A stretch of DNA of 64,000 bases from Chitinophagaceae bacterium (lineage in GTDB: Bacteria; Bacteroidota; Bacteroidia; Chitinophagales; Chitinophagaceae), in NCBI GenBank assembly GCA_049840875.1, contig JASGJE010000011.1, forward strand, positions 695,978 to 759,977. The letters are read 5' to 3'. Within the stretch, counting starts at the first letter, position 1. Each line of letters opens with the position of its first letter. The position numbers and the translations under genes were made by a program. Below are positions 1-64,000 of the stretch, one piece after another. Below the pieces are notes generated by a model that saw nothing but the letters and a program-made list of their open reading frames with translations, had not been told where the DNA came from and ran no database searches.

Positions 1-1
1 T

Positions 2-2032
2 TCAGAAGTCACTCATCAGCTAAAAGAAATTAAATTTCCGGGAATTCCGGATACAAGCATTATCACATTTCATAAAAAAGATAGCAGGGAAAATGAATGG
101 ATATGCACATGGCAAGGTCTTTATAAAAAACAAAAAGGCGATGATCAATACAGACGATATGACTTAAGCGGTAAGGAAGGCGATGCAAGCAGTAACCAAA
201 TTACTTTTTTGTATGAAAGCAAGAAACACGGGTTATGGATATTAACCAATAATGGCCTCTTTTTATATAATTATACTACAGACAAAATTGAGCGACATGG
301 ATTTGATAAAACCAAGGGAGATATTTTTGTAACGCAAGATATCAATTCATTTTATGAAGATATCAAGGGTATAGCATGGGTAGGTACATGGCAGGGAGGG
401 TTAAGTCAATACAACGTTGAAACGGAGAAAATAAAAACATACACGTTAAATGATGGCTTGCCTTCCATGTGCATACAATCAATCATCGACGATGAAAAAA
501 ATAATACACTTTGGCTGAGTACATTTGACGGACTTAGCCGTTTCAATTTAAACACCAAGCAATTCAGCAACTTTTCAATAGCGGATGGTATACAAGGACA
601 GTTATTTGCTGATGCTTCGTTTTTAAAAACCTCAACTGGCCTGTTCGTATTTGGCGGAGCAAATGGAATAACAATTTTTAATCCTGATGATATCAGCAAG
701 AATTCTACTCCCCCTAAAGTATTCTTAACAGATTTAAAGCTCTTTAATAAATCAGTAGTGCCCGGAAAGAAATCCATTCTGCAAAAACCCGTTTATGAAA
801 CAGAACAGATAACCCTTACCCATAATCAAAATAACATTTCACTCGATTTTATTGCGCTTCACTATTCTAACCCAACGAAAAACAGGTATACCTATAAACT
901 TGAAAATTATGATAACGAATGGCGGGATATAGGTAATGTGCATGTTGCGTTTTATCCCAACTTACCACCTGGAGAATACACATTTCGTGTGAGAGCAGCG
1001 AATGATAAAGGAGTGTGGAACGAGCAAGGCGCAACAATAAAAATCATTGTGGAGGAACCGTGGTGGAAAACAACCTGGGCGTATATTTTGTATGCCTTTC
1101 TCTTCATTTTATTTTCCTTTATGGTTAACCGTTATCTGCGTTATCGACTAATCCAGAAGGAACGGCAGCGAAACCAGGCAAGGGAACTGGAGCAGGCAAA
1201 AGAAATAGAAAAAGCTTATCACAAACTGGAAGAAGCCCATGAAACATTAAAAGCAACACAATCACAATTGATCCAATCAGAAAAAATGGCGTCGCTTGGT
1301 GAATTAACCGCCGGCGTCGCACATGAGATACAAAATCCATTGAATTTCGTGAATAACTTTAGTGAAGTAAATAAAGAATTAGCAGATGAATTGCAATCAC
1401 AGTTAGCAATGGGCAATTTGCAATTGGCAGCAGAAATAACGAATGATATAAAAGATAATTCTGAAAAGATTAATCATCACGGTAAACGGGCTGATGCAAT
1501 TGTAAAAGGAATGCTGCAACATTCAAGAAAAAGCAGCGGTGAAAAAGAATTAACAGACATTAATTCTCTTGCAGATGAATATTTACGCCTATCGTATCAT
1601 GGGCTCCGCGCAAAGAACAAATCCTTTAATGCTAAAATTCAAACTGATTTTGATGATACAATTGATAAAATCAATATCATTCCGCAGGATATTGGAAGAG
1701 TCCTTTTGAATTTATATAACAATGCGTTCTATGCAACCTCCCTGCCCTCCAAAGGACACTTCTCAGGCTCCGATAAAAGTATTGATCCTACAATATGGGT
1801 AAGTACAAAAAAAATTGGCGATAAAGTTTTGATTTCAGTTCGTGATAATGGTAACGGCATTCCACAAAGCATTATTGATAAAATCTTTCAACCATTTTTT
1901 ACAACAAAACCAACCGGGCAGGGAACCGGACTTGGGTTATCTTTAGCATACGACATTATAAAAGCACATGGTGGCAATATTGAAGTTCATTCAGAAGAAG
2001 GAAAGGGATCGGAATTTGTCCTATTACTTTAG
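2..2032 (+). CDS. Sensor histidine kinase, 5'-truncated at the window edge. It has two-component regulator propeller / Y_Y_Y-like repeats, one TM helix, a coiled coil, a HisKA-like H-box (HEIQNPLNF) and a HATPase_c domain; there is no receiver domain
   Basis: The frame is open from nt 2 into the 209..2032 ORF. H-box, N/G-box motifs (DNGNGIP, GTGLGL) and the YTFRVRA Y_Y_Y signature are visible in the translation. Confidence 0.8.
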   Translation, partial: SEVTHQLKEIKFPGIPDTSIITFHKKDSRENEWICTWQGLYKKQKGDDQYRRYDLSGKEGDASSNQITFLYESKKHGLWILTNNGLFLYNYTTDKIERHGFDKTKGDIFVTQDINSFYEDIKGIAWVGTWQGGLSQYNVETEKIKTYTLNDGLPSMCIQSIIDDEKNNTLWLSTFDGLSRFNLNTKQFSNFSIADGIQGQLFADASFLKTSTGLFVFGGANGITIFNPDDISKNSTPPKVFLTDLKLFNKSVVPGKKSILQKPVYETEQITLTHNQNNISLDFIALHYSNPTKNRYTYKLENYDNEWRDIGNVHVAFYPNLPPGEYTFRVRAANDKGVWNEQGATIKIIVEEPWWKTTWAYILYAFLFILFSFMVNRYLRYRLIQKERQRNQARELEQAKEIEKAYHKLEEAHETLKATQSQLIQSEKMASLGELTAGVAHEIQNPLNFVNNFSEVNKELADELQSQLAMGNLQLAAEITNDIKDNSEKINHHGKRADAIVKGMLQHSRKSSGEKELTDINSLADEYLRLSYHGLRAKNKSFNAKIQTDFDDTIDKINIIPQDIGRVLLNLYNNAFYATSLPSKGHFSGSDKSIDPTIWVSTKKIGDKVLISVRDNGNGIPQSIIDKIFQPFFTTKPTGQGTGLGLSLAYDIIKAHGGNIEVHSEEGKGSEFVLLL

Positions 2033-2061
2033 CAAAAAAGTTATTCATAAACAGCATAGAA

Positions 2062-4044
2062 TTGAAAAAAAATCTTCTCGTTATTGCATTTCTTTTTTTC
2101 GTTGTCAATGGCATCGCACAACCCTTCAACGTCGATAGCCTGCGGAAAAAGATAGAAACGTCAAACCCGGATACCGTGCGGGTGCGGATGCTTGGCACTT
2201 TATCTACTTACTATAATCACAATCATCTCGACAGCGGGTTTTATTTTGTAAGACAAATGATCACGCTTTCGCAACAATTAAAATATACCTATGGTGAAGC
2301 CTGGGGCTTATCTATATTATCCACTTCTGCTGATCGCACCGGCGACATGGCAAAATCGCTGGAGATCGCTTTATCCTGCTTACATCTTGCTGAAAAATTA
2401 GCATACGGTAAGGAAGAAATGTTTTGCAGGGCATACACACAATTAGGCGTTGTAAATTTTTTAAATAATCATTACGATCAGTCAAGATCATATTTGCACA
2501 TTGCCCTGGCGTTTGCAAAAAAAGTTTATCCGAACGAAACATTCTATTACCAGATCTATTCACATCTTGGTAATACATTTCGCAGGCAAGGTTTACTGGA
2601 TTCATCTCTGTATTATAATCAAAAGGCCTATGCCCTCTCCTTGCATTCAAACGTAGTATTCTTTTTTCCCTATGTCAGAAATTGTTATGGCGATATTGAG
2701 ACGGCGCTCGGTAAAATGTCTGACGCTATACAGTTCTACCATTCAGCTATAGCCGAAGGATTACGCGTAAATCATCAGTTCCAATTATCTTATTCCTACA
2801 GCCAGATATCTGCTGTTTTTAATAAAATCGGCAAGCCCGACTCTTGTATCTACTTTGCCAAAAAATCACTTGAACTTTCGCAGCGTTATTATTTCGGAAC
2901 GTTTATCCCGGAGGCGGCAAATCAATTGGCCCTGGCGTTTGAAACTTTACATCAGCCCGACAGCGCACTGAAATATCTGCGCATTACAATGGATGTAAAA
3001 GATAAAGTAATGAATCAAACCAAGCAGCAACAATTTCAGTTACTTGAATTTGAAGAGCAGCAACGAAAAGAAAAACTGCTTGCCGAAAACCAGGAATTTA
3101 AAAACAAAGTGAGAACGGTAGTACTTATAGCCGCGGTTGTTATTCTGCTGGTGTCAATGATCTTTTTATACAGAAATAATCTTGCAAAACAGAAATCAAA
3201 TATTCGACTTACTGATAAAACAGAGCAATTGGAAAAGGCGATGCAGCATCTTCGACAGGCCCAGTCCCAATTGGTACATGCGGAAAAAATGGCTTCTCTC
3301 GGAGAACTCACGGCCGGCATTGCACATGAAATACAAAACCCACTGAATTTCGTAAATAATTTTGCTGAGATAAACAGGGATCTGATCGGCGAATTAAAAG
3401 AAGAAATTAAAAAAGGAAATATTGGAGAGGTAAGTGCGATAGCAGATGACATTGACGCCAACCATGAAAAAATAAATCATCATGGCAAAAGGGCTGACGC
3501 AATCGTAAAAGGAATGCTGCAACATAGCCGGCGTGACAGCGGTACAAAAGAGCTGACCGACATAAACAGATTGGCGGATGAATATCTCAGGTTATCCTAT
3601 CAGGGCCTTCGTGCAAAGGATAAATCATTCAACGCCGTGATGAAAACAGATTTTGACAAAAGCATTGACAAGATTAACATCATTCCACAGGATATTGGCA
3701 GAGTGCTTTTGAATTTATATAACAATGCGTTCTATGCAGCCGCCCTGCCTTCCAAAGGAGGGTTCTCAGACTCCGATAAACGTATTGATCCTACAATATG
3801 GGTAAGCACAAAAAAGCTTGGCGATAAAGTTTTGATTTCAGTTCGTGATAATGGCGATGGTATTCCGAAAAACACTATTGATAAAATATTTCAACCATTT
3901 TTTACCACCAAACCAGCAGGCCAGGGAACAGGATTGGGATTATCATTAAGCTACGACATCATCAAGGCGCATGGTGGTGAAATAAAAGTGGAAACAGAAG
4001 AAGGAAAAGGTTCTGAATTTATTATTACGTTACCTGTTGTATAA
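2062..4044 (+). CDS. Sensor histidine kinase with signal peptide, TPR-like repeats, TM helix, coiled coil and HisKA/HATPase module (TTG start)
   Basis: N-terminal signal peptide (MKKNLLVIAFLFFVVNGIAQ). The C-terminal ~280 aa are ~85-90% identical to the preceding kinase (HAEKMASLGELTAGIAHEIQNPLNFVNNF ... GQGTGLGLSL). Confidence 0.8.
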   Translation: MKKNLLVIAFLFFVVNGIAQPFNVDSLRKKIETSNPDTVRVRMLGTLSTYYNHNHLDSGFYFVRQMITLSQQLKYTYGEAWGLSILSTSADRTGDMAKSLEIALSCLHLAEKLAYGKEEMFCRAYTQLGVVNFLNNHYDQSRSYLHIALAFAKKVYPNETFYYQIYSHLGNTFRRQGLLDSSLYYNQKAYALSLHSNVVFFFPYVRNCYGDIETALGKMSDAIQFYHSAIAEGLRVNHQFQLSYSYSQISAVFNKIGKPDSCIYFAKKSLELSQRYYFGTFIPEAANQLALAFETLHQPDSALKYLRITMDVKDKVMNQTKQQQFQLLEFEEQQRKEKLLAENQEFKNKVRTVVLIAAVVILLVSMIFLYRNNLAKQKSNIRLTDKTEQLEKAMQHLRQAQSQLVHAEKMASLGELTAGIAHEIQNPLNFVNNFAEINRDLIGELKEEIKKGNIGEVSAIADDIDANHEKINHHGKRADAIVKGMLQHSRRDSGTKELTDINRLADEYLRLSYQGLRAKDKSFNAVMKTDFDKSIDKINIIPQDIGRVLLNLYNNAFYAAALPSKGGFSDSDKRIDPTIWVSTKKLGDKVLISVRDNGDGIPKNTIDKIFQPFFTTKPAGQGTGLGLSLSYDIIKAHGGEIKVETEEGKGSEFIITLPVV

Positions 4045-4055
4045 TTCGTGGTTGT

Positions 4056-6146
4056 TTATTTAAAATATCTTGATGCCCATTCTAAAAAATAAGGCCAGTT
4101 TGGTCCGGTTGTATGTCCGCCACTATGTTGCCTGAATGCAATATCTCCTTCTATCAATCCATTTTCCATTGGCGGAAATTCAGTTGTGCCCAAATCTTTT
4201 TTACCTAAAAGTTTATATACCGGTCCTGCATTCACGCCGGTTAAAAACATTCCTCTCGCATCCACCCATTGTCCTTCTACCGTTGGCGAACCTACGCTGA
4301 TAAAAACAGGTCGCGGTGCGCATAAAGCCAGTAACTCGTGTGCATCTACTGGTAAATCATTTGGCGTTTTTGGTCCTGCATATTTAATAAAATTTCCGGC
4401 AAACCAATGATACTCTCCGGAACCTGCAAGATTTTCTACCTGCTCACCAAATACACGGCGAAGAATTTTCGTACCGCCGGCTCCTGATGAACCTATAAAT
4501 CCTATAGCGATCCGGGAATCATAAGCCATTGCAACTACTGCCGCTTTACCATAACGGGACAATCCCTCAATAGCAATCTTCTTTGCATCGACAGATTTAT
4601 CTGTTTCAAAATAATCAATAGCCCGACTGGCGCCCCATGCCCATGCACGCAAGGCGCCCCAATCATCTGCTTTGCGTGGTTGACCTTTATTTACCAATCC
4701 GATAATTCCTTCTGTCAACCCCGCACCGTTATCCGCTTGAAAACTTGTTGGAATAATTATCGCATAACCCCAACCTTTAGATAGCACTTGTTCCTGCCAG
4801 CTTTTTACCACTGGCGTACCCGGCGGTGGATCAGGAAAGCGAAACCACGGTGGAAAAACAAAAGAAAATTCCATGACTACCGGCACAGGTGTTTTACTAT
4901 CTGCCGGTATTGTCAATGAAAGATCAATATCGGCTTTACCTTGTAGGTAACTTGAATTATCTGTATGTCCAACCAACTTCTTCGTGATCGCATGAATGCC
5001 ACCAATAATAGTATCCGTTGAAGTTATAATCTGCCAGGTTACTTTAGGAACATTCTTCGGAACACGGCCGTAAACTTCTTTATCAAAATCTTCTTCTATC
5101 TCAGCCCTTCTTTTCTTCCACCACATATCCGTTGTTGTTACTTTCTTTCCATTTTTTAAAATCAACGGATCAGGAATCGAGGAATAAGGATTGGCTTTTG
5201 ATTCATCTGTATTTGCAGCATCAGGAGCTTGCGGATTGCCGGAAGGACCTTTTCTTGTTGAAGTGATATGAAGCAATTGCAGCATTTTCGCATAATCAGC
5301 TTCCGTTGCTTTTTGTGTAGCAATACGAACACTGTCTCGATGCTGCCAATCCTTTATATACTCCGCAACCTCAAGCATCGGCGCCACCCAAATATCTTTT
5401 TGATTATCTTTTAAAAAATGAAGCAACTGGCTGTGTGCCTCTAATGAAACGTTGATTGCATGTTCGCCGCCTACGCCATGGAAAAGAAATACCAATAAGG
5501 AATTTGTACTCATTGCTTTCTTTACCAGTTCAATCATCTGATCTCCTGATTCACCGTTCATAGCATAGCAATCTGTATTGTATAGATCCACTTCATTTAT
5601 CCGGTGCATTTCGTGACGCACCGCTCGTGCTGCTACAAAATCATTCTTCATACCGTTCATGAATGATGAATCACCGATTTTCATATCGCCACAGGTGTAA
5701 GCAAACGTTCTTTTTGTTTTTCCATCAATCGCTTCGAGGAAAATGTTAGTCATTCTCGTTTCATCTACCATTCGCCTGACTGAATAGTTATTCATATCAT
5801 AGTCTTTCGATACCCATTCACGTCCAGTACCGCCGATACAGGGATGGAATAGAGTGTGATTACCTAATTCATAACCTTTAGCCGCAGCCTTCCTCCAATC
5901 GGCAATACGTTTACTGCAGGCTGGTGAGTAAGCGGTAAGATAAAATGTTGCCTTCATGTCCAATGAATCGAGCAAAGGAATTACATGATCGAGGTGTGTG
6001 TTCAATGCATCATCATAAGTCAACACTACCGCACATTTCTTTCCCGGCCACGGCGAAAAACTTTGGGCTGATAGATTTCCAATTGCGAAAACAGCAATTA
6101 CCAGGTAAACTATTTTCTGTAGCAAATTTTCTTTTAAACAACTCAT
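4056..6146 (-). CDS. Bifunctional carbohydrate esterase: N-terminal NodB/CE4 polysaccharide deacetylase domain fused to a C-terminal CE15-like glucuronoyl esterase domain
   Basis: Signal peptide. NodB-like VVLTYDDALNTHLDHV motif. C-terminal GLSRYGKAAVVAMAYDSRIAIGFIGSSGAGG matches the CE15 GCSRxGK...AFDERIAL...SGAGG catalytic region. Confidence 0.7.
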   Translation of the reverse strand: MSCLKENLLQKIVYLVIAVFAIGNLSAQSFSPWPGKKCAVVLTYDDALNTHLDHVIPLLDSLDMKATFYLTAYSPACSKRIADWRKAAAKGYELGNHTLFHPCIGGTGREWVSKDYDMNNYSVRRMVDETRMTNIFLEAIDGKTKRTFAYTCGDMKIGDSSFMNGMKNDFVAARAVRHEMHRINEVDLYNTDCYAMNGESGDQMIELVKKAMSTNSLLVFLFHGVGGEHAINVSLEAHSQLLHFLKDNQKDIWVAPMLEVAEYIKDWQHRDSVRIATQKATEADYAKMLQLLHITSTRKGPSGNPQAPDAANTDESKANPYSSIPDPLILKNGKKVTTTDMWWKKRRAEIEEDFDKEVYGRVPKNVPKVTWQIITSTDTIIGGIHAITKKLVGHTDNSSYLQGKADIDLSLTIPADSKTPVPVVMEFSFVFPPWFRFPDPPPGTPVVKSWQEQVLSKGWGYAIIIPTSFQADNGAGLTEGIIGLVNKGQPRKADDWGALRAWAWGASRAIDYFETDKSVDAKKIAIEGLSRYGKAAVVAMAYDSRIAIGFIGSSGAGGTKILRRVFGEQVENLAGSGEYHWFAGNFIKYAGPKTPNDLPVDAHELLALCAPRPVFISVGSPTVEGQWVDARGMFLTGVNAGPVYKLLGKKDLGTTEFPPMENGLIEGDIAFRQHSGGHTTGPNWPYFLEWASRYFK

Positions 6147-6164
6147 ACAAATAATTTTAGTCTA

Positions 6165-8093
6165 TTATTTCGCTTGTGCTTCAAATGGCGAAGCCGGTAA
6201 TCCTTCTTTGTTACAAAGATTCGCTCCTGCCGGATTATCAGCCCATGCGTATCGAACATAAACCGGCTCGGCTACCTTATCGCTCCAAACAATGATTTTA
6301 TCGCCTTCAATTTTTGCATTGGCCCATGTAAACTTTTTATCCGTCCCGGCTATTGCCAACTGCTTTAACTCGTCACCATCATTTGTTTTCAGGCCTGAAC
6401 CAGTATTGGTAAAATTGATTATTACTTTATTTCCGTCAACAGATGCTGACTGATATAAAGGACCGGAGTAAACAATATTTTCACTGTAAGCAACTTTCTC
6501 AGCTGCTAATGCTAATCGGTAGCCGACATCTTTTTTATTCAACGGATGTATATCATTCCATTCGCCCAGCCCGATTGTCACCGCCATGCCAGTATTTGGA
6601 ACAGAAAGTGTTGTTAATTGCGCATTCCTCAATTCAGCCCATCTGCTTTCAGAAGGCAGATAATTTACTTCCATAAAATCCGGCAACTGCACATACAAAA
6701 ATGGCAGCGATGCGTTGCCACATTGCTTGCGCCAATCATTAATCAATGCCGGTAATAAACGATTATACAATGACGGCTCATTGGCATTTGCTTCACCCTG
6801 GTACCATAAAAATCCTTTTGTTGTATAATTCTTTACAGGCGCTAACATTGCATTATATAGAGCAGTCGGTTGATATTGTAACGAAATAGTTTCAACATAT
6901 TGCACCGGAGGAAATACCTGGCCAACTTTATACAACCACTCTCCTTTTAAATCCACTGTATCTTTTGCAGTTGCGATGTAATAAGGCTTACCTGGCACAA
7001 ACCCACCTTTTCCTGAAAAATTGGAAACACGAACCGTTATAATATTTTTTCCCGGTTTTAAAATACCGGAAGAGATTTCATATCGCCTCGGCGGATATTG
7101 ATATGTGATGTTGCCAACTAATTTCCCATTGATGTAAATTTCATCTGCATCGATAATGCGTCCCATGAATAGTTTAGCTGGTACATCAGGCATGCCGGAG
7201 GGTAATTCAATCTCCTTACGATACCACACAACGCCATCAAGATCTTTTATCCCCTGGTCTTCCCAATAGCCGGGTATCATTATTTTATTCCAGCCTTTTA
7301 GTTCATAAGAAAGATCGTACCATTTTATATTTTCTGAAAGTCCCTTATCATCATCACGTTTAGGGCTATTGGCTAAATTAATTGCTGCAGCCTTCCTGTT
7401 AATGTTATTTACAGTTGCAGTGTCTTTATTCTTTTTGACAGTGTTGATTATATCCGGAAACTTATTTAACCCATCTTCACTTATCCATGCTTGTATGGGA
7501 GTGCCACCTACACTTGCGTTAATCAACCCGATCGGCACTTTGTATTTTTCGTAAATCGTTTTTGCAAAAAAATAAGCAGTAGCAGAAAACTGAAGAACGT
7601 CTTTTGATACAGCAGATTTCCAATAACTCAGTGGAAGATCGTCAAGCGGATGCATTAAATCGGTTGTCGTCGGAATAAAAAACTGCCTGATTTCATTATA
7701 CTTTGCATTTGCTATTTCTTCCGGGTATTTTTCCTTTACTCTCTCCATCGGAAGCACCATATTGGATTGGCCAGAGCATATCCAAACATCACCAACCAAA
7801 ATATCTTTCAACGTTATTGTATTACTGCCATTAATCTCCATCGTATATGGCCCACCTGCTTTCGTTGGTGACAACAACACAGTCCATTTGCCGTCTGTAG
7901 CAGCTACTGTTTTATAATTCTTATCATTAAAATGAATTCTGATTTTTTCGCCTTTGCTTGCCCAGCCCCAAATTTTTACAGGTACATCGCGTTGCAATAC
8001 CATACTATCACGTACCAACGCTGGTAACCTGATCTGCGCGGTTGCGTTGACCGATAATAAAAAAGCAATCATTAAAAAAGAGAGATATCTCAT
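6165..8093 (-). CDS. SASA/DUF303-family carbohydrate O-acetylesterase (sialate-O-acetylesterase-like; probable acetylxylan esterase)
   Basis: Signal peptide; the GDVWICSGQSNM catalytic Ser motif of SGNH/SASA esterases. Confidence 0.75.
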   Translation of the reverse strand: MRYLSFLMIAFLLSVNATAQIRLPALVRDSMVLQRDVPVKIWGWASKGEKIRIHFNDKNYKTVAATDGKWTVLLSPTKAGGPYTMEINGSNTITLKDILVGDVWICSGQSNMVLPMERVKEKYPEEIANAKYNEIRQFFIPTTTDLMHPLDDLPLSYWKSAVSKDVLQFSATAYFFAKTIYEKYKVPIGLINASVGGTPIQAWISEDGLNKFPDIINTVKKNKDTATVNNINRKAAAINLANSPKRDDDKGLSENIKWYDLSYELKGWNKIMIPGYWEDQGIKDLDGVVWYRKEIELPSGMPDVPAKLFMGRIIDADEIYINGKLVGNITYQYPPRRYEISSGILKPGKNIITVRVSNFSGKGGFVPGKPYYIATAKDTVDLKGEWLYKVGQVFPPVQYVETISLQYQPTALYNAMLAPVKNYTTKGFLWYQGEANANEPSLYNRLLPALINDWRKQCGNASLPFLYVQLPDFMEVNYLPSESRWAELRNAQLTTLSVPNTGMAVTIGLGEWNDIHPLNKKDVGYRLALAAEKVAYSENIVYSGPLYQSASVDGNKVIINFTNTGSGLKTNDGDELKQLAIAGTDKKFTWANAKIEGDKIIVWSDKVAEPVYVRYAWADNPAGANLCNKEGLPASPFEAQAK

Positions 8094-8106
8094 TTGATCG
8101 CCAGTA

Positions 8107-9195
8107 TTACTTAAATGGATTTATTGTTTGAATAGAACCATCATCATTATATTTCAGCTCCGTCACTTTTACATTGCGTAAATGAGTTTTTCCCGACAGT
8201 TGTACGTCGTGATAAAACAAATACCACTTGCCACCGATCTCTACTATTGAATGATGATTCGTCCAGCCTTCAACAGGCTTTAGTATCACACCCTGGTAAG
8301 TAAACGGCCCATAAGGGCTATCGCCTGTAGCATAGCAAATAAAATGAGTATCACCGGTGGAATAAGAAAAATAATACTTGCCTTTATACTTGTGCATCCA
8401 CGATGCTTCGAAAAATCGCTTGTCATTATCTTTTTCGTAAAAAGGTTTACCATCTTTTCCAACAATGCTTACTTCTTTCACCTCTCCGGTAAAACTTTTC
8501 ATGTCTTTGTTGAGTTTCGCAACTCGTGGTAGAATAGCAATATCTTCCAGCTTCCTGTTCTTTGCTGAAGAATCATACTTATTGTTATTCCATCGCTGTA
8601 GTTGTCCGCCCCAAATACCACCAAAATACATGTAGAACGAACCATCATCATCTTTGAATACGCAAGGATCGATACTGTAACTGCCTTTTATCGGTTGTGC
8701 TTCTGCAACGAATGGCCCCTGAGGGTTTTTGCCTGTTGCAACGCCAATTCTGAAAACATCTTGCTTGTCTTTTGCCGGAAAATAGAGATAGTAAATGCCA
8801 TTTGCATAAGCAGCATCTGGCGCCCATAGTTGCCGGCCAGCCCATGGAATATCTTTCAGATGCAATGCAATTCCATTATCGGTAACAGCACCCCCAACTG
8901 AATCCATTGAAAGAATGTGATAGTCCATCATGTTGAAATGACTGCCGAGATCATCTTCAGGTATTCCGGTTGCTGTATCATGAGAGGGGTAAATGTAAAT
9001 TTTTCCGTTAAATACGTGAGCTGAAGGATCGGCTGTATAGATATTGGATACAAGTGGTTGTGAAAGATATTCTTTCTTTTTCACCACCAATGTATCTTTT
9101 GGTTTTTCAACAACAGCCGTATTCGTTTCATTATTACAAGCTGATAACAATAGTACAGCGACTACAACAGCAAGCATCGTTGAATGCAGTTTCAT
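8107..9195 (-). CDS. GH43 glycoside hydrolase (beta-xylosidase/alpha-L-arabinofuranosidase-like), lipoprotein
   Basis: GH43 five-bladed propeller motifs (WAPDAAYANGIYYLYF, DPCVFKDDDGSFYMYFGG); internal ATG gives the lipoprotein signal MKLHSTMLAVVVAVLLLSAC. The ORF track extends to a GTG at 9240. Confidence 0.8.
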   Translation of the reverse strand: MKLHSTMLAVVVAVLLLSACNNETNTAVVEKPKDTLVVKKKEYLSQPLVSNIYTADPSAHVFNGKIYIYPSHDTATGIPEDDLGSHFNMMDYHILSMDSVGGAVTDNGIALHLKDIPWAGRQLWAPDAAYANGIYYLYFPAKDKQDVFRIGVATGKNPQGPFVAEAQPIKGSYSIDPCVFKDDDGSFYMYFGGIWGGQLQRWNNNKYDSSAKNRKLEDIAILPRVAKLNKDMKSFTGEVKEVSIVGKDGKPFYEKDNDKRFFEASWMHKYKGKYYFSYSTGDTHFICYATGDSPYGPFTYQGVILKPVEGWTNHHSIVEIGGKWYLFYHDVQLSGKTHLRNVKVTELKYNDDGSIQTINPFK

Positions 9196-9269
9196 TTTGC
9201 AGAGTTTAAATGTTGAACGTAGGGCAAACTTATATTTCACAAATAAAAAAGCATGTAACTGACGCTGGC

Positions 9270-10037
9270 TTACGCTTCATCTTCTTCGTCCTTATTTTTT
9301 TCTATTGTCCATTTTCCGCCAACAAAGTCTCTTTCCATTGAGTATCCATAATTTAAATTGAAAACCTTGTTGAGCGTTTTATCCCGTAATATCATCTGTT
9401 CTAATGCGACTAACCTGATATCATCCGGCATTTGGTCGCCAGTCAAAAACTGCCAATCGCCGTCTATATTATGAACAACTCTTAATATGGGCTTGTTAAG
9501 GTCTAACCATTGTCTCGTTGTAAATATTCCTAAATTTTTTGCTTCTCTGAATTTAAATTCACTATTTCTATCGAGCAGAGGCTGGTCATGCAAAAATTTT
9601 TTTTCGAAATTTTCTTCCCAGGGAAATTTATCATTTCTGTCTGTCCAAACAAGCTGAACAGCAGGGAAGTTGACTTCGCTGTAATAGTTTAATGCTGCTC
9701 CAAAATAGTCATCTACACTTCTGCTATCAACTGGCAAAAATTCCGCTCTGCTGTCTCTAAAAATATTACTATAGTTACTATAGGTCTTTATGGTCTCGCC
9801 ATTTTTTATTAGTTCTGCAACGTCATTAATGATTTCGTGTCCGAGTTTGTTTGGCAAACCGAAACAAATTATCTCTGGATGCTTATAAGTTTCAAATAGT
9901 CCAATGCTGTACGCAAAAGAAGGAGAATAGTCAGAACCGCTCACCATTATTACTTGTAATCCGTATTTGGCAATGTTGGTTTTTGTCTCAACAAGTAGCT
10001 GCTCTTTGCTTATACAATTATGTTCTTGTTCAGTCAT
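9270..10037 (-). CDS. Hypothetical protein with a DUF4262-like N-terminal domain (FAYSIGL...HPEIICFGLP)
   Basis: ORF with a motif resembling DUF4262. No catalytic motifs recognised. The probable ATG start is at 10037 (ORF track: TTG at 10061). Confidence 0.45.
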   Translation of the reverse strand: MTEQEHNCISKEQLLVETKTNIAKYGLQVIMVSGSDYSPSFAYSIGLFETYKHPEIICFGLPNKLGHEIINDVAELIKNGETIKTYSNYSNIFRDSRAEFLPVDSRSVDDYFGAALNYYSEVNFPAVQLVWTDRNDKFPWEENFEKKFLHDQPLLDRNSEFKFREAKNLGIFTTRQWLDLNKPILRVVHNIDGDWQFLTGDQMPDDIRLVALEQMILRDKTLNKVFNLNYGYSMERDFVGGKWTIEKNKDEEDEA

Positions 10038-10089
10038 TTTGTATCGCTTTGCAGTTAACAATAGTAGGTTTTATGTCAAGGCAAAATCT

Positions 10090-11262
10090 TCACGACAAGC
10101 TTCTGCTTATTCCCAATTCCAATCCTCTCAATTCTGCCAGTCCTCTCAAACGGCCGATAGCAGAATAGCCAGGATACGTTTTCTTCCCAAGATCATCCAG
10201 CATCTGGTGACCATGGTCTGGTCGCATCGGTATTGAAACATTTCTCCGTTTCATCAACAGCACAATTTCTTTTACAATTTCGTACATATCTGTATCGCCG
10301 CCGAGGTGATCTGCTTCATAAAAATTTCCTTCCGCATCTCTTTTAGTATTGCGCAAATGCAAAAAATGAACGTGATCTCCAAAGCGTTTCAGCATTCTCG
10401 GCAAATCATTATCAGCCCTTGCACCGAAGGAACCAGTACAAAAACAAAAACCATTTGCCGATGATGGAACTGCATTCAGTAAGTCAGCGCCGTCTTGCTC
10501 CGTACTCATGATTCGTGGCAGACCTAATACCGAATAGGGAGGATCATCCGGATGAATAGCCATTTTTAGCCCGCATTCTTCTGCAACAGGAACAACTTGT
10601 TTTAAAAAATAAAACAAATGCTCCTTTAGCTTTTTTGCATCAATGTCTTTGTATCCATTTAGTGCAGATAAAACCTGTTCAGCCGTAAAAGATTCATCGC
10701 TTCCCGGCAAACCCAGCATCATGTTTTGAAAAAGATATTTTTTGTCTTCTTCTGATAGTGACTCAAATTTTATTTTTGCTTTTTGCAATTCTTCAGCGGA
10801 ATAAGATTTATCTGCGCCTGGACGTTTCAACAAAAACAAATCGAAAACGAGATAAGCAGCACGATTAAAATACAAAGCAGTACTACCATCCGTCATTGGG
10901 TAGTATATATCTGTGCGCAGCCAATCGAGGATCGGCATAAAATTATACGTCACTACTTCCAATCCACATGCAGCTACATTGCGCAAGCTTTCCTTATAGT
11001 TATCTATATACAATTTGAAATTTCCGGATTGCTTTTTTATGTCTTCATGTACGGGTAGGCTTTCAATAACGGTCCAGGTCATTCCTGCATCTTCAATCAT
11101 TTTTTTTCGTTTGCTGATCTCATCTTTTGTCCACACTTCACCAACGGGAACCTGGTGCAAAGCTGTAACAACACCTTCGCAACCTGCCTGGCGGAGATCC
11201 GATAAACGCACTGCATCATGAGGTCCGTACCATCGCATCGTCTGTCGCATTAATCTCGTCAT
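10090..11262 (-). CDS. uxuA: Mannonate dehydratase
   Basis: N-terminus [40 protein letters not shown] is the canonical UxuA signature (xylose-isomerase-like TIM barrel). Confidence 0.9.
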
Positions 11263-11315
11263 AATTTTATAAATTTAAACCGATTTATTCCTGCAAGATT
11301 ACGAAGGCAAATCAT

Positions 11316-13481
11316 ATGGAAAAGAAATTTTTGGCCAATCTTTCTGTCATTATCTTTTCACTCCTTCTTTTATCGCACAGCTCGAGAGCTGAGGGCGGAT
11401 ACGATCTCTGGCTCCGATATCATTTAGTCAGTAATTCAAAAATCCTGGCAACGTACAGATCGGCTATATCGGGAATCAACTGTAGTGATCATTCTCCGAT
11501 CATTGCATCTGCAAAAGAGGAAATGCTGAAAGGAATCGAAGGGTTGCTAGAAACAAAGATCACGCTACAGTCATCCGTTCAAAACGGTTCTATCGTTATT
11601 GGTTCTGGTAACTCTTTGCCATTAAAATTGACTGCAGATATATCTAACGACCTGAAAGAAACAGGCAATGAAGGATTCATACTTTCCACCAAAGTAATTG
11701 AAGGCAAGAAAATCATTTTGATTACCGGCAATTCCGACGCAGGCGTTTTATATGGTGTATTTCATTTCTTACGCTTGTTACAAACGCAACAACCGATAAC
11801 GCAACTTCATATCGTTTCCACTCCCCGCATTAAATTAAGAATGCTGGATCATTGGGATAATCTCGATGGTTCAGTTGAAAGAGGTTACGCCGGCAATTCT
11901 ATCTGGAAATGGAATGAGCTTCCGGGTACAATCGATCCGCGTTATAAAGATTATGCAAGGGCCAATGCATCAATTGGCATCAACGCTGTATCAATAACCA
12001 ATGTGAATGCGAATGCTACTGTGTTGACTCATGCTTATCTTGAAAAAGTGGCAGCGTTAGCAAACATATTTCGTGCATATAGCATCAAAGTATTTCTGAC
12101 GGCACGCTTCAGCGCACCGATTGAAATTGGTGGCTTAAAAACTGCTGATCCATCAGACGCAGATGTTCAACGCTGGTGGAAAGAAAAAGCGAATGAGATT
12201 TATTCATTGATCCCTGACTTTGGCGGATTTTTAATTAAAGCAAACTCCGAAGGTCAACCCGGGCCACAGAAATACAATCGTACACATGCAGACGGAGCGA
12301 ATTTATTTGCTGATGCGGTTGCACCACACAATGGCATTGTTATCTGGCGTGCATTTGTATATAGCAATGAAACATCGGCGGACCGGCATAAGCAAGCCTA
12401 TGATGAATTCGTTCCACTCGACGGAAAATTTCGCGACAATGTATTGATACAGGTAAAAAATGGCGCTATTGATTTTCAACCGAGAGAACCTTTTCACCCG
12501 TTATTCGGTGCTATGCCTAAAACGCCGCTGGCAATGGAGTTCCAATTAACACAGGAATATCTTGGGCAAGGAACACACCTGGTTTATCTCGCTCCGTTAT
12601 TTAAAGAATGTTTGCAAAGCGATACGTATGCAGAGGGGAAAGGCAGTATTGTGGCGAAGGTTATTGATGGTTCTCTTGATCATCATTCTTTGACGTGTAT
12701 GGCTGGTGTTGCGAACATTGGTAACGATACCGACTGGTGCGGCCATCCATTTGCTCAGGCAAACTGGTATGCACTGGGAAGGTTAGCATGGGATTATGAT
12801 TTAACTTCTTCTCAGATAGCGGATGAATGGCTGCGCATGACTTTTACCAATGACGAATCGTTTGTTCGTCCGATCACACAGATGATGCTGGATAGCAGGG
12901 AAACTACTGTAAGCTACATGACTCCCCTCGGCCTTCATCATATCATGGGCTACGGTCATCACTATGGTCCGGCGCCGTGGGTAAATGATGCGCCAAGAGC
13001 TGACTGGAACTGTACTTACTATCATAAAGCCGATAGCAAAGGCATTGGGTTTGATCGTACCGAAAGCGGTAGTAATGCTATCGCACAATACAAACCTGAA
13101 GTACAAAAGCAATGGAATAGTTTGGAGACCTGTGATGAACGATACCTGCTGTGGTTTCATCACGTGCCATGGGATTATAAAATGAAAAGTAGCCGTACAC
13201 TCTGGAATGAACTCTGCTACCGATACTATACCGGTGCCGCACAGGTGAAAAAAATGCAGGAAACATGGACATCGGTTCAATCAAAAATCGATTTGCATCG
13301 CTACAATCATGTCGCCGAATTACTGGAAATTCAGCATAACGAAGCCGTATGGTGGAGAAATGCCTGCCTTTTATATTTTCAGACTTTTTCAAATATGCCA
13401 ATACCTTCTCAGTACGAACAACCCGATCATTCACTTGACTATTATAAAGCGATAAAATTGACCCGATCTCCCGGTCATTGA
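11316..13481 (+). CDS. aguA: GH67 alpha-glucuronidase (xylan alpha-1,2-glucuronosidase)
   Basis: Signal peptide followed by the GYDLWLRY motif. Length ~720 aa is typical of GH67. Confidence 0.85.
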   Translation: MEKKFLANLSVIIFSLLLLSHSSRAEGGYDLWLRYHLVSNSKILATYRSAISGINCSDHSPIIASAKEEMLKGIEGLLETKITLQSSVQNGSIVIGSGNSLPLKLTADISNDLKETGNEGFILSTKVIEGKKIILITGNSDAGVLYGVFHFLRLLQTQQPITQLHIVSTPRIKLRMLDHWDNLDGSVERGYAGNSIWKWNELPGTIDPRYKDYARANASIGINAVSITNVNANATVLTHAYLEKVAALANIFRAYSIKVFLTARFSAPIEIGGLKTADPSDADVQRWWKEKANEIYSLIPDFGGFLIKANSEGQPGPQKYNRTHADGANLFADAVAPHNGIVIWRAFVYSNETSADRHKQAYDEFVPLDGKFRDNVLIQVKNGAIDFQPREPFHPLFGAMPKTPLAMEFQLTQEYLGQGTHLVYLAPLFKECLQSDTYAEGKGSIVAKVIDGSLDHHSLTCMAGVANIGNDTDWCGHPFAQANWYALGRLAWDYDLTSSQIADEWLRMTFTNDESFVRPITQMMLDSRETTVSYMTPLGLHHIMGYGHHYGPAPWVNDAPRADWNCTYYHKADSKGIGFDRTESGSNAIAQYKPEVQKQWNSLETCDERYLLWFHHVPWDYKMKSSRTLWNELCYRYYTGAAQVKKMQETWTSVQSKIDLHRYNHVAELLEIQHNEAVWWRNACLLYFQTFSNMPIPSQYEQPDHSLDYYKAIKLTRSPGH

Positions 13482-13548
13482 CAAAAAAACTTCTTTGACT
13501 ATCCGTTATTTGGTTTAGAAGAAAACTGAAGGGTTCTCTAAAATTATA

Positions 13549-13636
13549 TTTGGCTAAAGCCAATAGACTTCTCAACCTATTGCCACGGCATTAATGCCTT
13601 GGCAATAGTAGCATTCTGAGCCAGGCTTTAGCCCAA
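13549..13636. repeat. REP/MITE-like palindromic element copy 1 (TIR TTTGGCTAAAGCC ... GGCTTTAGCCCAA; inner hairpin ATTGCCACGGCATTAATGCCTTGGCAAT)
   Basis: Same 13-14-bp terminal inverted repeats as the elements at 18919, 47200-47960 and 55273. Located downstream of aguA. Confidence 0.8.
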
Positions 13637-13728
13637 TGCAGTACCTGAAGCAAATTGCAGGTAATCATTAAAACTTCTTTGAGCTTTGAAGGAAAATCTT
13701 CGGTTTCTTTGTAGAAAGATAATTGCTG

Positions 13729-14487
13729 ATGGAAAAATCAAATCGATACCAACAACCTGTTGCTATTGTAACCGGTGGCGCTTCCGGTATCGGCCTTGCT
13801 ATTGCAAAAAAATTTGCAGAAGAGAATATTTTCACAATTGTGATCGGTCGCGATGCCGCGAAATTAGAAGCAGTAAAAAAACATCTGCGGGATAATGGTG
13901 TAACAATTCAGTTTGATCTGACCGATCTTAAAGCAATTCCGGAGTTAGTCAGAAATATCATGACTCAATATGCGCATATTGATATTCTGGTAAACAACGC
14001 GGGAATCAATATGAAAAAAGAATTTGCAGAAGTAACAGATGAAGATTTTCAAACCATTTTACATACTAATGTAAATGCAGTATTCACTTTGTCCCGTGAA
14101 GTGGTAAAGTGTATGCAGGAACAGAAAAGTGGCAGTATCATCAACATCAGTTCAATGGCTGCGCAATATGGTTTGCCAAAAGTGATTGCCTATACGGCAT
14201 CCAAAAGTGCGATCGAAGGAATGACGGCAGCAATGGCAGTCGAGTTATCACCAAAAGGAATAAGAGTGAACGCTATTGCGCCGGGATTTATTGCGACAGA
14301 TATGTCGGCAAAAGCATTGAATAACGATAGCGAGCGAAAACAAAAAGTGTTAAACCGAACGCCGATTGGTTACCTGGGTGAACCCGAAGATGTAGCTGAA
14401 GCGGCTCTTTTTCTTGCAACAGATAAATCGAAATATATAACAGGAACAACCATCCGCGTTGACGGCGGAAATGCAATTGGATTTTAA
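13729..14487 (+). CDS. SDR-family oxidoreductase (probable D-mannonate/fructuronate or 2-keto-3-deoxygluconate oxidoreductase of the hexuronate pathway)
   Basis: TGGASGIGLAIAKKF Rossmann motif, catalytic YxxxK (YTASK) and the PGFIATDM motif. The genomic context sits between aguA and uxaC. Confidence 0.8.
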   Translation: MEKSNRYQQPVAIVTGGASGIGLAIAKKFAEENIFTIVIGRDAAKLEAVKKHLRDNGVTIQFDLTDLKAIPELVRNIMTQYAHIDILVNNAGINMKKEFAEVTDEDFQTILHTNVNAVFTLSREVVKCMQEQKSGSIINISSMAAQYGLPKVIAYTASKSAIEGMTAAMAVELSPKGIRVNAIAPGFIATDMSAKALNNDSERKQKVLNRTPIGYLGEPEDVAEAALFLATDKSKYITGTTIRVDGGNAIGF

Positions 14488-14497
14488 ATTAACAGGA

Positions 14498-15937
14498 ATG
14501 GCAAAAAGCAGATCAAAAGACACAAAAGGCCCCCAGCCATTACAATGGCTGCATGATGATTTTTTATTGCAGAATAAAACGGCACGGCGACTTTATCATG
14601 ACTACGCAGAGTCGATGCCGATCATCGATTATCACAATCACCTATCGCCGCAGCAAGTAGCAGAAGACGGATGTTTTGAAAACATAACACAAGCATGGCT
14701 TTACGGCGATCATTATAAATGGAGAGCAATGCGAACAAACGGCGTTGCTGAAAAATATTGTACCGGCGCTGCAAGTGATTATGAAAAATTCGAACAGTGG
14801 GCTGCTACTGTTCCTTATACTTTACGTAACCCGCTTTATCATTGGACGCACCTCGAATTGCAGCGATATTTTGGTGTGAACGAAACATTGTCGCCGGTTA
14901 CATCAAAAAAGATTTATGACGAAAGCTCTGACAAACTAAAGTCCCGCGATTATAGCATTCGCAACCTGTTGCGGAAAATGAATGTAAAACTGATTTGCAC
15001 TACGGATGATCCTGTTGATTCATTGGAATATCATCAAAAAATTAAAGCAGACGGATTTGAAATAAAAGTATTACCTGCTTTTCGTCCCGATAAGGCAATG
15101 AATGTGGATGATGTTTTGCAGTTTAATCAATATGTCGATGCTTTGGAAATTGTCGCAGATGTTTCAATCCATTCATTTAATCATTTCCTCGACGCGTTGA
15201 AAAGCAGGCACGACTATTTCGCAGCAAACGGATGTGGCGTTTCTGATCATGGATTGAATGAAATTTTTGCAGAAGAATATTCAGATAGCGAGATCGAAAC
15301 TATTTTTTCAAAAATCCGATCTGAAAATAATTTAGATGAACTGGAGAAAAGAAAATTCAAATCTGCCATGCTCGTCATCCTGGCCGAATGGGATTGTGAA
15401 AAAAACTGGGTGCAACAATTCCATATCGGCGCTATGCGCAATAATAATACAAGAATGATGCAGCAACTTGGGGCCGACACCGGTTGGGATAGTATTGGTG
15501 ATTATAAATACGGATCAGCGTTATCGAAATTTCTGAACAGGTTGGACAAGAATAATAAACTGGCAAAGACGATCATCTATAACCTAAATCCGGCTGATAA
15601 CGCAATGATGGCAACGATGCCGGGAAATTTCAATGATGGTTCAGTAGCAGGGAAAATTCAATGGGGAGCAGCATGGTGGTTTCTCGATCAGAAAGATGGC
15701 ATTCGCCAGCATATGGATACGCTTTCAAACATGGGCTTGCTAAGCCGGTTTGTGGGAATGCTGACCGATAGCCGCAGCTTTCTTTCCTTTCCACGACATG
15801 AATATTTCAGAAGAATACTCTGCAATGTATTCGGCGAAGAGATTGAAAATGGAGAATTACCGAATGATATTGAGTGGATCGGCAAAGTAGTGCAGGATAT
15901 TTGTTATAATAACACGAGGGAGTATTTTGGATGGTGA
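14498..15937 (+). CDS. uxaC: Glucuronate isomerase
   Basis: FLLQNKTARRLYHDYAESMPIIDYHNHLSPQQVAEDGCFENITQAWLYGDHYKWRAMRTNGV matches the UxaC N-terminus. The ORF track starts at TTG 14459, overlapping the SDR end; the first plausible ATGs are 14471 and 14498. Confidence 0.9.
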   Translation: MAKSRSKDTKGPQPLQWLHDDFLLQNKTARRLYHDYAESMPIIDYHNHLSPQQVAEDGCFENITQAWLYGDHYKWRAMRTNGVAEKYCTGAASDYEKFEQWAATVPYTLRNPLYHWTHLELQRYFGVNETLSPVTSKKIYDESSDKLKSRDYSIRNLLRKMNVKLICTTDDPVDSLEYHQKIKADGFEIKVLPAFRPDKAMNVDDVLQFNQYVDALEIVADVSIHSFNHFLDALKSRHDYFAANGCGVSDHGLNEIFAEEYSDSEIETIFSKIRSENNLDELEKRKFKSAMLVILAEWDCEKNWVQQFHIGAMRNNNTRMMQQLGADTGWDSIGDYKYGSALSKFLNRLDKNNKLAKTIIYNLNPADNAMMATMPGNFNDGSVAGKIQWGAAWWFLDQKDGIRQHMDTLSNMGLLSRFVGMLTDSRSFLSFPRHEYFRRILCNVFGEEIENGELPNDIEWIGKVVQDICYNNTREYFGW

Positions 15938-16146
15938 AGCAAAGCCCCTCCAAACCTCCCCTTGCAGGGAGGCTTGCAACGCACAGCCCAGATTTTCGAT
16001 TTATCTTTCAAGAAATGTAATTGCTTATTCAGAAAATATAAAGTAAATGTCAGGAATTCATCCCCTCCTCGGAAAGGCAATTTGAAGAAATGAGGAACTT
16101 TAATCAATCAGGATGGGTTGCCGAAAAAAAATCAAAAACTCTTCAA

Positions 16147-17337
16147 ATGAATACACTTTCTTTGAAACCTATCCTATTCGTTATTATAATACTCGTTTTC
16201 TCATTCTCTAAAACAAATGCCCAACAAACCATTACCGGCTTCGTGTTCGACGATGCGAATCATAATGGAGTAAAAGATAAAAACGAGACGGGCATCAAAG
16301 GAGTAGCCGTATCAGACCAGATGAAAGTTGTAACAACTGGCGATGATGGCAGATACACTTTATCAAGTGCAAAAGGATATGGCCTCATTTTTATCAGCAC
16401 TCCTGATGGATATAAAAGCACAGACGTGTTCTGGAAAGTGATTGATACTACACAAAAAGATGCAATAATCAATTTCGCATTGTCAAAAACGAAAGCTGTT
16501 ACTTCATTTACATTTATTCATGCATCGGATACGCATGTCAGTCAGGCAAGCCTTGATAGAATGAAACTACTTGAAAAGATTACAGATTCTGTCAAACCTG
16601 ATATAATGCTGATCACCGGCGACCTGGTGAAAGATGCATTGCGTGTGCCCGAAACAACTGCGAGAAGTTTATATGAGCTGTTTAAATCGGAGCGAGCAAA
16701 TATTCATACGACGACCTGGCTGGTGCCCGGCAACCACGAGATATTCGGGATTGAACGCCATTTGTCACTTGTAAGCCCAAACAATCCATTGTATGGAAGA
16801 AAAATGTATCGTTATTACTTCGGCCCTGATTATTATTCTTTTAATTATGGCGGTGTTCATTTCATTGCATTGAATAGTCTCGACTTTGAAGATCTCTGGT
16901 ACTATGGCAAAATAGATTCAACACAAATCGAATGGCTGAAACAAGACGTCGCATCCGTTTCTCCACAAATGCCGATAATCACATTTCAACATGTGCCATT
17001 TTATTCAGGCGGGCTAAGCATGCAGAACTATGAAGCGAATGGGCCTGCGAGAACAGTTGAGTTGGAGCAAGGTGTTATTCAATACAGGCATGTGGTATCG
17101 AATACGGAAGATATTCTCAACATTATGAAGAAGCACAATTATCCCTTAGCGTTAGCCGGCCATCATCATTATCAACAAAAATTTTCTCTGGCTGGTATTC
17201 AAACACGGTTTGAGCAAACCGCAGCAGTAGTTGGCCCCGGTGGTGAAGGCAATTTGGAACTACCTTCTGGCGTAATGGTCTATACGGTAAAGGATGGAAA
17301 AATTGATGAAGGTAAATTTGTGACGCTCGATCATTAA
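16147..17337 (+). CDS. Secreted calcineurin-like metallophosphoesterase with an N-terminal SdrD-B/Cna-B-like domain
   Basis: Signal peptide MNTLSLKPILFVIIILVFSFSKTNAQ. Motifs GDLVKD...GNHE...GHHH are typical of metallophosphatases. Confidence 0.7.
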   Translation: MNTLSLKPILFVIIILVFSFSKTNAQQTITGFVFDDANHNGVKDKNETGIKGVAVSDQMKVVTTGDDGRYTLSSAKGYGLIFISTPDGYKSTDVFWKVIDTTQKDAIINFALSKTKAVTSFTFIHASDTHVSQASLDRMKLLEKITDSVKPDIMLITGDLVKDALRVPETTARSLYELFKSERANIHTTTWLVPGNHEIFGIERHLSLVSPNNPLYGRKMYRYYFGPDYYSFNYGGVHFIALNSLDFEDLWYYGKIDSTQIEWLKQDVASVSPQMPIITFQHVPFYSGGLSMQNYEANGPARTVELEQGVIQYRHVVSNTEDILNIMKKHNYPLALAGHHHYQQKFSLAGIQTRFEQTAAVVGPGGEGNLELPSGVMVYTVKDGKIDEGKFVTLDH

Positions 17338-17401
17338 TTCATTCCATCAATTTTGGTTTTGAAAACCTTGAGTGATTAAATTCGAGTCATAAATTATCGT
17401 A

Positions 17402-18853
17402 ATGATCAAAAAATTCTTTTTGTTTATTGGTGTCGCATTACTCATATTGATTGCAATTATTCTATTTAACACGTTCCGCAATTCTGCGTGGCCGGTTAGA
17501 CCCTCCGATGCCCAACTCCTACCTCTCCCGGATTCTGCAGCCATGCATATGAGTGAGGCCGTTAAGATAAAAACGATTTCAATCAGTGATACGTTACCAA
17601 TTGACACGACTGAATATTTAAAATTCATCGCTTTTATTGACAAATCTTATCCGCTTATTCATTCACATCTTACCCGAACTATTATTGACAGTTTGAACAT
17701 CGTATTTGAATGGAAAGGCAGTGATGCTACATTAAACCCTATAATATTAATGGGACATTATGATGTAGTTCCGGTAGAAGAAGCAGTGGCTGATAAATGG
17801 ACAGTACCGGCGTTCAGTGGGCTTATTACTGATAGTTGTGTGTGGGGTCGCGGATCAGTAGATGATAAATCAGGTGTCATCTCTGCGTTGGAAGCTACGG
17901 AAGCCATGTTGCGAAGACAATTTACACCGAAACGATCCATCTTTCTATGCTTTGGTCATGATGAAGAAATAAGTGGCAGTGGTGCGCGGGCCATTGTGAA
18001 ATACCTCGAAGGCAGAAATATAAAACCCGAGTTGGTATTAGACGAAGGCGGTGAAATAACTGAAACTAAGATTAAAGATGTAAAACGTCCTATTGCAGTA
18101 ATTGGTGTTGCGGAGAAAGGTTATGCTTCGTTTGAATTAACCGTAGAAAAGGAAGGCGGTCATTCTTCCAAACCTGATAAAGAAACTGCTATTGATATTT
18201 TAACAAAAGCTCTCTATACTCTCCGCAAAAACACGCCCGAATCAAGAATTACACCACCAGTTAAAGAATTCTTACACCGTATTGGTTCGTCGTCGGATAA
18301 TTTTACAACCCGCATGGCATCGTCAAACATGTGGCTGTTTGAAGGGATTACAAAAAATATTCTTTCTGCGAGTCCGGAAGGCAATGCCATGATTCATACA
18401 ACGATCGTTCCTACAATTCTGAAAAGCGGTATTAAAGACAATGTAATTCCATCCCGTGCGACTGCCGTTGTTAACAGCAGAATTCTCACAGGAGAAACAG
18501 CGAAGTCGGTTGAAGATTTTATTCGCAAAACGATCAATGACGACCGGGTAAAGATCCGGTCAATGGCAGGCATCGGAGCAGATCCTTCTGCCGGTACCAG
18601 TATTGGATCTACTGCATTTAAGCGTGTGGAAAGCGCCATTTACAAAACGACTCCTCAGGTTATACCAACACCTTATCTTATGATTGGCGCTACTGACTCA
18701 AAATATTACAGGCGTATTTCAGATCGTGTATTGAATTTTAATGCGATTACCGACAGCAAAGGTTTTCATGGTATTAATGAGCGATTGCCATTAAAAGATT
18801 TTCAACGTAGCATTAATTTTCTAATGACACTCATTGAAGAAAGCAACCAGTAG
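17402..18853 (+). CDS. M20-family metallopeptidase (carboxypeptidase S-like / peptidase dimerisation domain), N-terminal membrane anchor
   Basis: HYDVVPV...WGRGSVDDKSGV...GHDEE motifs of the M20 family; N-terminal TM helix. Confidence 0.75.
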   Translation: MIKKFFLFIGVALLILIAIILFNTFRNSAWPVRPSDAQLLPLPDSAAMHMSEAVKIKTISISDTLPIDTTEYLKFIAFIDKSYPLIHSHLTRTIIDSLNIVFEWKGSDATLNPIILMGHYDVVPVEEAVADKWTVPAFSGLITDSCVWGRGSVDDKSGVISALEATEAMLRRQFTPKRSIFLCFGHDEEISGSGARAIVKYLEGRNIKPELVLDEGGEITETKIKDVKRPIAVIGVAEKGYASFELTVEKEGGHSSKPDKETAIDILTKALYTLRKNTPESRITPPVKEFLHRIGSSSDNFTTRMASSNMWLFEGITKNILSASPEGNAMIHTTIVPTILKSGIKDNVIPSRATAVVNSRILTGETAKSVEDFIRKTINDDRVKIRSMAGIGADPSAGTSIGSTAFKRVESAIYKTTPQVIPTPYLMIGATDSKYYRRISDRVLNFNAITDSKGFHGINERLPLKDFQRSINFLMTLIEESNQ

Positions 18854-18918
18854 TTGAAATAAAAAAACTATCCACCATACTAGTTTTGAATAAAATCGAA
18901 TAGCCTTCTGATGTTACA

Positions 18919-18990
18919 TTTGGCTAAAGCCAATGACTTTTCAACATATGCCGGAGCAATATCAAAACCCTGACTCAGGCTTTAGCCAAA
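18919..18990. repeat. REP/MITE-like palindromic element copy 2 (TTTGGCTAAAGCCAATG ... CAGGCTTTAGCCAAA)
   Basis: Same TIRs as above; downstream of the M20 peptidase gene. Confidence 0.8.
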
Positions 18991-19041
18991 TCTCCTACTT
19001 AAACCCAATAGCGGATAGCCATTCAATAAAACTTTCTTGAA

Positions 19042-19986
19042 TTATTCTACTATAATTTTTTCCGTATAACTTTTACCGGATTGTTGTGCTGTTAGCTTTA
19101 TGAAATAAGCTCCTGCAGCAACAGAAGGTAAGTTGAATGAAATTCTTTGTCGTTTATCAATGTTCATTAATTGCCTTTGCACAACCTGCCCGGAAAGATT
19201 AATTAGTTCAATAGCATAATTATCATTGGAAAGTTTATTGCCTTCAATTGTAATTATTTGACCTTTAGCTATCGGATTTGGATAAACAGAGAATTTATTT
19301 TGTGGCTTAATAAAATCACTAAGAGAATCTTTCAGATTTTGAAAAAAAGTCGTTTTGCTGATCATCGTTTCTCCAACGGTTACAACAGTTCTTGTCAGTC
19401 CAGTTGTATATCTACCACAATTGGTCGCAGTGACGGAAACATCAGCCAGAGTGTCAATCTTGTAGAATAAAGTCAACATTAAAGTTGTCCTTGGTTTATA
19501 TTTTTTTAAATCCACAATTTTTTCATTCGAGGAAAATCCAACGCGACTTGCTATCAATGTGATTAAGTTATCAGATGCCTCAGTATTGATAAAAAAATTA
19601 CCGCTACTATCTGTCAATACACCTCTTTTCGTTCCTTTTATAATTATCGAACAATAAGGAATTGGTAAACCATTTTCATCAACAACAGCTCCACGAATCA
19701 CTGCTTTCTCAAAATTCATTTGCTTGATCACATCGGCTGGATCTTCGTTCAGGATTAATTTGACCTTCGGCGCCATTGCTACTTTACCAACTCTTTCCTG
19801 ATACTGCGCCTTCGCTTCCATCGAAACGAGCATCGCCGGTATAGCAACCTGGAAAGAATATTTTATCCAGGGTAATGTTTTGCGCGGCGCCTGAATATTG
19901 CGATTGAGTTGATCATCCATAAACCGTCCGCATACCGAACCAGTTGACGACTTTTTAAAAAATGACATCAATTGCGCATCGCTCAT
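19042..19986 (-). CDS. T9SS C-terminal-sorting-domain protein with a carboxypeptidase-regulatory-like (CarboxypepD_reg) domain
   Basis: C-terminal YFIKLTAQQSGKSYTEKIIVE beta-strand motif typical of T9SS type-A CTDs. CarboxypepD_reg-like IRGAVVDENGLPIPYCSIIIKG...DSSGNF. Confidence 0.6.
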   Translation of the reverse strand: MSDAQLMSFFKKSSTGSVCGRFMDDQLNRNIQAPRKTLPWIKYSFQVAIPAMLVSMEAKAQYQERVGKVAMAPKVKLILNEDPADVIKQMNFEKAVIRGAVVDENGLPIPYCSIIIKGTKRGVLTDSSGNFFINTEASDNLITLIASRVGFSSNEKIVDLKKYKPRTTLMLTLFYKIDTLADVSVTATNCGRYTTGLTRTVVTVGETMISKTTFFQNLKDSLSDFIKPQNKFSVYPNPIAKGQIITIEGNKLSNDNYAIELINLSGQVVQRQLMNIDKRQRISFNLPSVAAGAYFIKLTAQQSGKSYTEKIIVE

Positions 19987-20159
19987 CAGCGTAAAGTCAA
20001 TAACTTCTTTGCTGCAAGCATTGCAGAATTTTCCTTCTCAGCTGGCAACATATTTTCCCAGTTTTCATGACATGGAGTAGGTATATGCAGTTGTAATTTA
20101 TTCCTCATAAAATAGCTTTTAATTATTTTGATTCTGATTAAACCATAAGACACTAACCA

Positions 20160-20285
20160 TTGAACATTGAGTGTTGAGCATTGAAAAATTGGATATTTAA
20201 ACCAGGTTTGAAAAAATCACATTTTATAAGAAGGGGCGGACGTAAAAATTTTCAACACTTAATATTCAATGCTCAATTATAGAAA
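20160..20285. repeat. Imperfect ~30-bp inverted repeat pair (…GAGTGTTGAGCATTGAA… / …TTCAATGCTCAA…) around a ~65-bp spacer in a 450-bp intergenic gap; a GC hairpin (GGGCCCTGTAGATACAAGGCCC) lies just downstream at ~20289-20312
   Basis: Read directly from the sequence; a different family from the TTTGGCTAAAGCC elements. Confidence 0.5.
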
Positions 20286-20439
20286 CAAGCAGGGCCCTGT
20301 AGATACAAGGCCCGCAGTCTCTAACCGGCTGTTAGATAGACTTTCTTGAGAGATATGATTAACGGTAGTTGTTTACCGTTTGAACGCTTAGTTGTATTTG
20401 TTTGACGAATAACCATATCGCTGTGTTACAATTCTTCTG

Positions 20440-22413
20440 TTATTTGTGTTTTCTTATCGATACGTCTTCATCTTCGATAGCGCCGTTGTCATTTGCCGCA
20501 AGAGACTGAGCAGATTCTACCAGTCGTATAAATTCTGAACGATACCCTTCTTCATCATTTCCTTTTGCTTTCCGCGCCAGGTTTAGCACGCCACTGAACG
20601 AAGAATTGGATTTAAATTCTGAATTTCTTAACAACATGCCAAACTGCGCCACAGCAGCAGCAAACCGGAAGTTGTCAGACGTTTTCGCGATGTTAATCTG
20701 ATCGTCATTTACCGGATGTTCAAGCAAACGGCTTGTTTCTCCGTCCGGTTGTTTATAACGCAACTTAATATTCATCATTTCGCCATTATGGTTCGTACTT
20801 GCCACCTGTTTACTATCATCCTTTTGATATTTCAACTTATCAACTGATTCAAGCAAATCAGTTTTTACTCCAACAGGAATTACCTCGTACAATGCGGTAA
20901 CGGTATGACCACTACCCATATCACCAGCGTCTTTTTTATCATTATTAAAATCCTCTTTGTTCAGCATTCTGTTCTCATAACCAATCAGTCTGTATCCTTG
21001 CACTTTTGCCGGGTTAAACTCAATCTGAAGTTTCACATCTTTTGCAATCGTAAACATGGTGCCGCCAAATTCATTGACTAAAACTTTTTTCGCTTCTGTA
21101 ATACCGTCAATGTAAGCGTGGTTACCATTTCCTTTGTCAGCTAATTTTTGCATTTTACTATCTTGGTAGTTTCCCATACCATATCCAAGTACAGTGAGAA
21201 AAACGCCGCTTTTTCTTTCTTTCTCAATCAATCGCTCCATATCATCATCGCTGCTGGCACCAACATTAAAATCGCCGTCAGTACAAAGTATCACACGGTT
21301 GTTTCCTTCTTTTACAAAATTTTCTTTCGCTGTTTTGTAAGCCAGCATAATCCCTTCGCCGCCTGCGGTAGAACCGCCAGCTTCTAATTTATCGATGGCA
21401 TCTTTGATTTTTGTTTTCTCATTGCCATGTGTTGATGGTAAAACAAGACCTGCATTACCGGCATATACAACAATTGCGACGTGATCTTTCTCTCTCAATT
21501 GATCTGTCAGCATTTTCATAGACGCTTTTACCAATGGCAGTTTCTGCGGATCGATCATTGAACCGGATACATCGATTAAGAACACCATATTGGATGCGGG
21601 TAAATTTTCTGTTGGTATTTTCTTTCCCTGTAAACCAACCAACACAAGCCTATTGTCTTTATTCCATGGGCAATCTGATATTTCTGTATTTACAGAAAAT
21701 GGTTCACCATCTTTCGGCGTAGAATAATCGTAATGAAAATAATTGATCATTTCTTCGATACGTACAGCACCTGCAGGCGGCAACTGACCAGCGTTCAGAA
21801 AACGGCGCACATTGCTATAAGAAGCAGCATCGACATCGATAGAAAAAGTAGAAAGAGGATTATCTGAAACTTTCAGAAACCGGTTTTCAGTGATGTTGTC
21901 GTAACCTTCTGTATTGAAATCCTGGTATTGTGTATCATTGGATTGTTGCGTGTAATTCAACGTAGATATTCCACGCAATCTAATAGTACTTTGTGAACCA
22001 GGAGTAATGTTTACTCCAGAAACTTTCCCAGCTAAAGGAGAACTTTTTTTAAAATATCCTGACACTGCATCATCTTTTATGCCCAATGCCGTTACCACAA
22101 CCTCCTCTAAATTCTGCGACATCATTTTTAAAGTCACATCGACAACTGCACGTCCTTTAATTTTTTCTTTTTTATTCTCATACCCTACATAAGAGAAAAT
22201 CAATTCGTCTTTATCATTGCCGGCTTCGATGCTGTAGGTTCCGTCAGCACCCGTTGACGTAACTACTGAACTACTTTTTACTTTTACTGAAACTCCCGTT
22301 AAGGGATTGCCCTGTTCATCTTTAACCTTCCCCGTTACGTGAAATGAAGCAACAGGGCTAAATGCCCATACACAAATAAATACAGGCACCAATAGCAACA
22401 ATATTTTTTTCAT
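20440..22413 (-). CDS. YfbK-like von Willebrand factor type A domain protein with an N-terminal CarboxypepD_reg domain and a C-terminal DUF3520-like region
   Basis: Signal peptide; VWA MIDAS motif (FLIDVSGSM); length and architecture resemble E. coli YfbK. Confidence 0.7.
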   Translation of the reverse strand: MKKILLLLVPVFICVWAFSPVASFHVTGKVKDEQGNPLTGVSVKVKSSSVVTSTGADGTYSIEAGNDKDELIFSYVGYENKKEKIKGRAVVDVTLKMMSQNLEEVVVTALGIKDDAVSGYFKKSSPLAGKVSGVNITPGSQSTIRLRGISTLNYTQQSNDTQYQDFNTEGYDNITENRFLKVSDNPLSTFSIDVDAASYSNVRRFLNAGQLPPAGAVRIEEMINYFHYDYSTPKDGEPFSVNTEISDCPWNKDNRLVLVGLQGKKIPTENLPASNMVFLIDVSGSMIDPQKLPLVKASMKMLTDQLREKDHVAIVVYAGNAGLVLPSTHGNEKTKIKDAIDKLEAGGSTAGGEGIMLAYKTAKENFVKEGNNRVILCTDGDFNVGASSDDDMERLIEKERKSGVFLTVLGYGMGNYQDSKMQKLADKGNGNHAYIDGITEAKKVLVNEFGGTMFTIAKDVKLQIEFNPAKVQGYRLIGYENRMLNKEDFNNDKKDAGDMGSGHTVTALYEVIPVGVKTDLLESVDKLKYQKDDSKQVASTNHNGEMMNIKLRYKQPDGETSRLLEHPVNDDQINIAKTSDNFRFAAAVAQFGMLLRNSEFKSNSSFSGVLNLARKAKGNDEEGYRSEFIRLVESAQSLAANDNGAIEDEDVSIRKHK

Positions 22414-22492
22414 AATTTCTATTTTTATCAGGATGCTGGTGTTTTAAGAATTACACAAGGCTGCATAAAATTTTTATTCATTATTTTTATCC

Positions 22493-23059
22493 GTGCCATT
22501 TCTGACCAATACAAACAAGTCATCTTTACCAGATAATGAGCTGGTGGATTTGTATAAAAAGTCCTCCGGGTTGGATGTATTGGGCGAATTATACCGGCGC
22601 TACATGGACCTGGTCTATGGCGTTTGCCTGAAGTACCTCAAAGACAGTGAAAGATCGAAAGATGCCGTGATGCAGATTTTCGAAGAGCTGATCGTAAAAG
22701 TAAAAAAGCACGAGATTGAAAACTTCAAGGGCTGGTTGTACCAACTCGCTAAGAATCACTGCCTGATGCAATTAAGGTCACCAAGAAATTTGAAAACTGT
22801 AGAAATCAGTTCCGACCTTATGCAAAATGAAGAAAACACGCATCTGAATGGCATATTGGAAAAAGAAGAAAATTTGCAAAAGATGGAACATTGTTTGAAG
22901 ACTTTAGTGAGCGATCAGCAAATGGTCATTCGCCTGTTTTACCTGGAAGGAAAATGCTATAACGAAATAGTGGAAGCAACAGGTTTCGCCTGGAATGATG
23001 TAAGAAGCTTTATCCAGAATGGAAGAAGAAACTTAAAAATTTGTATGGAGAAACACTAG
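22493..23059 (+). CDS. ECF-type RNA polymerase sigma-70 family factor
   Basis: Sigma-70 region 2 (LVDLYKK...YMDLVYGVCLKYLKD) and a region 4 HTH (CYNEIVEATGFAWNDVRSFIQNGRRNL). GTG start. Confidence 0.75.
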   Translation: MPFLTNTNKSSLPDNELVDLYKKSSGLDVLGELYRRYMDLVYGVCLKYLKDSERSKDAVMQIFEELIVKVKKHEIENFKGWLYQLAKNHCLMQLRSPRNLKTVEISSDLMQNEENTHLNGILEKEENLQKMEHCLKTLVSDQQMVIRLFYLEGKCYNEIVEATGFAWNDVRSFIQNGRRNLKICMEKH

Positions 23060-23122
23060 TAAATGCTAATAGTTACGCCAATGAGCGCCAATAAGGATTT
23101 AAAGATTGCACGTTCATTTTGT

Positions 23123-23298
23123 TTGACACATTGACCATTGACGACTCAATGTCGTTTACTTAACGGTTGAGTTGAGAATGGCTTCAAAAGGTTGTCAACC
23201 TTATTTGAGCTGGTTTAACTTTAAAATATTTACTAAGGTTGACAACCTTAGTCGGTTTCGCCCTAAGTAAACGACATGATTGACAATTGACCATTGAC
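23123..23298. promoter_or_regulatory. Nested inverted/direct repeat structure between the sigma and anti-sigma genes. The outer IR is TCAATGTCGTTTACTTAA / TTAAGTAAACGACATGATTGA; the direct repeat ATTGACCATTGAC occurs twice; the inner palindromes are AAGGTTGTCAACCTT / AAGGTTGACAACCTT
   Basis: Read directly; function unknown (operator, attenuator or small inserted element). Confidence 0.5.
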
Positions 23299-23305
23299 TT
23301 ATAAA

Positions 23306-24691
23306 ATGTCTGACAAAAAAACGATAGCTTATTCTGCAGCTGACATCGAGCGGTATCAAAAGGGCCTGATGTCATCAAAGGAAATGCATGCGCTTGAAAA
23401 AGCAGCATTGGACGATCCTTTTCTTGCCGATGCTCTTGAAGGTTATACTGATGTGCCTGTCAACACAACTACAGATCTCGCACTGCTGAATAAAAAGCTG
23501 GATCAAAGGATAGCGACTGAAGAACGAAAGATTATTCCTTTGCACAAATCGAATTTTGGCTGGCTTAGAATTGCGGCGTTATTTATCATCATTATTGGTG
23601 CAGGATTGTTAACCTATAACTATGTTCTTTCTCCTAAAAAAAGAGAAGCAGCGAGTTTGAATAAGTCAGATACACTTTCAAATAAAACAGTAAACTCCTC
23701 ACAACAACCCGTTGCCGATAAGTCAAGCGATACAATGAAACAAACAGAAGAGACAACGGAATCGCCTGTTACTGCTACCAAGCAAGAAAAAGAGCCTGTT
23801 ATCACTAAAACCAAAAAAACAGAGACCGTAGATTTAAGTGTTCCTCAAAAACAATTTAATTCTGCACCGGCTTCAGAAGGCAGAGCTAAAGATGTAGCGA
23901 TTAATGATGACAATGAAATTGCAAAAGTCAAAGCCGATACAATAAGTAATCTTGAAACTGCACAATCAAAAAAAAGTGGTTATGAAATAGAGTATAAATA
24001 TCAAAACAGTAAAGATTTAGCACGAGACACACGAGACAAAAGTGCATTGGTTCGAAAATCTAATTCAGTAAGCGAGCCTCTTGAACAAAAATCTTTTGCC
24101 AAAACCAAAATCAATTATTTCCGTGGCCAGGTATTAGACGCAAATAATTCACCCTTGCCATTTGCGAATGTTATGATCTTGCCGGATCATATCGGAACGT
24201 ATACCGACGCAAAAGGAAATTTTGTGTTGATATCGCCCGATTCCACGTTGGATGTTCGTGTTCGTTCAGTTGGTTTTGAAAATGATACAGCGAAATTATT
24301 TGTCGGCGCTTCTGCAAATACGATTGTACTGAACAACGATACCAAAAATATTCCATCGACAGTATTGGCTGGAAAAAAATCGTTTGCTGTGAGAAAGCCT
24401 GGTGATAACATGACTGTGGAAGAGCCTGAACCCGCTGATGGTTGGGCAAACTATGATACATACCTGTTAAACAATATCGAAATCAGCGAGGAAATAAAAA
24501 AGAAAACAACACCGTCCACCGAAGTGGAACTTTCTTTTGATGTAAACGATCTTGGCGAGCCCGTGAATGTGAAAGTAGAAAAATCAGCTTGCAAAGAATG
24601 CGATGCTGAAGCAATTCGTCTATTAAAAGAAGGGCCGAAATGGAAAAATTTAAAGACAAATAAAAGAGGGAAATTATCGTTTACTTTCTGA
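23306..24691 (+). CDS. Putative anti-sigma factor: N-terminal cytoplasmic domain, one TM helix, a low-complexity linker, a CarboxypepD_reg-like domain and a TonB-C-like C-terminus
   Basis: Immediately downstream of the ECF sigma. TM WLRIAALFIIIIGAGLL. The C-terminal ...VELSFDVNDLGEPVNVKVEKS...EAIRLLKEGPKWK is TonB_C-like. The ORF track starts at TTG 23294; the ATG is at 23306. Confidence 0.55.
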   Translation: MSDKKTIAYSAADIERYQKGLMSSKEMHALEKAALDDPFLADALEGYTDVPVNTTTDLALLNKKLDQRIATEERKIIPLHKSNFGWLRIAALFIIIIGAGLLTYNYVLSPKKREAASLNKSDTLSNKTVNSSQQPVADKSSDTMKQTEETTESPVTATKQEKEPVITKTKKTETVDLSVPQKQFNSAPASEGRAKDVAINDDNEIAKVKADTISNLETAQSKKSGYEIEYKYQNSKDLARDTRDKSALVRKSNSVSEPLEQKSFAKTKINYFRGQVLDANNSPLPFANVMILPDHIGTYTDAKGNFVLISPDSTLDVRVRSVGFENDTAKLFVGASANTIVLNNDTKNIPSTVLAGKKSFAVRKPGDNMTVEEPEPADGWANYDTYLLNNIEISEEIKKKTTPSTEVELSFDVNDLGEPVNVKVEKSACKECDAEAIRLLKEGPKWKNLKTNKRGKLSFTF

Positions 24692-24883
24692 CAATTTTTA
24701 TGTCGGATGTATGATCTCTGATTTATGATTTGATCAAACCTGTAATTCTCGTTGCGTCTCGAGTTACCTTAAGCACACACCCTTCATGTGACAAAAGCTT
24801 TTTTCTGATGTCGAAAATCCGACATCATACATCAGGAAATCAGACATCAAAAGTTTTACCTTTGCGTTCTAAAAACCACAAAC

Positions 24884-25720
24884 ATGCTGAAGAAAACCCT
24901 CATTGCTGCAGCTATACTATGCAGCTCGCTTGCCTTATTTGCACAAACCATCGAAACCCCGCAACCAAGCCCGACCCAAAGCATTAAACAAAATTTCGGT
25001 CTTTCGTCCATCACGCTTGTCTATTCAAGACCTGGTATTAAAGGAAGAAAAGTTTTTGGCGACCTTGTTCCTTTTGGAAAAGTATGGCGCACCGGCGCCA
25101 ACAGCGCCACTACTATTGAATTTGGCGATGATGTAACTATCGGCGGCACGAAAATTCAAAAAGGAGAATATGGCCTTATCACGATTCCAGACAAAGACGT
25201 ATGGACAGTGATCATTACAAAACAACTTGACATTACTTCGCCCTCTGCTTACAAACCCGAAAATGATCTTGTGCGCACAACTGTAAAGCCAGCCGCTTTG
25301 AAAGATGTTGTAGAATCATTTACAATGCAATTTGCCAATGTAAAACCTACAAGTTGCGAACTACAGATGATGTGGGAAAATACAATCGTTGCATTACCTA
25401 TCACAACGGATGTTGATAGCAAAGTAAGCGCAAGAATAAAGGAAGTAATGAGCAGCGATAGCCGTCCCTATTTCCAGGCTGCTGTTTATTATCTCGAAAA
25501 TGGGAAAGATCTGAACCAGGCATTGTCATGGTTTGATGAAGCGGTGAAACAACAACCCGATGCTTATTGGGTTCATTTGCAGAGAGCAAATTGCCTTGCA
25601 AAACTGGGCAAGAAAGAAGAAGCAAAAGCAGCATCGCAAAAATCAAAAGAGCTTGCAATTAAAGCAGGTAATGATGACTATGTGCGATTGAATGATAAGT
25701 TGATGGCACAACTCAAATGA
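24884..25720 (+). CDS. DUF2911-domain secreted protein with a C-terminal TPR-like region
   Basis: Signal peptide; VYSRPGIKGRKVFGDLVPFGKVWRTGANSATTIEF is characteristic of DUF2911. Confidence 0.65.
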   Translation: MLKKTLIAAAILCSSLALFAQTIETPQPSPTQSIKQNFGLSSITLVYSRPGIKGRKVFGDLVPFGKVWRTGANSATTIEFGDDVTIGGTKIQKGEYGLITIPDKDVWTVIITKQLDITSPSAYKPENDLVRTTVKPAALKDVVESFTMQFANVKPTSCELQMMWENTIVALPITTDVDSKVSARIKEVMSSDSRPYFQAAVYYLENGKDLNQALSWFDEAVKQQPDAYWVHLQRANCLAKLGKKEEAKAASQKSKELAIKAGNDDYVRLNDKLMAQLK

Positions 25721-25807
25721 TTTATGATGTTGGATGTACGATGTCAGATTTAGGAAACGTCTCAAATGATTGGTTATATTCAAGAAGAACAAATCATAAA
25801 TCCTACA

Positions 25808-27541
25808 TCAGGCATCAGACATTTTCGCTCTCGATTTTCCAAAAATAGATTGAAATAACAGTGAGAAGAAAATCACGGCGCTTACACCGATTGGATTCAG
25901 CCAAAGAAAACCTAATCGCTTTTTTGCAATAATAAATACAAGCAAAACGATTAATTCAGCAAACACGGCCGCCCAAAAGACGGCCGTGCTGCTTTTTATA
26001 TTTTTAAAGAAGAAGGCAACAAGAAAAACGCCCAGTATCACACCATAGAATAAGTACCCCAATACATTCACCGCTTCTATAAGGCTGTTACCAATATTGT
26101 AAGTAAACATCGCGACGATAATACAGAACACTCCCCATATCAATGTATATCGTTTGGAAAGAAAGTATTCTTTATCCGGTGATAAATTAGTTTTTGTAAT
26201 CTTCCTGTGAAAATCTATCATAGAGCAGGAAGCTAATGAATTGATCGCCGCGGCTATACTTCCCCATGATGCAAGAAAAATAATTGCTATCAGCAGGCCG
26301 ACAAGGCCTGCCGGTAAATAATCTAAAACAAAACGAAGAAAAATATAGTTGGTATCATTGCTATCGCCTTTTACTTCATTTGATCCAATCCAGGTTTTTA
26401 CTTTTTTACGGATACTATCTGATTGCTGTTGTAGCTCCGTTAGTTCTTTTGTTTTCTGTCTCAACTCACCGTCGGATCCATTGTGTAATGTTTGTACAAA
26501 CGAATTAACAGTCACTTCTTTTTTTGCCGCGAGATTTTGATAATCACGCTGCGCAAGGTGAAATGAATCGCTTAACGAAGATTTTTCAATTTTTGCCACC
26601 TGCGTTTCATTAAAAAATACGGGAGCTTTATTAAACAGGTAGAATGTAAATAATAAACCACCGACTAAAAGGATAAGGAATTGCATCGGCACTTTTACCA
26701 ATCCATTCATCAGTAATCCCACGCGGCTTTCAGCCATAGTCTTTGCGGTGAGATAACGGCCAACCTGTGATTGATCGGCACCGAAATATGAAAGCGATAA
26801 AAAGAATCCCCCTATTAATCCGCTGAAAATATTGTATTGATCACTCCAGTTAAAACCATCTTTTGTAAAACCTGTTGTAATTACATTCAGCCGGCTAAGC
26901 TTTCCGCTCACATGCAATGCATCCGTGAAACCAACTCCCTTAGGCAACATATGCACGATCATATAACCTGCGAGAAACATTCCGACGAAAATGATGATCA
27001 GCTGTAACTGTTGCGTGTAAGCAACTGCCTTTGCGCCACCACTCATTGTATAAATGATCAACAGGCCACCCATAAAAACATTCGTCCAGTAAATATTCCA
27101 ACCTAATAAAGATGAAAGAATAATTGATGGGGCAAATACACTGATGCCTGTAGACAAACCGCGCTGCAATAAAAACAAAAACGAAATCAGCATTCTTGTT
27201 TTGCCATCGAAGCGATTCTCTAAATATTCATAGGCGGTATAAACTTTCAACCGGCTGAAGATGGGAACAAAAAATGCGCTGATAACAATCATTGCTATCG
27301 GTAAACCAAAATAATATTGCACGAAACGCATTCCATCGGTATATGCTTGTCCGGGAGCTGAAATAAATGTAACCGCACTGGCCTGTGTGCCGATAATACT
27401 TAACAATATTAATCCCCATGACATGCTTCGGTTGGAAAGGAAATAGCCATCCAGATTTCGGGATGTACGGCTTTTGTAAAGGCCATACAACACGATACCT
27501 GAAAGAGCGATGACAAGCACTATCCAATCAAGGGTAGTCAT
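25808..27541 (-). CDS. Sodium:solute symporter (SSF) family transporter with a ~100-aa cytoplasmic coiled-coil insertion
   Basis: Multiple TM helices and SSF-like topology. A charged helical insert (ETQVAKIEKSSLSDS...ELTELQQQSDSIRKKVK) sits between TM blocks. Confidence 0.75.
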   Translation of the reverse strand: MTTLDWIVLVIALSGIVLYGLYKSRTSRNLDGYFLSNRSMSWGLILLSIIGTQASAVTFISAPGQAYTDGMRFVQYYFGLPIAMIVISAFFVPIFSRLKVYTAYEYLENRFDGKTRMLISFLFLLQRGLSTGISVFAPSIILSSLLGWNIYWTNVFMGGLLIIYTMSGGAKAVAYTQQLQLIIIFVGMFLAGYMIVHMLPKGVGFTDALHVSGKLSRLNVITTGFTKDGFNWSDQYNIFSGLIGGFFLSLSYFGADQSQVGRYLTAKTMAESRVGLLMNGLVKVPMQFLILLVGGLLFTFYLFNKAPVFFNETQVAKIEKSSLSDSFHLAQRDYQNLAAKKEVTVNSFVQTLHNGSDGELRQKTKELTELQQQSDSIRKKVKTWIGSNEVKGDSNDTNYIFLRFVLDYLPAGLVGLLIAIIFLASWGSIAAAINSLASCSMIDFHRKITKTNLSPDKEYFLSKRYTLIWGVFCIIVAMFTYNIGNSLIEAVNVLGYLFYGVILGVFLVAFFFKNIKSSTAVFWAAVFAELIVLLVFIIAKKRLGFLWLNPIGVSAVIFFSLLFQSIFGKSRAKMSDA

Positions 27542-27665
27542 GAAAATCGTTTAGTAAAAAAATAAAAAAGAATAATTAATATAATGAGAAAGCTAACCAG
27601 GAAAATGTACCATTGGCTCCATTTTTTAAAAAAGGGGATTTTATCATTTTCCTGGTTGGTCATGA

Positions 27666-27824
27666 TTATTTTCTTTTAATCAACATCACTGCAACAAGAC
27701 CAAGCACGACACCGATCAACAAACCTATTCTTACTCTTTTGATAAATAAACCAATGGCTAATCCTAAAACAATCGCTACGATACCCGCTATATTTCTTCT
27801 TGATGCTTCGTCTTTTGAGCTCAT
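27666..27824 (-). CDS. Small 52-aa two-TM membrane protein immediately upstream of the SSF transporter (possible symporter small subunit, DUF4212/DUF485-like)
   Basis: Hand translation: MSSKDEASRRNIAGIVAIVLGLAIGLFIKRVRIGLLIGVVLGLVAVMLIKRK. Below the ORF-track size cutoff; the opposite-strand 83-aa ORF looks spurious. Confidence 0.4.
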   Translation of the reverse strand: MSSKDEASRRNIAGIVAIVLGLAIGLFIKRVRIGLLIGVVLGLVAVMLIKRK

Positions 27825-27976
27825 ATTGCGCAAACTTAATGTTATGGTTACAAAAAAAATATAAAACTATGTGAAAGGTAATTTTTTGAAATAGGATGGT
27901 TTAATTGTTCGATTGTTAAAATGTTTTAGACATGACTTATTGCAACAATATAGCCATAAAACAATTAAACCATAAT

Positions 27977-30460
27977 TCAAAACGCTTTCTTCCTGTTCAA
28001 CGCTATCAGATTTGCTAAGAGGCGATAAGCTCCGGGTATGCCTGCAGGCAACTCACGATAAAACACAAGCCCAGTATATGTAAAATACCCTTTGCCATAC
28101 TTTGCAATAATAAGGCTGCCTTCATCAGCGGTTTCTCCCGGATCATTCATTGAAAATACTGTTCTGAAATTTTTATCCCAATTGGCTGCATGATAAATAC
28201 TTCTTTCCTGCACCCAGTCCTTGAAATCATCTGCTGTTATTTTATTGGGAAAATTCAGTACAGAATCTTCAGGGTTCAGAAATTTTACGATCGCGTTTTC
28301 ATCGGTCACTCTTGTCCTGGTTATATCAAAATTATAAGGCCCCATCTTGGCACGGATCGGGCCGATCTGTGTACTTGTGTTGTATTGTGCAATAAGGTTG
28401 CCGCCATCATTTACATACTTCATCAATGCATCATAATGATTATTCAACCATTCATCCGTATTATAAGCACGAACGCCTGCGATGATAGCATCGAACTGTT
28501 GTAAATTATTTTTCGATAATTCTTTATCTCCTAAGATCGTTACTTCATAACCCATTTGTTCCAAAGCCTCCGGAATTTTATCCCCGGCCCCGACGATATA
28601 ACCAATGCGTTTTCCATACGTTTTTAAATCAAGATTCATAATCTTCGTTACCGCATCTTTAAAATACGTAACCGTAGGAATATGGTCATAATGAATTGTC
28701 TTAAGAATTTTCCCGGTCATCGCTTCATCAGATGGTCTCAACCGATAAATTTTGTTTTCGAGAGATGATACCTGGTAAGGAAAGTGAACTACGTTATCTT
28801 TTTTTACCTGGTATGTAAACGGCAGCGATAACGTATCATTGGAAGCTGTCTGGGCATCGGGTACTTTTGCCGACGATGTTGCCGCATCACAATGAGCTAT
28901 CACTGAAGCATCGATTTCTCCATTCTGATTATTTTTAAGATAGAAGGGAGATATTTCTCCAAAAGTAACAGCAGGTATAACCGGAACAGGTTGATAAATT
29001 TCACCACGCACGGGATCAGTGAATTTGTATCTAACAGGCCTGCTGAATTTAAAATCACGACCGGCTATCGAAATCGTTACTGTCGCCGTATAAGCTGGAT
29101 CAATATCCGGCTGACCGATTTTCTGCTGATCGGTTACATTATAATAACCCTGTTCCATTTTATTCGCTAACCAATATGGTTGAGTGATCTCTTTGGTCTT
29201 AGGAATGAAAAACACTTTGGCAAAACTGATATTTTTGTTTTTGTCCATTACCTGGTTCATAGCGGAATCAAAGTCATTAATTGCTACATCCTTTATTGTC
29301 GCATCAGCACCCAATCGATTGTTCAGTGAAAAATTAATGCGAACAGAATCCGTTTGTACAGCAAATGCAGTTGCGCTTGTTATGTCCAGAAACAATCCGC
29401 TACATTGTTCAATCAATTGTTGTGTCTCTTTTAATTTTTGCGCTTTCCAATATCCATCGGGCAAGGTTGCAATAGCAGTGTATAATTTTACCAGGTCTTT
29501 CACTGAGTTTTCGGGACGTAATAAATCGAAAGCTGCTATTACTTTATCTATCATCTTCGAAATAGCTTCACCACCTTTTACTTTTTTCCAGGTCAGATCG
29601 ATTCCGTCCATTAAATCATTTAGCGGTGCTGCACCTCCTGTTGTTTTAAAATATTCCATGGCAAGACCCCGTGATGCCGGCACACCAAAACCCTGGCTCT
29701 TATGCTGACTGCGGCTTTCTGCTGCTATTTCACCATAACTTTTTCCCAGCAACGGATTATAACCGCCAACATCAAACTTAAACTGATCATCATTAATTGT
29801 ATTGGTTGCGCCGAAATTGAACGTATTCCAAAGAATGCGTTTTGCCTGCCACACGCTAACACCTTGTTTTAATTGTTCAGGAAAACGATTGGGATCAGCA
29901 GCCGCAGTAAATGCTTCGTTTGCCAATATCGCCGAAGCAGTATGATGGCCATGCCCCCCTTCACCCGTAACAGGGAATCTCGTGATAATTATTTCAGGTT
30001 GAAATTTGCGTATCACCCAAACAACATCGCTCAATATTTTTTCGCGGTCCCACTTTGTAAAAGTTTCACCAGGATTTTTTGAAAATCCGAAATCAAACGC
30101 TCTTGTAAAAAACTGTTCCCCACCATCAATTCTTCTCGCAGCTAACAATTCCTGCGTACGGATCAAACCTAATTCAACACCTTGTTCATTGCCGATGAGA
30201 TTCTGTCCCCCATCGCCCCTTGTCAATGATAAATAGCCGGTGCGATATAATTTATCTTTTGAAAAATAAGTAATCAGTCTGGTGTTTTCATCATCAGGGT
30301 GTGCAGCAACATATAAAACCGATCCAAGTACATTGAGCTTTTTCAATCCAAGATAAATATCAGCGGAAGTCCAGCTTTTAGGAGTTTGGGCGAGGATTGA
30401 AGATTTCGTAAGGCTTATTTGTAAAAAGAGAACAACTGCGAAAACAAGGCCTTTTCTCAT
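27977..30460 (-). CDS. PIG-L/LmbE-family deacetylase (N-terminal) fused to a large C-terminal ThuA/class-I glutamine-amidotransferase-like domain
   Basis: VAAHPDDENTRLITYF LmbE zinc-binding motif. Signal peptide from the ATG at 30460 (ORF track: TTG at 30466). Confidence 0.7.
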   Translation of the reverse strand: MRKGLVFAVVLFLQISLTKSSILAQTPKSWTSADIYLGLKKLNVLGSVLYVAAHPDDENTRLITYFSKDKLYRTGYLSLTRGDGGQNLIGNEQGVELGLIRTQELLAARRIDGGEQFFTRAFDFGFSKNPGETFTKWDREKILSDVVWVIRKFQPEIIITRFPVTGEGGHGHHTASAILANEAFTAAADPNRFPEQLKQGVSVWQAKRILWNTFNFGATNTINDDQFKFDVGGYNPLLGKSYGEIAAESRSQHKSQGFGVPASRGLAMEYFKTTGGAAPLNDLMDGIDLTWKKVKGGEAISKMIDKVIAAFDLLRPENSVKDLVKLYTAIATLPDGYWKAQKLKETQQLIEQCSGLFLDITSATAFAVQTDSVRINFSLNNRLGADATIKDVAINDFDSAMNQVMDKNKNISFAKVFFIPKTKEITQPYWLANKMEQGYYNVTDQQKIGQPDIDPAYTATVTISIAGRDFKFSRPVRYKFTDPVRGEIYQPVPVIPAVTFGEISPFYLKNNQNGEIDASVIAHCDAATSSAKVPDAQTASNDTLSLPFTYQVKKDNVVHFPYQVSSLENKIYRLRPSDEAMTGKILKTIHYDHIPTVTYFKDAVTKIMNLDLKTYGKRIGYIVGAGDKIPEALEQMGYEVTILGDKELSKNNLQQFDAIIAGVRAYNTDEWLNNHYDALMKYVNDGGNLIAQYNTSTQIGPIRAKMGPYNFDITRTRVTDENAIVKFLNPEDSVLNFPNKITADDFKDWVQERSIYHAANWDKNFRTVFSMNDPGETADEGSLIIAKYGKGYFTYTGLVFYRELPAGIPGAYRLLANLIALNRKKAF

Positions 30461-30558
30461 ACACAAAAAATTATTCAGCGAATATACAGGAAGTGCGTAA
30501 GAAGGAAATCAAATTAATTGATGATAAGAGAGCGCTTTGCTGCAGTTAACTTCTGACA

Positions 30559-30930
30559 CTATCTTTTGAAAAAAAATCTTGCTATTAAAATCGCGATAAC
30601 CGTCCATAAAAGATAGCCAAGACAAACATAAAACCAAAAACTTTTCCATTTTCTTTTTTGACCGCTTGCCAACCATTTGCTCGTAAGTGAGATTCGACGC
30701 GGTATAAAAAAAGGAAAAATTACCAGAAGAATTTTAAACTCCCACATCAAATCACTTTGTTTTTCGGCTTTGAATTGAGATTCGTGCTGAAGGACTATAT
30801 CTCTAACCTGTTCATAACTGAGTTTTCTTTTAATTAACTCATTATCTGCAGACGTACGTATATCTACACTAATACCTAAATCTTGACTGATCTCATACAC
30901 CTGGTAATCGGTTAATTTGGAAAAATCCAT
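30559..30930 (-). CDS. Small integral membrane protein downstream of the flotillin gene (YqiJ/NfeD-like partner candidate)
   Basis: Hydrophobic segments ILLVIFPFFI and FWFYVCLGYLLWTVIAILIARFFF; gene position. Confidence 0.45.
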   Translation of the reverse strand: MDFSKLTDYQVYEISQDLGISVDIRTSADNELIKRKLSYEQVRDIVLQHESQFKAEKQSDLMWEFKILLVIFPFFIPRRISLTSKWLASGQKRKWKSFWFYVCLGYLLWTVIAILIARFFFKR

Positions 30931-30998
30931 GATTAAGATTTAAATCAAGTTAGCAAAACTGGACTTAAAAGGGATCTGCGATATTTCAATTTTATATT

Positions 30999-31028
30999 AA
31001 GAACCGCCTCCCAAAAGAAGCGGTTCTT
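30999..31028 (-). terminator. Candidate rho-independent terminator hairpin (AAGAACCGC-ctcccaaaagaa-GCGGTTCTT) after the flotillin gene
   Basis: 9-bp perfect stem read directly; the following stretch is A/T-rich but not a clean U-run. Confidence 0.4.
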
Positions 31029-31037
31029 AAATCCTTA

Positions 31038-32963
31038 TCAATTCTTTTTACTCATATCATCGCCAGTATTTACCTTCTTTCCCAACTGCTGCAATATCTG
31101 TAGTCCTAATAGTCCACTGATACCACCGCTCGCATTATCTCCATTCCCTCCAATCAATACATCCGGCATAATTTTTACTTTTTCATTGGCAATTGATTCC
31201 ATCACTTTCAATTGTGTGAAGTTATCACCACCCATCGCTTCTACTGAAAGCTTGTACGATTCAGCGTTTGATTTACCAATTGCCAAAATCTTTTCCGCTT
31301 CAGCATTACCGGTTACAGAAATTTTTTCAGCTTCAGCTTTCGCCAGTAATTCAATTTGTTCAGCATTCGCTTTTGCCAGCAACCGTATTCTTTCAGCGTC
31401 ACCGCTCGCCAGCAATTTCAAGCGGTCGGCTTCGGCTGTTGATTGAAGGCGTACACTGTTTGCTTCACCGGTTGCTTTCTTTACAGACGCATCCGCGATA
31501 CGTTCTGCAATTACAACACCCTGGTCGGCCTTTACAATTTCTTTTTGTATATCGGCAATAGCTGTTTCCTTTTCCAGGCTTTGCCTTGTTTCCTGTGCCT
31601 TCTTTTCTGTATCGTACGTTATTTTCTGTTCCTCTGCAATCTTACGATCTGTGAGTGTTTTCATCAGGCTTTCCGGTGGTACGATATCACCGATCAACGT
31701 ATCCACACCATTCACGTTATATTGATCGAGCACATGGCCGATATGCTCTTTAGCCGATTGTTGCCTTTCCTTACGTGAACCAAGAAACGCAATCACATCA
31801 CTATCCTGTGCACTGTTACGGAAATAGTTTCCGATAGTAGGCTCCAGTACCTGGCTCACCAGGTTATTCATATTTCCAAACCGCGCAATTACTTTCGGCG
31901 CTTCTGTTGTCGGAATGTGAATGATCTGTGATACATCAAGATTAAACGGGAAACCGTCTTTACTGCGCACTGTAATTGTTGACAAATGTTTGTCAAGCTG
32001 ATGCGACTCACTTCTTGCATTGGCCCAGTTAAGCACCAGGTTGGTAGTCGGTACCATTTCCACCTTCATGATGTATGGATTGATCGGGTACTTACCCGGT
32101 CCTAACGGTTCAGCCCATACGCCTTTGAATCCTTTTGCGAAAATATTACCGTGTTTGAAGTCAACTCCACTCAGGTCTTTACCTTCTTCACCAACATAGC
32201 TGATGATGACGCCGACATAACCAATCGGGATCTCAGTCATATTTACCATTTCCAGTTTTGCAAACCAGGGATTAAGGAAATAAGAACCAGCAAGAATTAC
32301 TTGTTCTTGCAAACCTTTGTATCCACCGCTTTCAAGAAATGAATCGGCATCCTGGAATTTGTTATGCGCCCCAATTACTCTTCCGGCAATCTGTCCTTCT
32401 TCTAATGGCTTTCCTTCCGCTGTTGTTACAACTCCTACAGCATTATCAGGAATTGTGGTCATATCGGTTATTTCAACATCAAACAAAAAAGTATTGATAC
32501 GATATGAACCCGGCGCAATGATGGCGGTCTGTCTTCCTTTACGTCCGCCATTCTTTAAAAATGCCTCGGCATCCTGGTAAGAATCGCAATTTACTTTACG
32601 ACCGAGAATGCGACCTGTTTCGAGTTCGCTACCATCTCTTGCCAATACCAATCCAATCTTACCGGTCGGCACAACCGTAAATGGTTGAAAGTTGATAGCG
32701 TATTGCCAAATCCATTTCCAGAAATAAACACCCGGCGCTAATGTCTGCGCCTGGAAACCCGCTTCACCGTTTGTAGCAATGATGCGACCTTCCGGCAATT
32801 CCTGCTTTCCGAATAAAACGAATTTTTTTGTTACAAGCCCTATCCTGTCTTCTGGTACTATTACCAACCCGAAGAATACACGAAGAATGAATTTGTAAAA
32901 AATTAAAACAAACAATGGGATACCTATTATCAGGCCCCAACGAATTAAATCTGCTTTTTCCAT
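31038..32963 (-). CDS. Flotillin-like SPFH/band-7 protein (YqiK/FloT-like) with three internal ~75-aa repeats and a long C-terminal coiled coil
   Basis: N-terminal TM; triplicated segment (...GKIGLVLARDGSELETGRILGRK... / ...AVGVVTTAEGKPLEEGQIAGRVIG... / ...IGYVGVIISYVGEEGKDLSGVDFKHG...); Ala/Glu/Lys-rich C-terminal coiled coil. Confidence 0.7.
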   Translation of the reverse strand: MEKADLIRWGLIIGIPLFVLIFYKFILRVFFGLVIVPEDRIGLVTKKFVLFGKQELPEGRIIATNGEAGFQAQTLAPGVYFWKWIWQYAINFQPFTVVPTGKIGLVLARDGSELETGRILGRKVNCDSYQDAEAFLKNGGRKGRQTAIIAPGSYRINTFLFDVEITDMTTIPDNAVGVVTTAEGKPLEEGQIAGRVIGAHNKFQDADSFLESGGYKGLQEQVILAGSYFLNPWFAKLEMVNMTEIPIGYVGVIISYVGEEGKDLSGVDFKHGNIFAKGFKGVWAEPLGPGKYPINPYIMKVEMVPTTNLVLNWANARSESHQLDKHLSTITVRSKDGFPFNLDVSQIIHIPTTEAPKVIARFGNMNNLVSQVLEPTIGNYFRNSAQDSDVIAFLGSRKERQQSAKEHIGHVLDQYNVNGVDTLIGDIVPPESLMKTLTDRKIAEEQKITYDTEKKAQETRQSLEKETAIADIQKEIVKADQGVVIAERIADASVKKATGEANSVRLQSTAEADRLKLLASGDAERIRLLAKANAEQIELLAKAEAEKISVTGNAEAEKILAIGKSNAESYKLSVEAMGGDNFTQLKVMESIANEKVKIMPDVLIGGNGDNASGGISGLLGLQILQQLGKKVNTGDDMSKKN

Positions 32964-33357
32964 GATTGTTTAAAGATTAATGGTGACAAAAAATATTGAT
33001 TGCGTATGATGAATGATCGGTCTTTGATCATTTGTTTTACTATTGTTTGCATACTATCGATTCATTATTTGCTGTTCCGGTTGCACATCACGAAAGATAT
33101 TTATCTTGTCGAGCTTGTTATCGATTCACCACGTGCATAGCCTACCTGTTTCCGTTAGCGATCTAACGTAAGATACTTGCTGCAAGCGGTAATAATATTA
33201 TTTTAAACCGGGAGGAGAAGTATTATAGATTATAAACTTTAACTCTGATTCAATAGAAGTAAAACATTCAGAGATACATTCAGATTCCATGTGGAATGGT
33301 TGAGAACACAAAGTTAGTGTGGTTTCAAATACACTGTTATAAAATACGTATAAACCG

Positions 33358-33405
33358 CAAACCGGTTTTGACGCCAATCAAAATTGAAACATCAAAACCG
33401 GTTTG
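33358..33405 (-). terminator. Hairpin CAAACCGGTTTTGA-(20 nt)-TCAAAACCGGTTTG 20 bp downstream of the M14 gene stop. Each arm also contains the self-palindrome AAACCGGTTT
   Basis: 14-bp stem followed on the minus strand by a T-rich run (TTTATACGTATTTTA). Confidence 0.45.
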
Positions 33406-33425
33406 AAGAAGTTTTCCCTTATATT

Positions 33426-35960
33426 TTATCGGCCAGTCATAAAGATGGCATTGCAAAGCATCAGTTTTCCGTTTTCCCAGAAATTACGGAATACAACATT
33501 GTCGGCTAAAAATGTAACAGAACCACGACCGCTGTATTGAATACCAAATAACAATCCGTCTTTGAATTTTTCTTTCAATTTATTGCCGATAAATCCTGAA
33601 AGAGGGCTTTCTTTTTTTATAACCCCAACATTCCAACCGCCATCTTTAATGAATTCATACACATTACCGTCCATCTTCAATGAATAATAATACGATGGAT
33701 AACCAAACGCCAGCGGATGCGTGTTATCCAAATCAACTTTTAAAATCGAACCAGGTGCAGTTGTTGAGATATTATCACGTTCTCGTGTTTCATATTTTTT
33801 CAACGCACTGTACGGATCTTTTACTTTCTTATCGTCGTTATCATCATCAGCCTTCTTCTGTTTGATATTAATCCAATCAAGGTTAGACAACTGCGCTACA
33901 GCGTTTTCTAAGGCAACCACTCTGCCACCGCGATTGACCCAATCTTTAAAATCTTCGGCGCTGGATTTATCATTTAAAAAACGATAGGTACCATCAGCCA
34001 TAATCAACACGTCGATATTTTTCCAGTCAGCACGGCCTATATCATTTGCGTTAATCAACGTCAAGGGATAGTTCAGTTGCTTTTCAAAGAAATGCCATAC
34101 TTCGCCTGTTGCGTTGGAACTCGTTCCTTCACCGGTCAACAATGCAACCTTCGGAGCTTTCAACACACGTATGGTATTGCTACCAAAATCATATCCTTTA
34201 TCTACAAAGCCCGTTGTGACAGGATTAAGCTTTATTTTATTGTCATTGCAGATTTTCGTTACGACGTTCCATAGAGAACTTGCAAAACCATTATTGCTTG
34301 ATTTCAATACAAGAACAGATCCACGATCAAACTGCTGACCACTTACTTCAAATGGGTTGTCTGCAATACGAAGGATGATTCCCTTTTGCAGCAATTCCCC
34401 TACTGCCTTTGCCGTTTGTACTCCTTGCCAGCGAATAACATAGCCATATACATCAGCTGCTGTATTTACAACATCAGGGCTGCGTGTGTAAGCACCTGTT
34501 GCGTTTACTTTTTCTTTCGATGCGTAAGCGGTCAATCCATAAACATATGGCAACGCCCATGCTGTAATATCATAGGTAGATGAATCAACCAATTTTGTTT
34601 TGGGCTCAAATAAAACTTTGACCATTACAGCTCTTGGTTGCGCTGCATTGATCACAATATCATTCTGACTGATGGAAAAAGTTTCTTCTTTTCCCGAGCC
34701 ATAACTATATCCTTTCCCACTTCCGGAACCTGCACTGTATTGAATGTTATTTTTATCAAGTAAGTCAAGTAATGCGTTTACACGTTCTCCATCCTGTGGG
34801 CCATTTTTTATTACGTACGATTTATATTCACCAGCGCCGTTGCTAACAGCATCGTTAAAAAATTTATGAAATTCCTTCACCAGTTTGGATGCATTGAGCG
34901 AAGAAATTTCAATTGTACTTAATGAAGTTGTATAATGATGCATCACGCGATCTACCAATGTAAGCGTATCGCCTTCTTCTTTGTAAACGCCAAGGCCGCC
35001 TGCGCCACCACCGCCTTGTTCATACGTCATGCCGATGCCGCCATTAAAAATCGGGTAACTATCACCATAAGAAGGATAAAACAAATCAAATACTTCTTTG
35101 GTAAAGAATAACCATCCATTAGCATCAAAATATTTTGCGTTGTTCTTGCCAATCGTTACCTGGAAATCACGTTCCCATTGTGTAACTGATTCATGATAAG
35201 GTTGCGCAGCAGGTGCGAAATAGTACGGGTTATTAATTCCCTGCTCATGAAAATCTACATGTACTTGCGGTAACCATTGATTGTACAATTTCAATCGTTG
35301 CTGACTTTCTACCTGTGTCTGCCAGGCCCAATCACGGTTAAGATCGAAATTATAATGGTTCGTTCTGCCGCCCGGCCATGGTTCGCGGTGCTCACGGGCG
35401 TCAAGGCGTGGATTATATTGTTTTCCTACGATAGAATTGAACCAGTTTACATACCGGTCACGTCCATCAGGATTAATACAAGGATCGATGACAACCAAGG
35501 TATTTTTCAACCATTCCTTTGTTTTAGTATTTGCCGGATTCGCTACGTCAAACAATGTAAGCATCGAAGCCTCAGAAGACGACGTTTCATTTCCGTGTAC
35601 ATTATAACTAAGCCAAACAATGGCTGGCGTATTATCTTCCATCGCCGCAGCCTTATCCTTTGCCTGGTTGGCAAGGCGAAGATTGTTCATGCGAATGGAC
35701 TCAAGGTTTTGTATATTCTCCGCTGTGCCGATAAAAGTCGCCAGTAAAGGCCGGCCTTCATTTGTCTCCCCATATTGCAGCAATTTTACAGTAGAAGGCA
35801 ACGTGTTGGCTACATACTGAAAATAGCTGACGATCTTCCAGTGCGGCGTATAATGCGTTCCGATTTTGTAACCGAGAAATTCTTCGGGTGATTTCAGTTG
35901 TGCGTTCACGAAAAAAAAAGACAAAAGAAAAAGGGGCAATGCGACGAGATATTTTCTCAT
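33426..35960 (-). CDS. M14-family zinc carboxypeptidase with a large C-terminal extension
   Basis: Signal peptide; M14 motifs (YNVHGNETSS, HEQG). ~844 aa, typical of the large Bacteroidota M14 proteins. Confidence 0.75.
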   Translation of the reverse strand: MRKYLVALPLFLLSFFFVNAQLKSPEEFLGYKIGTHYTPHWKIVSYFQYVANTLPSTVKLLQYGETNEGRPLLATFIGTAENIQNLESIRMNNLRLANQAKDKAAAMEDNTPAIVWLSYNVHGNETSSSEASMLTLFDVANPANTKTKEWLKNTLVVIDPCINPDGRDRYVNWFNSIVGKQYNPRLDAREHREPWPGGRTNHYNFDLNRDWAWQTQVESQQRLKLYNQWLPQVHVDFHEQGINNPYYFAPAAQPYHESVTQWERDFQVTIGKNNAKYFDANGWLFFTKEVFDLFYPSYGDSYPIFNGGIGMTYEQGGGGAGGLGVYKEEGDTLTLVDRVMHHYTTSLSTIEISSLNASKLVKEFHKFFNDAVSNGAGEYKSYVIKNGPQDGERVNALLDLLDKNNIQYSAGSGSGKGYSYGSGKEETFSISQNDIVINAAQPRAVMVKVLFEPKTKLVDSSTYDITAWALPYVYGLTAYASKEKVNATGAYTRSPDVVNTAADVYGYVIRWQGVQTAKAVGELLQKGIILRIADNPFEVSGQQFDRGSVLVLKSSNNGFASSLWNVVTKICNDNKIKLNPVTTGFVDKGYDFGSNTIRVLKAPKVALLTGEGTSSNATGEVWHFFEKQLNYPLTLINANDIGRADWKNIDVLIMADGTYRFLNDKSSAEDFKDWVNRGGRVVALENAVAQLSNLDWINIKQKKADDDNDDKKVKDPYSALKKYETRERDNISTTAPGSILKVDLDNTHPLAFGYPSYYYSLKMDGNVYEFIKDGGWNVGVIKKESPLSGFIGNKLKEKFKDGLLFGIQYSGRGSVTFLADNVVFRNFWENGKLMLCNAIFMTGR

Positions 35961-36070
35961 AAGAATTAATTAAAAGGGCAATATAATGCAGCAGTAGTAA
36001 ATTTCAATAAGCCCGCAAAAACTGTAATTAATATTGATTTGCGTAATTTTCACGAAAGAATTTATCGTTT

Positions 36071-37786
36071 ATGAAAAAAGCCGCCACTCTTTCTTTTCTC
36101 TTTATATTTTTTATTGCCTGCCATACGGCTGAAAAAACCGCCGAATCATTAAATGGTATCAATCCATATCAATTTTCGATTCAGAAGAAAATCACCTGTG
36201 CGAATGGAGCCGTTGTTTCGGCTCATCCCCTGGCAAGCAAAGTCGGCGTTGCGATTTTAAAAGATGGCGGTAATGCATTTGACGCTGCAATCGCTACGCA
36301 ACTGGCGCTGGCTGTAGTTTATCCTAATGCAGGAAATATTGGCGGTGGCGGATTCATGGTCGCCAGGGAAGCAAACGGCCGGTTGATTGCATTGGATTAT
36401 CGCGAAACAGCTTCGCATAAGGCTCACCGTGATATGTATCTTGATTCCGCAGGCAATCCGCAAAGTAATAAAAGCCTTGACGGGCATCTTGCTTCCGGTG
36501 TTCCCGGAACTGTTGCTGGTTTATTTGCAGCCGCACAATACGCCAAACTGAATTTTAAAAAATTGATTCAACCTGCAATTGACCTCGCAGAAAAGGGATT
36601 TGTATTAACGGAACGTGAAGCTGAAGGCTTAAATGGATTACAAGCCGACTGGAAAAGACTGAATACAGTGATGCCTGTTTTTGTAAAAGAAGCTGGCTGG
36701 AAAAATGGTGATACGTTAATTCAGAAAGATCTTGCAAACACACTCAAGAGAATTCGTGACAACGGAGCAGCCGGATTTTATGAGGGAGAAACAGCGAAAC
36801 TTATTGTAGAGGAAATGAAACGCGGCGGCGGTATTCTTGATTATGACGATTTAAAAAACTATAAAGCAAAATTCAGGGAGCCACACAAATTTGAATACAA
36901 AGGCTATACTATCGTTGGAATGCCAATGCCAAGCAGCGGCGGTATTTTATTAAACCAGATGATGAAGATGGTAGAAAAAAGAAACCTCGGAGAACTTGGC
37001 TTTCACACTGCACAGTCAGTACAATTGATGACTGAAGCAGAACGCCGGGCTTATGCTGATCGCGCTGAGTATATGGGGGATGCGGACTTTTATAAAGTGC
37101 CTGTAAAAAAACTGGTAGATGAAAAGTATCTCGAGCAACGGATGAACGATTACGTTGCAGGCAAGGCGGGAAACAGTACTGAAATAAAACCCGGACCAAT
37201 TAAGGAAAGTGAAGAAACCACTCACCTAAATGTGATTGATAAAGATGGTAACGCCATTGCTATCACTACCACTTTAAATAACTCTTACGGCAGTAAAACG
37301 GTTGTGGCTGGCGCCGGTTTTATCCTTAATGATGAAATGGATGATTTCAGTATAAAACCAGGAGTTCCCAATTTATATGGCGCAGTTGGTGGAGAGGCAA
37401 ATGCAATTGCCGCAGGTAAACGTATGCTGAGCTCTATGACGCCGACATTGGTTTTAAAAAACGATAAACCGTTTCTTGTTACAGGAACGCCGGGAGGAAC
37501 AACAATCCCCACTTCTGTTTTTCAAACTATCGTAAATGTTATCGACTTTGGGTTAAGCAGTGAAGATGCTGTGTACAAACCAAAATTTCACCACCAATGG
37601 TTACCTGATAAAATTTTCCTTGAAAAGGATTTTCCTGATTCGACCACGGAGGCGCTGAAAAAAATGGGGTATACTATCGGAGATCGGGAAGCAATTGGAC
37701 GAACAGAGTTGATTAAAGTACTGGAAGATGGTAAATTTGAAGTAGTAGCAGACCGGCGTGGTGAGGATGATGCAGAAGGATGGTGA
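36071..37786 (+). CDS. ggt: Gamma-glutamyltransferase
   Basis: Ntn-hydrolase threonine TTHLNVIDKDGNAIAITTTLN, GGGGFMV and GTPGG motifs; signal peptide. Confidence 0.85.
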   Translation: MKKAATLSFLFIFFIACHTAEKTAESLNGINPYQFSIQKKITCANGAVVSAHPLASKVGVAILKDGGNAFDAAIATQLALAVVYPNAGNIGGGGFMVAREANGRLIALDYRETASHKAHRDMYLDSAGNPQSNKSLDGHLASGVPGTVAGLFAAAQYAKLNFKKLIQPAIDLAEKGFVLTEREAEGLNGLQADWKRLNTVMPVFVKEAGWKNGDTLIQKDLANTLKRIRDNGAAGFYEGETAKLIVEEMKRGGGILDYDDLKNYKAKFREPHKFEYKGYTIVGMPMPSSGGILLNQMMKMVEKRNLGELGFHTAQSVQLMTEAERRAYADRAEYMGDADFYKVPVKKLVDEKYLEQRMNDYVAGKAGNSTEIKPGPIKESEETTHLNVIDKDGNAIAITTTLNNSYGSKTVVAGAGFILNDEMDDFSIKPGVPNLYGAVGGEANAIAAGKRMLSSMTPTLVLKNDKPFLVTGTPGGTTIPTSVFQTIVNVIDFGLSSEDAVYKPKFHHQWLPDKIFLEKDFPDSTTEALKKMGYTIGDREAIGRTELIKVLEDGKFEVVADRRGEDDAEGW

Positions 37787-37913
37787 GAGGGAAGTTGTTA
37801 GTCTGAAGTCCGGAGTCGGTGGTTTTGAGTCAACAATCACTGAAAGAAACATAAGGAGACCAGCAGTAAAGCATTAGCGAAAATTAGTTCTAATTAGAGT
37901 CAATTAGTGTTAA

Positions 37914-38462
37914 ATGAAAAGTTTGGGCAAAGAATATCTCGAAACAGTGATCAGGAGAGTGAAGTATTACAAGCATCTCGCTGAGCAAACATTTGATCAA
38001 TTAGAGGAAAAAGATTTTCATTTTCAACCTTCTTCGGAATCAAATAGCATTGCAGTTATTATACAACATATGGCAGGCAATATGCTTAGCCGGTGGACCG
38101 ATTTTCTTACCAGTGACGGTGAAAAAGAATGGCGGCAACGCGATGATGAATTTGAAATTCATAGCTATTCACAGAAACAACTGATGGAATTATGGGAAAA
38201 AGGATGGAGTTGTTTTATCAATACTCTCGATTCTTTAAACGAGGCCGATCTCCTGAAGATCGTATATATACGAAAAGAAGAACTGACTGTGATAGATGCC
38301 ATTAATCGTCAACTGGCTCATTATCCGCATCATGTCGGTCAGATTCTTTACATTGGAAAAATCATCCGCAATAAGAACTGGAAAAGTTTGTCAATACCAA
38401 AAGGGCAATCGGAAAATTACAATAAAAACGAGCCAGTAAAAGATCCGGCAAAAAAATTCTGA
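37914..38462 (+). CDS. DinB/YfiT-like (DUF1572) putative metal-dependent protein
   Basis: Four-helix-bundle-type His motifs (HMAGNMLSRW ... HYPHHVGQI). Confidence 0.55.
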   Translation: MKSLGKEYLETVIRRVKYYKHLAEQTFDQLEEKDFHFQPSSESNSIAVIIQHMAGNMLSRWTDFLTSDGEKEWRQRDDEFEIHSYSQKQLMELWEKGWSCFINTLDSLNEADLLKIVYIRKEELTVIDAINRQLAHYPHHVGQILYIGKIIRNKNWKSLSIPKGQSENYNKNEPVKDPAKKF

Positions 38463-38584
38463 GTGTAGAATTTTCTCAACAGCGTTTGCAATTTATTTTT
38501 TACTGTTGGTAATTTCATCAGCATCGAACAGGATATTATCCCTACTTTTAGCGATCATAGATTTTTCATCTTTAAACGCTGTTA

Positions 38585-39238
38585 ATGATTCTTTCTTTAC
38601 GTAAAATTTTTATTGTCGCTCTTCTGTTCATCTTAGTTCATGTAAGCATAAATGCACAAACACGTTTTAATTTTTTTGCAGGCCCACAGGTTACAACAGT
38701 ATCCTATGTTGTAAAAGGAGAAAAACAGGCAACTTCATTCAAGCCGGGAGTCGTTTTGGGCGCAGGTGCTAAAATCGAATTTGAAAATCGATTGTTTTTT
38801 TCTCCATCTATTTATTATAGTTTAAAAGGATACAAAGTGGACTTTAAGCAGTCATCAATGCTTCCAAATCCTTCTGCACTCAACAACAACGTGACGGTGC
38901 ATACGCTGGAAACCGCTTTTTTGCTTCAATATGATTTCAACAAAAAGCCCTCACATCTATTTATAAAACTTGGCCCTTCTATCGATTTTCAATTGTACGG
39001 AAAAGAAAAATTCGATCTCGCTGATGAAACACATGTAGATAGAACAATGAAATATGACTACGAAAATTATGGCCGTTATGCAGCTACCGGCGTTTTTCAA
39101 TTGGGCTATGAACTGCGCAAATCCATTTTCTTCTACGGCTATTATGAGCAAGGTTTAACGAATCTTGACAATGCAGACAAAGGACCAACGATACAGTACC
39201 GTGTCGCGGGAATAACAATCGGAAAGTTTATTAAGTAA
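38585..39238 (+). CDS. PorT/OmpA-like outer-membrane beta-barrel protein
   Basis: Signal peptide; alternating amphipathic beta-strands ending in an aromatic residue; typical ~215-aa size; adjacent to sprA. Confidence 0.6.
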   Translation: MILSLRKIFIVALLFILVHVSINAQTRFNFFAGPQVTTVSYVVKGEKQATSFKPGVVLGAGAKIEFENRLFFSPSIYYSLKGYKVDFKQSSMLPNPSALNNNVTVHTLETAFLLQYDFNKKPSHLFIKLGPSIDFQLYGKEKFDLADETHVDRTMKYDYENYGRYAATGVFQLGYELRKSIFFYGYYEQGLTNLDNADKGPTIQYRVAGITIGKFIK

Positions 39239-39262
39239 TTAACTCCTTTTTTATTTTGAAGT

Positions 39263-42200
39263 TTATGGTGTAAGCGAAATTCTTATCTGCACACCTGCTC
39301 TTGTATTCGTCACCGGTGCAGTTGTTGCTATCTTTGGCTCTATCTTGTTTTGTTCGTAGTAAAGTTTAATTGTTACACGTTTATTTACGGTATAATCAAC
39401 AGACGGCGCAATACGGGTTACTTTCTGTCCGCCTGTACCGAATGCAGTACTTTGATCAAGCTTACTATTTGATGTCGCATCATCTCTTAGCGAAAAGTCG
39501 AAACGTAATGTAACATCATTATCAAGTTTAAATCCTTTTTTACCAATACGAATATTACGAAGAATGGGCACATTCTTTCTTCTCCAGTTCATTGTTAAAT
39601 CATAAGTGGTGGACTGAGATTCTGCCAACTGGTAATCGACAAGACTTAAACTCAGGTTACGGCTTTTGCTATAGGCGAAATTCGTCGTTAATTGATTGGT
39701 GAATGTCATATCCAATCCAATCAATGGTTTGAATGCTTCGCTGATCGTAATATTCGGTATCAGGAAGAATGGAACATAGTTACCTGTAGTAGTATCAATA
39801 AATTGAGGATAGCCTGCATGGAATGGATCAAGGAACAGCAACGCTGTGTTAAAGCTATTCATACTTAAAGTACTTGAATAGCCATGCCGCAATGTAAAGT
39901 TTGTAAATATCTTATCTAATCCGGGCAATCTCGATAATCCGTTATAAGATAATGTCCAGTTTGGTTTTGGCAACAATCCGGAAAATGGATTTGAACGAAG
40001 GTTCGGATTAGAGTTTTTGATCAGCGCTATGCTTCCCGGATCTTTATTACTATACGCCGATAGGAATGCTGGTATCAATACATCCTGTGCATAGCGGCCG
40101 TAACCATAATAACTTCCGTCGGCATTTTCAGGTTGCGGACCGTATGGATTTTTTGCATTCAACCTGTTTGACAAAATATTTCTGTTGTTTTCAAATTGTT
40201 TGAACGTTTGTGATACCTGGTTCGGATCAAAACTTCTGAACATTGTTTGGAATGAAATGTAGGTTATTGTGAAACTTCCCGAAGCGTACGGATTCAATCG
40301 TGTAAGCCCTGAAGTGCCTGTTGTATCTTTATAAAGCTCAGAATAATTTTTATCAAATGTTTTCATCCAGTGCAGATCGATGCTCATATCTCTCACGGGA
40401 ATTATCTGAGCGGTAATGTCAAGATTCTGGTTATAACGTTGCTGAATAAGCGAATTAAACAAAGAGTCCCTCGTTAGCAATCCTCTCGACCCAAAGCGAT
40501 TAATCCAGGAAGTATCGGGCTGATAGCCATAAATAAACCCGAATCCAGGCTCCCTGCTTTTGAAGTTCATCCCGAGTACTTTTGTGCTATCCATATATCC
40601 CGGTAAAAGCGTTCCCATATCTTCATTGTATTGGACTGTTACTCTCTTCAATGAAGTCAGGAGTTTGAGGAAAGCTTTTGGTATCGCTCCTATTTGTACG
40701 GGCTCATTCGCGTTCCTTTGTCGTCTCGATGTATCTCTCCTCGCTGAAGTATCTTTTGGTTGTCTTGAAGCGTTAGGGTTAGTAGCATATACCGATTTCA
40801 GGAACTTCCACTTATTATACAATTGCTCGAAGTTAAATTCAGCATTAAAGTTTTTGGTCAACGCATTTTCCAATGTATTTCCCTGCGATTTTGCGCCAGG
40901 CAGTAATGATGCTGCAGACCAGTCATATTTCGTTCCATACGAAACTCGAATAGTCGTCCAATCCAGCAATGGGAACTTATTAGTCGGAAGATTGTAAGTA
41001 ACTATCGCATCCTGGTGATAGTGCGTATTACGTCCGCCTTTAAAAAAATTTCTGTATAGCGTGTCCTTCTTCGCTTTGGTATCTATTCGTCCTGTAGGTT
41101 CATCGATCCTTGCGTTGTTAATTGCATTAAAATCCAGGGTAAGCGACCTTGTGAGTTCCCATCGTAATACATAATAGCGGTCAAACGTAAAATATTTATC
41201 GTAGGTCTCGGGAATCTGGAAACCGTCACCACCGACATTTCTGGGCCGTATGGCACCGAACTGCCTGAATACATCTGCCTTGAAGGAAACTATTGATGGG
41301 GCGTAGTTGAAATTAAAATCTTTAACCAGTGAAAACCATGGCGAACGCGACTTAATTAATTTCTTAAACGGCTCAACAGGTTTTACCTGCGGTGCATAGT
41401 TATAGGCTAACGCTCCTCTCGTTCTTGTCAGCTCATTACTTTCTATTAGAGGGTTATGCTGCTCTTGTTTAGTATATGAATAATTGAGATCGACATTGGA
41501 AATATCCCACGGCATTGGCTTTTTGGTACTCGTCCGTATTTTTCTTACGCCTGTAAAGTTTACTGTTTTTATCGTCGTTTCATCAATTGCATTATTCTTT
41601 ATCGAATCTCTCGCTTGTTTTGACGGCGCGTCATTTAATTTTTGCTTCAACGTAATGTCAAGATCATAAGGATCATACTCCGGCGTACTTGTTGTTTTGC
41701 TGATACCCGCATAAACAGGAATCTGAATTGCCGCTTGCTTTGGTAACAATTTACCAAGGTCGAGATTTGTAGAAATATCAAACTGCTTCAGATCGTCACG
41801 GGCACGTTCATTTACTTTTTGTTCGAGTGTACCGAAGCCTACACTTCTTGTATTAGCAGAAACAGTTACACTACCAAGATCAGCCAATGTGATATCAACC
41901 CTTCCAGTTGCAGCCCAGCCGCCTTTCTCATTTAATTTCGATAATCGCAATTCATTAAACCAAACTTCTGTGCAAAGACTTGAAATCTTCATGTTTTGAA
42001 CACCCAGCATAATACCACGCACTTCACCCAAATTGGGATTACCGATAATGGCATATGACCGGCCATCGGCAGTAGTTTCACTATAATATTGCGCTGGTTG
42101 AATTGCCAGGTTATTTCGTCTTGACTTCAATCTTGTTAATTCAACAAGGTCGAAGTCAAGATTATTTTCGGCAGGCCAAACTGATAACGAATCGGCTGTG

Positions 42201-45200
42201 CTATTCCATGGTGTTATTTTCAATGGAATCTTTATTTCATAATAGTTACCGGAAAAGTCATTACCGATGCGGATAACAGCTTTCAGATCGCCGTATTGAA
42301 TAGATGCGCCACCACCTGTTGTGGAAGCATCTTCTGCGTGAATAAACATTGACAATCTTCCATATTGGCGAAGGTCGAGGTTCATTGTTTTAAATACACC
42401 TCTTGAAGTTTGTGGCAACAGATTACATGCCTGTATGCTTAGCGCCTGCTCATTCAGGAAAAGAGAAACGTTGTTATTACTAAGCTGTTGCTGTCTCTCA
42501 ACTCCCGGTGGAATACGATAAGGAATTGGTTGACGTTGATCGTTTTCTTCAATGTTTACAGCCAAAGTATTGAATGAAGTTGGATCATTTGCAGGCAATG
42601 GCGTATAGTTGCCGGTGGTATCGATATCATAAGAATACTTGCGCCATTGGTTACGCACCAGCTCCAGTTTTCCGAAACGACATACAACTGTATCTTCAAA
42701 ACCCGTCATAAACATCCTGATGAAGCGGATCGATTTGAAGTCCGGTATGTTGCCGACTTTACTTTGAAATTGATCAACGGGAATCCGGAATAAATACCAT
42801 TTTTCCGTACGTGTTCCGTTGTTTGCAAGTTTTACATTTACCTCTCTTGAGTCAGTTATAAAGTTGGAACCAGTTGCCATTCCTGGTTTTAAATCCACAC
42901 GGTACTGGAAGTATTCTTCCAGTTCATTCATCGTATTATCCTTGTTCAGTTCTTCCTGGTCAGGATACAATGTGAAGGCGTTAGTGTATTTATCATTTGC
43001 ACCGGCAATCGGCGAGTTACCACTTGGGTTATTAATATCCTTATAGCGGGCAAGTATACCTGCTTTTGCAGCATCGTATGACGGATCACGGTACGGTTTA
43101 AAGTTATCCTGCGACGGGTCGGCCTGTGCTTTCTGAACTATCGGTGACCCACCGCCGAAATTATTTGTGAGTGTAGTAATGTAATCCGCAAATTTTGTCT
43201 TTTCATCGGCATCCGCCAATCCATCAAAACCAACATCCTGGAAAGGTCTGTCATTAGGATCGTTACTGAACGCGTTAGTTACTTGTATAGGGTTAGAAGG
43301 AACGCGACCCCATACAGTACCGTTATCAACTGGTGCGCTGATCGTTGGCGTTGGCAAGCCATTTTCAAATTCGCGTTTTCCATCCCGCAATACATCTTCT
43401 GAAATATTTCCCAGATTAAAATACAATTGCCCACCAGTGCTTGCTGGTTTGTTAATGAAGGGATCTTGCAGCCAGAATTCGATATACTCGATGTTACTGG
43501 TTTCAAAGTCTGTTGTCTGATCAAGACTACGCATGATACCACCCCATGCACGTTTTGGGTTCAGCAGGTTGCCATTCGCATTTACCAAAGTTGGATTAGT
43601 CTGATAATTATAGGGGCCTCTTTCATTTGGATAATACGCCATGTCGAAAGTCGTCAATAACCCCTGTCCGAAATCAGTCGTACGTTCCGGAAAAATTTCT
43701 TCCTGGTAAACTTGACGTGTTTCGGGTTTGGATAGTTCATCTGCATCAGTAATCGGGTTATTTGCATTTTTATTTTCCTGCAACACGGGTTCTATATTAT
43801 ACCACGCAAGTTTCGCCCTGTTATATCCGTAGCTAAGATCATTTACCAAATCAGCTTCGGGAAATAATTCATTACCATTTTGATCCAATGATTTCTGCGG
43901 CGCTGATGCCAGTGCCCAACTGATCAATGGGAAGCGTAAGTCAATACTACTTCTTGTTCCTTCGAAGTCATCTATATAAATAGCGCCGCTGGTGCCTTTT
44001 CCAATTTGAGGAGCATGACCAGGTTTTAATACCGCACCTTCGCCGTATGCAGTGATGCTCGACATTGCCTTGGTCGAATAGAAAGGCAGTTTATCCAACC
44101 ATCTTGTCAATCGGGGAACATCATTGTGATAACTGAAGTCCAATCCATACATCGTATTGCGGATCGGATCATCTCCATAACTCTGTTTGTTGAAGAATGG
44201 CCGTTCACCAAGGCGCACGATTGTACCACCAACGCTAAGATTTTTATTGGCAAGATAATCCAATCGCAGAGCCATATAGTTTTTCTGCTGTAAACCATAG
44301 GATGCGTTGTTTTCAAATTGTACTGATACCGGAATGCCTGAATTAATAACTGCCTGGTTGATGATATGAAGCGTTCCTAAATCATAATTGATTTCGTAAT
44401 CGATATTCTCTTTTAAAACCTGTCCGTTTGCGGTAACAGTTACAGAACCTTTTGGAATATTATATCCCAGGTTGTAATCTGCATTGGTCGCTGTTTTTGA
44501 TTTACCGACTAATTCGAAGCGGTCAAGGTTGGCATATGTTTGTGCAATCGCTTTGATGGTATCATACAACGGGTAGTATAAATATTTATCCCGTAAATCC
44601 TGCGTTGGATACAGGTAATCAATATCATGACCAAAAGGCTCCAGTAAAGGAAATATGATACGGCTTTGCGAACCAATCGCTGTGAAGCCTTCGATGTAAT
44701 CGAATACTCCATCCGGCTGCGGGTCATTCTGATTGTTTAAGCGGTCTAAATTCAGTAAAGTCAATAATGGTTGCCCTTTGTATTGATCGCTGATATCTCC
44801 GAGCGGCATATATCTTTTCTGTCCAAGGCTTGGCTCATCATATACGACATCTAATTTGAAATCTTCTTTCTGCAACTGACCATAGCCTACAGAGTAAACG
44901 TTTTTCATCATTAGGTCCCATATCGGTAGATTGGTACGTTGTGATGTTGCTTTTAATAATTTCAGGAATAAAACTTTTTGAGAAGTTCCCGTAGAATCAG
45001 GTGGCACATCTTGCGAAAACTCACCCACTTTATACACACGACCATTGTACGTATATTCAAACGCGACACCCAACACTTCATCCGCCTGTAATGGTTGATT
45101 TAACGACAAAAATCCCACCTGGGGATTGAAGTAGTAATCGTTTGGACCCAACTTCCTTGCGTATGTCTTTTCAAAATCCTGTACGGGTTGCAATCCCAGG

Positions 45201-46465
45201 TTTTGCAGTGAGGTTTGAACAAGTGTTGAGTTTCGGTTATTGGGATTGGATAATATCGTTGAATAAAGACTATTGGAACTGTTTTGTGGGCGTGGATCAC
45301 CATTCCCTACCCATGGTCCGAAAGGTGTCGTTTCTCCAAGGTCCATTAATGCAACAACATCTCTCACGTTTGTATCGATACCCATCCTGTTTGTTACCCA
45401 CACTTCCATTCTCCTGATCTGAATAGCCGAATTCACAACCGGCAGGTTCTTCATCGCATTATTATAGTTATTGCGGAAATATTGCGATAATAAAAAGTGC
45501 CGGTTCTCTTCATATTCATCTGCACGGATCTTGAAAGATTGTGTTGCACCGCCACCCTGTATACCGAGTGTTTGTCGTTGTGAACGTTGGTTAGCAATCA
45601 ACGCAGTAACGAATAATTTACCGAATTGCAATTGCGTCTTTACACCAAATAGGGATTGCGCCCCGGGGATCAATGTTCCTTTTGAATTAAAACTCACATT
45701 ACCGGCCTGGAATTCTTTCAGTATTTCATCATCACGACCATGATAATCGAGTTTTAATTGATTTTCATAATCAAAAGTTGCAAGCGTATTATAGTTGATC
45801 GGGAGTTTTATTTTATCACCAATACTTGCATCTACCTGCAATTGCGAATTCATTTGATAATCGAGTCCGCCATTTTTTCTGGCACGCTCAGGTAACGTTG
45901 GATTTTTTACATTTTGTCCCTGGTAGCCGGCCATGATGTCGACATATCCTGTAGGCTTGATATCAATTTTTCCAACACCAGTAATACGATTCACCCAGTC
46001 TTTTACAAAATTGAATGGCGGTTTATAGGTACGGCGATTGAGGTCGCTCAATAAATCGGCCCGTTGACGGAAATAATCGTTTTCATCTTTTTTACCCTGC
46101 ATGTCCAAAAATTCCTGCATGGTAAACGTTGCCGGTACACGGTAATACTGCGTTCCTATTTTTTCAATGATGTAGTATTGTTTTGTTATCGGATCGTAAA
46201 CAATATTTTTCTTAACGAAAGAAGTATCTTTTAAGTCCAGGTTATTACGACTGGGGTAAGTGTATTTATCTCCGCGTCGATCGCTGATAGGATATCTAAG
46301 TGTATCTGGAGGGGCGGGAGTTGTATCGCTTTTTTGAAAAAATCCAACGTACTTATAATCCGTTTCACCCCAAAAGCGGGCGTTTGCCTCTTGGGGAAGA
46401 GCAAAGGCAAACATGAAGGCAATAATAGCCCCTGTACGGAATATGTACGCAGTAAATTTTGTCAA
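39263..46465 (-). CDS. sprA: T9SS outer-membrane translocon / gliding-motility protein SprA (Sov)
   Basis: 2400-aa single ORF, signal peptide, very large beta-barrel-like composition; the size and ruvA adjacency are characteristic of sprA. Confidence 0.85.
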   Translation of the reverse strand: MTKFTAYIFRTGAIIAFMFAFALPQEANARFWGETDYKYVGFFQKSDTTPAPPDTLRYPISDRRGDKYTYPSRNNLDLKDTSFVKKNIVYDPITKQYYIIEKIGTQYYRVPATFTMQEFLDMQGKKDENDYFRQRADLLSDLNRRTYKPPFNFVKDWVNRITGVGKIDIKPTGYVDIMAGYQGQNVKNPTLPERARKNGGLDYQMNSQLQVDASIGDKIKLPINYNTLATFDYENQLKLDYHGRDDEILKEFQAGNVSFNSKGTLIPGAQSLFGVKTQLQFGKLFVTALIANQRSQRQTLGIQGGGATQSFKIRADEYEENRHFLLSQYFRNNYNNAMKNLPVVNSAIQIRRMEVWVTNRMGIDTNVRDVVALMDLGETTPFGPWVGNGDPRPQNSSNSLYSTILSNPNNRNSTLVQTSLQNLGLQPVQDFEKTYARKLGPNDYYFNPQVGFLSLNQPLQADEVLGVAFEYTYNGRVYKVGEFSQDVPPDSTGTSQKVLFLKLLKATSQRTNLPIWDLMMKNVYSVGYGQLQKEDFKLDVVYDEPSLGQKRYMPLGDISDQYKGQPLLTLLNLDRLNNQNDPQPDGVFDYIEGFTAIGSQSRIIFPLLEPFGHDIDYLYPTQDLRDKYLYYPLYDTIKAIAQTYANLDRFELVGKSKTATNADYNLGYNIPKGSVTVTANGQVLKENIDYEINYDLGTLHIINQAVINSGIPVSVQFENNASYGLQQKNYMALRLDYLANKNLSVGGTIVRLGERPFFNKQSYGDDPIRNTMYGLDFSYHNDVPRLTRWLDKLPFYSTKAMSSITAYGEGAVLKPGHAPQIGKGTSGAIYIDDFEGTRSSIDLRFPLISWALASAPQKSLDQNGNELFPEADLVNDLSYGYNRAKLAWYNIEPVLQENKNANNPITDADELSKPETRQVYQEEIFPERTTDFGQGLLTTFDMAYYPNERGPYNYQTNPTLVNANGNLLNPKRAWGGIMRSLDQTTDFETSNIEYIEFWLQDPFINKPASTGGQLYFNLGNISEDVLRDGKREFENGLPTPTISAPVDNGTVWGRVPSNPIQVTNAFSNDPNDRPFQDVGFDGLADADEKTKFADYITTLTNNFGGGSPIVQKAQADPSQDNFKPYRDPSYDAAKAGILARYKDINNPSGNSPIAGANDKYTNAFTLYPDQEELNKDNTMNELEEYFQYRVDLKPGMATGSNFITDSREVNVKLANNGTRTEKWYLFRIPVDQFQSKVGNIPDFKSIRFIRMFMTGFEDTVVCRFGKLELVRNQWRKYSYDIDTTGNYTPLPANDPTSFNTLAVNIEENDQRQPIPYRIPPGVERQQQLSNNNVSLFLNEQALSIQACNLLPQTSRGVFKTMNLDLRQYGRLSMFIHAEDASTTGGGASIQYGDLKAVIRIGNDFSGNYYEIKIPLKITPWNSTADSLSVWPAENNLDFDLVELTRLKSRRNNLAIQPAQYYSETTADGRSYAIIGNPNLGEVRGIMLGVQNMKISSLCTEVWFNELRLSKLNEKGGWAATGRVDITLADLGSVTVSANTRSVGFGTLEQKVNERARDDLKQFDISTNLDLGKLLPKQAAIQIPVYAGISKTTSTPEYDPYDLDITLKQKLNDAPSKQARDSIKNNAIDETTIKTVNFTGVRKIRTSTKKPMPWDISNVDLNYSYTKQEQHNPLIESNELTRTRGALAYNYAPQVKPVEPFKKLIKSRSPWFSLVKDFNFNYAPSIVSFKADVFRQFGAIRPRNVGGDGFQIPETYDKYFTFDRYYVLRWELTRSLTLDFNAINNARIDEPTGRIDTKAKKDTLYRNFFKGGRNTHYHQDAIVTYNLPTNKFPLLDWTTIRVSYGTKYDWSAASLLPGAKSQGNTLENALTKNFNAEFNFEQLYNKWKFLKSVYATNPNASRQPKDTSARRDTSRRQRNANEPVQIGAIPKAFLKLLTSLKRVTVQYNEDMGTLLPGYMDSTKVLGMNFKSREPGFGFIYGYQPDTSWINRFGSRGLLTRDSLFNSLIQQRYNQNLDITAQIIPVRDMSIDLHWMKTFDKNYSELYKDTTGTSGLTRLNPYASGSFTITYISFQTMFRSFDPNQVSQTFKQFENNRNILSNRLNAKNPYGPQPENADGSYYGYGRYAQDVLIPAFLSAYSNKDPGSIALIKNSNPNLRSNPFSGLLPKPNWTLSYNGLSRLPGLDKIFTNFTLRHGYSSTLSMNSFNTALLFLDPFHAGYPQFIDTTTGNYVPFFLIPNITISEAFKPLIGLDMTFTNQLTTNFAYSKSRNLSLSLVDYQLAESQSTTYDLTMNWRRKNVPILRNIRIGKKGFKLDNDVTLRFDFSLRDDATSNSKLDQSTAFGTGGQKVTRIAPSVDYTVNKRVTIKLYYEQNKIEPKIATTAPVTNTRAGVQIRISLTP

Positions 46466-46504
46466 AACTTTCCCAGAGAATTAGTTCAATAAAGTCGGTT
46501 TGGA

Positions 46505-47086
46505 TTAAACAGAACGCAGGGCGATTTTGATCAGATCTTCAACTGAAGCGCCAGGCGTAGAAACCATAGCCTTTTGAATGGCCTGTTCCGCAGCCTGCCG
46601 GTTGATCCCTAATGCCAGCAATGCATTTAACGCATCTGCATGCAAAGTATTGTGTTTCACCGGGGAAATAGTTGATTCCGGAGTATGTTTGGCGAGCTTG
46701 TCGCGGAGCTCGATAACGAGGCGTTCAGCCGTCTTTTTTCCGATCCCTTTTACAGCTTCTAATGTGCGGGAGTCGCCGTTTAAAATAGCTTTGGCTACAT
46801 CGTCAGGTTTCATATACGAAAGCATCATTCTCGCCGTGGAAGCGCCGATGCCGGAAACGCTGATGAGGTGCAGAAACATTTCTTTTTCCGCCTTATCAAA
46901 AAAACCATAGAGAATATGTGCATCCTCGCGGATCAGCAAAGAGGTATGTAAAATGCCGTTATCCAGCGACTGGATCTTCGAGTATGTATTGAGACTGATC
47001 TGTACTTCATATCCTACTCCTTGTACATCGACATGAACAACTGCGGGTGTTTTATATACAAAGTTACCTTTGAGATATGCAATCAT
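46505..47086 (-). CDS. ruvA: Holliday junction branch-migration complex subunit RuvA
   Basis: MIAYLKGNFVYKTPAVVHVDVQGVGYEVQISLNTY N-terminal OB fold, HhH motifs (GIGKKTAERLVIEL) and the domain III tail. Confidence 0.9.
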   Translation of the reverse strand: MIAYLKGNFVYKTPAVVHVDVQGVGYEVQISLNTYSKIQSLDNGILHTSLLIREDAHILYGFFDKAEKEMFLHLISVSGIGASTARMMLSYMKPDDVAKAILNGDSRTLEAVKGIGKKTAERLVIELRDKLAKHTPESTISPVKHNTLHADALNALLALGINRQAAEQAIQKAMVSTPGASVEDLIKIALRSV

Positions 47087-47199
47087 GAACGCGAAAGTAC
47101 GGGGTTATAAGTTGTAAGTTTTAGGTTTTCAATTTTCCGAGCCTTCTCCGATAAAGGCAATATCATAAGCGCTATTGATAATTAAGATCGTTGAGATTA

Positions 47200-47960
47200 T
47201 TTGGCTAAAGCCGTTTCCCACAGAATACAGCTATCCACAGGTTAAAACCTGTGGCAATGATTTTATTGCTACAATCTTTGGACTGAGCATATCATTAAAT
47301 GGAATTTTCTGACCCTGGCCAAATTAGCATGATTAGCCTCTTACAATGCATTTGGCTAAAGCCATTTCCTACAGAATACAGCTATCCACAGGTTAAAACC
47401 TGTGGCAATAATTTTATTGCTACAATCTTTGGACTAAGCATATCATTAAATGGAATTTTCTGACCCTGGCCAAATTAGCATGATTAGCCTCTTACAATGC
47501 ATTTGGCTAAAGCCATTTCCTACAGAATACAGCTATCCACATGTTAAAACCTGTGGCAATAATTTTATTGCCGCAATCTTTAGATTGGGGACGCGATCGC
47601 AGACAGTGTCTTGGCTTTAGCCCAATAACTTTACCCAAGGCTAATTATCAGTTTGATTAAAGCCATCTCCAATAGCTCACATTATCTACACTAAATTCTA
47701 TGACAATGATTTTACTGTCCCAATGTTTAGATTGGAGATACAAACACAGGGAATGCTCCAGCTTCAGCCCAATAATTTTCTGCAGCGTTAATAATCCGTT
47801 TGGTTAAAGCCATCTCCTACAGCTCACATTATCTACAACAAAAAGCTGTGACAATGATTTTATTGCCCCAATCTTTAGATTGGGGGTTACTGGGTCGCAG
47901 AACCTTCCGGCTTTAGCCAAACAAAACCTCTTTAAAGATTGATTTTGGCTAAAGCCAATT
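47200..47960. repeat. Tandem array of REP/MITE-like units: three near-identical ~151-bp units (each starting TTTGGCTAAAGCC at 47200, 47351 and 47502), two degenerate units and a terminal partial unit; closing TIRs GGCTTTAGCC at 47613 and 47909
   Basis: Read directly. Each unit carries the hairpin CCACAGGTTAAAACCTGTGGCAAT. There are no unique spacers. Confidence 0.85.
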
Positions 47961-48148
47961 CTTAAAGTGCAATTTTTATCCCCATGCTGAAGCGGTCTCA
48001 ACATACTATAAGGGACAAGAGAGGGAAGTAAGTAGAAATAAATCGAAACAATCTCTATATAACTTATTAGTTTGGAATTAATTAAAGAAATTATAAGACT
48101 TCTTAAACTTATTCACTATTCGCCAGAATCTTGGCAAAGGGCAAATTA

Positions 48149-48721
48149 TTATTTACTTGTATCATTAGGGCTGTTATTGGGATTGTCTATTTTGGAAGGA
48201 GTAGCTTTATCTGTATTATTATTTTGGCGGCAAGCTTGTATACATTGAGGGATTCCGATTAGAAATATTCCTAAAGTCAATAGCACATAAACCGCAATTA
48301 ATATCATTGAATATTTAGAATAACGAGCCGAATCTTCTGCCGCTTTTGCCGCTTTTTCTGTTGCGTCAACCGTACGTTGGCCATAGGTTATTTGTTGTAC
48401 AACTGCATTATCTGTTATTTTCAAAAATTCATAGTATTCTTTGACACCGCCTTTCTCTTTAGCTTTTTTGGCTAAATCGGTTAATACATACCATTGTGTA
48501 GATGAGTTTGGGTGTTTTATAAAACCACGCTCTTCGGCTTCTTTTATTACAAAAAAATACCGGTTAGCTACCAGATTTGCTTTTTCTATTTCAGTTAATC
48601 CTTGTACACTAAGTTCGGGGTAATAATTCTGCATTATTACATAAGCATCTTTTGTAGCGGCATCCGGAATATTTTTAATTAGATAGTCGATTGCTGCTAA
48701 TATCTGTGCTTCTTCAGGCAT
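48149..48721 (-). CDS. Hypothetical 190-aa protein: N-terminal soluble domain plus a single C-terminal TM helix; start translationally coupled to an upstream 46-aa ORF
   Basis: ORF with a TM segment MILIAVYVLLTLGIFLIGI. ATGCCTGA start/stop overlap with the small upstream ORF (~48727-48857, MAKAKKKATPKPKQLPNDEPVKLNMSFEEAIKRAV...). Confidence 0.5.
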   Translation of the reverse strand: MPEEAQILAAIDYLIKNIPDAATKDAYVIMQNYYPELSVQGLTEIEKANLVANRYFFVIKEAEERGFIKHPNSSTQWYVLTDLAKKAKEKGGVKEYYEFLKITDNAVVQQITYGQRTVDATEKAAKAAEDSARYSKYSMILIAVYVLLTLGIFLIGIPQCIQACRQNNNTDKATPSKIDNPNNSPNDTSK

Positions 48722-48849
48722 TATATTTTTTCTTATTCTTAATGGGAGTATTTACCGCTCTTTTAATAGCTTCTTCAAAACTCATATTGAGTTTTACGGG
48801 TTCATCATTGGGGAGTTGTTTAGGCTTTGGGGTTGCCTTCTTTTTAGCT

Positions 48850-49125
48850 TTAGCCATTATTCTTTTTCTTATCTGCTTTCTTTTTTATAATTGGTAATTC
48901 TTCAGCAGGTTCTAAGTCTTTGGTGGATGGCAAATCTTCTAAACATAGCTTTTTGTAACAACTATATATTTCTTCGTAATCTATTCTATCTGATTTATCC
49001 AAATACATATACTTATGAGCAGGGCCATTTCTTATTAGAATTATATCCTTATCTCTTAAAGGTTGAATTGTGCAAGTGTATTTCTCCTTCAATAGATTTA
49101 TGAAAGAAGAACGCTTATATATCAT
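48850..49125 (-). CDS. hicA: HicA-like (YcfA/COG1724) mRNA-interferase toxin candidate with a Lys-rich C-terminal tail
   Basis: FINLLKEKY...IRNGPAHKYMYL resembles the HicA NGSNHLKL core. Tightly linked to a HicB-like gene. Confidence 0.45.
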   Translation of the reverse strand: MIYKRSSFINLLKEKYTCTIQPLRDKDIILIRNGPAHKYMYLDKSDRIDYEEIYSCYKKLCLEDLPSTKDLEPAEELPIIKKKADKKKNNG

Positions 49126-49128
49126 TCA

Positions 49129-49383
49129 TCAAAACTTTTCAACAAACTTTTTAGTCTTCACATTCGGGGGTAAATCATTATCCTCTTTTTCGTTGCCATT
49201 TTGTTCTTCAAATTCCATCACACTTTTATACATTTTCTTTAAATTCTTTTTTGCATCTTTTTCATTTTCTCCACTTGCCATAATATCTGTGCGGTGGTCA
49301 TAATAAGCTAAATATCTACCTGATTCACATTTCACTAAAATTCCGGGGTAAGAGTGTTTTTTTGTATGTTGGGATTTAGCCAT
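49129..49383 (-). CDS. hicB: HicB-like (UPF0150) antitoxin candidate
   Basis: YPGILVKCESGRYLAYYDHRTDIMASGENEKDAKKNLKKMYKSVMEF resembles the HicB N-terminal fold (YPvvfe.dedGgYva.fPDlPGc.tqGdTleEAl.na.eal). The ORF track start at 49413 would lie inside the IS terminal repeat; the internal ATG at 49383 is the likely start. Confidence 0.45.
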   Translation of the reverse strand: MAKSQHTKKHSYPGILVKCESGRYLAYYDHRTDIMASGENEKDAKKNLKKMYKSVMEFEEQNGNEKEDNDLPPNVKTKKFVEKF

Positions 49384-49387
49384 CTTG

Positions 49388-50608
49388 TTTGTTGAGTACC
49401 TAAAATTACTCATAAATATGATTTCCGCAACTCTCTATTTATCCGCATATTTCCACTGATAGCCTTTAGACGATTTCTTTAGACCTTTTAGGACTTTCCA
49501 GATAGTACCGGTATTTACGCCAACAGCTTGCGCAGCCTCTTTAAGTTTGGTATATGTGCCTACTATTTCACCGTCTTTTATTTGAAGTATTGTTCCAGCA
49601 GGGTAATTATGTACTGGTAATGGGTTGCTAATAGCAGCATCTTTTTTAGTTAGCGTAACGTAACGTAAACGGCCTTCTGCATTCTTTAGGGAGAGAGCAA
49701 ACCTTTCTACGTCCTTTATTTTCCTGCTATTATACCGGTACATAGTTTCGTCACAATAACGTGAAAGGTGTTTAGGTGTTACTTGGTGATATATGCCAAT
49801 TATAGACCTTTTAAGCAAGCTAAATGCGCCTTCTATGCTATTTGTATTGATAACTCCATCTCTCCCAAATTCGTCGTTTGCATGGTTTACAGTTTCATGG
49901 CCTGCGAAATCCTGATTAATCCCTATGTAGGCATTCGCTGTATCTGTCATCAATACTGCATCCTTATCTACATTCTCCCTGATTAGGGGTTGTAACACAT
50001 TAGAATTATTTTCTTTGCCGAGTGCTATTAATTTGAGTTTGCCGCCTCTCTCAATCATTCCCATAACCATAGTCTTATTTTGGGCTGTCCCATTGTTGTC
50101 CGTCCTTAGTTTAGCTCTCTTGTATTTGGGCATATTCTTTACTTTGCCGCCCACCCATGTTTCATCTATTTCTACAATGTTGTCTAATTTATCACTTGTC
50201 TTTTCTCTCATTAGCTCCCTTATTCTATGCAGCATGAACCATGCAGATTTTTGAGACACTTTAATATCCCTGCCTAACTGGTAAGATGAAATACCTTTTT
50301 TATGTGCTGTACATAGGTAGATAGCCATAAACCATTTAGTCAATGGTACATTAGAAGCCTCAAATACTGTCCCTGTAATGACACTAAACTTCCTATAGCA
50401 TGTTTTAGAGCCACATTTATATCTTTTACCATTCTCGATAACATAACATTTACCATAACCACAATAAGGGCAAACAGCGTTACCATTCTCCCACCTTGCT
50501 TTGGCTAAATAATCTCTACAAGTCTTTTCATCTGGCAGAGCCTTAACCATTTCGATAATGTTACTGAACATATTTGTTAATTTTATAGTGTTCTCAAAAC
50601 AACCTAAA
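49388..50608 (-). mobile_element. IS1595-family (ISXO2-like) insertion sequence, ~1.2 kb, with imperfect terminal inverted repeats (left ~49391-49412 GTTGAGTACCTAAAATTAC; right ~50582-50607 TTAATTTTATAGTGTTCTCAAAACAA)
   Basis: IR alignment read directly (TAATTTTA-G-GTACTCAAC-AAACAA vs TAATTTTATAGTGTTCTCAAAACAA). Contains a single transposase ORF. Confidence 0.6.
49435..50571 (-). CDS. IS1595-family DDE transposase with an N-terminal zinc ribbon (ISXO2-like)
   Basis: CPYCGYGKCYVIENGKRYKCGSKTCYRKFSVITGTVFEASNVPLTKWFMAIYL...SSYQLGRDIKVSQKSAWFMLHRIRE is the hallmark N-terminus of IS1595 transposases; the DDE region follows. Confidence 0.75.
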   Translation of the reverse strand: MFSNIIEMVKALPDEKTCRDYLAKARWENGNAVCPYCGYGKCYVIENGKRYKCGSKTCYRKFSVITGTVFEASNVPLTKWFMAIYLCTAHKKGISSYQLGRDIKVSQKSAWFMLHRIRELMREKTSDKLDNIVEIDETWVGGKVKNMPKYKRAKLRTDNNGTAQNKTMVMGMIERGGKLKLIALGKENNSNVLQPLIRENVDKDAVLMTDTANAYIGINQDFAGHETVNHANDEFGRDGVINTNSIEGAFSLLKRSIIGIYHQVTPKHLSRYCDETMYRYNSRKIKDVERFALSLKNAEGRLRYVTLTKKDAAISNPLPVHNYPAGTILQIKDGEIVGTYTKLKEAAQAVGVNTGTIWKVLKGLKKSSKGYQWKYADK

Positions 50609-50621
50609 TGATAAAAAATAT

Positions 50622-50921
50622 ATGGGTAAAGTAAAGTTTGTTCCTATTAGTTATTGGGATAAGAAAACCATGAAATTGACTGACAATCCAACTCCAGAAC
50701 AATGGAAGCAATTGGAAGACATTTGTAATGAACTTAACGTAAAATATTCTGGGAGCAGCGGATGTGCCATTCACCCCGAACGAGACCAAAAAATATTGAC
50801 AGGATATTTTAATGGCCACATCGATTTTCAAATATCTAAAACCAATGAATGTCATTGTGAGCAAATAATAAATGATTTAATAGCTATCCGTAATTATGAA
50901 ATGATTATGTCAAACCGTTAA
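50622..50921 (+). CDS. Hypothetical 99-aa Cys/His-containing protein (CAIHPERD...NECHCEQ)
   Basis: ORF only; no family recognised. Confidence 0.3.
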   Translation: MGKVKFVPISYWDKKTMKLTDNPTPEQWKQLEDICNELNVKYSGSSGCAIHPERDQKILTGYFNGHIDFQISKTNECHCEQIINDLIAIRNYEMIMSNR

Positions 50922-51203
50922 TACACTTCAAGTAATTGCAATTTCTCTTGCATGGGGTACAATTCGCTATTCTCTTTAAACCCATGCACACACACTAAAA
51001 TTTTAGTATTATTAGCATTTTCAAAATCCTGAATTAGCTTATTTAATAGGATGCTTAATTCTTTCACTTCATTGGATTGATCTATATATTCATTCGCCAA
51101 TAGAAGCTAAAAAATAGATGGTATTAACAATAACTAATTACAATACAACTAATTATGTTGTCCCTCTTTAGTTATTATGGCCGCTGAAGCATGGGGCAAT
51201 AAC

Positions 51204-51626
51204 CTAAAATCCAAATTTTGAAATAAACTCATCATATTCTTCTACGAAGGTTTTCTTTTTGTGATGACCTTCCTGATTATCAATGTACCTCTTTACGGCC
51301 TCAACACCAGATTCACTAACTGATACAGCGAAATAATCATCTTGCCACTCCAATCTTTTACTCTTGAACCCTGATCTGTTATTAAACCAAAAAGAAGATT
51401 CTCCTTTTATCAATTGTACAATTTTTTCTATTGTCTGTCCACTACCAAGCGACACAAGACAATGCAGGTGATCGTCGTATCCATTTACACAATCCAAAAA
51501 AATTCCTTTGCTTTTCGCATTTTGCTTTATATGATCAAATAACAAATACCGGACATCGTTTGTCAATACAGGTTCTCTGTTTTTAGTAGCCCATACCAAA
51601 TGAATCCATACCCTGATATATGGCAT
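51204..51626 (-). CDS. REP-associated tyrosine transposase (RAYT), IS200/IS605-like HuH TnpA
   Basis: HuH motif DHLHCLVSL, C-terminal catalytic YIDNQEGHH (IS200 Y-x-x-N-Q signature), N-terminus MPYIRVWIHLVWATKNREPVL. The ORF track extends to a GTG at 51713. No flanking IS605 TnpB is present. Confidence 0.7.
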   Translation of the reverse strand: MPYIRVWIHLVWATKNREPVLTNDVRYLLFDHIKQNAKSKGIFLDCVNGYDDHLHCLVSLGSGQTIEKIVQLIKGESSFWFNNRSGFKSKRLEWQDDYFAVSVSESGVEAVKRYIDNQEGHHKKKTFVEEYDEFISKFGF

Positions 51627-51776
51627 ATTCTTTTTTCCAATATTACCGAGGTTAACAATTCTAAAGACTCTTATCGACAGATTTCCCTTTATAAGTTGAT
51701 TTGAGCAAAGCACATTATAAATTGTTTGAACTCTTTATTTCTAATACCGATTTTTGCAACTCTAAAAAATCATTGA

Positions 51777-52364
51777 ATGTCATTTACTCCTGAAGATTTT
51801 AACGCATTGGTAAAAACAAGAAGATCTGTATTCCCCGATCAATTTGATACAACAAGAAAGGTTCCGGATGAAATCATAAATCAAATAGTTGAAAATGCAA
51901 CCTGGGCGCCGAATCACGGACAAACTGAGCCCTGGCAATTCACCATATTTAGCGGTGAAGGATTAAAGAAATTTGCCTCGTTTCAAAGTGAATTGTATAA
52001 AGAAGAAGCAGGCGCGGATTTCAATGAAGGAAAATTCTCAAAACTTCAAACACAACCATTACGAGCTTCTCATATCATCGCTATAGGAATGAAACGAACA
52101 ACAATAAAAAGAATTCCTGAAATAGAGGATGTTGAAGCCGTGGCATGCGCTGTCCAAAACATTTATTTATCTGTGACAGCGTATGGGCTTGGTGGCTATT
52201 GGACCACGGGCGGCATCACCTACTTTGAAGGAGCGAAAGACTTTTTTGGGCTTGGCGAACAAGACAAACTACTTGGTTTTTTCTATATCGCATATGTTGC
52301 TGTTCCATCCGCAACTGGCAAACGAAGTCCGTTGACGGAAAAGGTAAAATGGACAAAAGAATAG
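51777..52364 (+). CDS. Nitroreductase-family protein (NAD(P)H-flavin oxidoreductase-like)
   Basis: FVKTRRSVFPDQFD...APNHGQTEPWQFT motifs of the nitroreductase fold. Confidence 0.75.
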   Translation: MSFTPEDFNALVKTRRSVFPDQFDTTRKVPDEIINQIVENATWAPNHGQTEPWQFTIFSGEGLKKFASFQSELYKEEAGADFNEGKFSKLQTQPLRASHIIAIGMKRTTIKRIPEIEDVEAVACAVQNIYLSVTAYGLGGYWTTGGITYFEGAKDFFGLGEQDKLLGFFYIAYVAVPSATGKRSPLTEKVKWTKE

Positions 52365-52580
52365 TTTTGTTATACTTTATAAGCCACCAGGAATAAATTT
52401 CCACCGTTAATAAGTTTAAATTCTGTTGTTGCACTAATTGTGCATGCCGTTTCGTTGAAGCGGAATCAATAACTAAGTAGAACCCTGTATTATCCATTTA
52501 ACCCACTGAAAAACAATTAATGCCACCAAGTCGTATATTCGTGCGGCAATTTTTAAAACGCAATTGTCAAATTATCCTGC

Positions 52581-53582
52581 ATGAGCAATAAGATAACTGC
52601 TGCCATCACTGGTGTTGGTGGTTTTGTACCTGAAGACAGGCTAACCAATTTCGACCTTGAAAAGATGGTGGATACAAATGATGAGTGGATCAGAACAAGA
52701 ACGGGTATTTCTGAAAGAAGAATATTAAAAGGCAAAGGGTTGGCAACTTCAGACATGATTGCTCCCGCAATAAAAAATCTTTGTGAGAAAAGAGGTCTTG
52801 ATCCGATGGAGATAGATTGTGTGATCGTGGCTACGGTAACACCTGACATGTTTTTCCCTTCCACTGCAAATCTTGCCTGCGATAAAGTTGGTGCAAAGAA
52901 TGCTTTCGGTTTTGATCTTGCTGCGGCATGTTCCGGATTTTTGTATGCGTTAACAACAGGGGCTGCCTTTATTGAAAGTGGTCGTTATAAAAAAGTTGTA
53001 GTTGCTGGTGGTGATAAAATGAGCGCCATTGTAGATTATACTGACCGCTCTACCAGCATCATCTTTGGTGATGGAGCGGCAGCTGTTTTATTGGAACCAA
53101 ATACAGAAGGATACGGTGTACAAGACAGTATTTTGCGAAGTGACGGCAGCGGATGTAATTATCTCCACATGAAAGCAGGAGGATCATTGCGGCCTGCAAG
53201 CATAGAAACAGTTACCAACAAACAACACTTCATTTACCAGGAAGGCCAGGCAGTATTCAAATTTGCTGTAAAAGGTATGGCTGACGTGAGCGCCGAACTA
53301 CTGGAAAGAAATAATCTGACCGGCGATGATATAGCATGGCTGGTACCCCACCAGGCGAATAAAAGGATAATTGATGCCACGGCGCAGCGAATGGGATTGA
53401 GCAGCGAAAAAGTAATGCTGAATATTCACAGATACGGCAATACTACAGCAGGTACTATTCCTCTCTGTTTATGGGATTGGGAAAATCAGTTAAAGAAAGG
53501 AGATAATCTTGTGTTCGCAGCGTTTGGTGGTGGTTTTACATGGGGCGCTACGCTGGTAAAGTGGGCTTATACTAAAAACTGA
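52581..53582 (+). CDS. fabH: 3-oxoacyl-ACP synthase III (KAS III)
   Basis: [35 protein letters not shown]-terminus, catalytic Cys ([11 protein letters not shown]), HQANKRI and GNTTAG motifs. Confidence 0.9.
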
Positions 53583-53590
53583 TCAACTCA

Positions 53591-53851
53591 ATGGAAGAAG
53601 TAAGAAAGAGAAGGCGCAGACATCGGAAAGGTAGAAGCAAGCGAAAATTCTGGATCCGGTTTTTGCTTTATTTTCTTTACTTCAGTCTTACATTTCTATC
53701 ACTCTATTACCTGTTTGACAGGAGCGATATGTTACGGGAAATGAGAAAATATCCAGACATCTTCTGTTATAAAGTATTCGGTACCTCATTGTTATTCTCA
53801 CTGGGCCTTGCATTGTGGATGCGCAGAGATCCCGGGCTTACGGGAAAGTGA
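53591..53851 (+). CDS. Small hypothetical membrane protein with an Arg/Lys-rich N-terminus
   Basis: MEEVRKRRRRHRKGRSKRKFW followed by two hydrophobic segments. Confidence 0.35.
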   Translation: MEEVRKRRRRHRKGRSKRKFWIRFLLYFLYFSLTFLSLYYLFDRSDMLREMRKYPDIFCYKVFGTSLLFSLGLALWMRRDPGLTGK

Positions 53852-53989
53852 TCTTCTCTTATAGTTTACATGGTTTTATTCTTGCAATGGTTTAATTGTT
53901 ATTCTATTCACGACAGTAGAAGAGTCTTCAACAATTCAACAATAAAACCATCCAACTCCATACTTTTGTTGCTCAAAAAATGAATCAGA

Positions 53990-55213
53990 ATGGATAAAGA
54001 TTTCCAGGCTTCAGGATTTAGTTCCATAGCAGTGCATGGTGGCCACGAGCAGGATCCGATGTATTCTCACCTCACTCCTATCTATGCGGCAAGCACATTT
54101 GTATATGATGAAGCAGAACAAGGCATGCGCCGCTTCAGCGGAAAAGAAGATGGATATATTTATACACGATGGGGCAATCCAACATTTTCAGAAGCAGAGA
54201 GGAAAATTGCGGCGCTTGAAAGCCACAATCTAAGCGACAAAAACGGAAATCCGCTTGAATTGAAAGCGCTGTTGCATGCATCGGGAATGGCGGCAATTAC
54301 AACATTGATGATGATGAACCTGAAAGCAGGTGATAAGGTACTTTCTCATTATTCATTATACGGCGGAACGGAAGAATTAATTACAAATTTTTTACCCCGT
54401 CTCGGTATACAATCAGTAATCGCTGATTTGCGTGATCTGAACAAAGCGGAAGAAGCGATAAAAAATGATACAGCAATTAAAATGCTTTATATCGAAACGC
54501 CGGCAAATCCTACCATTCAATGCGTCGACATAGAAGAACTTACGTGGATCGCAAAAAAATACAACCTGATCGTTGCGTGCGATAATACGTTTGCAACTCC
54601 GTATTTACAACAACCATTTCAGTATGGGGTTGATTTCGTTGTTCATTCAACAACAAAATTTCTCAACGGTCACGGCACTTCTATTGGCGGTGTATTGATC
54701 GGTAAGGACATTGAATTCATGAAATCAAAAGCTTTTTTAACACTAAAGACATTAGGTGGTAATGCAAATCCTTTTGATGCTTTCCTGCTGATCAATGGAA
54801 TAAAAACACTGGAAGTAAGAATGGAAAGACATTGTCATAACGCAATGGAAGTAGCGCATTTCCTGGAAAGACATCTAGCTATTTCGAAAGTGAATTATAA
54901 TGGCCTCTCTGATCATCCCGATCATTTCGTCGCGATGAAACAAATGAAACATCCGGGAGCAATGATGAGCTTTGAATTAAAAAACGGTTTACAGGGCGGT
55001 ATAACGTTTATGAACAAACTGAAAATGTGCACCCGTACTGTTTCCCTCGGTACATGCGACACATTGCTAAGCCATCCTGCTTCGATGACGCACTATAGCG
55101 TTCCAAAAGAAGCAAGAGAAAAATATGGCATAACGGATGGCCTTATTCGTATGAGCATCGGTATTGAAAATGTGCAGGATATCATTGCGGATCTTAATCA
55201 GGCGTTGAGTTGA
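53990..55213 (+). CDS. PLP-dependent Cys/Met-metabolism enzyme (methionine gamma-lyase / O-acetylhomoserine sulfhydrylase / cystathionine gamma-synthase family)
   Basis: Family motifs (YTRWGNPT, lysine-containing STTKFLNGHG, SLGTCDTLLSHPASMTH). Confidence 0.8.
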   Translation: MDKDFQASGFSSIAVHGGHEQDPMYSHLTPIYAASTFVYDEAEQGMRRFSGKEDGYIYTRWGNPTFSEAERKIAALESHNLSDKNGNPLELKALLHASGMAAITTLMMMNLKAGDKVLSHYSLYGGTEELITNFLPRLGIQSVIADLRDLNKAEEAIKNDTAIKMLYIETPANPTIQCVDIEELTWIAKKYNLIVACDNTFATPYLQQPFQYGVDFVVHSTTKFLNGHGTSIGGVLIGKDIEFMKSKAFLTLKTLGGNANPFDAFLLINGIKTLEVRMERHCHNAMEVAHFLERHLAISKVNYNGLSDHPDHFVAMKQMKHPGAMMSFELKNGLQGGITFMNKLKMCTRTVSLGTCDTLLSHPASMTHYSVPKEAREKYGITDGLIRMSIGIENVQDIIADLNQALS

Positions 55214-55272
55214 GTTACAAAGCTAAGCTCAACCTTACATTTAACTATCTGCATTTTTTGACTAAATAATAA

Positions 55273-55358
55273 TTTGGCTAAAGCCAGTGTAGAAATCTGC
55301 TATTGCCCCGTCATTAATGACGGGGCAATAAGTTTAAAATTCCCAGGCTTTAGCCGAA
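55273..55358. repeat. REP/MITE-like palindromic element copy (TTTGGCTAAAGCCAGT ... inner hairpin ATTGCCCCGTCATTAATGACGGGGCAAT ... CAGGCTTTAGCCGAA)
   Basis: Same TIR family; downstream of the PLP enzyme gene. Confidence 0.8.
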
Positions 55359-55467
55359 TAGAATATCTGTGATTTTAGTTTTTGTTCAAAAACTATCAAC
55401 ACTAATTAATTTTTCCTATCCCACATTTTCAGTTGTATCTTCCATTTCACACACCAAAAACGCACAC

Positions 55468-57141
55468 ATGAGAAAGCCATTTTTACCAATCGCTGTTGTC
55501 GTTGCATTTACTGCCTGCAAGCAACCACAACAATACGATCTTATCATTCGCAATGGAATAATCTACGATGGTAGCGGTAGTGAACCAGTGAAAGGCGATA
55601 TCGGCATCAATGCAGATACTATCGCATTTATCGGTGATCTCAAAGATGCAAAAGGAAAATCAGAGACAGATGCAAAAGGCATGGCTGTAGCTCCCGGCTT
55701 TATCAATATGATGGGGCATTCGGAAGAAACATTGATTGAAGATGGACGAGGACAAAGCGATGTACGACAAGGTGTAACAACTGAAATATTCGGCGAGTTC
55801 AGTATGGGCCCGCAGAATGCGGATATGAAAAAGCAGCGGCAGGATGGACAAGGTGATATAAAATATAAGGTGGAATGGAATACATTGGGCGAATACATGA
55901 ATTTTTTAGAGAAGAAAGGCATTGCTCCAAACATTGCTTCGTTCGTCGGCACCGGCGTGGTTCGCCAGTATGTAATCGGCGAAGGCAATGTCGCTCCAAC
56001 TCCTTCGCAATTAGATAGTATGAAATTATTGGTAAAGCAAGCAATGGAAGAAGGCGCTCTCGGTGTTACAAACGCATTAATTTACCCACCTGATTTTTTT
56101 GCAAAGACAGATGAGTTGATTGAATTATCGAAGGAAGCTGCAAAATATGGCGGTACATACAGCAGTCATATGCGCAGCGAAGGAAACAAATTTGTTGAAG
56201 CAGTAGATGAGATTATTAAAATATCGAAGGAAGCAAAAATTCCTGTTGAAATATTTCATTTAAAAGCAGCCGGAAAAGATAACTGGCCAAAGATGGATTC
56301 AGTAATCACAAAGATTGAAAAAGCAAGAAGTGAAGGAATCGATATTACTGCGGATATGTACACTTATCTAGCCGGCGCAACAGGTATGACATCCGCTTTC
56401 CCGCCAACATTGCAGGATGGCGGCTTTGGAAAACTCTGGCAACGGTTACACGACCCTGTTATAAGAAAGCAAATGGCAAAGGCAATGAATACAAATGCCA
56501 GCGACTGGGAAAATCTTTATTACGGCGCTGGGGGTGCCGAACATGTTTTGCTATTGAGCTTTAAACAGGACTCATTGAAAAAGTTTACCGGTAAATCACT
56601 CGCAGAGGTTGCAAAAATCCGCGGTACAACGCCGGAAGAGACAGCAATGGATCTTATTATACAAGATAGCACGAGAGTTGGTGTCGCTTACTTCCTGATG
56701 AGTGAAGACAATGTAAAAAAACAAGTCGCACTACCTTGGGTGAGCTTTGGCAGCGATGAAGGTTCATATACAACAGAAGGTGTTTTCTTAAAATCAAACG
56801 CACATCCAAGAGCCTACGGAAACTTTGCAAGAGTGTTAGGCAAATACAGCCGCGATGAAAAAGTTGTATCGTTGAAAGACGCCATTGCCAAACTTGCTGC
56901 TTTACCTGCAAAACATTTAAAGCTCAGCAAAAGAGGCGAACTAAAAACCGGTTATTATGCTGATATCGTTATTTTCGATCCGCAAAAAATAAAAGATAAT
57001 GCTACGTATGAAAAACCGCATCAGTATGCTGAAGGCATGTTGAATGTTTTTGTAAATGGCGTTGAGGTATTAAAAGATGGTGAACCTACAAACGCTAAAC
57101 CGGGAAAATTCATAAAAGGAGCTGGTTATAAAAAATCGTAG
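55468..57141 (+). CDS. Amidohydrolase-family N-acyl-D-amino-acid deacylase (D-aminoacylase)-like lipoprotein
   Basis: Lipoprotein signal MRKPFLPIAVVVAFTAC; amidohydrolase motifs (GFINMMGHSEE, D-aminoacylase-like length). The ORF track starts at an upstream GTG 55369. Confidence 0.7.
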   Translation: MRKPFLPIAVVVAFTACKQPQQYDLIIRNGIIYDGSGSEPVKGDIGINADTIAFIGDLKDAKGKSETDAKGMAVAPGFINMMGHSEETLIEDGRGQSDVRQGVTTEIFGEFSMGPQNADMKKQRQDGQGDIKYKVEWNTLGEYMNFLEKKGIAPNIASFVGTGVVRQYVIGEGNVAPTPSQLDSMKLLVKQAMEEGALGVTNALIYPPDFFAKTDELIELSKEAAKYGGTYSSHMRSEGNKFVEAVDEIIKISKEAKIPVEIFHLKAAGKDNWPKMDSVITKIEKARSEGIDITADMYTYLAGATGMTSAFPPTLQDGGFGKLWQRLHDPVIRKQMAKAMNTNASDWENLYYGAGGAEHVLLLSFKQDSLKKFTGKSLAEVAKIRGTTPEETAMDLIIQDSTRVGVAYFLMSEDNVKKQVALPWVSFGSDEGSYTTEGVFLKSNAHPRAYGNFARVLGKYSRDEKVVSLKDAIAKLAALPAKHLKLSKRGELKTGYYADIVIFDPQKIKDNATYEKPHQYAEGMLNVFVNGVEVLKDGEPTNAKPGKFIKGAGYKKS

Positions 57142-57159
57142 TTCAAAAAGTAATTTATT

Positions 57160-57609
57160 ATGGCTATTGAGATTCGCAAAGCGGTAAAAGAAGATTGCCC
57201 AAGATTAATGGAGTTGATAACAGAACTGGCGGTGTATGAAAAGGCGCCCCAGGAAGTAACGGTGAAGATGGAACATTTCATCGAAAGCGGATTTGGGTCA
57301 AATCCTGTGTGGTGGGCACTTGTTGCAGAAGAGGATAATCGTATCGAAGGTTTTGCACTTTATTATATCCGTTATTCAACATGGAAAGGACAACGGATGT
57401 ATCTCGAAGATCTGATCGTTACTGAAAAAATGCGTGGCAGAGGTTTGGGAAAAATGTTGTACGATCAGTTGATCGAAGAAGCGAAAGAAAAAAAATTCAG
57501 TGGAGTTGTATGGCAGGTGCTTGACTGGAATGAACCGGCTATTAATTTTTATAAAAAGTATGGCGCCCGGTTTGATTCCGGATGGGTGAATTGCGCTATT
57601 GAAATATAG
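57160..57609 (+). CDS. GNAT-family N-acetyltransferase
   Basis: Acetyl-CoA binding motif RGRGLGKML in a ~150-aa protein. Confidence 0.75.
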   Translation: MAIEIRKAVKEDCPRLMELITELAVYEKAPQEVTVKMEHFIESGFGSNPVWWALVAEEDNRIEGFALYYIRYSTWKGQRMYLEDLIVTEKMRGRGLGKMLYDQLIEEAKEKKFSGVVWQVLDWNEPAINFYKKYGARFDSGWVNCAIEI

Positions 57610-57617
57610 TAGCCAGC

Positions 57618-59984
57618 TCAGAACTGGTATCCTACTGTGAACATGAAATTTCTTGGCATTCCCGGCCATTTTGCAATATTATTATAAGCCGCTGCCCAAT
57701 ACGTTTTATCGGTTATATTATTTAATAAGGCCCCTAGCGAAACGCGTTTGATCTTATAATGAATGCCCGCATTAAAAATTACATAACCCGGTAAAATTGT
57801 AGCCGGGTCAAGTGTGTTTCTTTTGCTCGCCTGGCTATGACCGAAAGAAATTCCCAATCCTTTTACAGCACCTCTGCTGAATGTATAATTGATCCAGCTC
57901 GTGCTCAGGTTATGTGGGGCATTTTCAACTGTCTTTCCGATTTCCTCAGGCACTTTGCTTTTTGTAATTTTTGCATTACAATATGCATACGAAAATGATA
58001 CCGCCAGGTTTGAAAGAATGTTGCCATTTATTTCCGTCTCTATTCCCATCGACCTGTCTTGCCCCTGTTGAACAAATAAATCCGGGTTTAAAATATCATT
58101 CGCATTCACTGCTACATTTTGTACTGTTAATCTGTATAGCGCTAATGACGCCGAAACTTTATTAGCCATAAAGCTTGACTTGGCGCCGATCTCGGCCAAT
58201 GAGCTTCTGATTGGTTTAAGAGGAGCATTAAAAACCTGTAGTGTACTAGAGGCTTCAAATGGGTCAAAACCTGTATTGAAAGATGCATAAACGGAAACTG
58301 ATGGAATAACAGAATAAACAACACCGGCGCGGTAAGTGAAAATATCTTGTCGTATTTCATCATCGTCATCATCTCCTTCACCACGATAAAATTCACGTCT
58401 CAGGCCGAGCAAAAATTTCCATCGGTTAAGGCTGATATAATCCTGCACATAAATACCATGAGTGGAATAAATGCTTGCATCGACACCGGCTGATTCATCT
58501 TCCTCATCAGAGAGCTCATAATCATTTACAGGACGAGCAACATAAACAGGTTTACTTAAACTGAATGTACCAACTATACCACTAGCGTCGCCGAATTGAT
58601 CAGGCAACTCATAAAAAATTTGACCAAGATTGACTTTACTTCTTATATAGTCATACCCGAATAGTAGTTTATGTCTTGCTTTGCCCGTAGCAAACTGGTA
58701 CGTAAAATAATCCGATAGTGAATTGGTAACCGTATTATAATTCCATTTTGTAAAATATAAATTAACGGAGTCATCGGTAATAAAATTCTTTAAGCCGTGA
58801 TTGGCTACTGTTTGACGGGTATTGTAATTCAGAAATCCTGCAGAAAAACTTAGCCGCTTGTTGATTTTGTAAGAAGCGCTGACTATAAGCGCTCTATCTG
58901 TTTCATGAAGAAAATCGCCAGGCTGAGTTATTGACAGCTTTGTTGGAGTAGACGTTAAGTTAGAATCATTCTGAAAACCCGGTTGTCCCCTGTCAAGAAC
59001 TGTATTGACATGCGATAATGAAAAATCAACGTTTACCTGTAGTTTATTATTTGGAATAAACGACAATGATGGCGCAACCTGGTATGATTTGCCATAGAAT
59101 TGATTGCTGAATGATTTTGTATTATCATAACCGGCATTAAACCGATAGAGCAGCGTTTTACTTCTGTTCAACGGGCCTGTCAAATCTGTCATGCCTCTGA
59201 AATGATCCCAGCTTCCACCAAAAAGATCGATTGAATAAGCGGCTTTATCCAGCGGCTTTTTGGTTACAAGATTAATTGTTCCTCCGGGGTCACCATTGCC
59301 ATATAGCGATGCAACAGGTCCTTTGATGACTTCAATCCTTTCTATATTGACCAGCATTGAACTGGTGTAAGTAGTATTATAACCTCTCAGCCCATTTATA
59401 TTACCGGCATTTTCTGCCCTGAATCCCCTGATCGTGTATTCATCATACCCTGAATATTGATTTACGCCTGAAGCCGCTTCAAGCGCATCTTTCATCGTAA
59501 ATTCCATTTTATCCTTAATCAGCTCTTTTGTAATGGTAGAAACAGATTGCGGTATATCTTTTAAAGCTGTCTCCGTTTTTGTCGCTAAAAAAGAATAGTC
59601 GCTTTTGTAGGATCTTAGTTTGCGACCGGTAATTTCTACATTCTGCAACTCTTTTATATCCTGTGTCAGGCGAATTGTGCCCAGGTCAACGGCTTCACCT
59701 GATCTTAATTGAATTCTTATAATAAACGTTTTTGAATCTATTGATGAAATAATAAGGGAATCATTCAACGCTGGTAGCTGCAGGAAACTGAATACGCCTT
59801 TCGCATCAGTTGTTGCAATCTTTCGGGATTGTTTTAATTCTATAGTTATATTTTCCAGGGGCAGGCCATCTGTGTCTACTATTTTTCCGCGAATGGCTCC
59901 TGTGTAAATCTGTCCGATTACGGTTAAATGTAAACAAGCTAATAAGAATAGTAAAGCGGTTCGCTTTAAAAAAACAATTTTCAT
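57618..59984 (-). CDS. TonB-dependent outer-membrane receptor with an N-terminal CarboxypepD_reg domain
   Basis: Signal peptide, plug-domain motifs, C-terminal beta-barrel ending in the aromatic ...FTVGYQF. Confidence 0.8.
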   Translation of the reverse strand: MKIVFLKRTALLFLLACLHLTVIGQIYTGAIRGKIVDTDGLPLENITIELKQSRKIATTDAKGVFSFLQLPALNDSLIISSIDSKTFIIRIQLRSGEAVDLGTIRLTQDIKELQNVEITGRKLRSYKSDYSFLATKTETALKDIPQSVSTITKELIKDKMEFTMKDALEAASGVNQYSGYDEYTIRGFRAENAGNINGLRGYNTTYTSSMLVNIERIEVIKGPVASLYGNGDPGGTINLVTKKPLDKAAYSIDLFGGSWDHFRGMTDLTGPLNRSKTLLYRFNAGYDNTKSFSNQFYGKSYQVAPSLSFIPNNKLQVNVDFSLSHVNTVLDRGQPGFQNDSNLTSTPTKLSITQPGDFLHETDRALIVSASYKINKRLSFSAGFLNYNTRQTVANHGLKNFITDDSVNLYFTKWNYNTVTNSLSDYFTYQFATGKARHKLLFGYDYIRSKVNLGQIFYELPDQFGDASGIVGTFSLSKPVYVARPVNDYELSDEEDESAGVDASIYSTHGIYVQDYISLNRWKFLLGLRREFYRGEGDDDDDEIRQDIFTYRAGVVYSVIPSVSVYASFNTGFDPFEASSTLQVFNAPLKPIRSSLAEIGAKSSFMANKVSASLALYRLTVQNVAVNANDILNPDLFVQQGQDRSMGIETEINGNILSNLAVSFSYAYCNAKITKSKVPEEIGKTVENAPHNLSTSWINYTFSRGAVKGLGISFGHSQASKRNTLDPATILPGYVIFNAGIHYKIKRVSLGALLNNITDKTYWAAAYNNIAKWPGMPRNFMFTVGYQF

Positions 59985-60452
59985 ATAAACCGTTATGAAA
60001 AAGGATTAGATGGCCACGTAAAATAGTTTAAAATATGATTTGCACTTTCCCGGTGCGCCAATTGTGATTAAATATTTATTTATCAGAAAGCGAAATTCGT
60101 CCACGTTTTTTCCAACAATAGACTTAGCGAAGCTATTGAACTATACGAACGCCATTTTTCCAGATCAGTAATCGGGTGAATGGAAATTGTATTCATTTGA
60201 ACGATTTATTCAAACTCATAAATATGCCATGCAAATTTTTTGAAACCGGAAAGGAGGGCGATAGTTTACAATATCCACATAGAACGTTCACAACTTTTAG
60301 TTCGTGCTTTTGTTTTTTTGCTGACTTTTTAAGTATTTTGATTATACATCTCTCCCATATCCTTTTTAAACTGCTCAAACCTTTAGAAAATCTCCATTTA
60401 TTTTTCAGGGCATCTGATTGGCGGTAACATATTGCTTTAACAAACCATCATT

Positions 60453-63400
60453 ATGAAAAGGCTAGTGCTTCTCTTTGCATTGTGCATTGCAGTTATTTGT
60501 TCTCCATTTTTATCCTATTCTCAAACAGATGTTTTAACGCAGCATAATGACCTGGAACGAACAGGCTGGAATAAAACAGAAACCCAACTTACCACAAGTA
60601 ATGTAAATACAAGTACGTTTGGTTTATTATTTACCCGTTCGGTTGATGATAATCCGTATGCGCAACCACTCATCGTATCTGGTGTCAATATCCCGGGGGT
60701 CGGCGCCAGGAATGTACTGTATGTTTGTACAGTTAATAATACTGTCTATGCATTTGATGCAGATGATGGTTCTGTTGCCGCATACTGGCAACGGAATTAT
60801 AATCCAACCGGCTATCGTGCCGCTAAGAAGACTGAAATGCACCCATCACTCTGTGGTGGCAGCTATGCAGATTTTGCTCAGAATATCGGAATCGTTGGTA
60901 CTCCTGTAATTGACAAGTCGACCAACACGATGTATTTCGTTACCAAAGTGGTTGATAATACAGCCGGTGTCGTTGATAATCATGCGTGGAATAATGACGA
61001 GTATAGTTATACCACTGATGGCTTTTATCAGTATCTCCATGCTGTGGACATCAGCACAGGCGCCGAAAAATTCAACGGCCCTATGAAAATTACAGCCACC
61101 GCTCCAGGCACCGGCGATGGCAGCGTGAATGGCTCCATAACGTTTGACGCACGCAGGCAATTCGATCGTTGCGGTCTTGTTTTATCACGAGGGATCGTGT
61201 ATATAACTTACGCAGCGCATTGTGACTGGAACCCTTCTCACGGATGGGTAATGGGCTACGATGCGGCTACACTGCAACAAAAAATGGTTTACATGACAAC
61301 GCCAAATGATGGAAGAGGTGGCATCTGGATGAGTGGCGCAGCACCAGCGGTAGATGCCACTGATGGCAGTCTTTTCTTTACCTCCGGAAATGCCTACGAT
61401 GGAACCAAGTACAGTAACTCACCTGCTGATCTTGTGAACCGCGGAGAAAGCGTGGTGAAACTAACTCCAAATAAACCTGATAATACGGCAACGGCATTGA
61501 CAATCACAAGCTATTTTACTCCTTATAATTATCAGCACTTAAATGACTTCGATGCAGATTTCCCGATACAAACCCTGTTAATCCCAAATACAAACCTGTT
61601 GTTGACGGGGTGTAAAGACGCAGCATTGTACCTGATGAACAAAGACAATCTTGGTGGCTTTAACACGACTACGAATAACGTGTTACAACGCCTTGGCATT
61701 GGTACAAATGGATTGATGCATTCATCTTTTGCCTACTATGGAGGCGCTACGAATAAATTGGTTTATCAATTTGCTGAGAATACGTTATTGCAAGCTTTCA
61801 AAGTAAATACCAGTTCGCTAACGCTAAGTGCAAGCAGTAATATAAGCGGACCAAGCGGTAGCTCCGGCGCTTATATGTCTGTATCTTCAAATGGCACCGA
61901 TAACAACTCCGCGATACTTTGGATCACCCATGCCCTTAATGGCTGCAATGCCAACCAGGCTATATGCGCAGGAGTTCTGAGAGCAGTAAGGGCAGATAAT
62001 GTAAATATCGAACTTTGGAATTCTTCATTAAACCCGGCAGATAACATGGGCAACTTCGGAAAGATGTCGCCTCCAACTATTGCTAACGGGAAAGTTTATG
62101 TCACTTCTTTTTCAAACCAGATAGCGGTGTATGGCAACAAACCCAATACCGGATGTACTAATCCCAACATTGCGCTTATAGCAAATAACAGCCTTGCCAC
62201 TTATTCAGCATCATCTACAGCAACCGGTAGCAATGTTGCCAGTGCATTTGATAATGATACAACAACAGCATGGACAGCAAACGCTTCAGGGACAGGTGGT
62301 GGAAACGGCGCCACTTTAACTGTAAATCTCGGCGCCAGCTTCACAGTTTGTAAAGTAGCAATACATTGGGGTGTAAACTATGCAAAGGCATTCAATGTGC
62401 AAGGTTCAACAGATGGTACAAACTTCACTACCATTTCCACTATAACTGGAAACATTTCCAAAGACAATGTGATCCCTATTTCAAATGTAAATTATCAATA
62501 CATACGACTGCAGGGAGTAACACGGCTCGACAATACAGCAGGTTATATTGTAAAAGAATTAGAAGTTGATGGCCAGGCTACAAATACTTGCGCTGCGCCA
62601 ACAGGATTAACTGCAACCAACATAACTGAAAATACAGCCAAATTAAACTGGCAGGGCATTCCGGATGCTACCAGTTATACAATACAATATAAAACCTCCC
62701 TTGTGAGTAGCTGGATAACAAGAACTACAACTGCTACAACGATCAATATCTCGGCGCTGACTTGCGGTACGGGATACACGTTTAAAGTAAACGCAGTCTG
62801 TGCTTCCGGTAAAGGCGCTGAAACTTCAGCAACATTTACTACAAGCGCCTGTACTAACAATTGTGGCATTTTACCAGCAAGATGGCTCAGTGCAGATATT
62901 GGAGATATTGGTATCACAGGTTCTTCATGTTTAAGCGGTGGCATTTACACAATTAAAGGTTCAGGCAACCGGATCGGCGGTACGTCGGATCAGTTTCAAT
63001 ATGCTTTCACAAGTTTTGCCGGTGATTTCAATATCCAAACTCAGATTATAACCCAGGATGCCGTTGCTGCAGGAAACAAAGCAGGTATTATGTTCAGAGA
63101 CAGTGTCAGCAACACTTCCCGATTTGTATTTGTGGGAACCACAAACGCCAACGGAATTGTTTTCGAATATCGAACTACACCGGGAGGAGCCACCACCCAG
63201 GTAACAATCACGAATATTAAAGCACCATACTGGGTTGAGTTGGTGAAATCGGGTACTCAATACACCGCTTATATTTCCCCGAGCGGTGGCGCCAACACAT
63301 GGACACAAATAGGAACAACCATCAACGGTGGTTTTGGAAACTCTGCAACCTATGCGGGAATGGCTGTTGCAAGTACTGATAACAGTCAGTTATCAACTGC

Positions 63401-63971
63401 TACATTCCGCAACTTCGCCGTACTTGAAGCGCCATTACTGGTTAAGCTGGTTGATTTCTCAGCAACGAATATGAACAATCAATATGTTCATTTAAAATGG
63501 TCCACATCTTCTGAGATCGATAGTAAATATTTTGAAGTTCAGAGAAGCGCTGATGGTTTGGATTTCGTAAGCATCAACCAGGTCACATCCGCGGGAAATA
63601 GCAACACCCTGCAGAATTATAGTGCAGACGATTACCAGGCAACAAACGGGCTCAACTACTACAGGCTTGCAGAGATATCCGCAGACGGAACTATTTCCTA
63701 TTCTTCTGTGGTCAAAGTTTTGTTTGGCACAAGAAATACGCCACAGATATTTCCAAACCCTGCCGGACCTTACGTTACCATTACATCAGGTGCAGAAATG
63801 ATTAAAGATGTTTCGATTTTTGACGCCGCTGGAAAGAACGTTGAAAGAATTTTGAATAACAATGGCCAATCTGTAATACGGATAAATACTGCGCAACTTG
63901 CAGCAGGAGTTTATATGATTAAGATTACAACGGCCTCACAAACATTCGAACAAAAATTGTTTAAGAAATAA
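60453..63971 (+). CDS. Large secreted multidomain T9SS cargo protein: N-terminal beta-propeller-like region, F5/8 type C (discoidin) domain, fibronectin-III domain, lectin/jelly-roll-like domain and a T9SS C-terminal sorting domain
   Basis: Signal peptide; FN3-like CAAPTGLTATNITENTAKLNWQGIPDATSYTIQYK; the C-terminal ~80 aa (...VYMIKITTASQTFEQKLFKK) is T9SS CTD-like. Confidence 0.65.
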   Translation: MKRLVLLFALCIAVICSPFLSYSQTDVLTQHNDLERTGWNKTETQLTTSNVNTSTFGLLFTRSVDDNPYAQPLIVSGVNIPGVGARNVLYVCTVNNTVYAFDADDGSVAAYWQRNYNPTGYRAAKKTEMHPSLCGGSYADFAQNIGIVGTPVIDKSTNTMYFVTKVVDNTAGVVDNHAWNNDEYSYTTDGFYQYLHAVDISTGAEKFNGPMKITATAPGTGDGSVNGSITFDARRQFDRCGLVLSRGIVYITYAAHCDWNPSHGWVMGYDAATLQQKMVYMTTPNDGRGGIWMSGAAPAVDATDGSLFFTSGNAYDGTKYSNSPADLVNRGESVVKLTPNKPDNTATALTITSYFTPYNYQHLNDFDADFPIQTLLIPNTNLLLTGCKDAALYLMNKDNLGGFNTTTNNVLQRLGIGTNGLMHSSFAYYGGATNKLVYQFAENTLLQAFKVNTSSLTLSASSNISGPSGSSGAYMSVSSNGTDNNSAILWITHALNGCNANQAICAGVLRAVRADNVNIELWNSSLNPADNMGNFGKMSPPTIANGKVYVTSFSNQIAVYGNKPNTGCTNPNIALIANNSLATYSASSTATGSNVASAFDNDTTTAWTANASGTGGGNGATLTVNLGASFTVCKVAIHWGVNYAKAFNVQGSTDGTNFTTISTITGNISKDNVIPISNVNYQYIRLQGVTRLDNTAGYIVKELEVDGQATNTCAAPTGLTATNITENTAKLNWQGIPDATSYTIQYKTSLVSSWITRTTTATTINISALTCGTGYTFKVNAVCASGKGAETSATFTTSACTNNCGILPARWLSADIGDIGITGSSCLSGGIYTIKGSGNRIGGTSDQFQYAFTSFAGDFNIQTQIITQDAVAAGNKAGIMFRDSVSNTSRFVFVGTTNANGIVFEYRTTPGGATTQVTITNIKAPYWVELVKSGTQYTAYISPSGGANTWTQIGTTINGGFGNSATYAGMAVASTDNSQLSTATFRNFAVLEAPLLVKLVDFSATNMNNQYVHLKWSTSSEIDSKYFEVQRSADGLDFVSINQVTSAGNSNTLQNYSADDYQATNGLNYYRLAEISADGTISYSSVVKVLFGTRNTPQIFPNPAGPYVTITSGAEMIKDVSIFDAAGKNVERILNNNGQSVIRINTAQLAAGVYMIKITTASQTFEQKLFKK

Positions 63972-64000
63972 TCAGCTCTTTTGAAACGTAAAAAATAAAA

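Follow-up and report, generated by a model that had tools for sequence, protein, structure and literature searches.

The 64-kb window, by which we mean the whole stretch of DNA that was analyzed, comes from a Chitinophagaceae genome and contains three dispersed palindromic elements, a cluster of related units, a transposon, and a gene for a Y1 HuH tyrosine transposase. Their positions are given below, with R1 denoting the covariance model of the elements.

13549..13636, no strand: dispersed palindromic element, 88 nt; DNA fold -22.1 kcal/mol, z -4.8; R1 72.4 bits, E 1e-15
18919..18990, no strand: dispersed element, 72 nt; fold z -4.1; R1 43.2 bits
47199..47993, no strand: cluster of six element units with a period of 145-151 nt, recognized by motif, fold, and covariance model
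47986..47993, no strand: left copy of the 8-bp target-site duplication GCTGAAGC, equal to the loop and adjoining stem bases of the unit-6 hairpin
47994..51182, minus strand: IS1595-family transposon, 3189 bp, GC 0.34, recognized by Pfam, NCBIfam, target-site duplication, and terminal repeats
51183..51203, no strand: right copy of the target-site duplication (51183-51190), then ATGGGG, the right half of the unit-6 hairpin, and the tag CAATAAC
51204..51626, minus strand: Y1 HuH tyrosine transposase of the IS200-like subclass 1.2, 140 aa; Pfam PF01797 (Y1_Tnp), E 2.5e-27
55273..55358, no strand: dispersed element, 86 nt, the best-formed copy; fold -26.2 kcal/mol, z -8.9; R1 74.4 bits

Palindromic elements of the window

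The motif TTTGGCTAAAGCC has 16 matches in the window at up to two mismatches, compared with 2.18 ± 1.34 in shuffled sequences (maximum, 6), and it forms the boundary of the three dispersed hairpin elements and of the approximately six units of the cluster. These matches, together with the fold scores listed above for the dispersed copies, bear out a preliminary description of this DNA, which had proposed a family of small palindromic elements with terminal inverted repeats of 13 to 14 bp. The units end in constant terminal inverted repeats of 13 to 16 bp, (CAC)TTTGGCTAAAGCC, each of which is itself a small palindrome with the potential to form the hairpin TTGGC-TAAA-GCCAA. Between the terminal repeats lie two unpaired arms of about 15 to 17 nt and a central GC-rich hairpin. 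When folded as single-stranded DNA, the dispersed elements form an outer stem of 13 to 14 bp, two internal-loop arms, and an inner GC hairpin, TATTGCC..GGCAATA. The stem of this central hairpin varies by compensatory changes while the tags ATTGCC (5′) and GGCAAT (3′) are kept. The foot of the hairpin carries ATTGC(C), which reads GGCAAT on the opposite strand, and not the GTAG or GTGG tetranucleotide of class-2 repeats. As in a REPIN, two inverted repeats and a spacer fold into one long hairpin, and such hairpins are present as a population.

The copy at 13549 consists of TTTGGCTAAAGCC, a 16-nt arm, the inner hairpin TATTGCCACGGCATTAATGCCTTGGCAATA, a second 16-nt arm, and GGCTTTAGCCCAA, and it is intergenic, 68 nt past the end of an open reading frame (ORF) at 13481. 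At 18919, perfect 13-bp terminal inverted repeats enclose a decayed inner hairpin, and the element sits between convergent ORFs (17402-18853, plus strand; 19042-19986, minus strand). The copy at 55273 has a perfect 13-bp inner stem (TATTGCCCCGTCA/TGACGGGGCAATA) and is intergenic, 60 nt past a metY-like ORF. A syntenic contig (L004) has no element after metY; the next gene differs there as well, so this is not a clean case of presence and absence. The arms of the three dispersed copies differ strongly from one another, so nothing in the window points to recent copying.

We trained a covariance model on 83 elements, 81 of metagenomic origin together with the two best copies of the window. With filters off, it recovers exactly the dispersed and cluster copies and nothing else in the 64 kb. 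Rfam gave no matches to the whole window at the gathering threshold and none to the element regions at E ≤ 1, indicating that the elements do not belong to any known RNA family. Three chance Rfam matches fall outside the element regions. A literature search with the motif strings returned unrelated primer matches only.

The element family in metagenomes

The same family occurs in at least 120 metagenome contigs, with element lengths peaking at 85 to 88 nt among the matches listed. Twelve of the 13 pairs of the inner hairpin have changed on both sides. In a set pre-filtered for a central stem of at least 7 bp, the covariation score was 0.324, compared with 0.109 for shuffles (none of 500 reached 0.324) and no more than 0.08 for slid controls. 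A single match in 2.9 million viral contigs indicates that the elements are not phage-borne. Around 166 element ends, we found no consistent direct repeat of 3 to 8 nt at any offset, which counts against mobilization by a DDE transposase. Transposition by Y1 enzymes is not expected to leave target-site duplications.

A transposon within one element

The left repeats of the cluster begin at 47200, 47351, 47502, 47652, 47799, and 47944. Units 1 and 2 are 97% identical and have no right repeat, and units 3 to 5 are a long form (about 125 nt) with both ends present, arranged as left repeat, hairpin-GxCAAT, ATTGCC-hairpin, and right repeat. Unit 6 (47944-47993) comprises a left repeat and the left half of its hairpin before it is cut by the transposon. 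The latter has imperfect terminal repeats (GGTCTCAACATACTATAAGGGACAAG and GGCCATAATAACTAAAGAGGGACAAC) and carries a 378-aa transposase (49435-50571, minus strand) and five small ORFs. The transposase combines a DDE_Tnp_IS1595 domain and an N-terminal Zn-ribbon (Pfam E values of 1.3e-36 and 2.9e-08; NCBIfam, 189 bits) with a NUMOD-like C-terminal domain. In its Zn-ribbon and DDE_Tnp_IS1595 domains, its 8-bp target-site duplication, and its imperfect terminal repeats starting with GG, the insert resembles IS1595 transposons with passenger genes, members of a family "usually flanked by 8-bp TSDs" (PMC8101967). It differs in the added NUMOD/homing-endonuclease-like domain and in five ORFs without a family match, for which PADLOC and a permissive Pfam scan gave nothing credible.

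The preliminary description had drawn attention to GCCGCTGAAGCATGGGGCAATAAC (51180-51203) and CCCCATGCTGAAGCGG (47980-47995), which are inverted with respect to each other (16/18), and had related them to the REPs known to flank RAYT genes. Both are present as described, but they are the two parts of a single hairpin, matching because the transposon and its 8-bp duplication GCTGAAGC split that hairpin in two. We therefore rejected both a chance inverted repeat and a flanking REP pair. When the transposon was removed in silico and the flanks were joined, a perfect hairpin was restored, TAT-CCCCATGC-TGAA-GCATGGGG-CAATAA, abutting the stop codon of the Y1 gene, where the 51183-51203 stretch ends. 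In gene orientation, the rebuilt hairpin matches a module upstream of one of the orthologues discussed below (L001). The transposon is no part of the repeat system and interrupts one of its elements, so it arrived later than that element. Array and gene had been described as one island; the low-GC stretch between them is this unrelated insertion.

Their terminal inverted repeats and small size would also suit the elements to being classic miniature inverted-repeat transposable elements (MITEs) moved by a DDE transposase, for instance the adjacent IS1595-family enzyme, whose gene is 630 nt from the Y1 gene. The probability of this is close to nil. The transposon ends (GGTCTCAACATAC... and GGCCATAATAAC...) bear no relation to TTTGGCTAAAGCC, IS1595 makes 8-bp duplications that the elements do not have, any similarity to IS1595 appears in only 2 of 80 gene loci (see below), and the transposon is the later arrival. 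The unrelated ends and the lack of duplications at the 166 element ends effectively refute it.

The Y1 transposase

The gene at 51204-51626 is intact and is the only copy in the window (a single tblastn match). As in RAYTs (REP-associated tyrosine transposases), its product combines a HuH motif (DHLH; H53 and H55) with one catalytic tyrosine (Y114, in YIDNQEGHH). In an alignment of 25 homologues, the two histidines, Y114, WQ, and Q--HH (Q118 and H122) are invariant, and judging from these residues the enzyme looks active. The HuH motif is DHVH in most orthologues, compared with DHLH in the window. Look-ups of exact proteins (the Y1 protein with both start choices, P0001, and the IS1595 transposase) gave no match.

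The preliminary description had named the gene a RAYT. An intact Y1 HuH gene is indeed there, but its product is not a canonical RAYT by sequence. It has YIDNQEGHH and no NP where class-2 enzymes have Y---NP, it scores 31.5 bits with the NCBIfam model REP_Tyr_transpos (NF047646; cutoff, 80), and a PDB search gave no match to E. coli TnpA-REP at E ≤ 0.01. It passes the NCBIfam IS200/IS605 model (NF033573; 67.5 bits; cutoff, 55), among solved structures it comes nearest to the IS608 and ISDra2 TnpA proteins, and NCBI names it an IS200/IS605 family transposase. Among IS200-like enzymes, subclass 1.2 has been described as having a Y---Q--HH signature, a WQ motif, a D-H-x-H HuH, a length of about 148 aa, and a distribution in Bacteroidetes or Cyanobacteria (PMC6006769). 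With YIDNQEGHH, EWQ, DHLH, and 140 aa (compared with a typical 144 aa), the enzyme belongs by sequence to this subclass, outside RAYT groups 1-5 and class 2. The gene is not a degraded IS200/IS605 fragment with a tnpB remnant either. There is no space for tnpB, because the gene lies 150 nt from a nitroreductase gene and abutted the array before the insertion.

These affinities suit another reading, in which the Y1 gene is an autonomous, selfish insertion sequence (IS) of the IS200 type that ends in the motif and hairpins and has given rise, by internal deletion, to the 86-nt elements as PATE- or MITE-like derivatives. Flanks with hairpins are typical of the IS200/IS605 family. Yet there is one copy in the window and no tnpB, and subclass 1.2 has itself been described as being without IS properties (Quentin et al. 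2018). The comparison with other genomes makes this reading unlikely.

Gene and motif in other genomes

We compared 80 orthologous loci from GTDB genomes (49 to 74% identity), drawn from Chitinophagaceae, Terrimonas, Flavobacterium, Lacibacter, Salinimicrobium, Ignavibacteria, and others. Exact GGCTAAAGCC is found within 90 nt downstream of the gene in 41 of 77 loci, and its inverse GGCTTTAGCC is found upstream in 21 of 79. In many loci, the exact 12-mer is directly 3′ of the gene. Matches in the wrong orientation near the gene numbered 1 and 5, and control windows gave 1 in 950. With up to one mismatch allowed, the minus form lies 10 to 45 nt before the ATG and the plus form directly after the gene end, and the stop codon of the gene is often inside the motif. 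Around the orthologues stand inverted copies of a palindromic repeat, which occurs in dispersed form as well. In the window itself, this holds on the 3′ side only, after removal of the transposon. Covariance-model searches of 1.13 Mb of these loci gave 37 distinct matches, 35 of them within about 700 nt of the gene. Most of the orthologous 20-kb loci have few copies away from the gene, and dispersal may be low in many genomes. In the reverse direction, metagenome loci were picked with the presence of an element as the sole criterion; in 6 of 120 (740 kb in all), the gene is immediately next to that element. The preliminary description proposed that the repeats and the transposase beside them are cognate partners, a REP/RAYT-type pair belonging to an unplaced family, and the inverted motif flanking orthologues in dozens of Bacteroidota genomes supports this. 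The system had also been called intact; around the window's gene, gene-proximal motif copies are absent on both sides, and the candidate remnants upstream of it (GCTTTGCTCAAA and GTCTTTAGAATTG, in gene orientation) are too weak to call. The link between gene and cluster in the window is drawn from transposon removal and from the orthologues.

The window is syntenic with L004 (metY, 84%; fabH, 87%; nitroreductase, 77%; Y1, 74%), 20 kb of sequence are colinear among three Flavobacterium species, in which the gene occupies the same site, and the two paralogues found in some genomes have diverged from each other, none being identical. The gene appears to be vertically inherited in the lineages examined, and its single copy in the window, conserved position, and diverged paralogues are signs of domestication. 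The same observations stand against an autonomous IS. Mobile units of the IS200/IS605 kind have subterminal hairpins on the same strand at both ends and near-identical copies at different sites; here, the flanking motifs are inverted on opposite strands, the sites are conserved across species, no identical copies were seen, and the gene occupies a linker position between elements rather than a place within one.

It could also be argued that the elements are primarily functional host sequences, such as bidirectional terminators, mRNA-stabilizing hairpins, structured small RNAs, or protein-binding sites, and that the Y1 gene is merely nearby. All three dispersed copies are intergenic and lie 60 to 70 nt past a gene end, stems covary strongly, termini are invariant across genera, and REPs are known to acquire such roles. 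However, a host function leaves unexplained both the motif on the two sides of the Y1 gene, in fixed orientation and in dozens of genera, and the stop codon built into that motif. The elements match no Rfam family even at the permissive E value, and their symmetry provides no preferred transcribed strand. We regard this explanation as very improbable, even though a host role could be a secondary use of the elements.

Discussion

From our analysis, it is probable that the repeats are REP/REPIN-like nonautonomous palindromic elements and that the gene at 51204-51626 encodes their cognate single-stranded DNA enzyme. The Y1 transposase is most likely what spreads these repeats of about 86 bases. 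By analogy with the TnpA proteins of IS200/IS605 and with TnpA-REP, we infer that it would bind element hairpins in single-stranded DNA, for example at replication forks, cut through a 5′-phosphotyrosine link, and rejoin the strands, which would disperse and duplicate elements without target-site duplications. In the usual layout, the gene stands between two inverted copies of the motif. The six-unit cluster of the window once abutted the stop codon of the Y1 gene, and the unrelated 3.2-kb IS1595-family transposon later entered the loop of the last unit's hairpin, pushing gene and cluster apart.

The pair shares several features with the REP/REPIN-RAYT systems of Proteobacteria (REPtrons; TnpA-REP, class 2, Bertels groups 2 and 3). 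These include a Y1 HuH gene that is apparently low-copy and vertically inherited, inverted short palindromic repeats flanking that gene, and intergenic dispersal of the repeat as singlets, as inverted doublets folding into long hairpins, and as clusters. The hairpin apex also resembles the GGC-TTTA-GCC of class 2.7/2.8 REPs (Table S1, PMC6006769). Unlike class-2 systems, the enzyme has no Y---NP and the repeats have no GTAG/GTGG tag; they have the ATTGCC/GGCAAT tag and a constant 13- to 16-bp terminal repeat about 17 nt from a variable central hairpin. Sequence and solved structures place IS200/IS605 TnpA (IS608 and ISDra2) closest, and HuH/Y1 chemistry, hairpin-bearing flanks, and the lack of target-site duplication are shared. 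The differences are a gene that is single-copy in the window, at conserved positions and without tnpB, hairpins inverted on opposite strands where IS200/IS605 ends use one strand, and repeats that form a separate dispersed population. The Bacteroidetes RAYTs of subclass 2.6 (Bertels group 5) also have a Y1 gene flanked by "atypical secondary structures" with copies elsewhere (PMC6006769). However, they represent another protein class (NH[LIV]H, YIH[QN]NP, about 179 aa) with other repeats, such as GCTAGCGCGAGCGTCCCGCTCGTG.

With subclass 1.2 as published, our enzyme shares the YIDNQEGHH signature, WQ, D-H-x-H, a length of about 140 to 148 aa, a conserved C-terminal tail, an apparently low copy number, and occurrence in Bacteroidetes. 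The difference is a conserved hairpin motif, found here on the flanks of the genes and in dispersed copies as well. For subclass 1.2, no REPs are listed by Quentin et al. (2018), whose REP table has no rows for it and who describe it as lacking terminal secondary structure; their REP search required GT[AG]G-type feet (PMC6006769). Quentin 2018 and Di Nocera 2013 were the only descriptions of Bacteroidetes REPs and RAYTs that our literature search brought up. What is new, then, is a REP/RAYT-like partnership in an enzyme subclass listed in 2018 as being without REPs.

Whether all of subclass 1.2, a clade on the IS200 side of the family tree, represents an independent, Bacteroidota-wide domestication of an IS200-like transposase with its own REPIN-like population (a GGCTAAAGCC hairpin, with ATTGCC/GGCAAT in place of GTAG) is, in our judgment, evenly balanced. 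If so, the REP-RAYT lifestyle would have originated here separately, in convergence with the class-2 systems of Proteobacteria, and the constant terminal motif could be a cleavage or guide site. Attempts to map an IS608-style guide and cleavage pairing from sequence alone gave no convincing assignment. On the practical side, the repeats probably break metagenome assemblies, as L004 ends within one, and the covariance model built here could serve to annotate them.

Of mobile elements maintained by vertical inheritance, REP/REPIN-RAYT systems provide the best example. To our knowledge, they come almost only from Proteobacteria with class-2 enzymes. Our findings describe an enzyme of the IS200 branch that is flanked by a conserved palindromic motif, itself dispersed in the genomes of soil and freshwater Bacteroidota. 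If mobilization is confirmed, this would provide a function for the orphan subclass 1.2 and, with invariant 13-bp ends around a freely covarying hairpin, a substrate on which the choice of hairpins and cleavage sites by Y1 enzymes could be studied. It would also mean that the REP-RAYT partnership arose more than once.

Structure and spread of the element family

In the window, the 13-mer TTTGGCTAAAGCC occurs 16 times with up to two mismatches, compared with 2.18 +/- 1.34 occurrences (maximum 6) in dinucleotide-preserving shuffles. The copies are arranged as three stand-alone elements and one array:

13549-13636, stand-alone element bounded by TTTGGCTAAAGCC and its reverse complement
18919-18990, stand-alone element, same ends
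55273-55358, stand-alone element, same ends
47199 (start), array, left repeats at 47200, 47351, 47502, 47652, 47799 and 47944

All three stand-alone copies are intergenic, 60 to 70 nt downstream of a gene end, and their folds as single-stranded DNA are much more stable than those of shuffled sequences (z of -4.8, -4.1 and -8.9 for the elements at 13549, 18919 and 55273). Two of the three contain a GC-rich hairpin, TATTGCC(N7)TTAA(N7)GGCAATA, flanked on each side by an unpaired arm of about 15 nt, and the hairpins of the elements at 13549 and 55273 are two compensated changes apart. In the array, units 1 and 2 share 97% identity and neither carries a right repeat. Units 3 to 5, of about 125 nt, represent a long form in which GxCAAT follows one of two inner hairpins and ATTGCC precedes the other. 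When the 64 kb were scanned with filters off, a covariance model of the element (R1), trained on 81 metagenomic elements and the two best window copies, recovered exactly the stand-alone and array copies and none besides. Density in the window is about 4.7 elements per 100 kb. The array neighbors ruvA (46505-47086, minus strand) and a 2400-aa ORF (39263-46465, minus strand), by appearance a putative SprA of the type IX secretion system. These are ordinary core genes rather than a mobile-element island.

The family extends well beyond this genome. Searching metagenome contigs for TTTGGCTAAAGCC-N40-70-GGCTTTAGCC yielded at least 120 loci, with a sharp peak in element length at 85 to 88 nt among the matches listed; the pattern was present in 1 of 2.9 million viral contigs. 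The terminal repeat is often longer, up to CAC...GTG, and two main sequence classes of inner hairpin occur, ATTGCCCCGGCC-TTAA-GGCCGGGGCAAT and TTAACCCAAGGC-TTAA-GCCTTGGGTTAA. Across the 83 aligned training elements, changes on both sides of the stem occur at 12 of 13 pairs, and paired cells amount to 88.5%. The covariation score, for a set pre-filtered to central stems of at least 7 bp, was 0.324, compared with 0.109 in shuffles (0 of 500 reached 0.324) and at most 0.08 in slid controls. Index copy aside, element-bearing loci among the matches listed carry a further 1.6 or so elements per 100 kb. Extrapolated very roughly, this figure and the window density point to between tens and a few hundred copies in each genome. 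One 6080-bp metagenome contig (L114), with four or five elements, has termini that are reverse-complementary to one another, including the flanks; this reflects either a genuine large inverted duplication with elements at its borders or an artefactual palindrome that the elements introduced during assembly.

The Y1 protein and its class

The window has a single Y1_Tnp ORF:

51204-51626, minus strand, 140-aa Y1 HuH protein (Pfam Y1_Tnp, E 2.5e-27)

In an alignment of 25 homologues with 49 to 80% identity, H53 and H55 (the HuH pair), W94-Q95, Y114, Q118 and H122 are invariant, and the window enzyme therefore looks functional. The preliminary description had called this protein a REP-associated tyrosine transposase (RAYT). 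A Y1 HuH enzyme tied to the repeats is indeed present, but its class is a different one. The protein scores 67.5 bits against the NCBIfam IS200/IS605 model, above the cutoff of 55, and 31.5 bits against the REP-associated tyrosine transposase model, below the cutoff of 80. Its closest solved structures are TnpA of IS608 and ISDra2, and the same comparison gave no match to E. coli TnpA-REP. Relatives are named "REP element-mobilizing transposase RayT" in IMG, which we take to be a generic COG-derived label. Class 2 (TnpA-REP/RAYT) is defined by Y---NP (Quentin et al. 2018, PMC6006769), and the hallmarks of subclass 1.2, which is found in Bacteroidetes and Cyanobacteria, are Y---Q--HH, WQ, D-H-[IV]-H, a length of about 148 aa and low copy number (PMC6006769). 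With DHLH, EWQ and YIDNQEGHH, the window protein fits subclass 1.2 rather than class 2. Bertels' groups 1-5 do not include this subclass, as noted in PMC6006769, and the REP table of that study has zero rows for it; the authors describe the subclass as devoid of both IS properties and REPs. The underlying REP search was designed around GT[AG]G-footed hairpins and would miss the present motif. Our literature search found no paper describing the motif in the present context.

Association of the motif with the gene

Our results reveal an orientation-specific association between the terminal motif and the Y1 gene. We compared 80 loci from GTDB species genomes encoding relatives of the Y1 protein (49 to 74% identity), including Chitinophagaceae, Terrimonas, Ferruginibacter, Lacibacter, Flavobacterium, Salinimicrobium, Chryseolinea and Ignavibacteria. 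The exact 12-mer TTGGCTAAAGCC is present in 19 of the 80, with the majority of its occurrences directly 3' of the gene. With at most one mismatch, the minus form lies 10 to 45 nt upstream of the ATG and the plus form directly past the gene end. Exact 10-mers show the same polarity.

Exact 10-mer matches within 90 nt of the gene
GGCTAAAGCC, downstream of the gene: 41 of 77 loci (wrong orientation, 1)
GGCTTTAGCC, upstream of the gene: 21 of 79 loci (wrong orientation, 5)
Control windows, exact 10-mers: 1 of 950

Many orthologues have a small hairpin 3' of the stop codon, N4-6-GGC-TAAA-GCC-N4-6', often followed by GCAAT or GCAAG; on the opposite flank, GGCTTTAGCC or (A/C)TTGC together with a GC hairpin is frequent. 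The majority of homologues have a length of 144 aa and terminate in ...FG*, where the codons TTT GGC TAA are the motif itself. The stop codon of most orthologues thus sits inside the first flanking repeat (L002 10421-10439; L003 598-616; C-termini in the 25-homologue alignment). The window gene falls 4 aa short of this length, and its proximal motif and spacer have been lost. Across 1.13 Mb of orthologous loci, R1 gave 37 distinct matches, 35 of which are no more than about 700 nt from the gene. In the reverse direction, among the matches listed, the Y1 gene directly adjoins the element in 6 of 120 metagenome loci picked solely for presence of the element. An alternative is that the elements are purely host-functional hairpins; this leaves the gene association unexplained, and we regard it as very improbable.

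The hairpin-plus-GCAAT module is tandemly repeated beside many orthologues (L002 10450-10560, GGCGTGGCAATACCTGAAG four times; L003 1-100, AATTGACTCGCGCTTTAGCGT four times; L009 3700-4000; L021 10480-10700), and gene-side arrays are therefore common and not specific to the window. In a dispersed Flavobacterium cluster (L024 15335-15473), the ATTGCC tag is fused to the terminal-repeat hairpin, ATTGCC-TTTGGC-TTTA-GCCAAAGG, and the other end reads CCGTTGAC-TAAA-GTCAACGG-CAAT. This arrangement points to a single tagged-hairpin unit of which the terminal repeat and inner hairpin are both versions. Published REPs of classes 2.7 and 2.8 have a GGC-TTTA-GCC apex and a GTAG foot, as in GTAGGACAGGCTTTAGCCTGTC of Ignavibacterium album and GTAGTGAGGGCTTTAGCCCT of cyanobacteria (PMC6006769, Supplementary Table S1). 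They have this apex in common with the present motif, and it may be a feature widely recognised among Y1 enzymes.

Inheritance of the gene

The window is syntenic with a Chitinophagaceae MAG locus, L004 (metY, 84%; fabH, 87%; nitroreductase, 77%; Y1 protein, 74%). There, an element lies directly 3' of the Y1 gene (10400-10626) and the contig terminates within it; elements probably break short-read assemblies. Loci from three Flavobacterium species (L032, L044 and L054) are colinear across the entire 20 kb and share the position of the gene, and in genomes with two loci the paralogues are diverged, far from identical. Judged from these comparisons, the gene appears to behave as a resident of its genome rather than as a hopping insertion sequence. 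The main alternative, that the Y1 gene is an autonomous IS200-type element, is at odds with the conserved genomic position, the diverged paralogues and the inverted flanking motifs, and seems unlikely.

In Flavobacterium (L024 9916-9988 and 10616-10688; also L018 and L030), a 73-nt direct repeat (74% identity, 700-bp spacing) brackets the whole cassette of Y1 gene plus element. The repeat copies the 3' end of the upstream gene (...TTTTATGGTAAATA) and looks like a footprint of cassette arrival.

A transposon between array and gene

GC content is 0.30 to 0.35 across about 48000-51750, compared with 0.40 to 0.45 in the surroundings. This region encodes a 378-aa transposase of the IS1595 family, which combines a Zn-ribbon, DDE_Tnp_IS1595 and, C-terminally, a NUMOD-like domain.

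47986-47993 and 51183-51190, octamer GCTGAAGC, target duplication
47994-51182, 3189-bp insert

The insert starts with GGTCTCAACATACTATAAGGGACAAG and ends with the reverse complement of GGCCATAATAACTAAAGAGGGACAAC, forming imperfect terminal inverted repeats; IS1595-family elements are "usually flanked by 8-bp TSDs" (PMC8101967). The additional C-terminal domain of the transposase resembles NUMOD/homing endonucleases (Pfam E 2.7e-4; PADLOC HEase E 2e-6). Five small passenger ORFs (190, 91, 94, 99 and 60 aa) gave no family match. DDE-mobilised MITEs were excluded as an explanation of the elements: the ends of the IS1595 transposon are unrelated to them, and no target-site duplication was detectable at the elements.

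Deleting the insert and one octamer copy in silico yields TAT-CCCCATGC-TGAA-GCATGGGG-CAATAA, a perfect 8-bp hairpin with the GGCAAT tag of the family that continues into the stop codon (51204-51206). In gene orientation, the rebuilt flank, ATTGCC-CCATGC-TTCA-GCATGGGG-ATAAAAATTGCAC...GGCTTTAGCCAAA, closely matches a module upstream of the orthologue in L001, ATTGCCCTGCTCTTCAAAGCAGGGATAAAAATAG...GGCTTTAGCCCAA. The preliminary description had reported a 16/18 reverse complement between the gene flank and the array boundary. The inverted sequences are there, but given the L001 match they are the two arms of one hairpin, each with a copy of the target duplication. Before the insertion, the array lay directly against the Y1 gene. 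The 3.2-kb transposon had inserted exactly at the loop of a repeat hairpin; in Pseudomonas, insertion sequences that target REP hairpins are known.

Implications for the REP/RAYT-like system

The invariant terminal motif is about 17 to 20 nt away from the variable hairpin, a spacing that presumably resembles that of the IS608 left cleavage site, which makes the motif a candidate cleavage or guide region. By extension from IS200/IS605 TnpA and TnpA-REP, the Y1 enzyme would act on single-stranded DNA and recognize hairpins, the bases at the hairpin foot (here ATTGC/GCAAT) would pick the cleavage site, and a 5'-phosphotyrosine intermediate would form (PMC8266576).

The original proposal that the repeat family and the Y1 gene form a REP/RAYT-type pair is borne out in substance by the motif-gene association across orthologous loci, and the underlying observation is real. 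The pair is a REP/RAYT-like system, and its probable mobilising enzyme comes from a subclass published as REP-less. The system is widespread in Bacteroidota, and its copy in the window is interrupted by an IS1595-family transposon.
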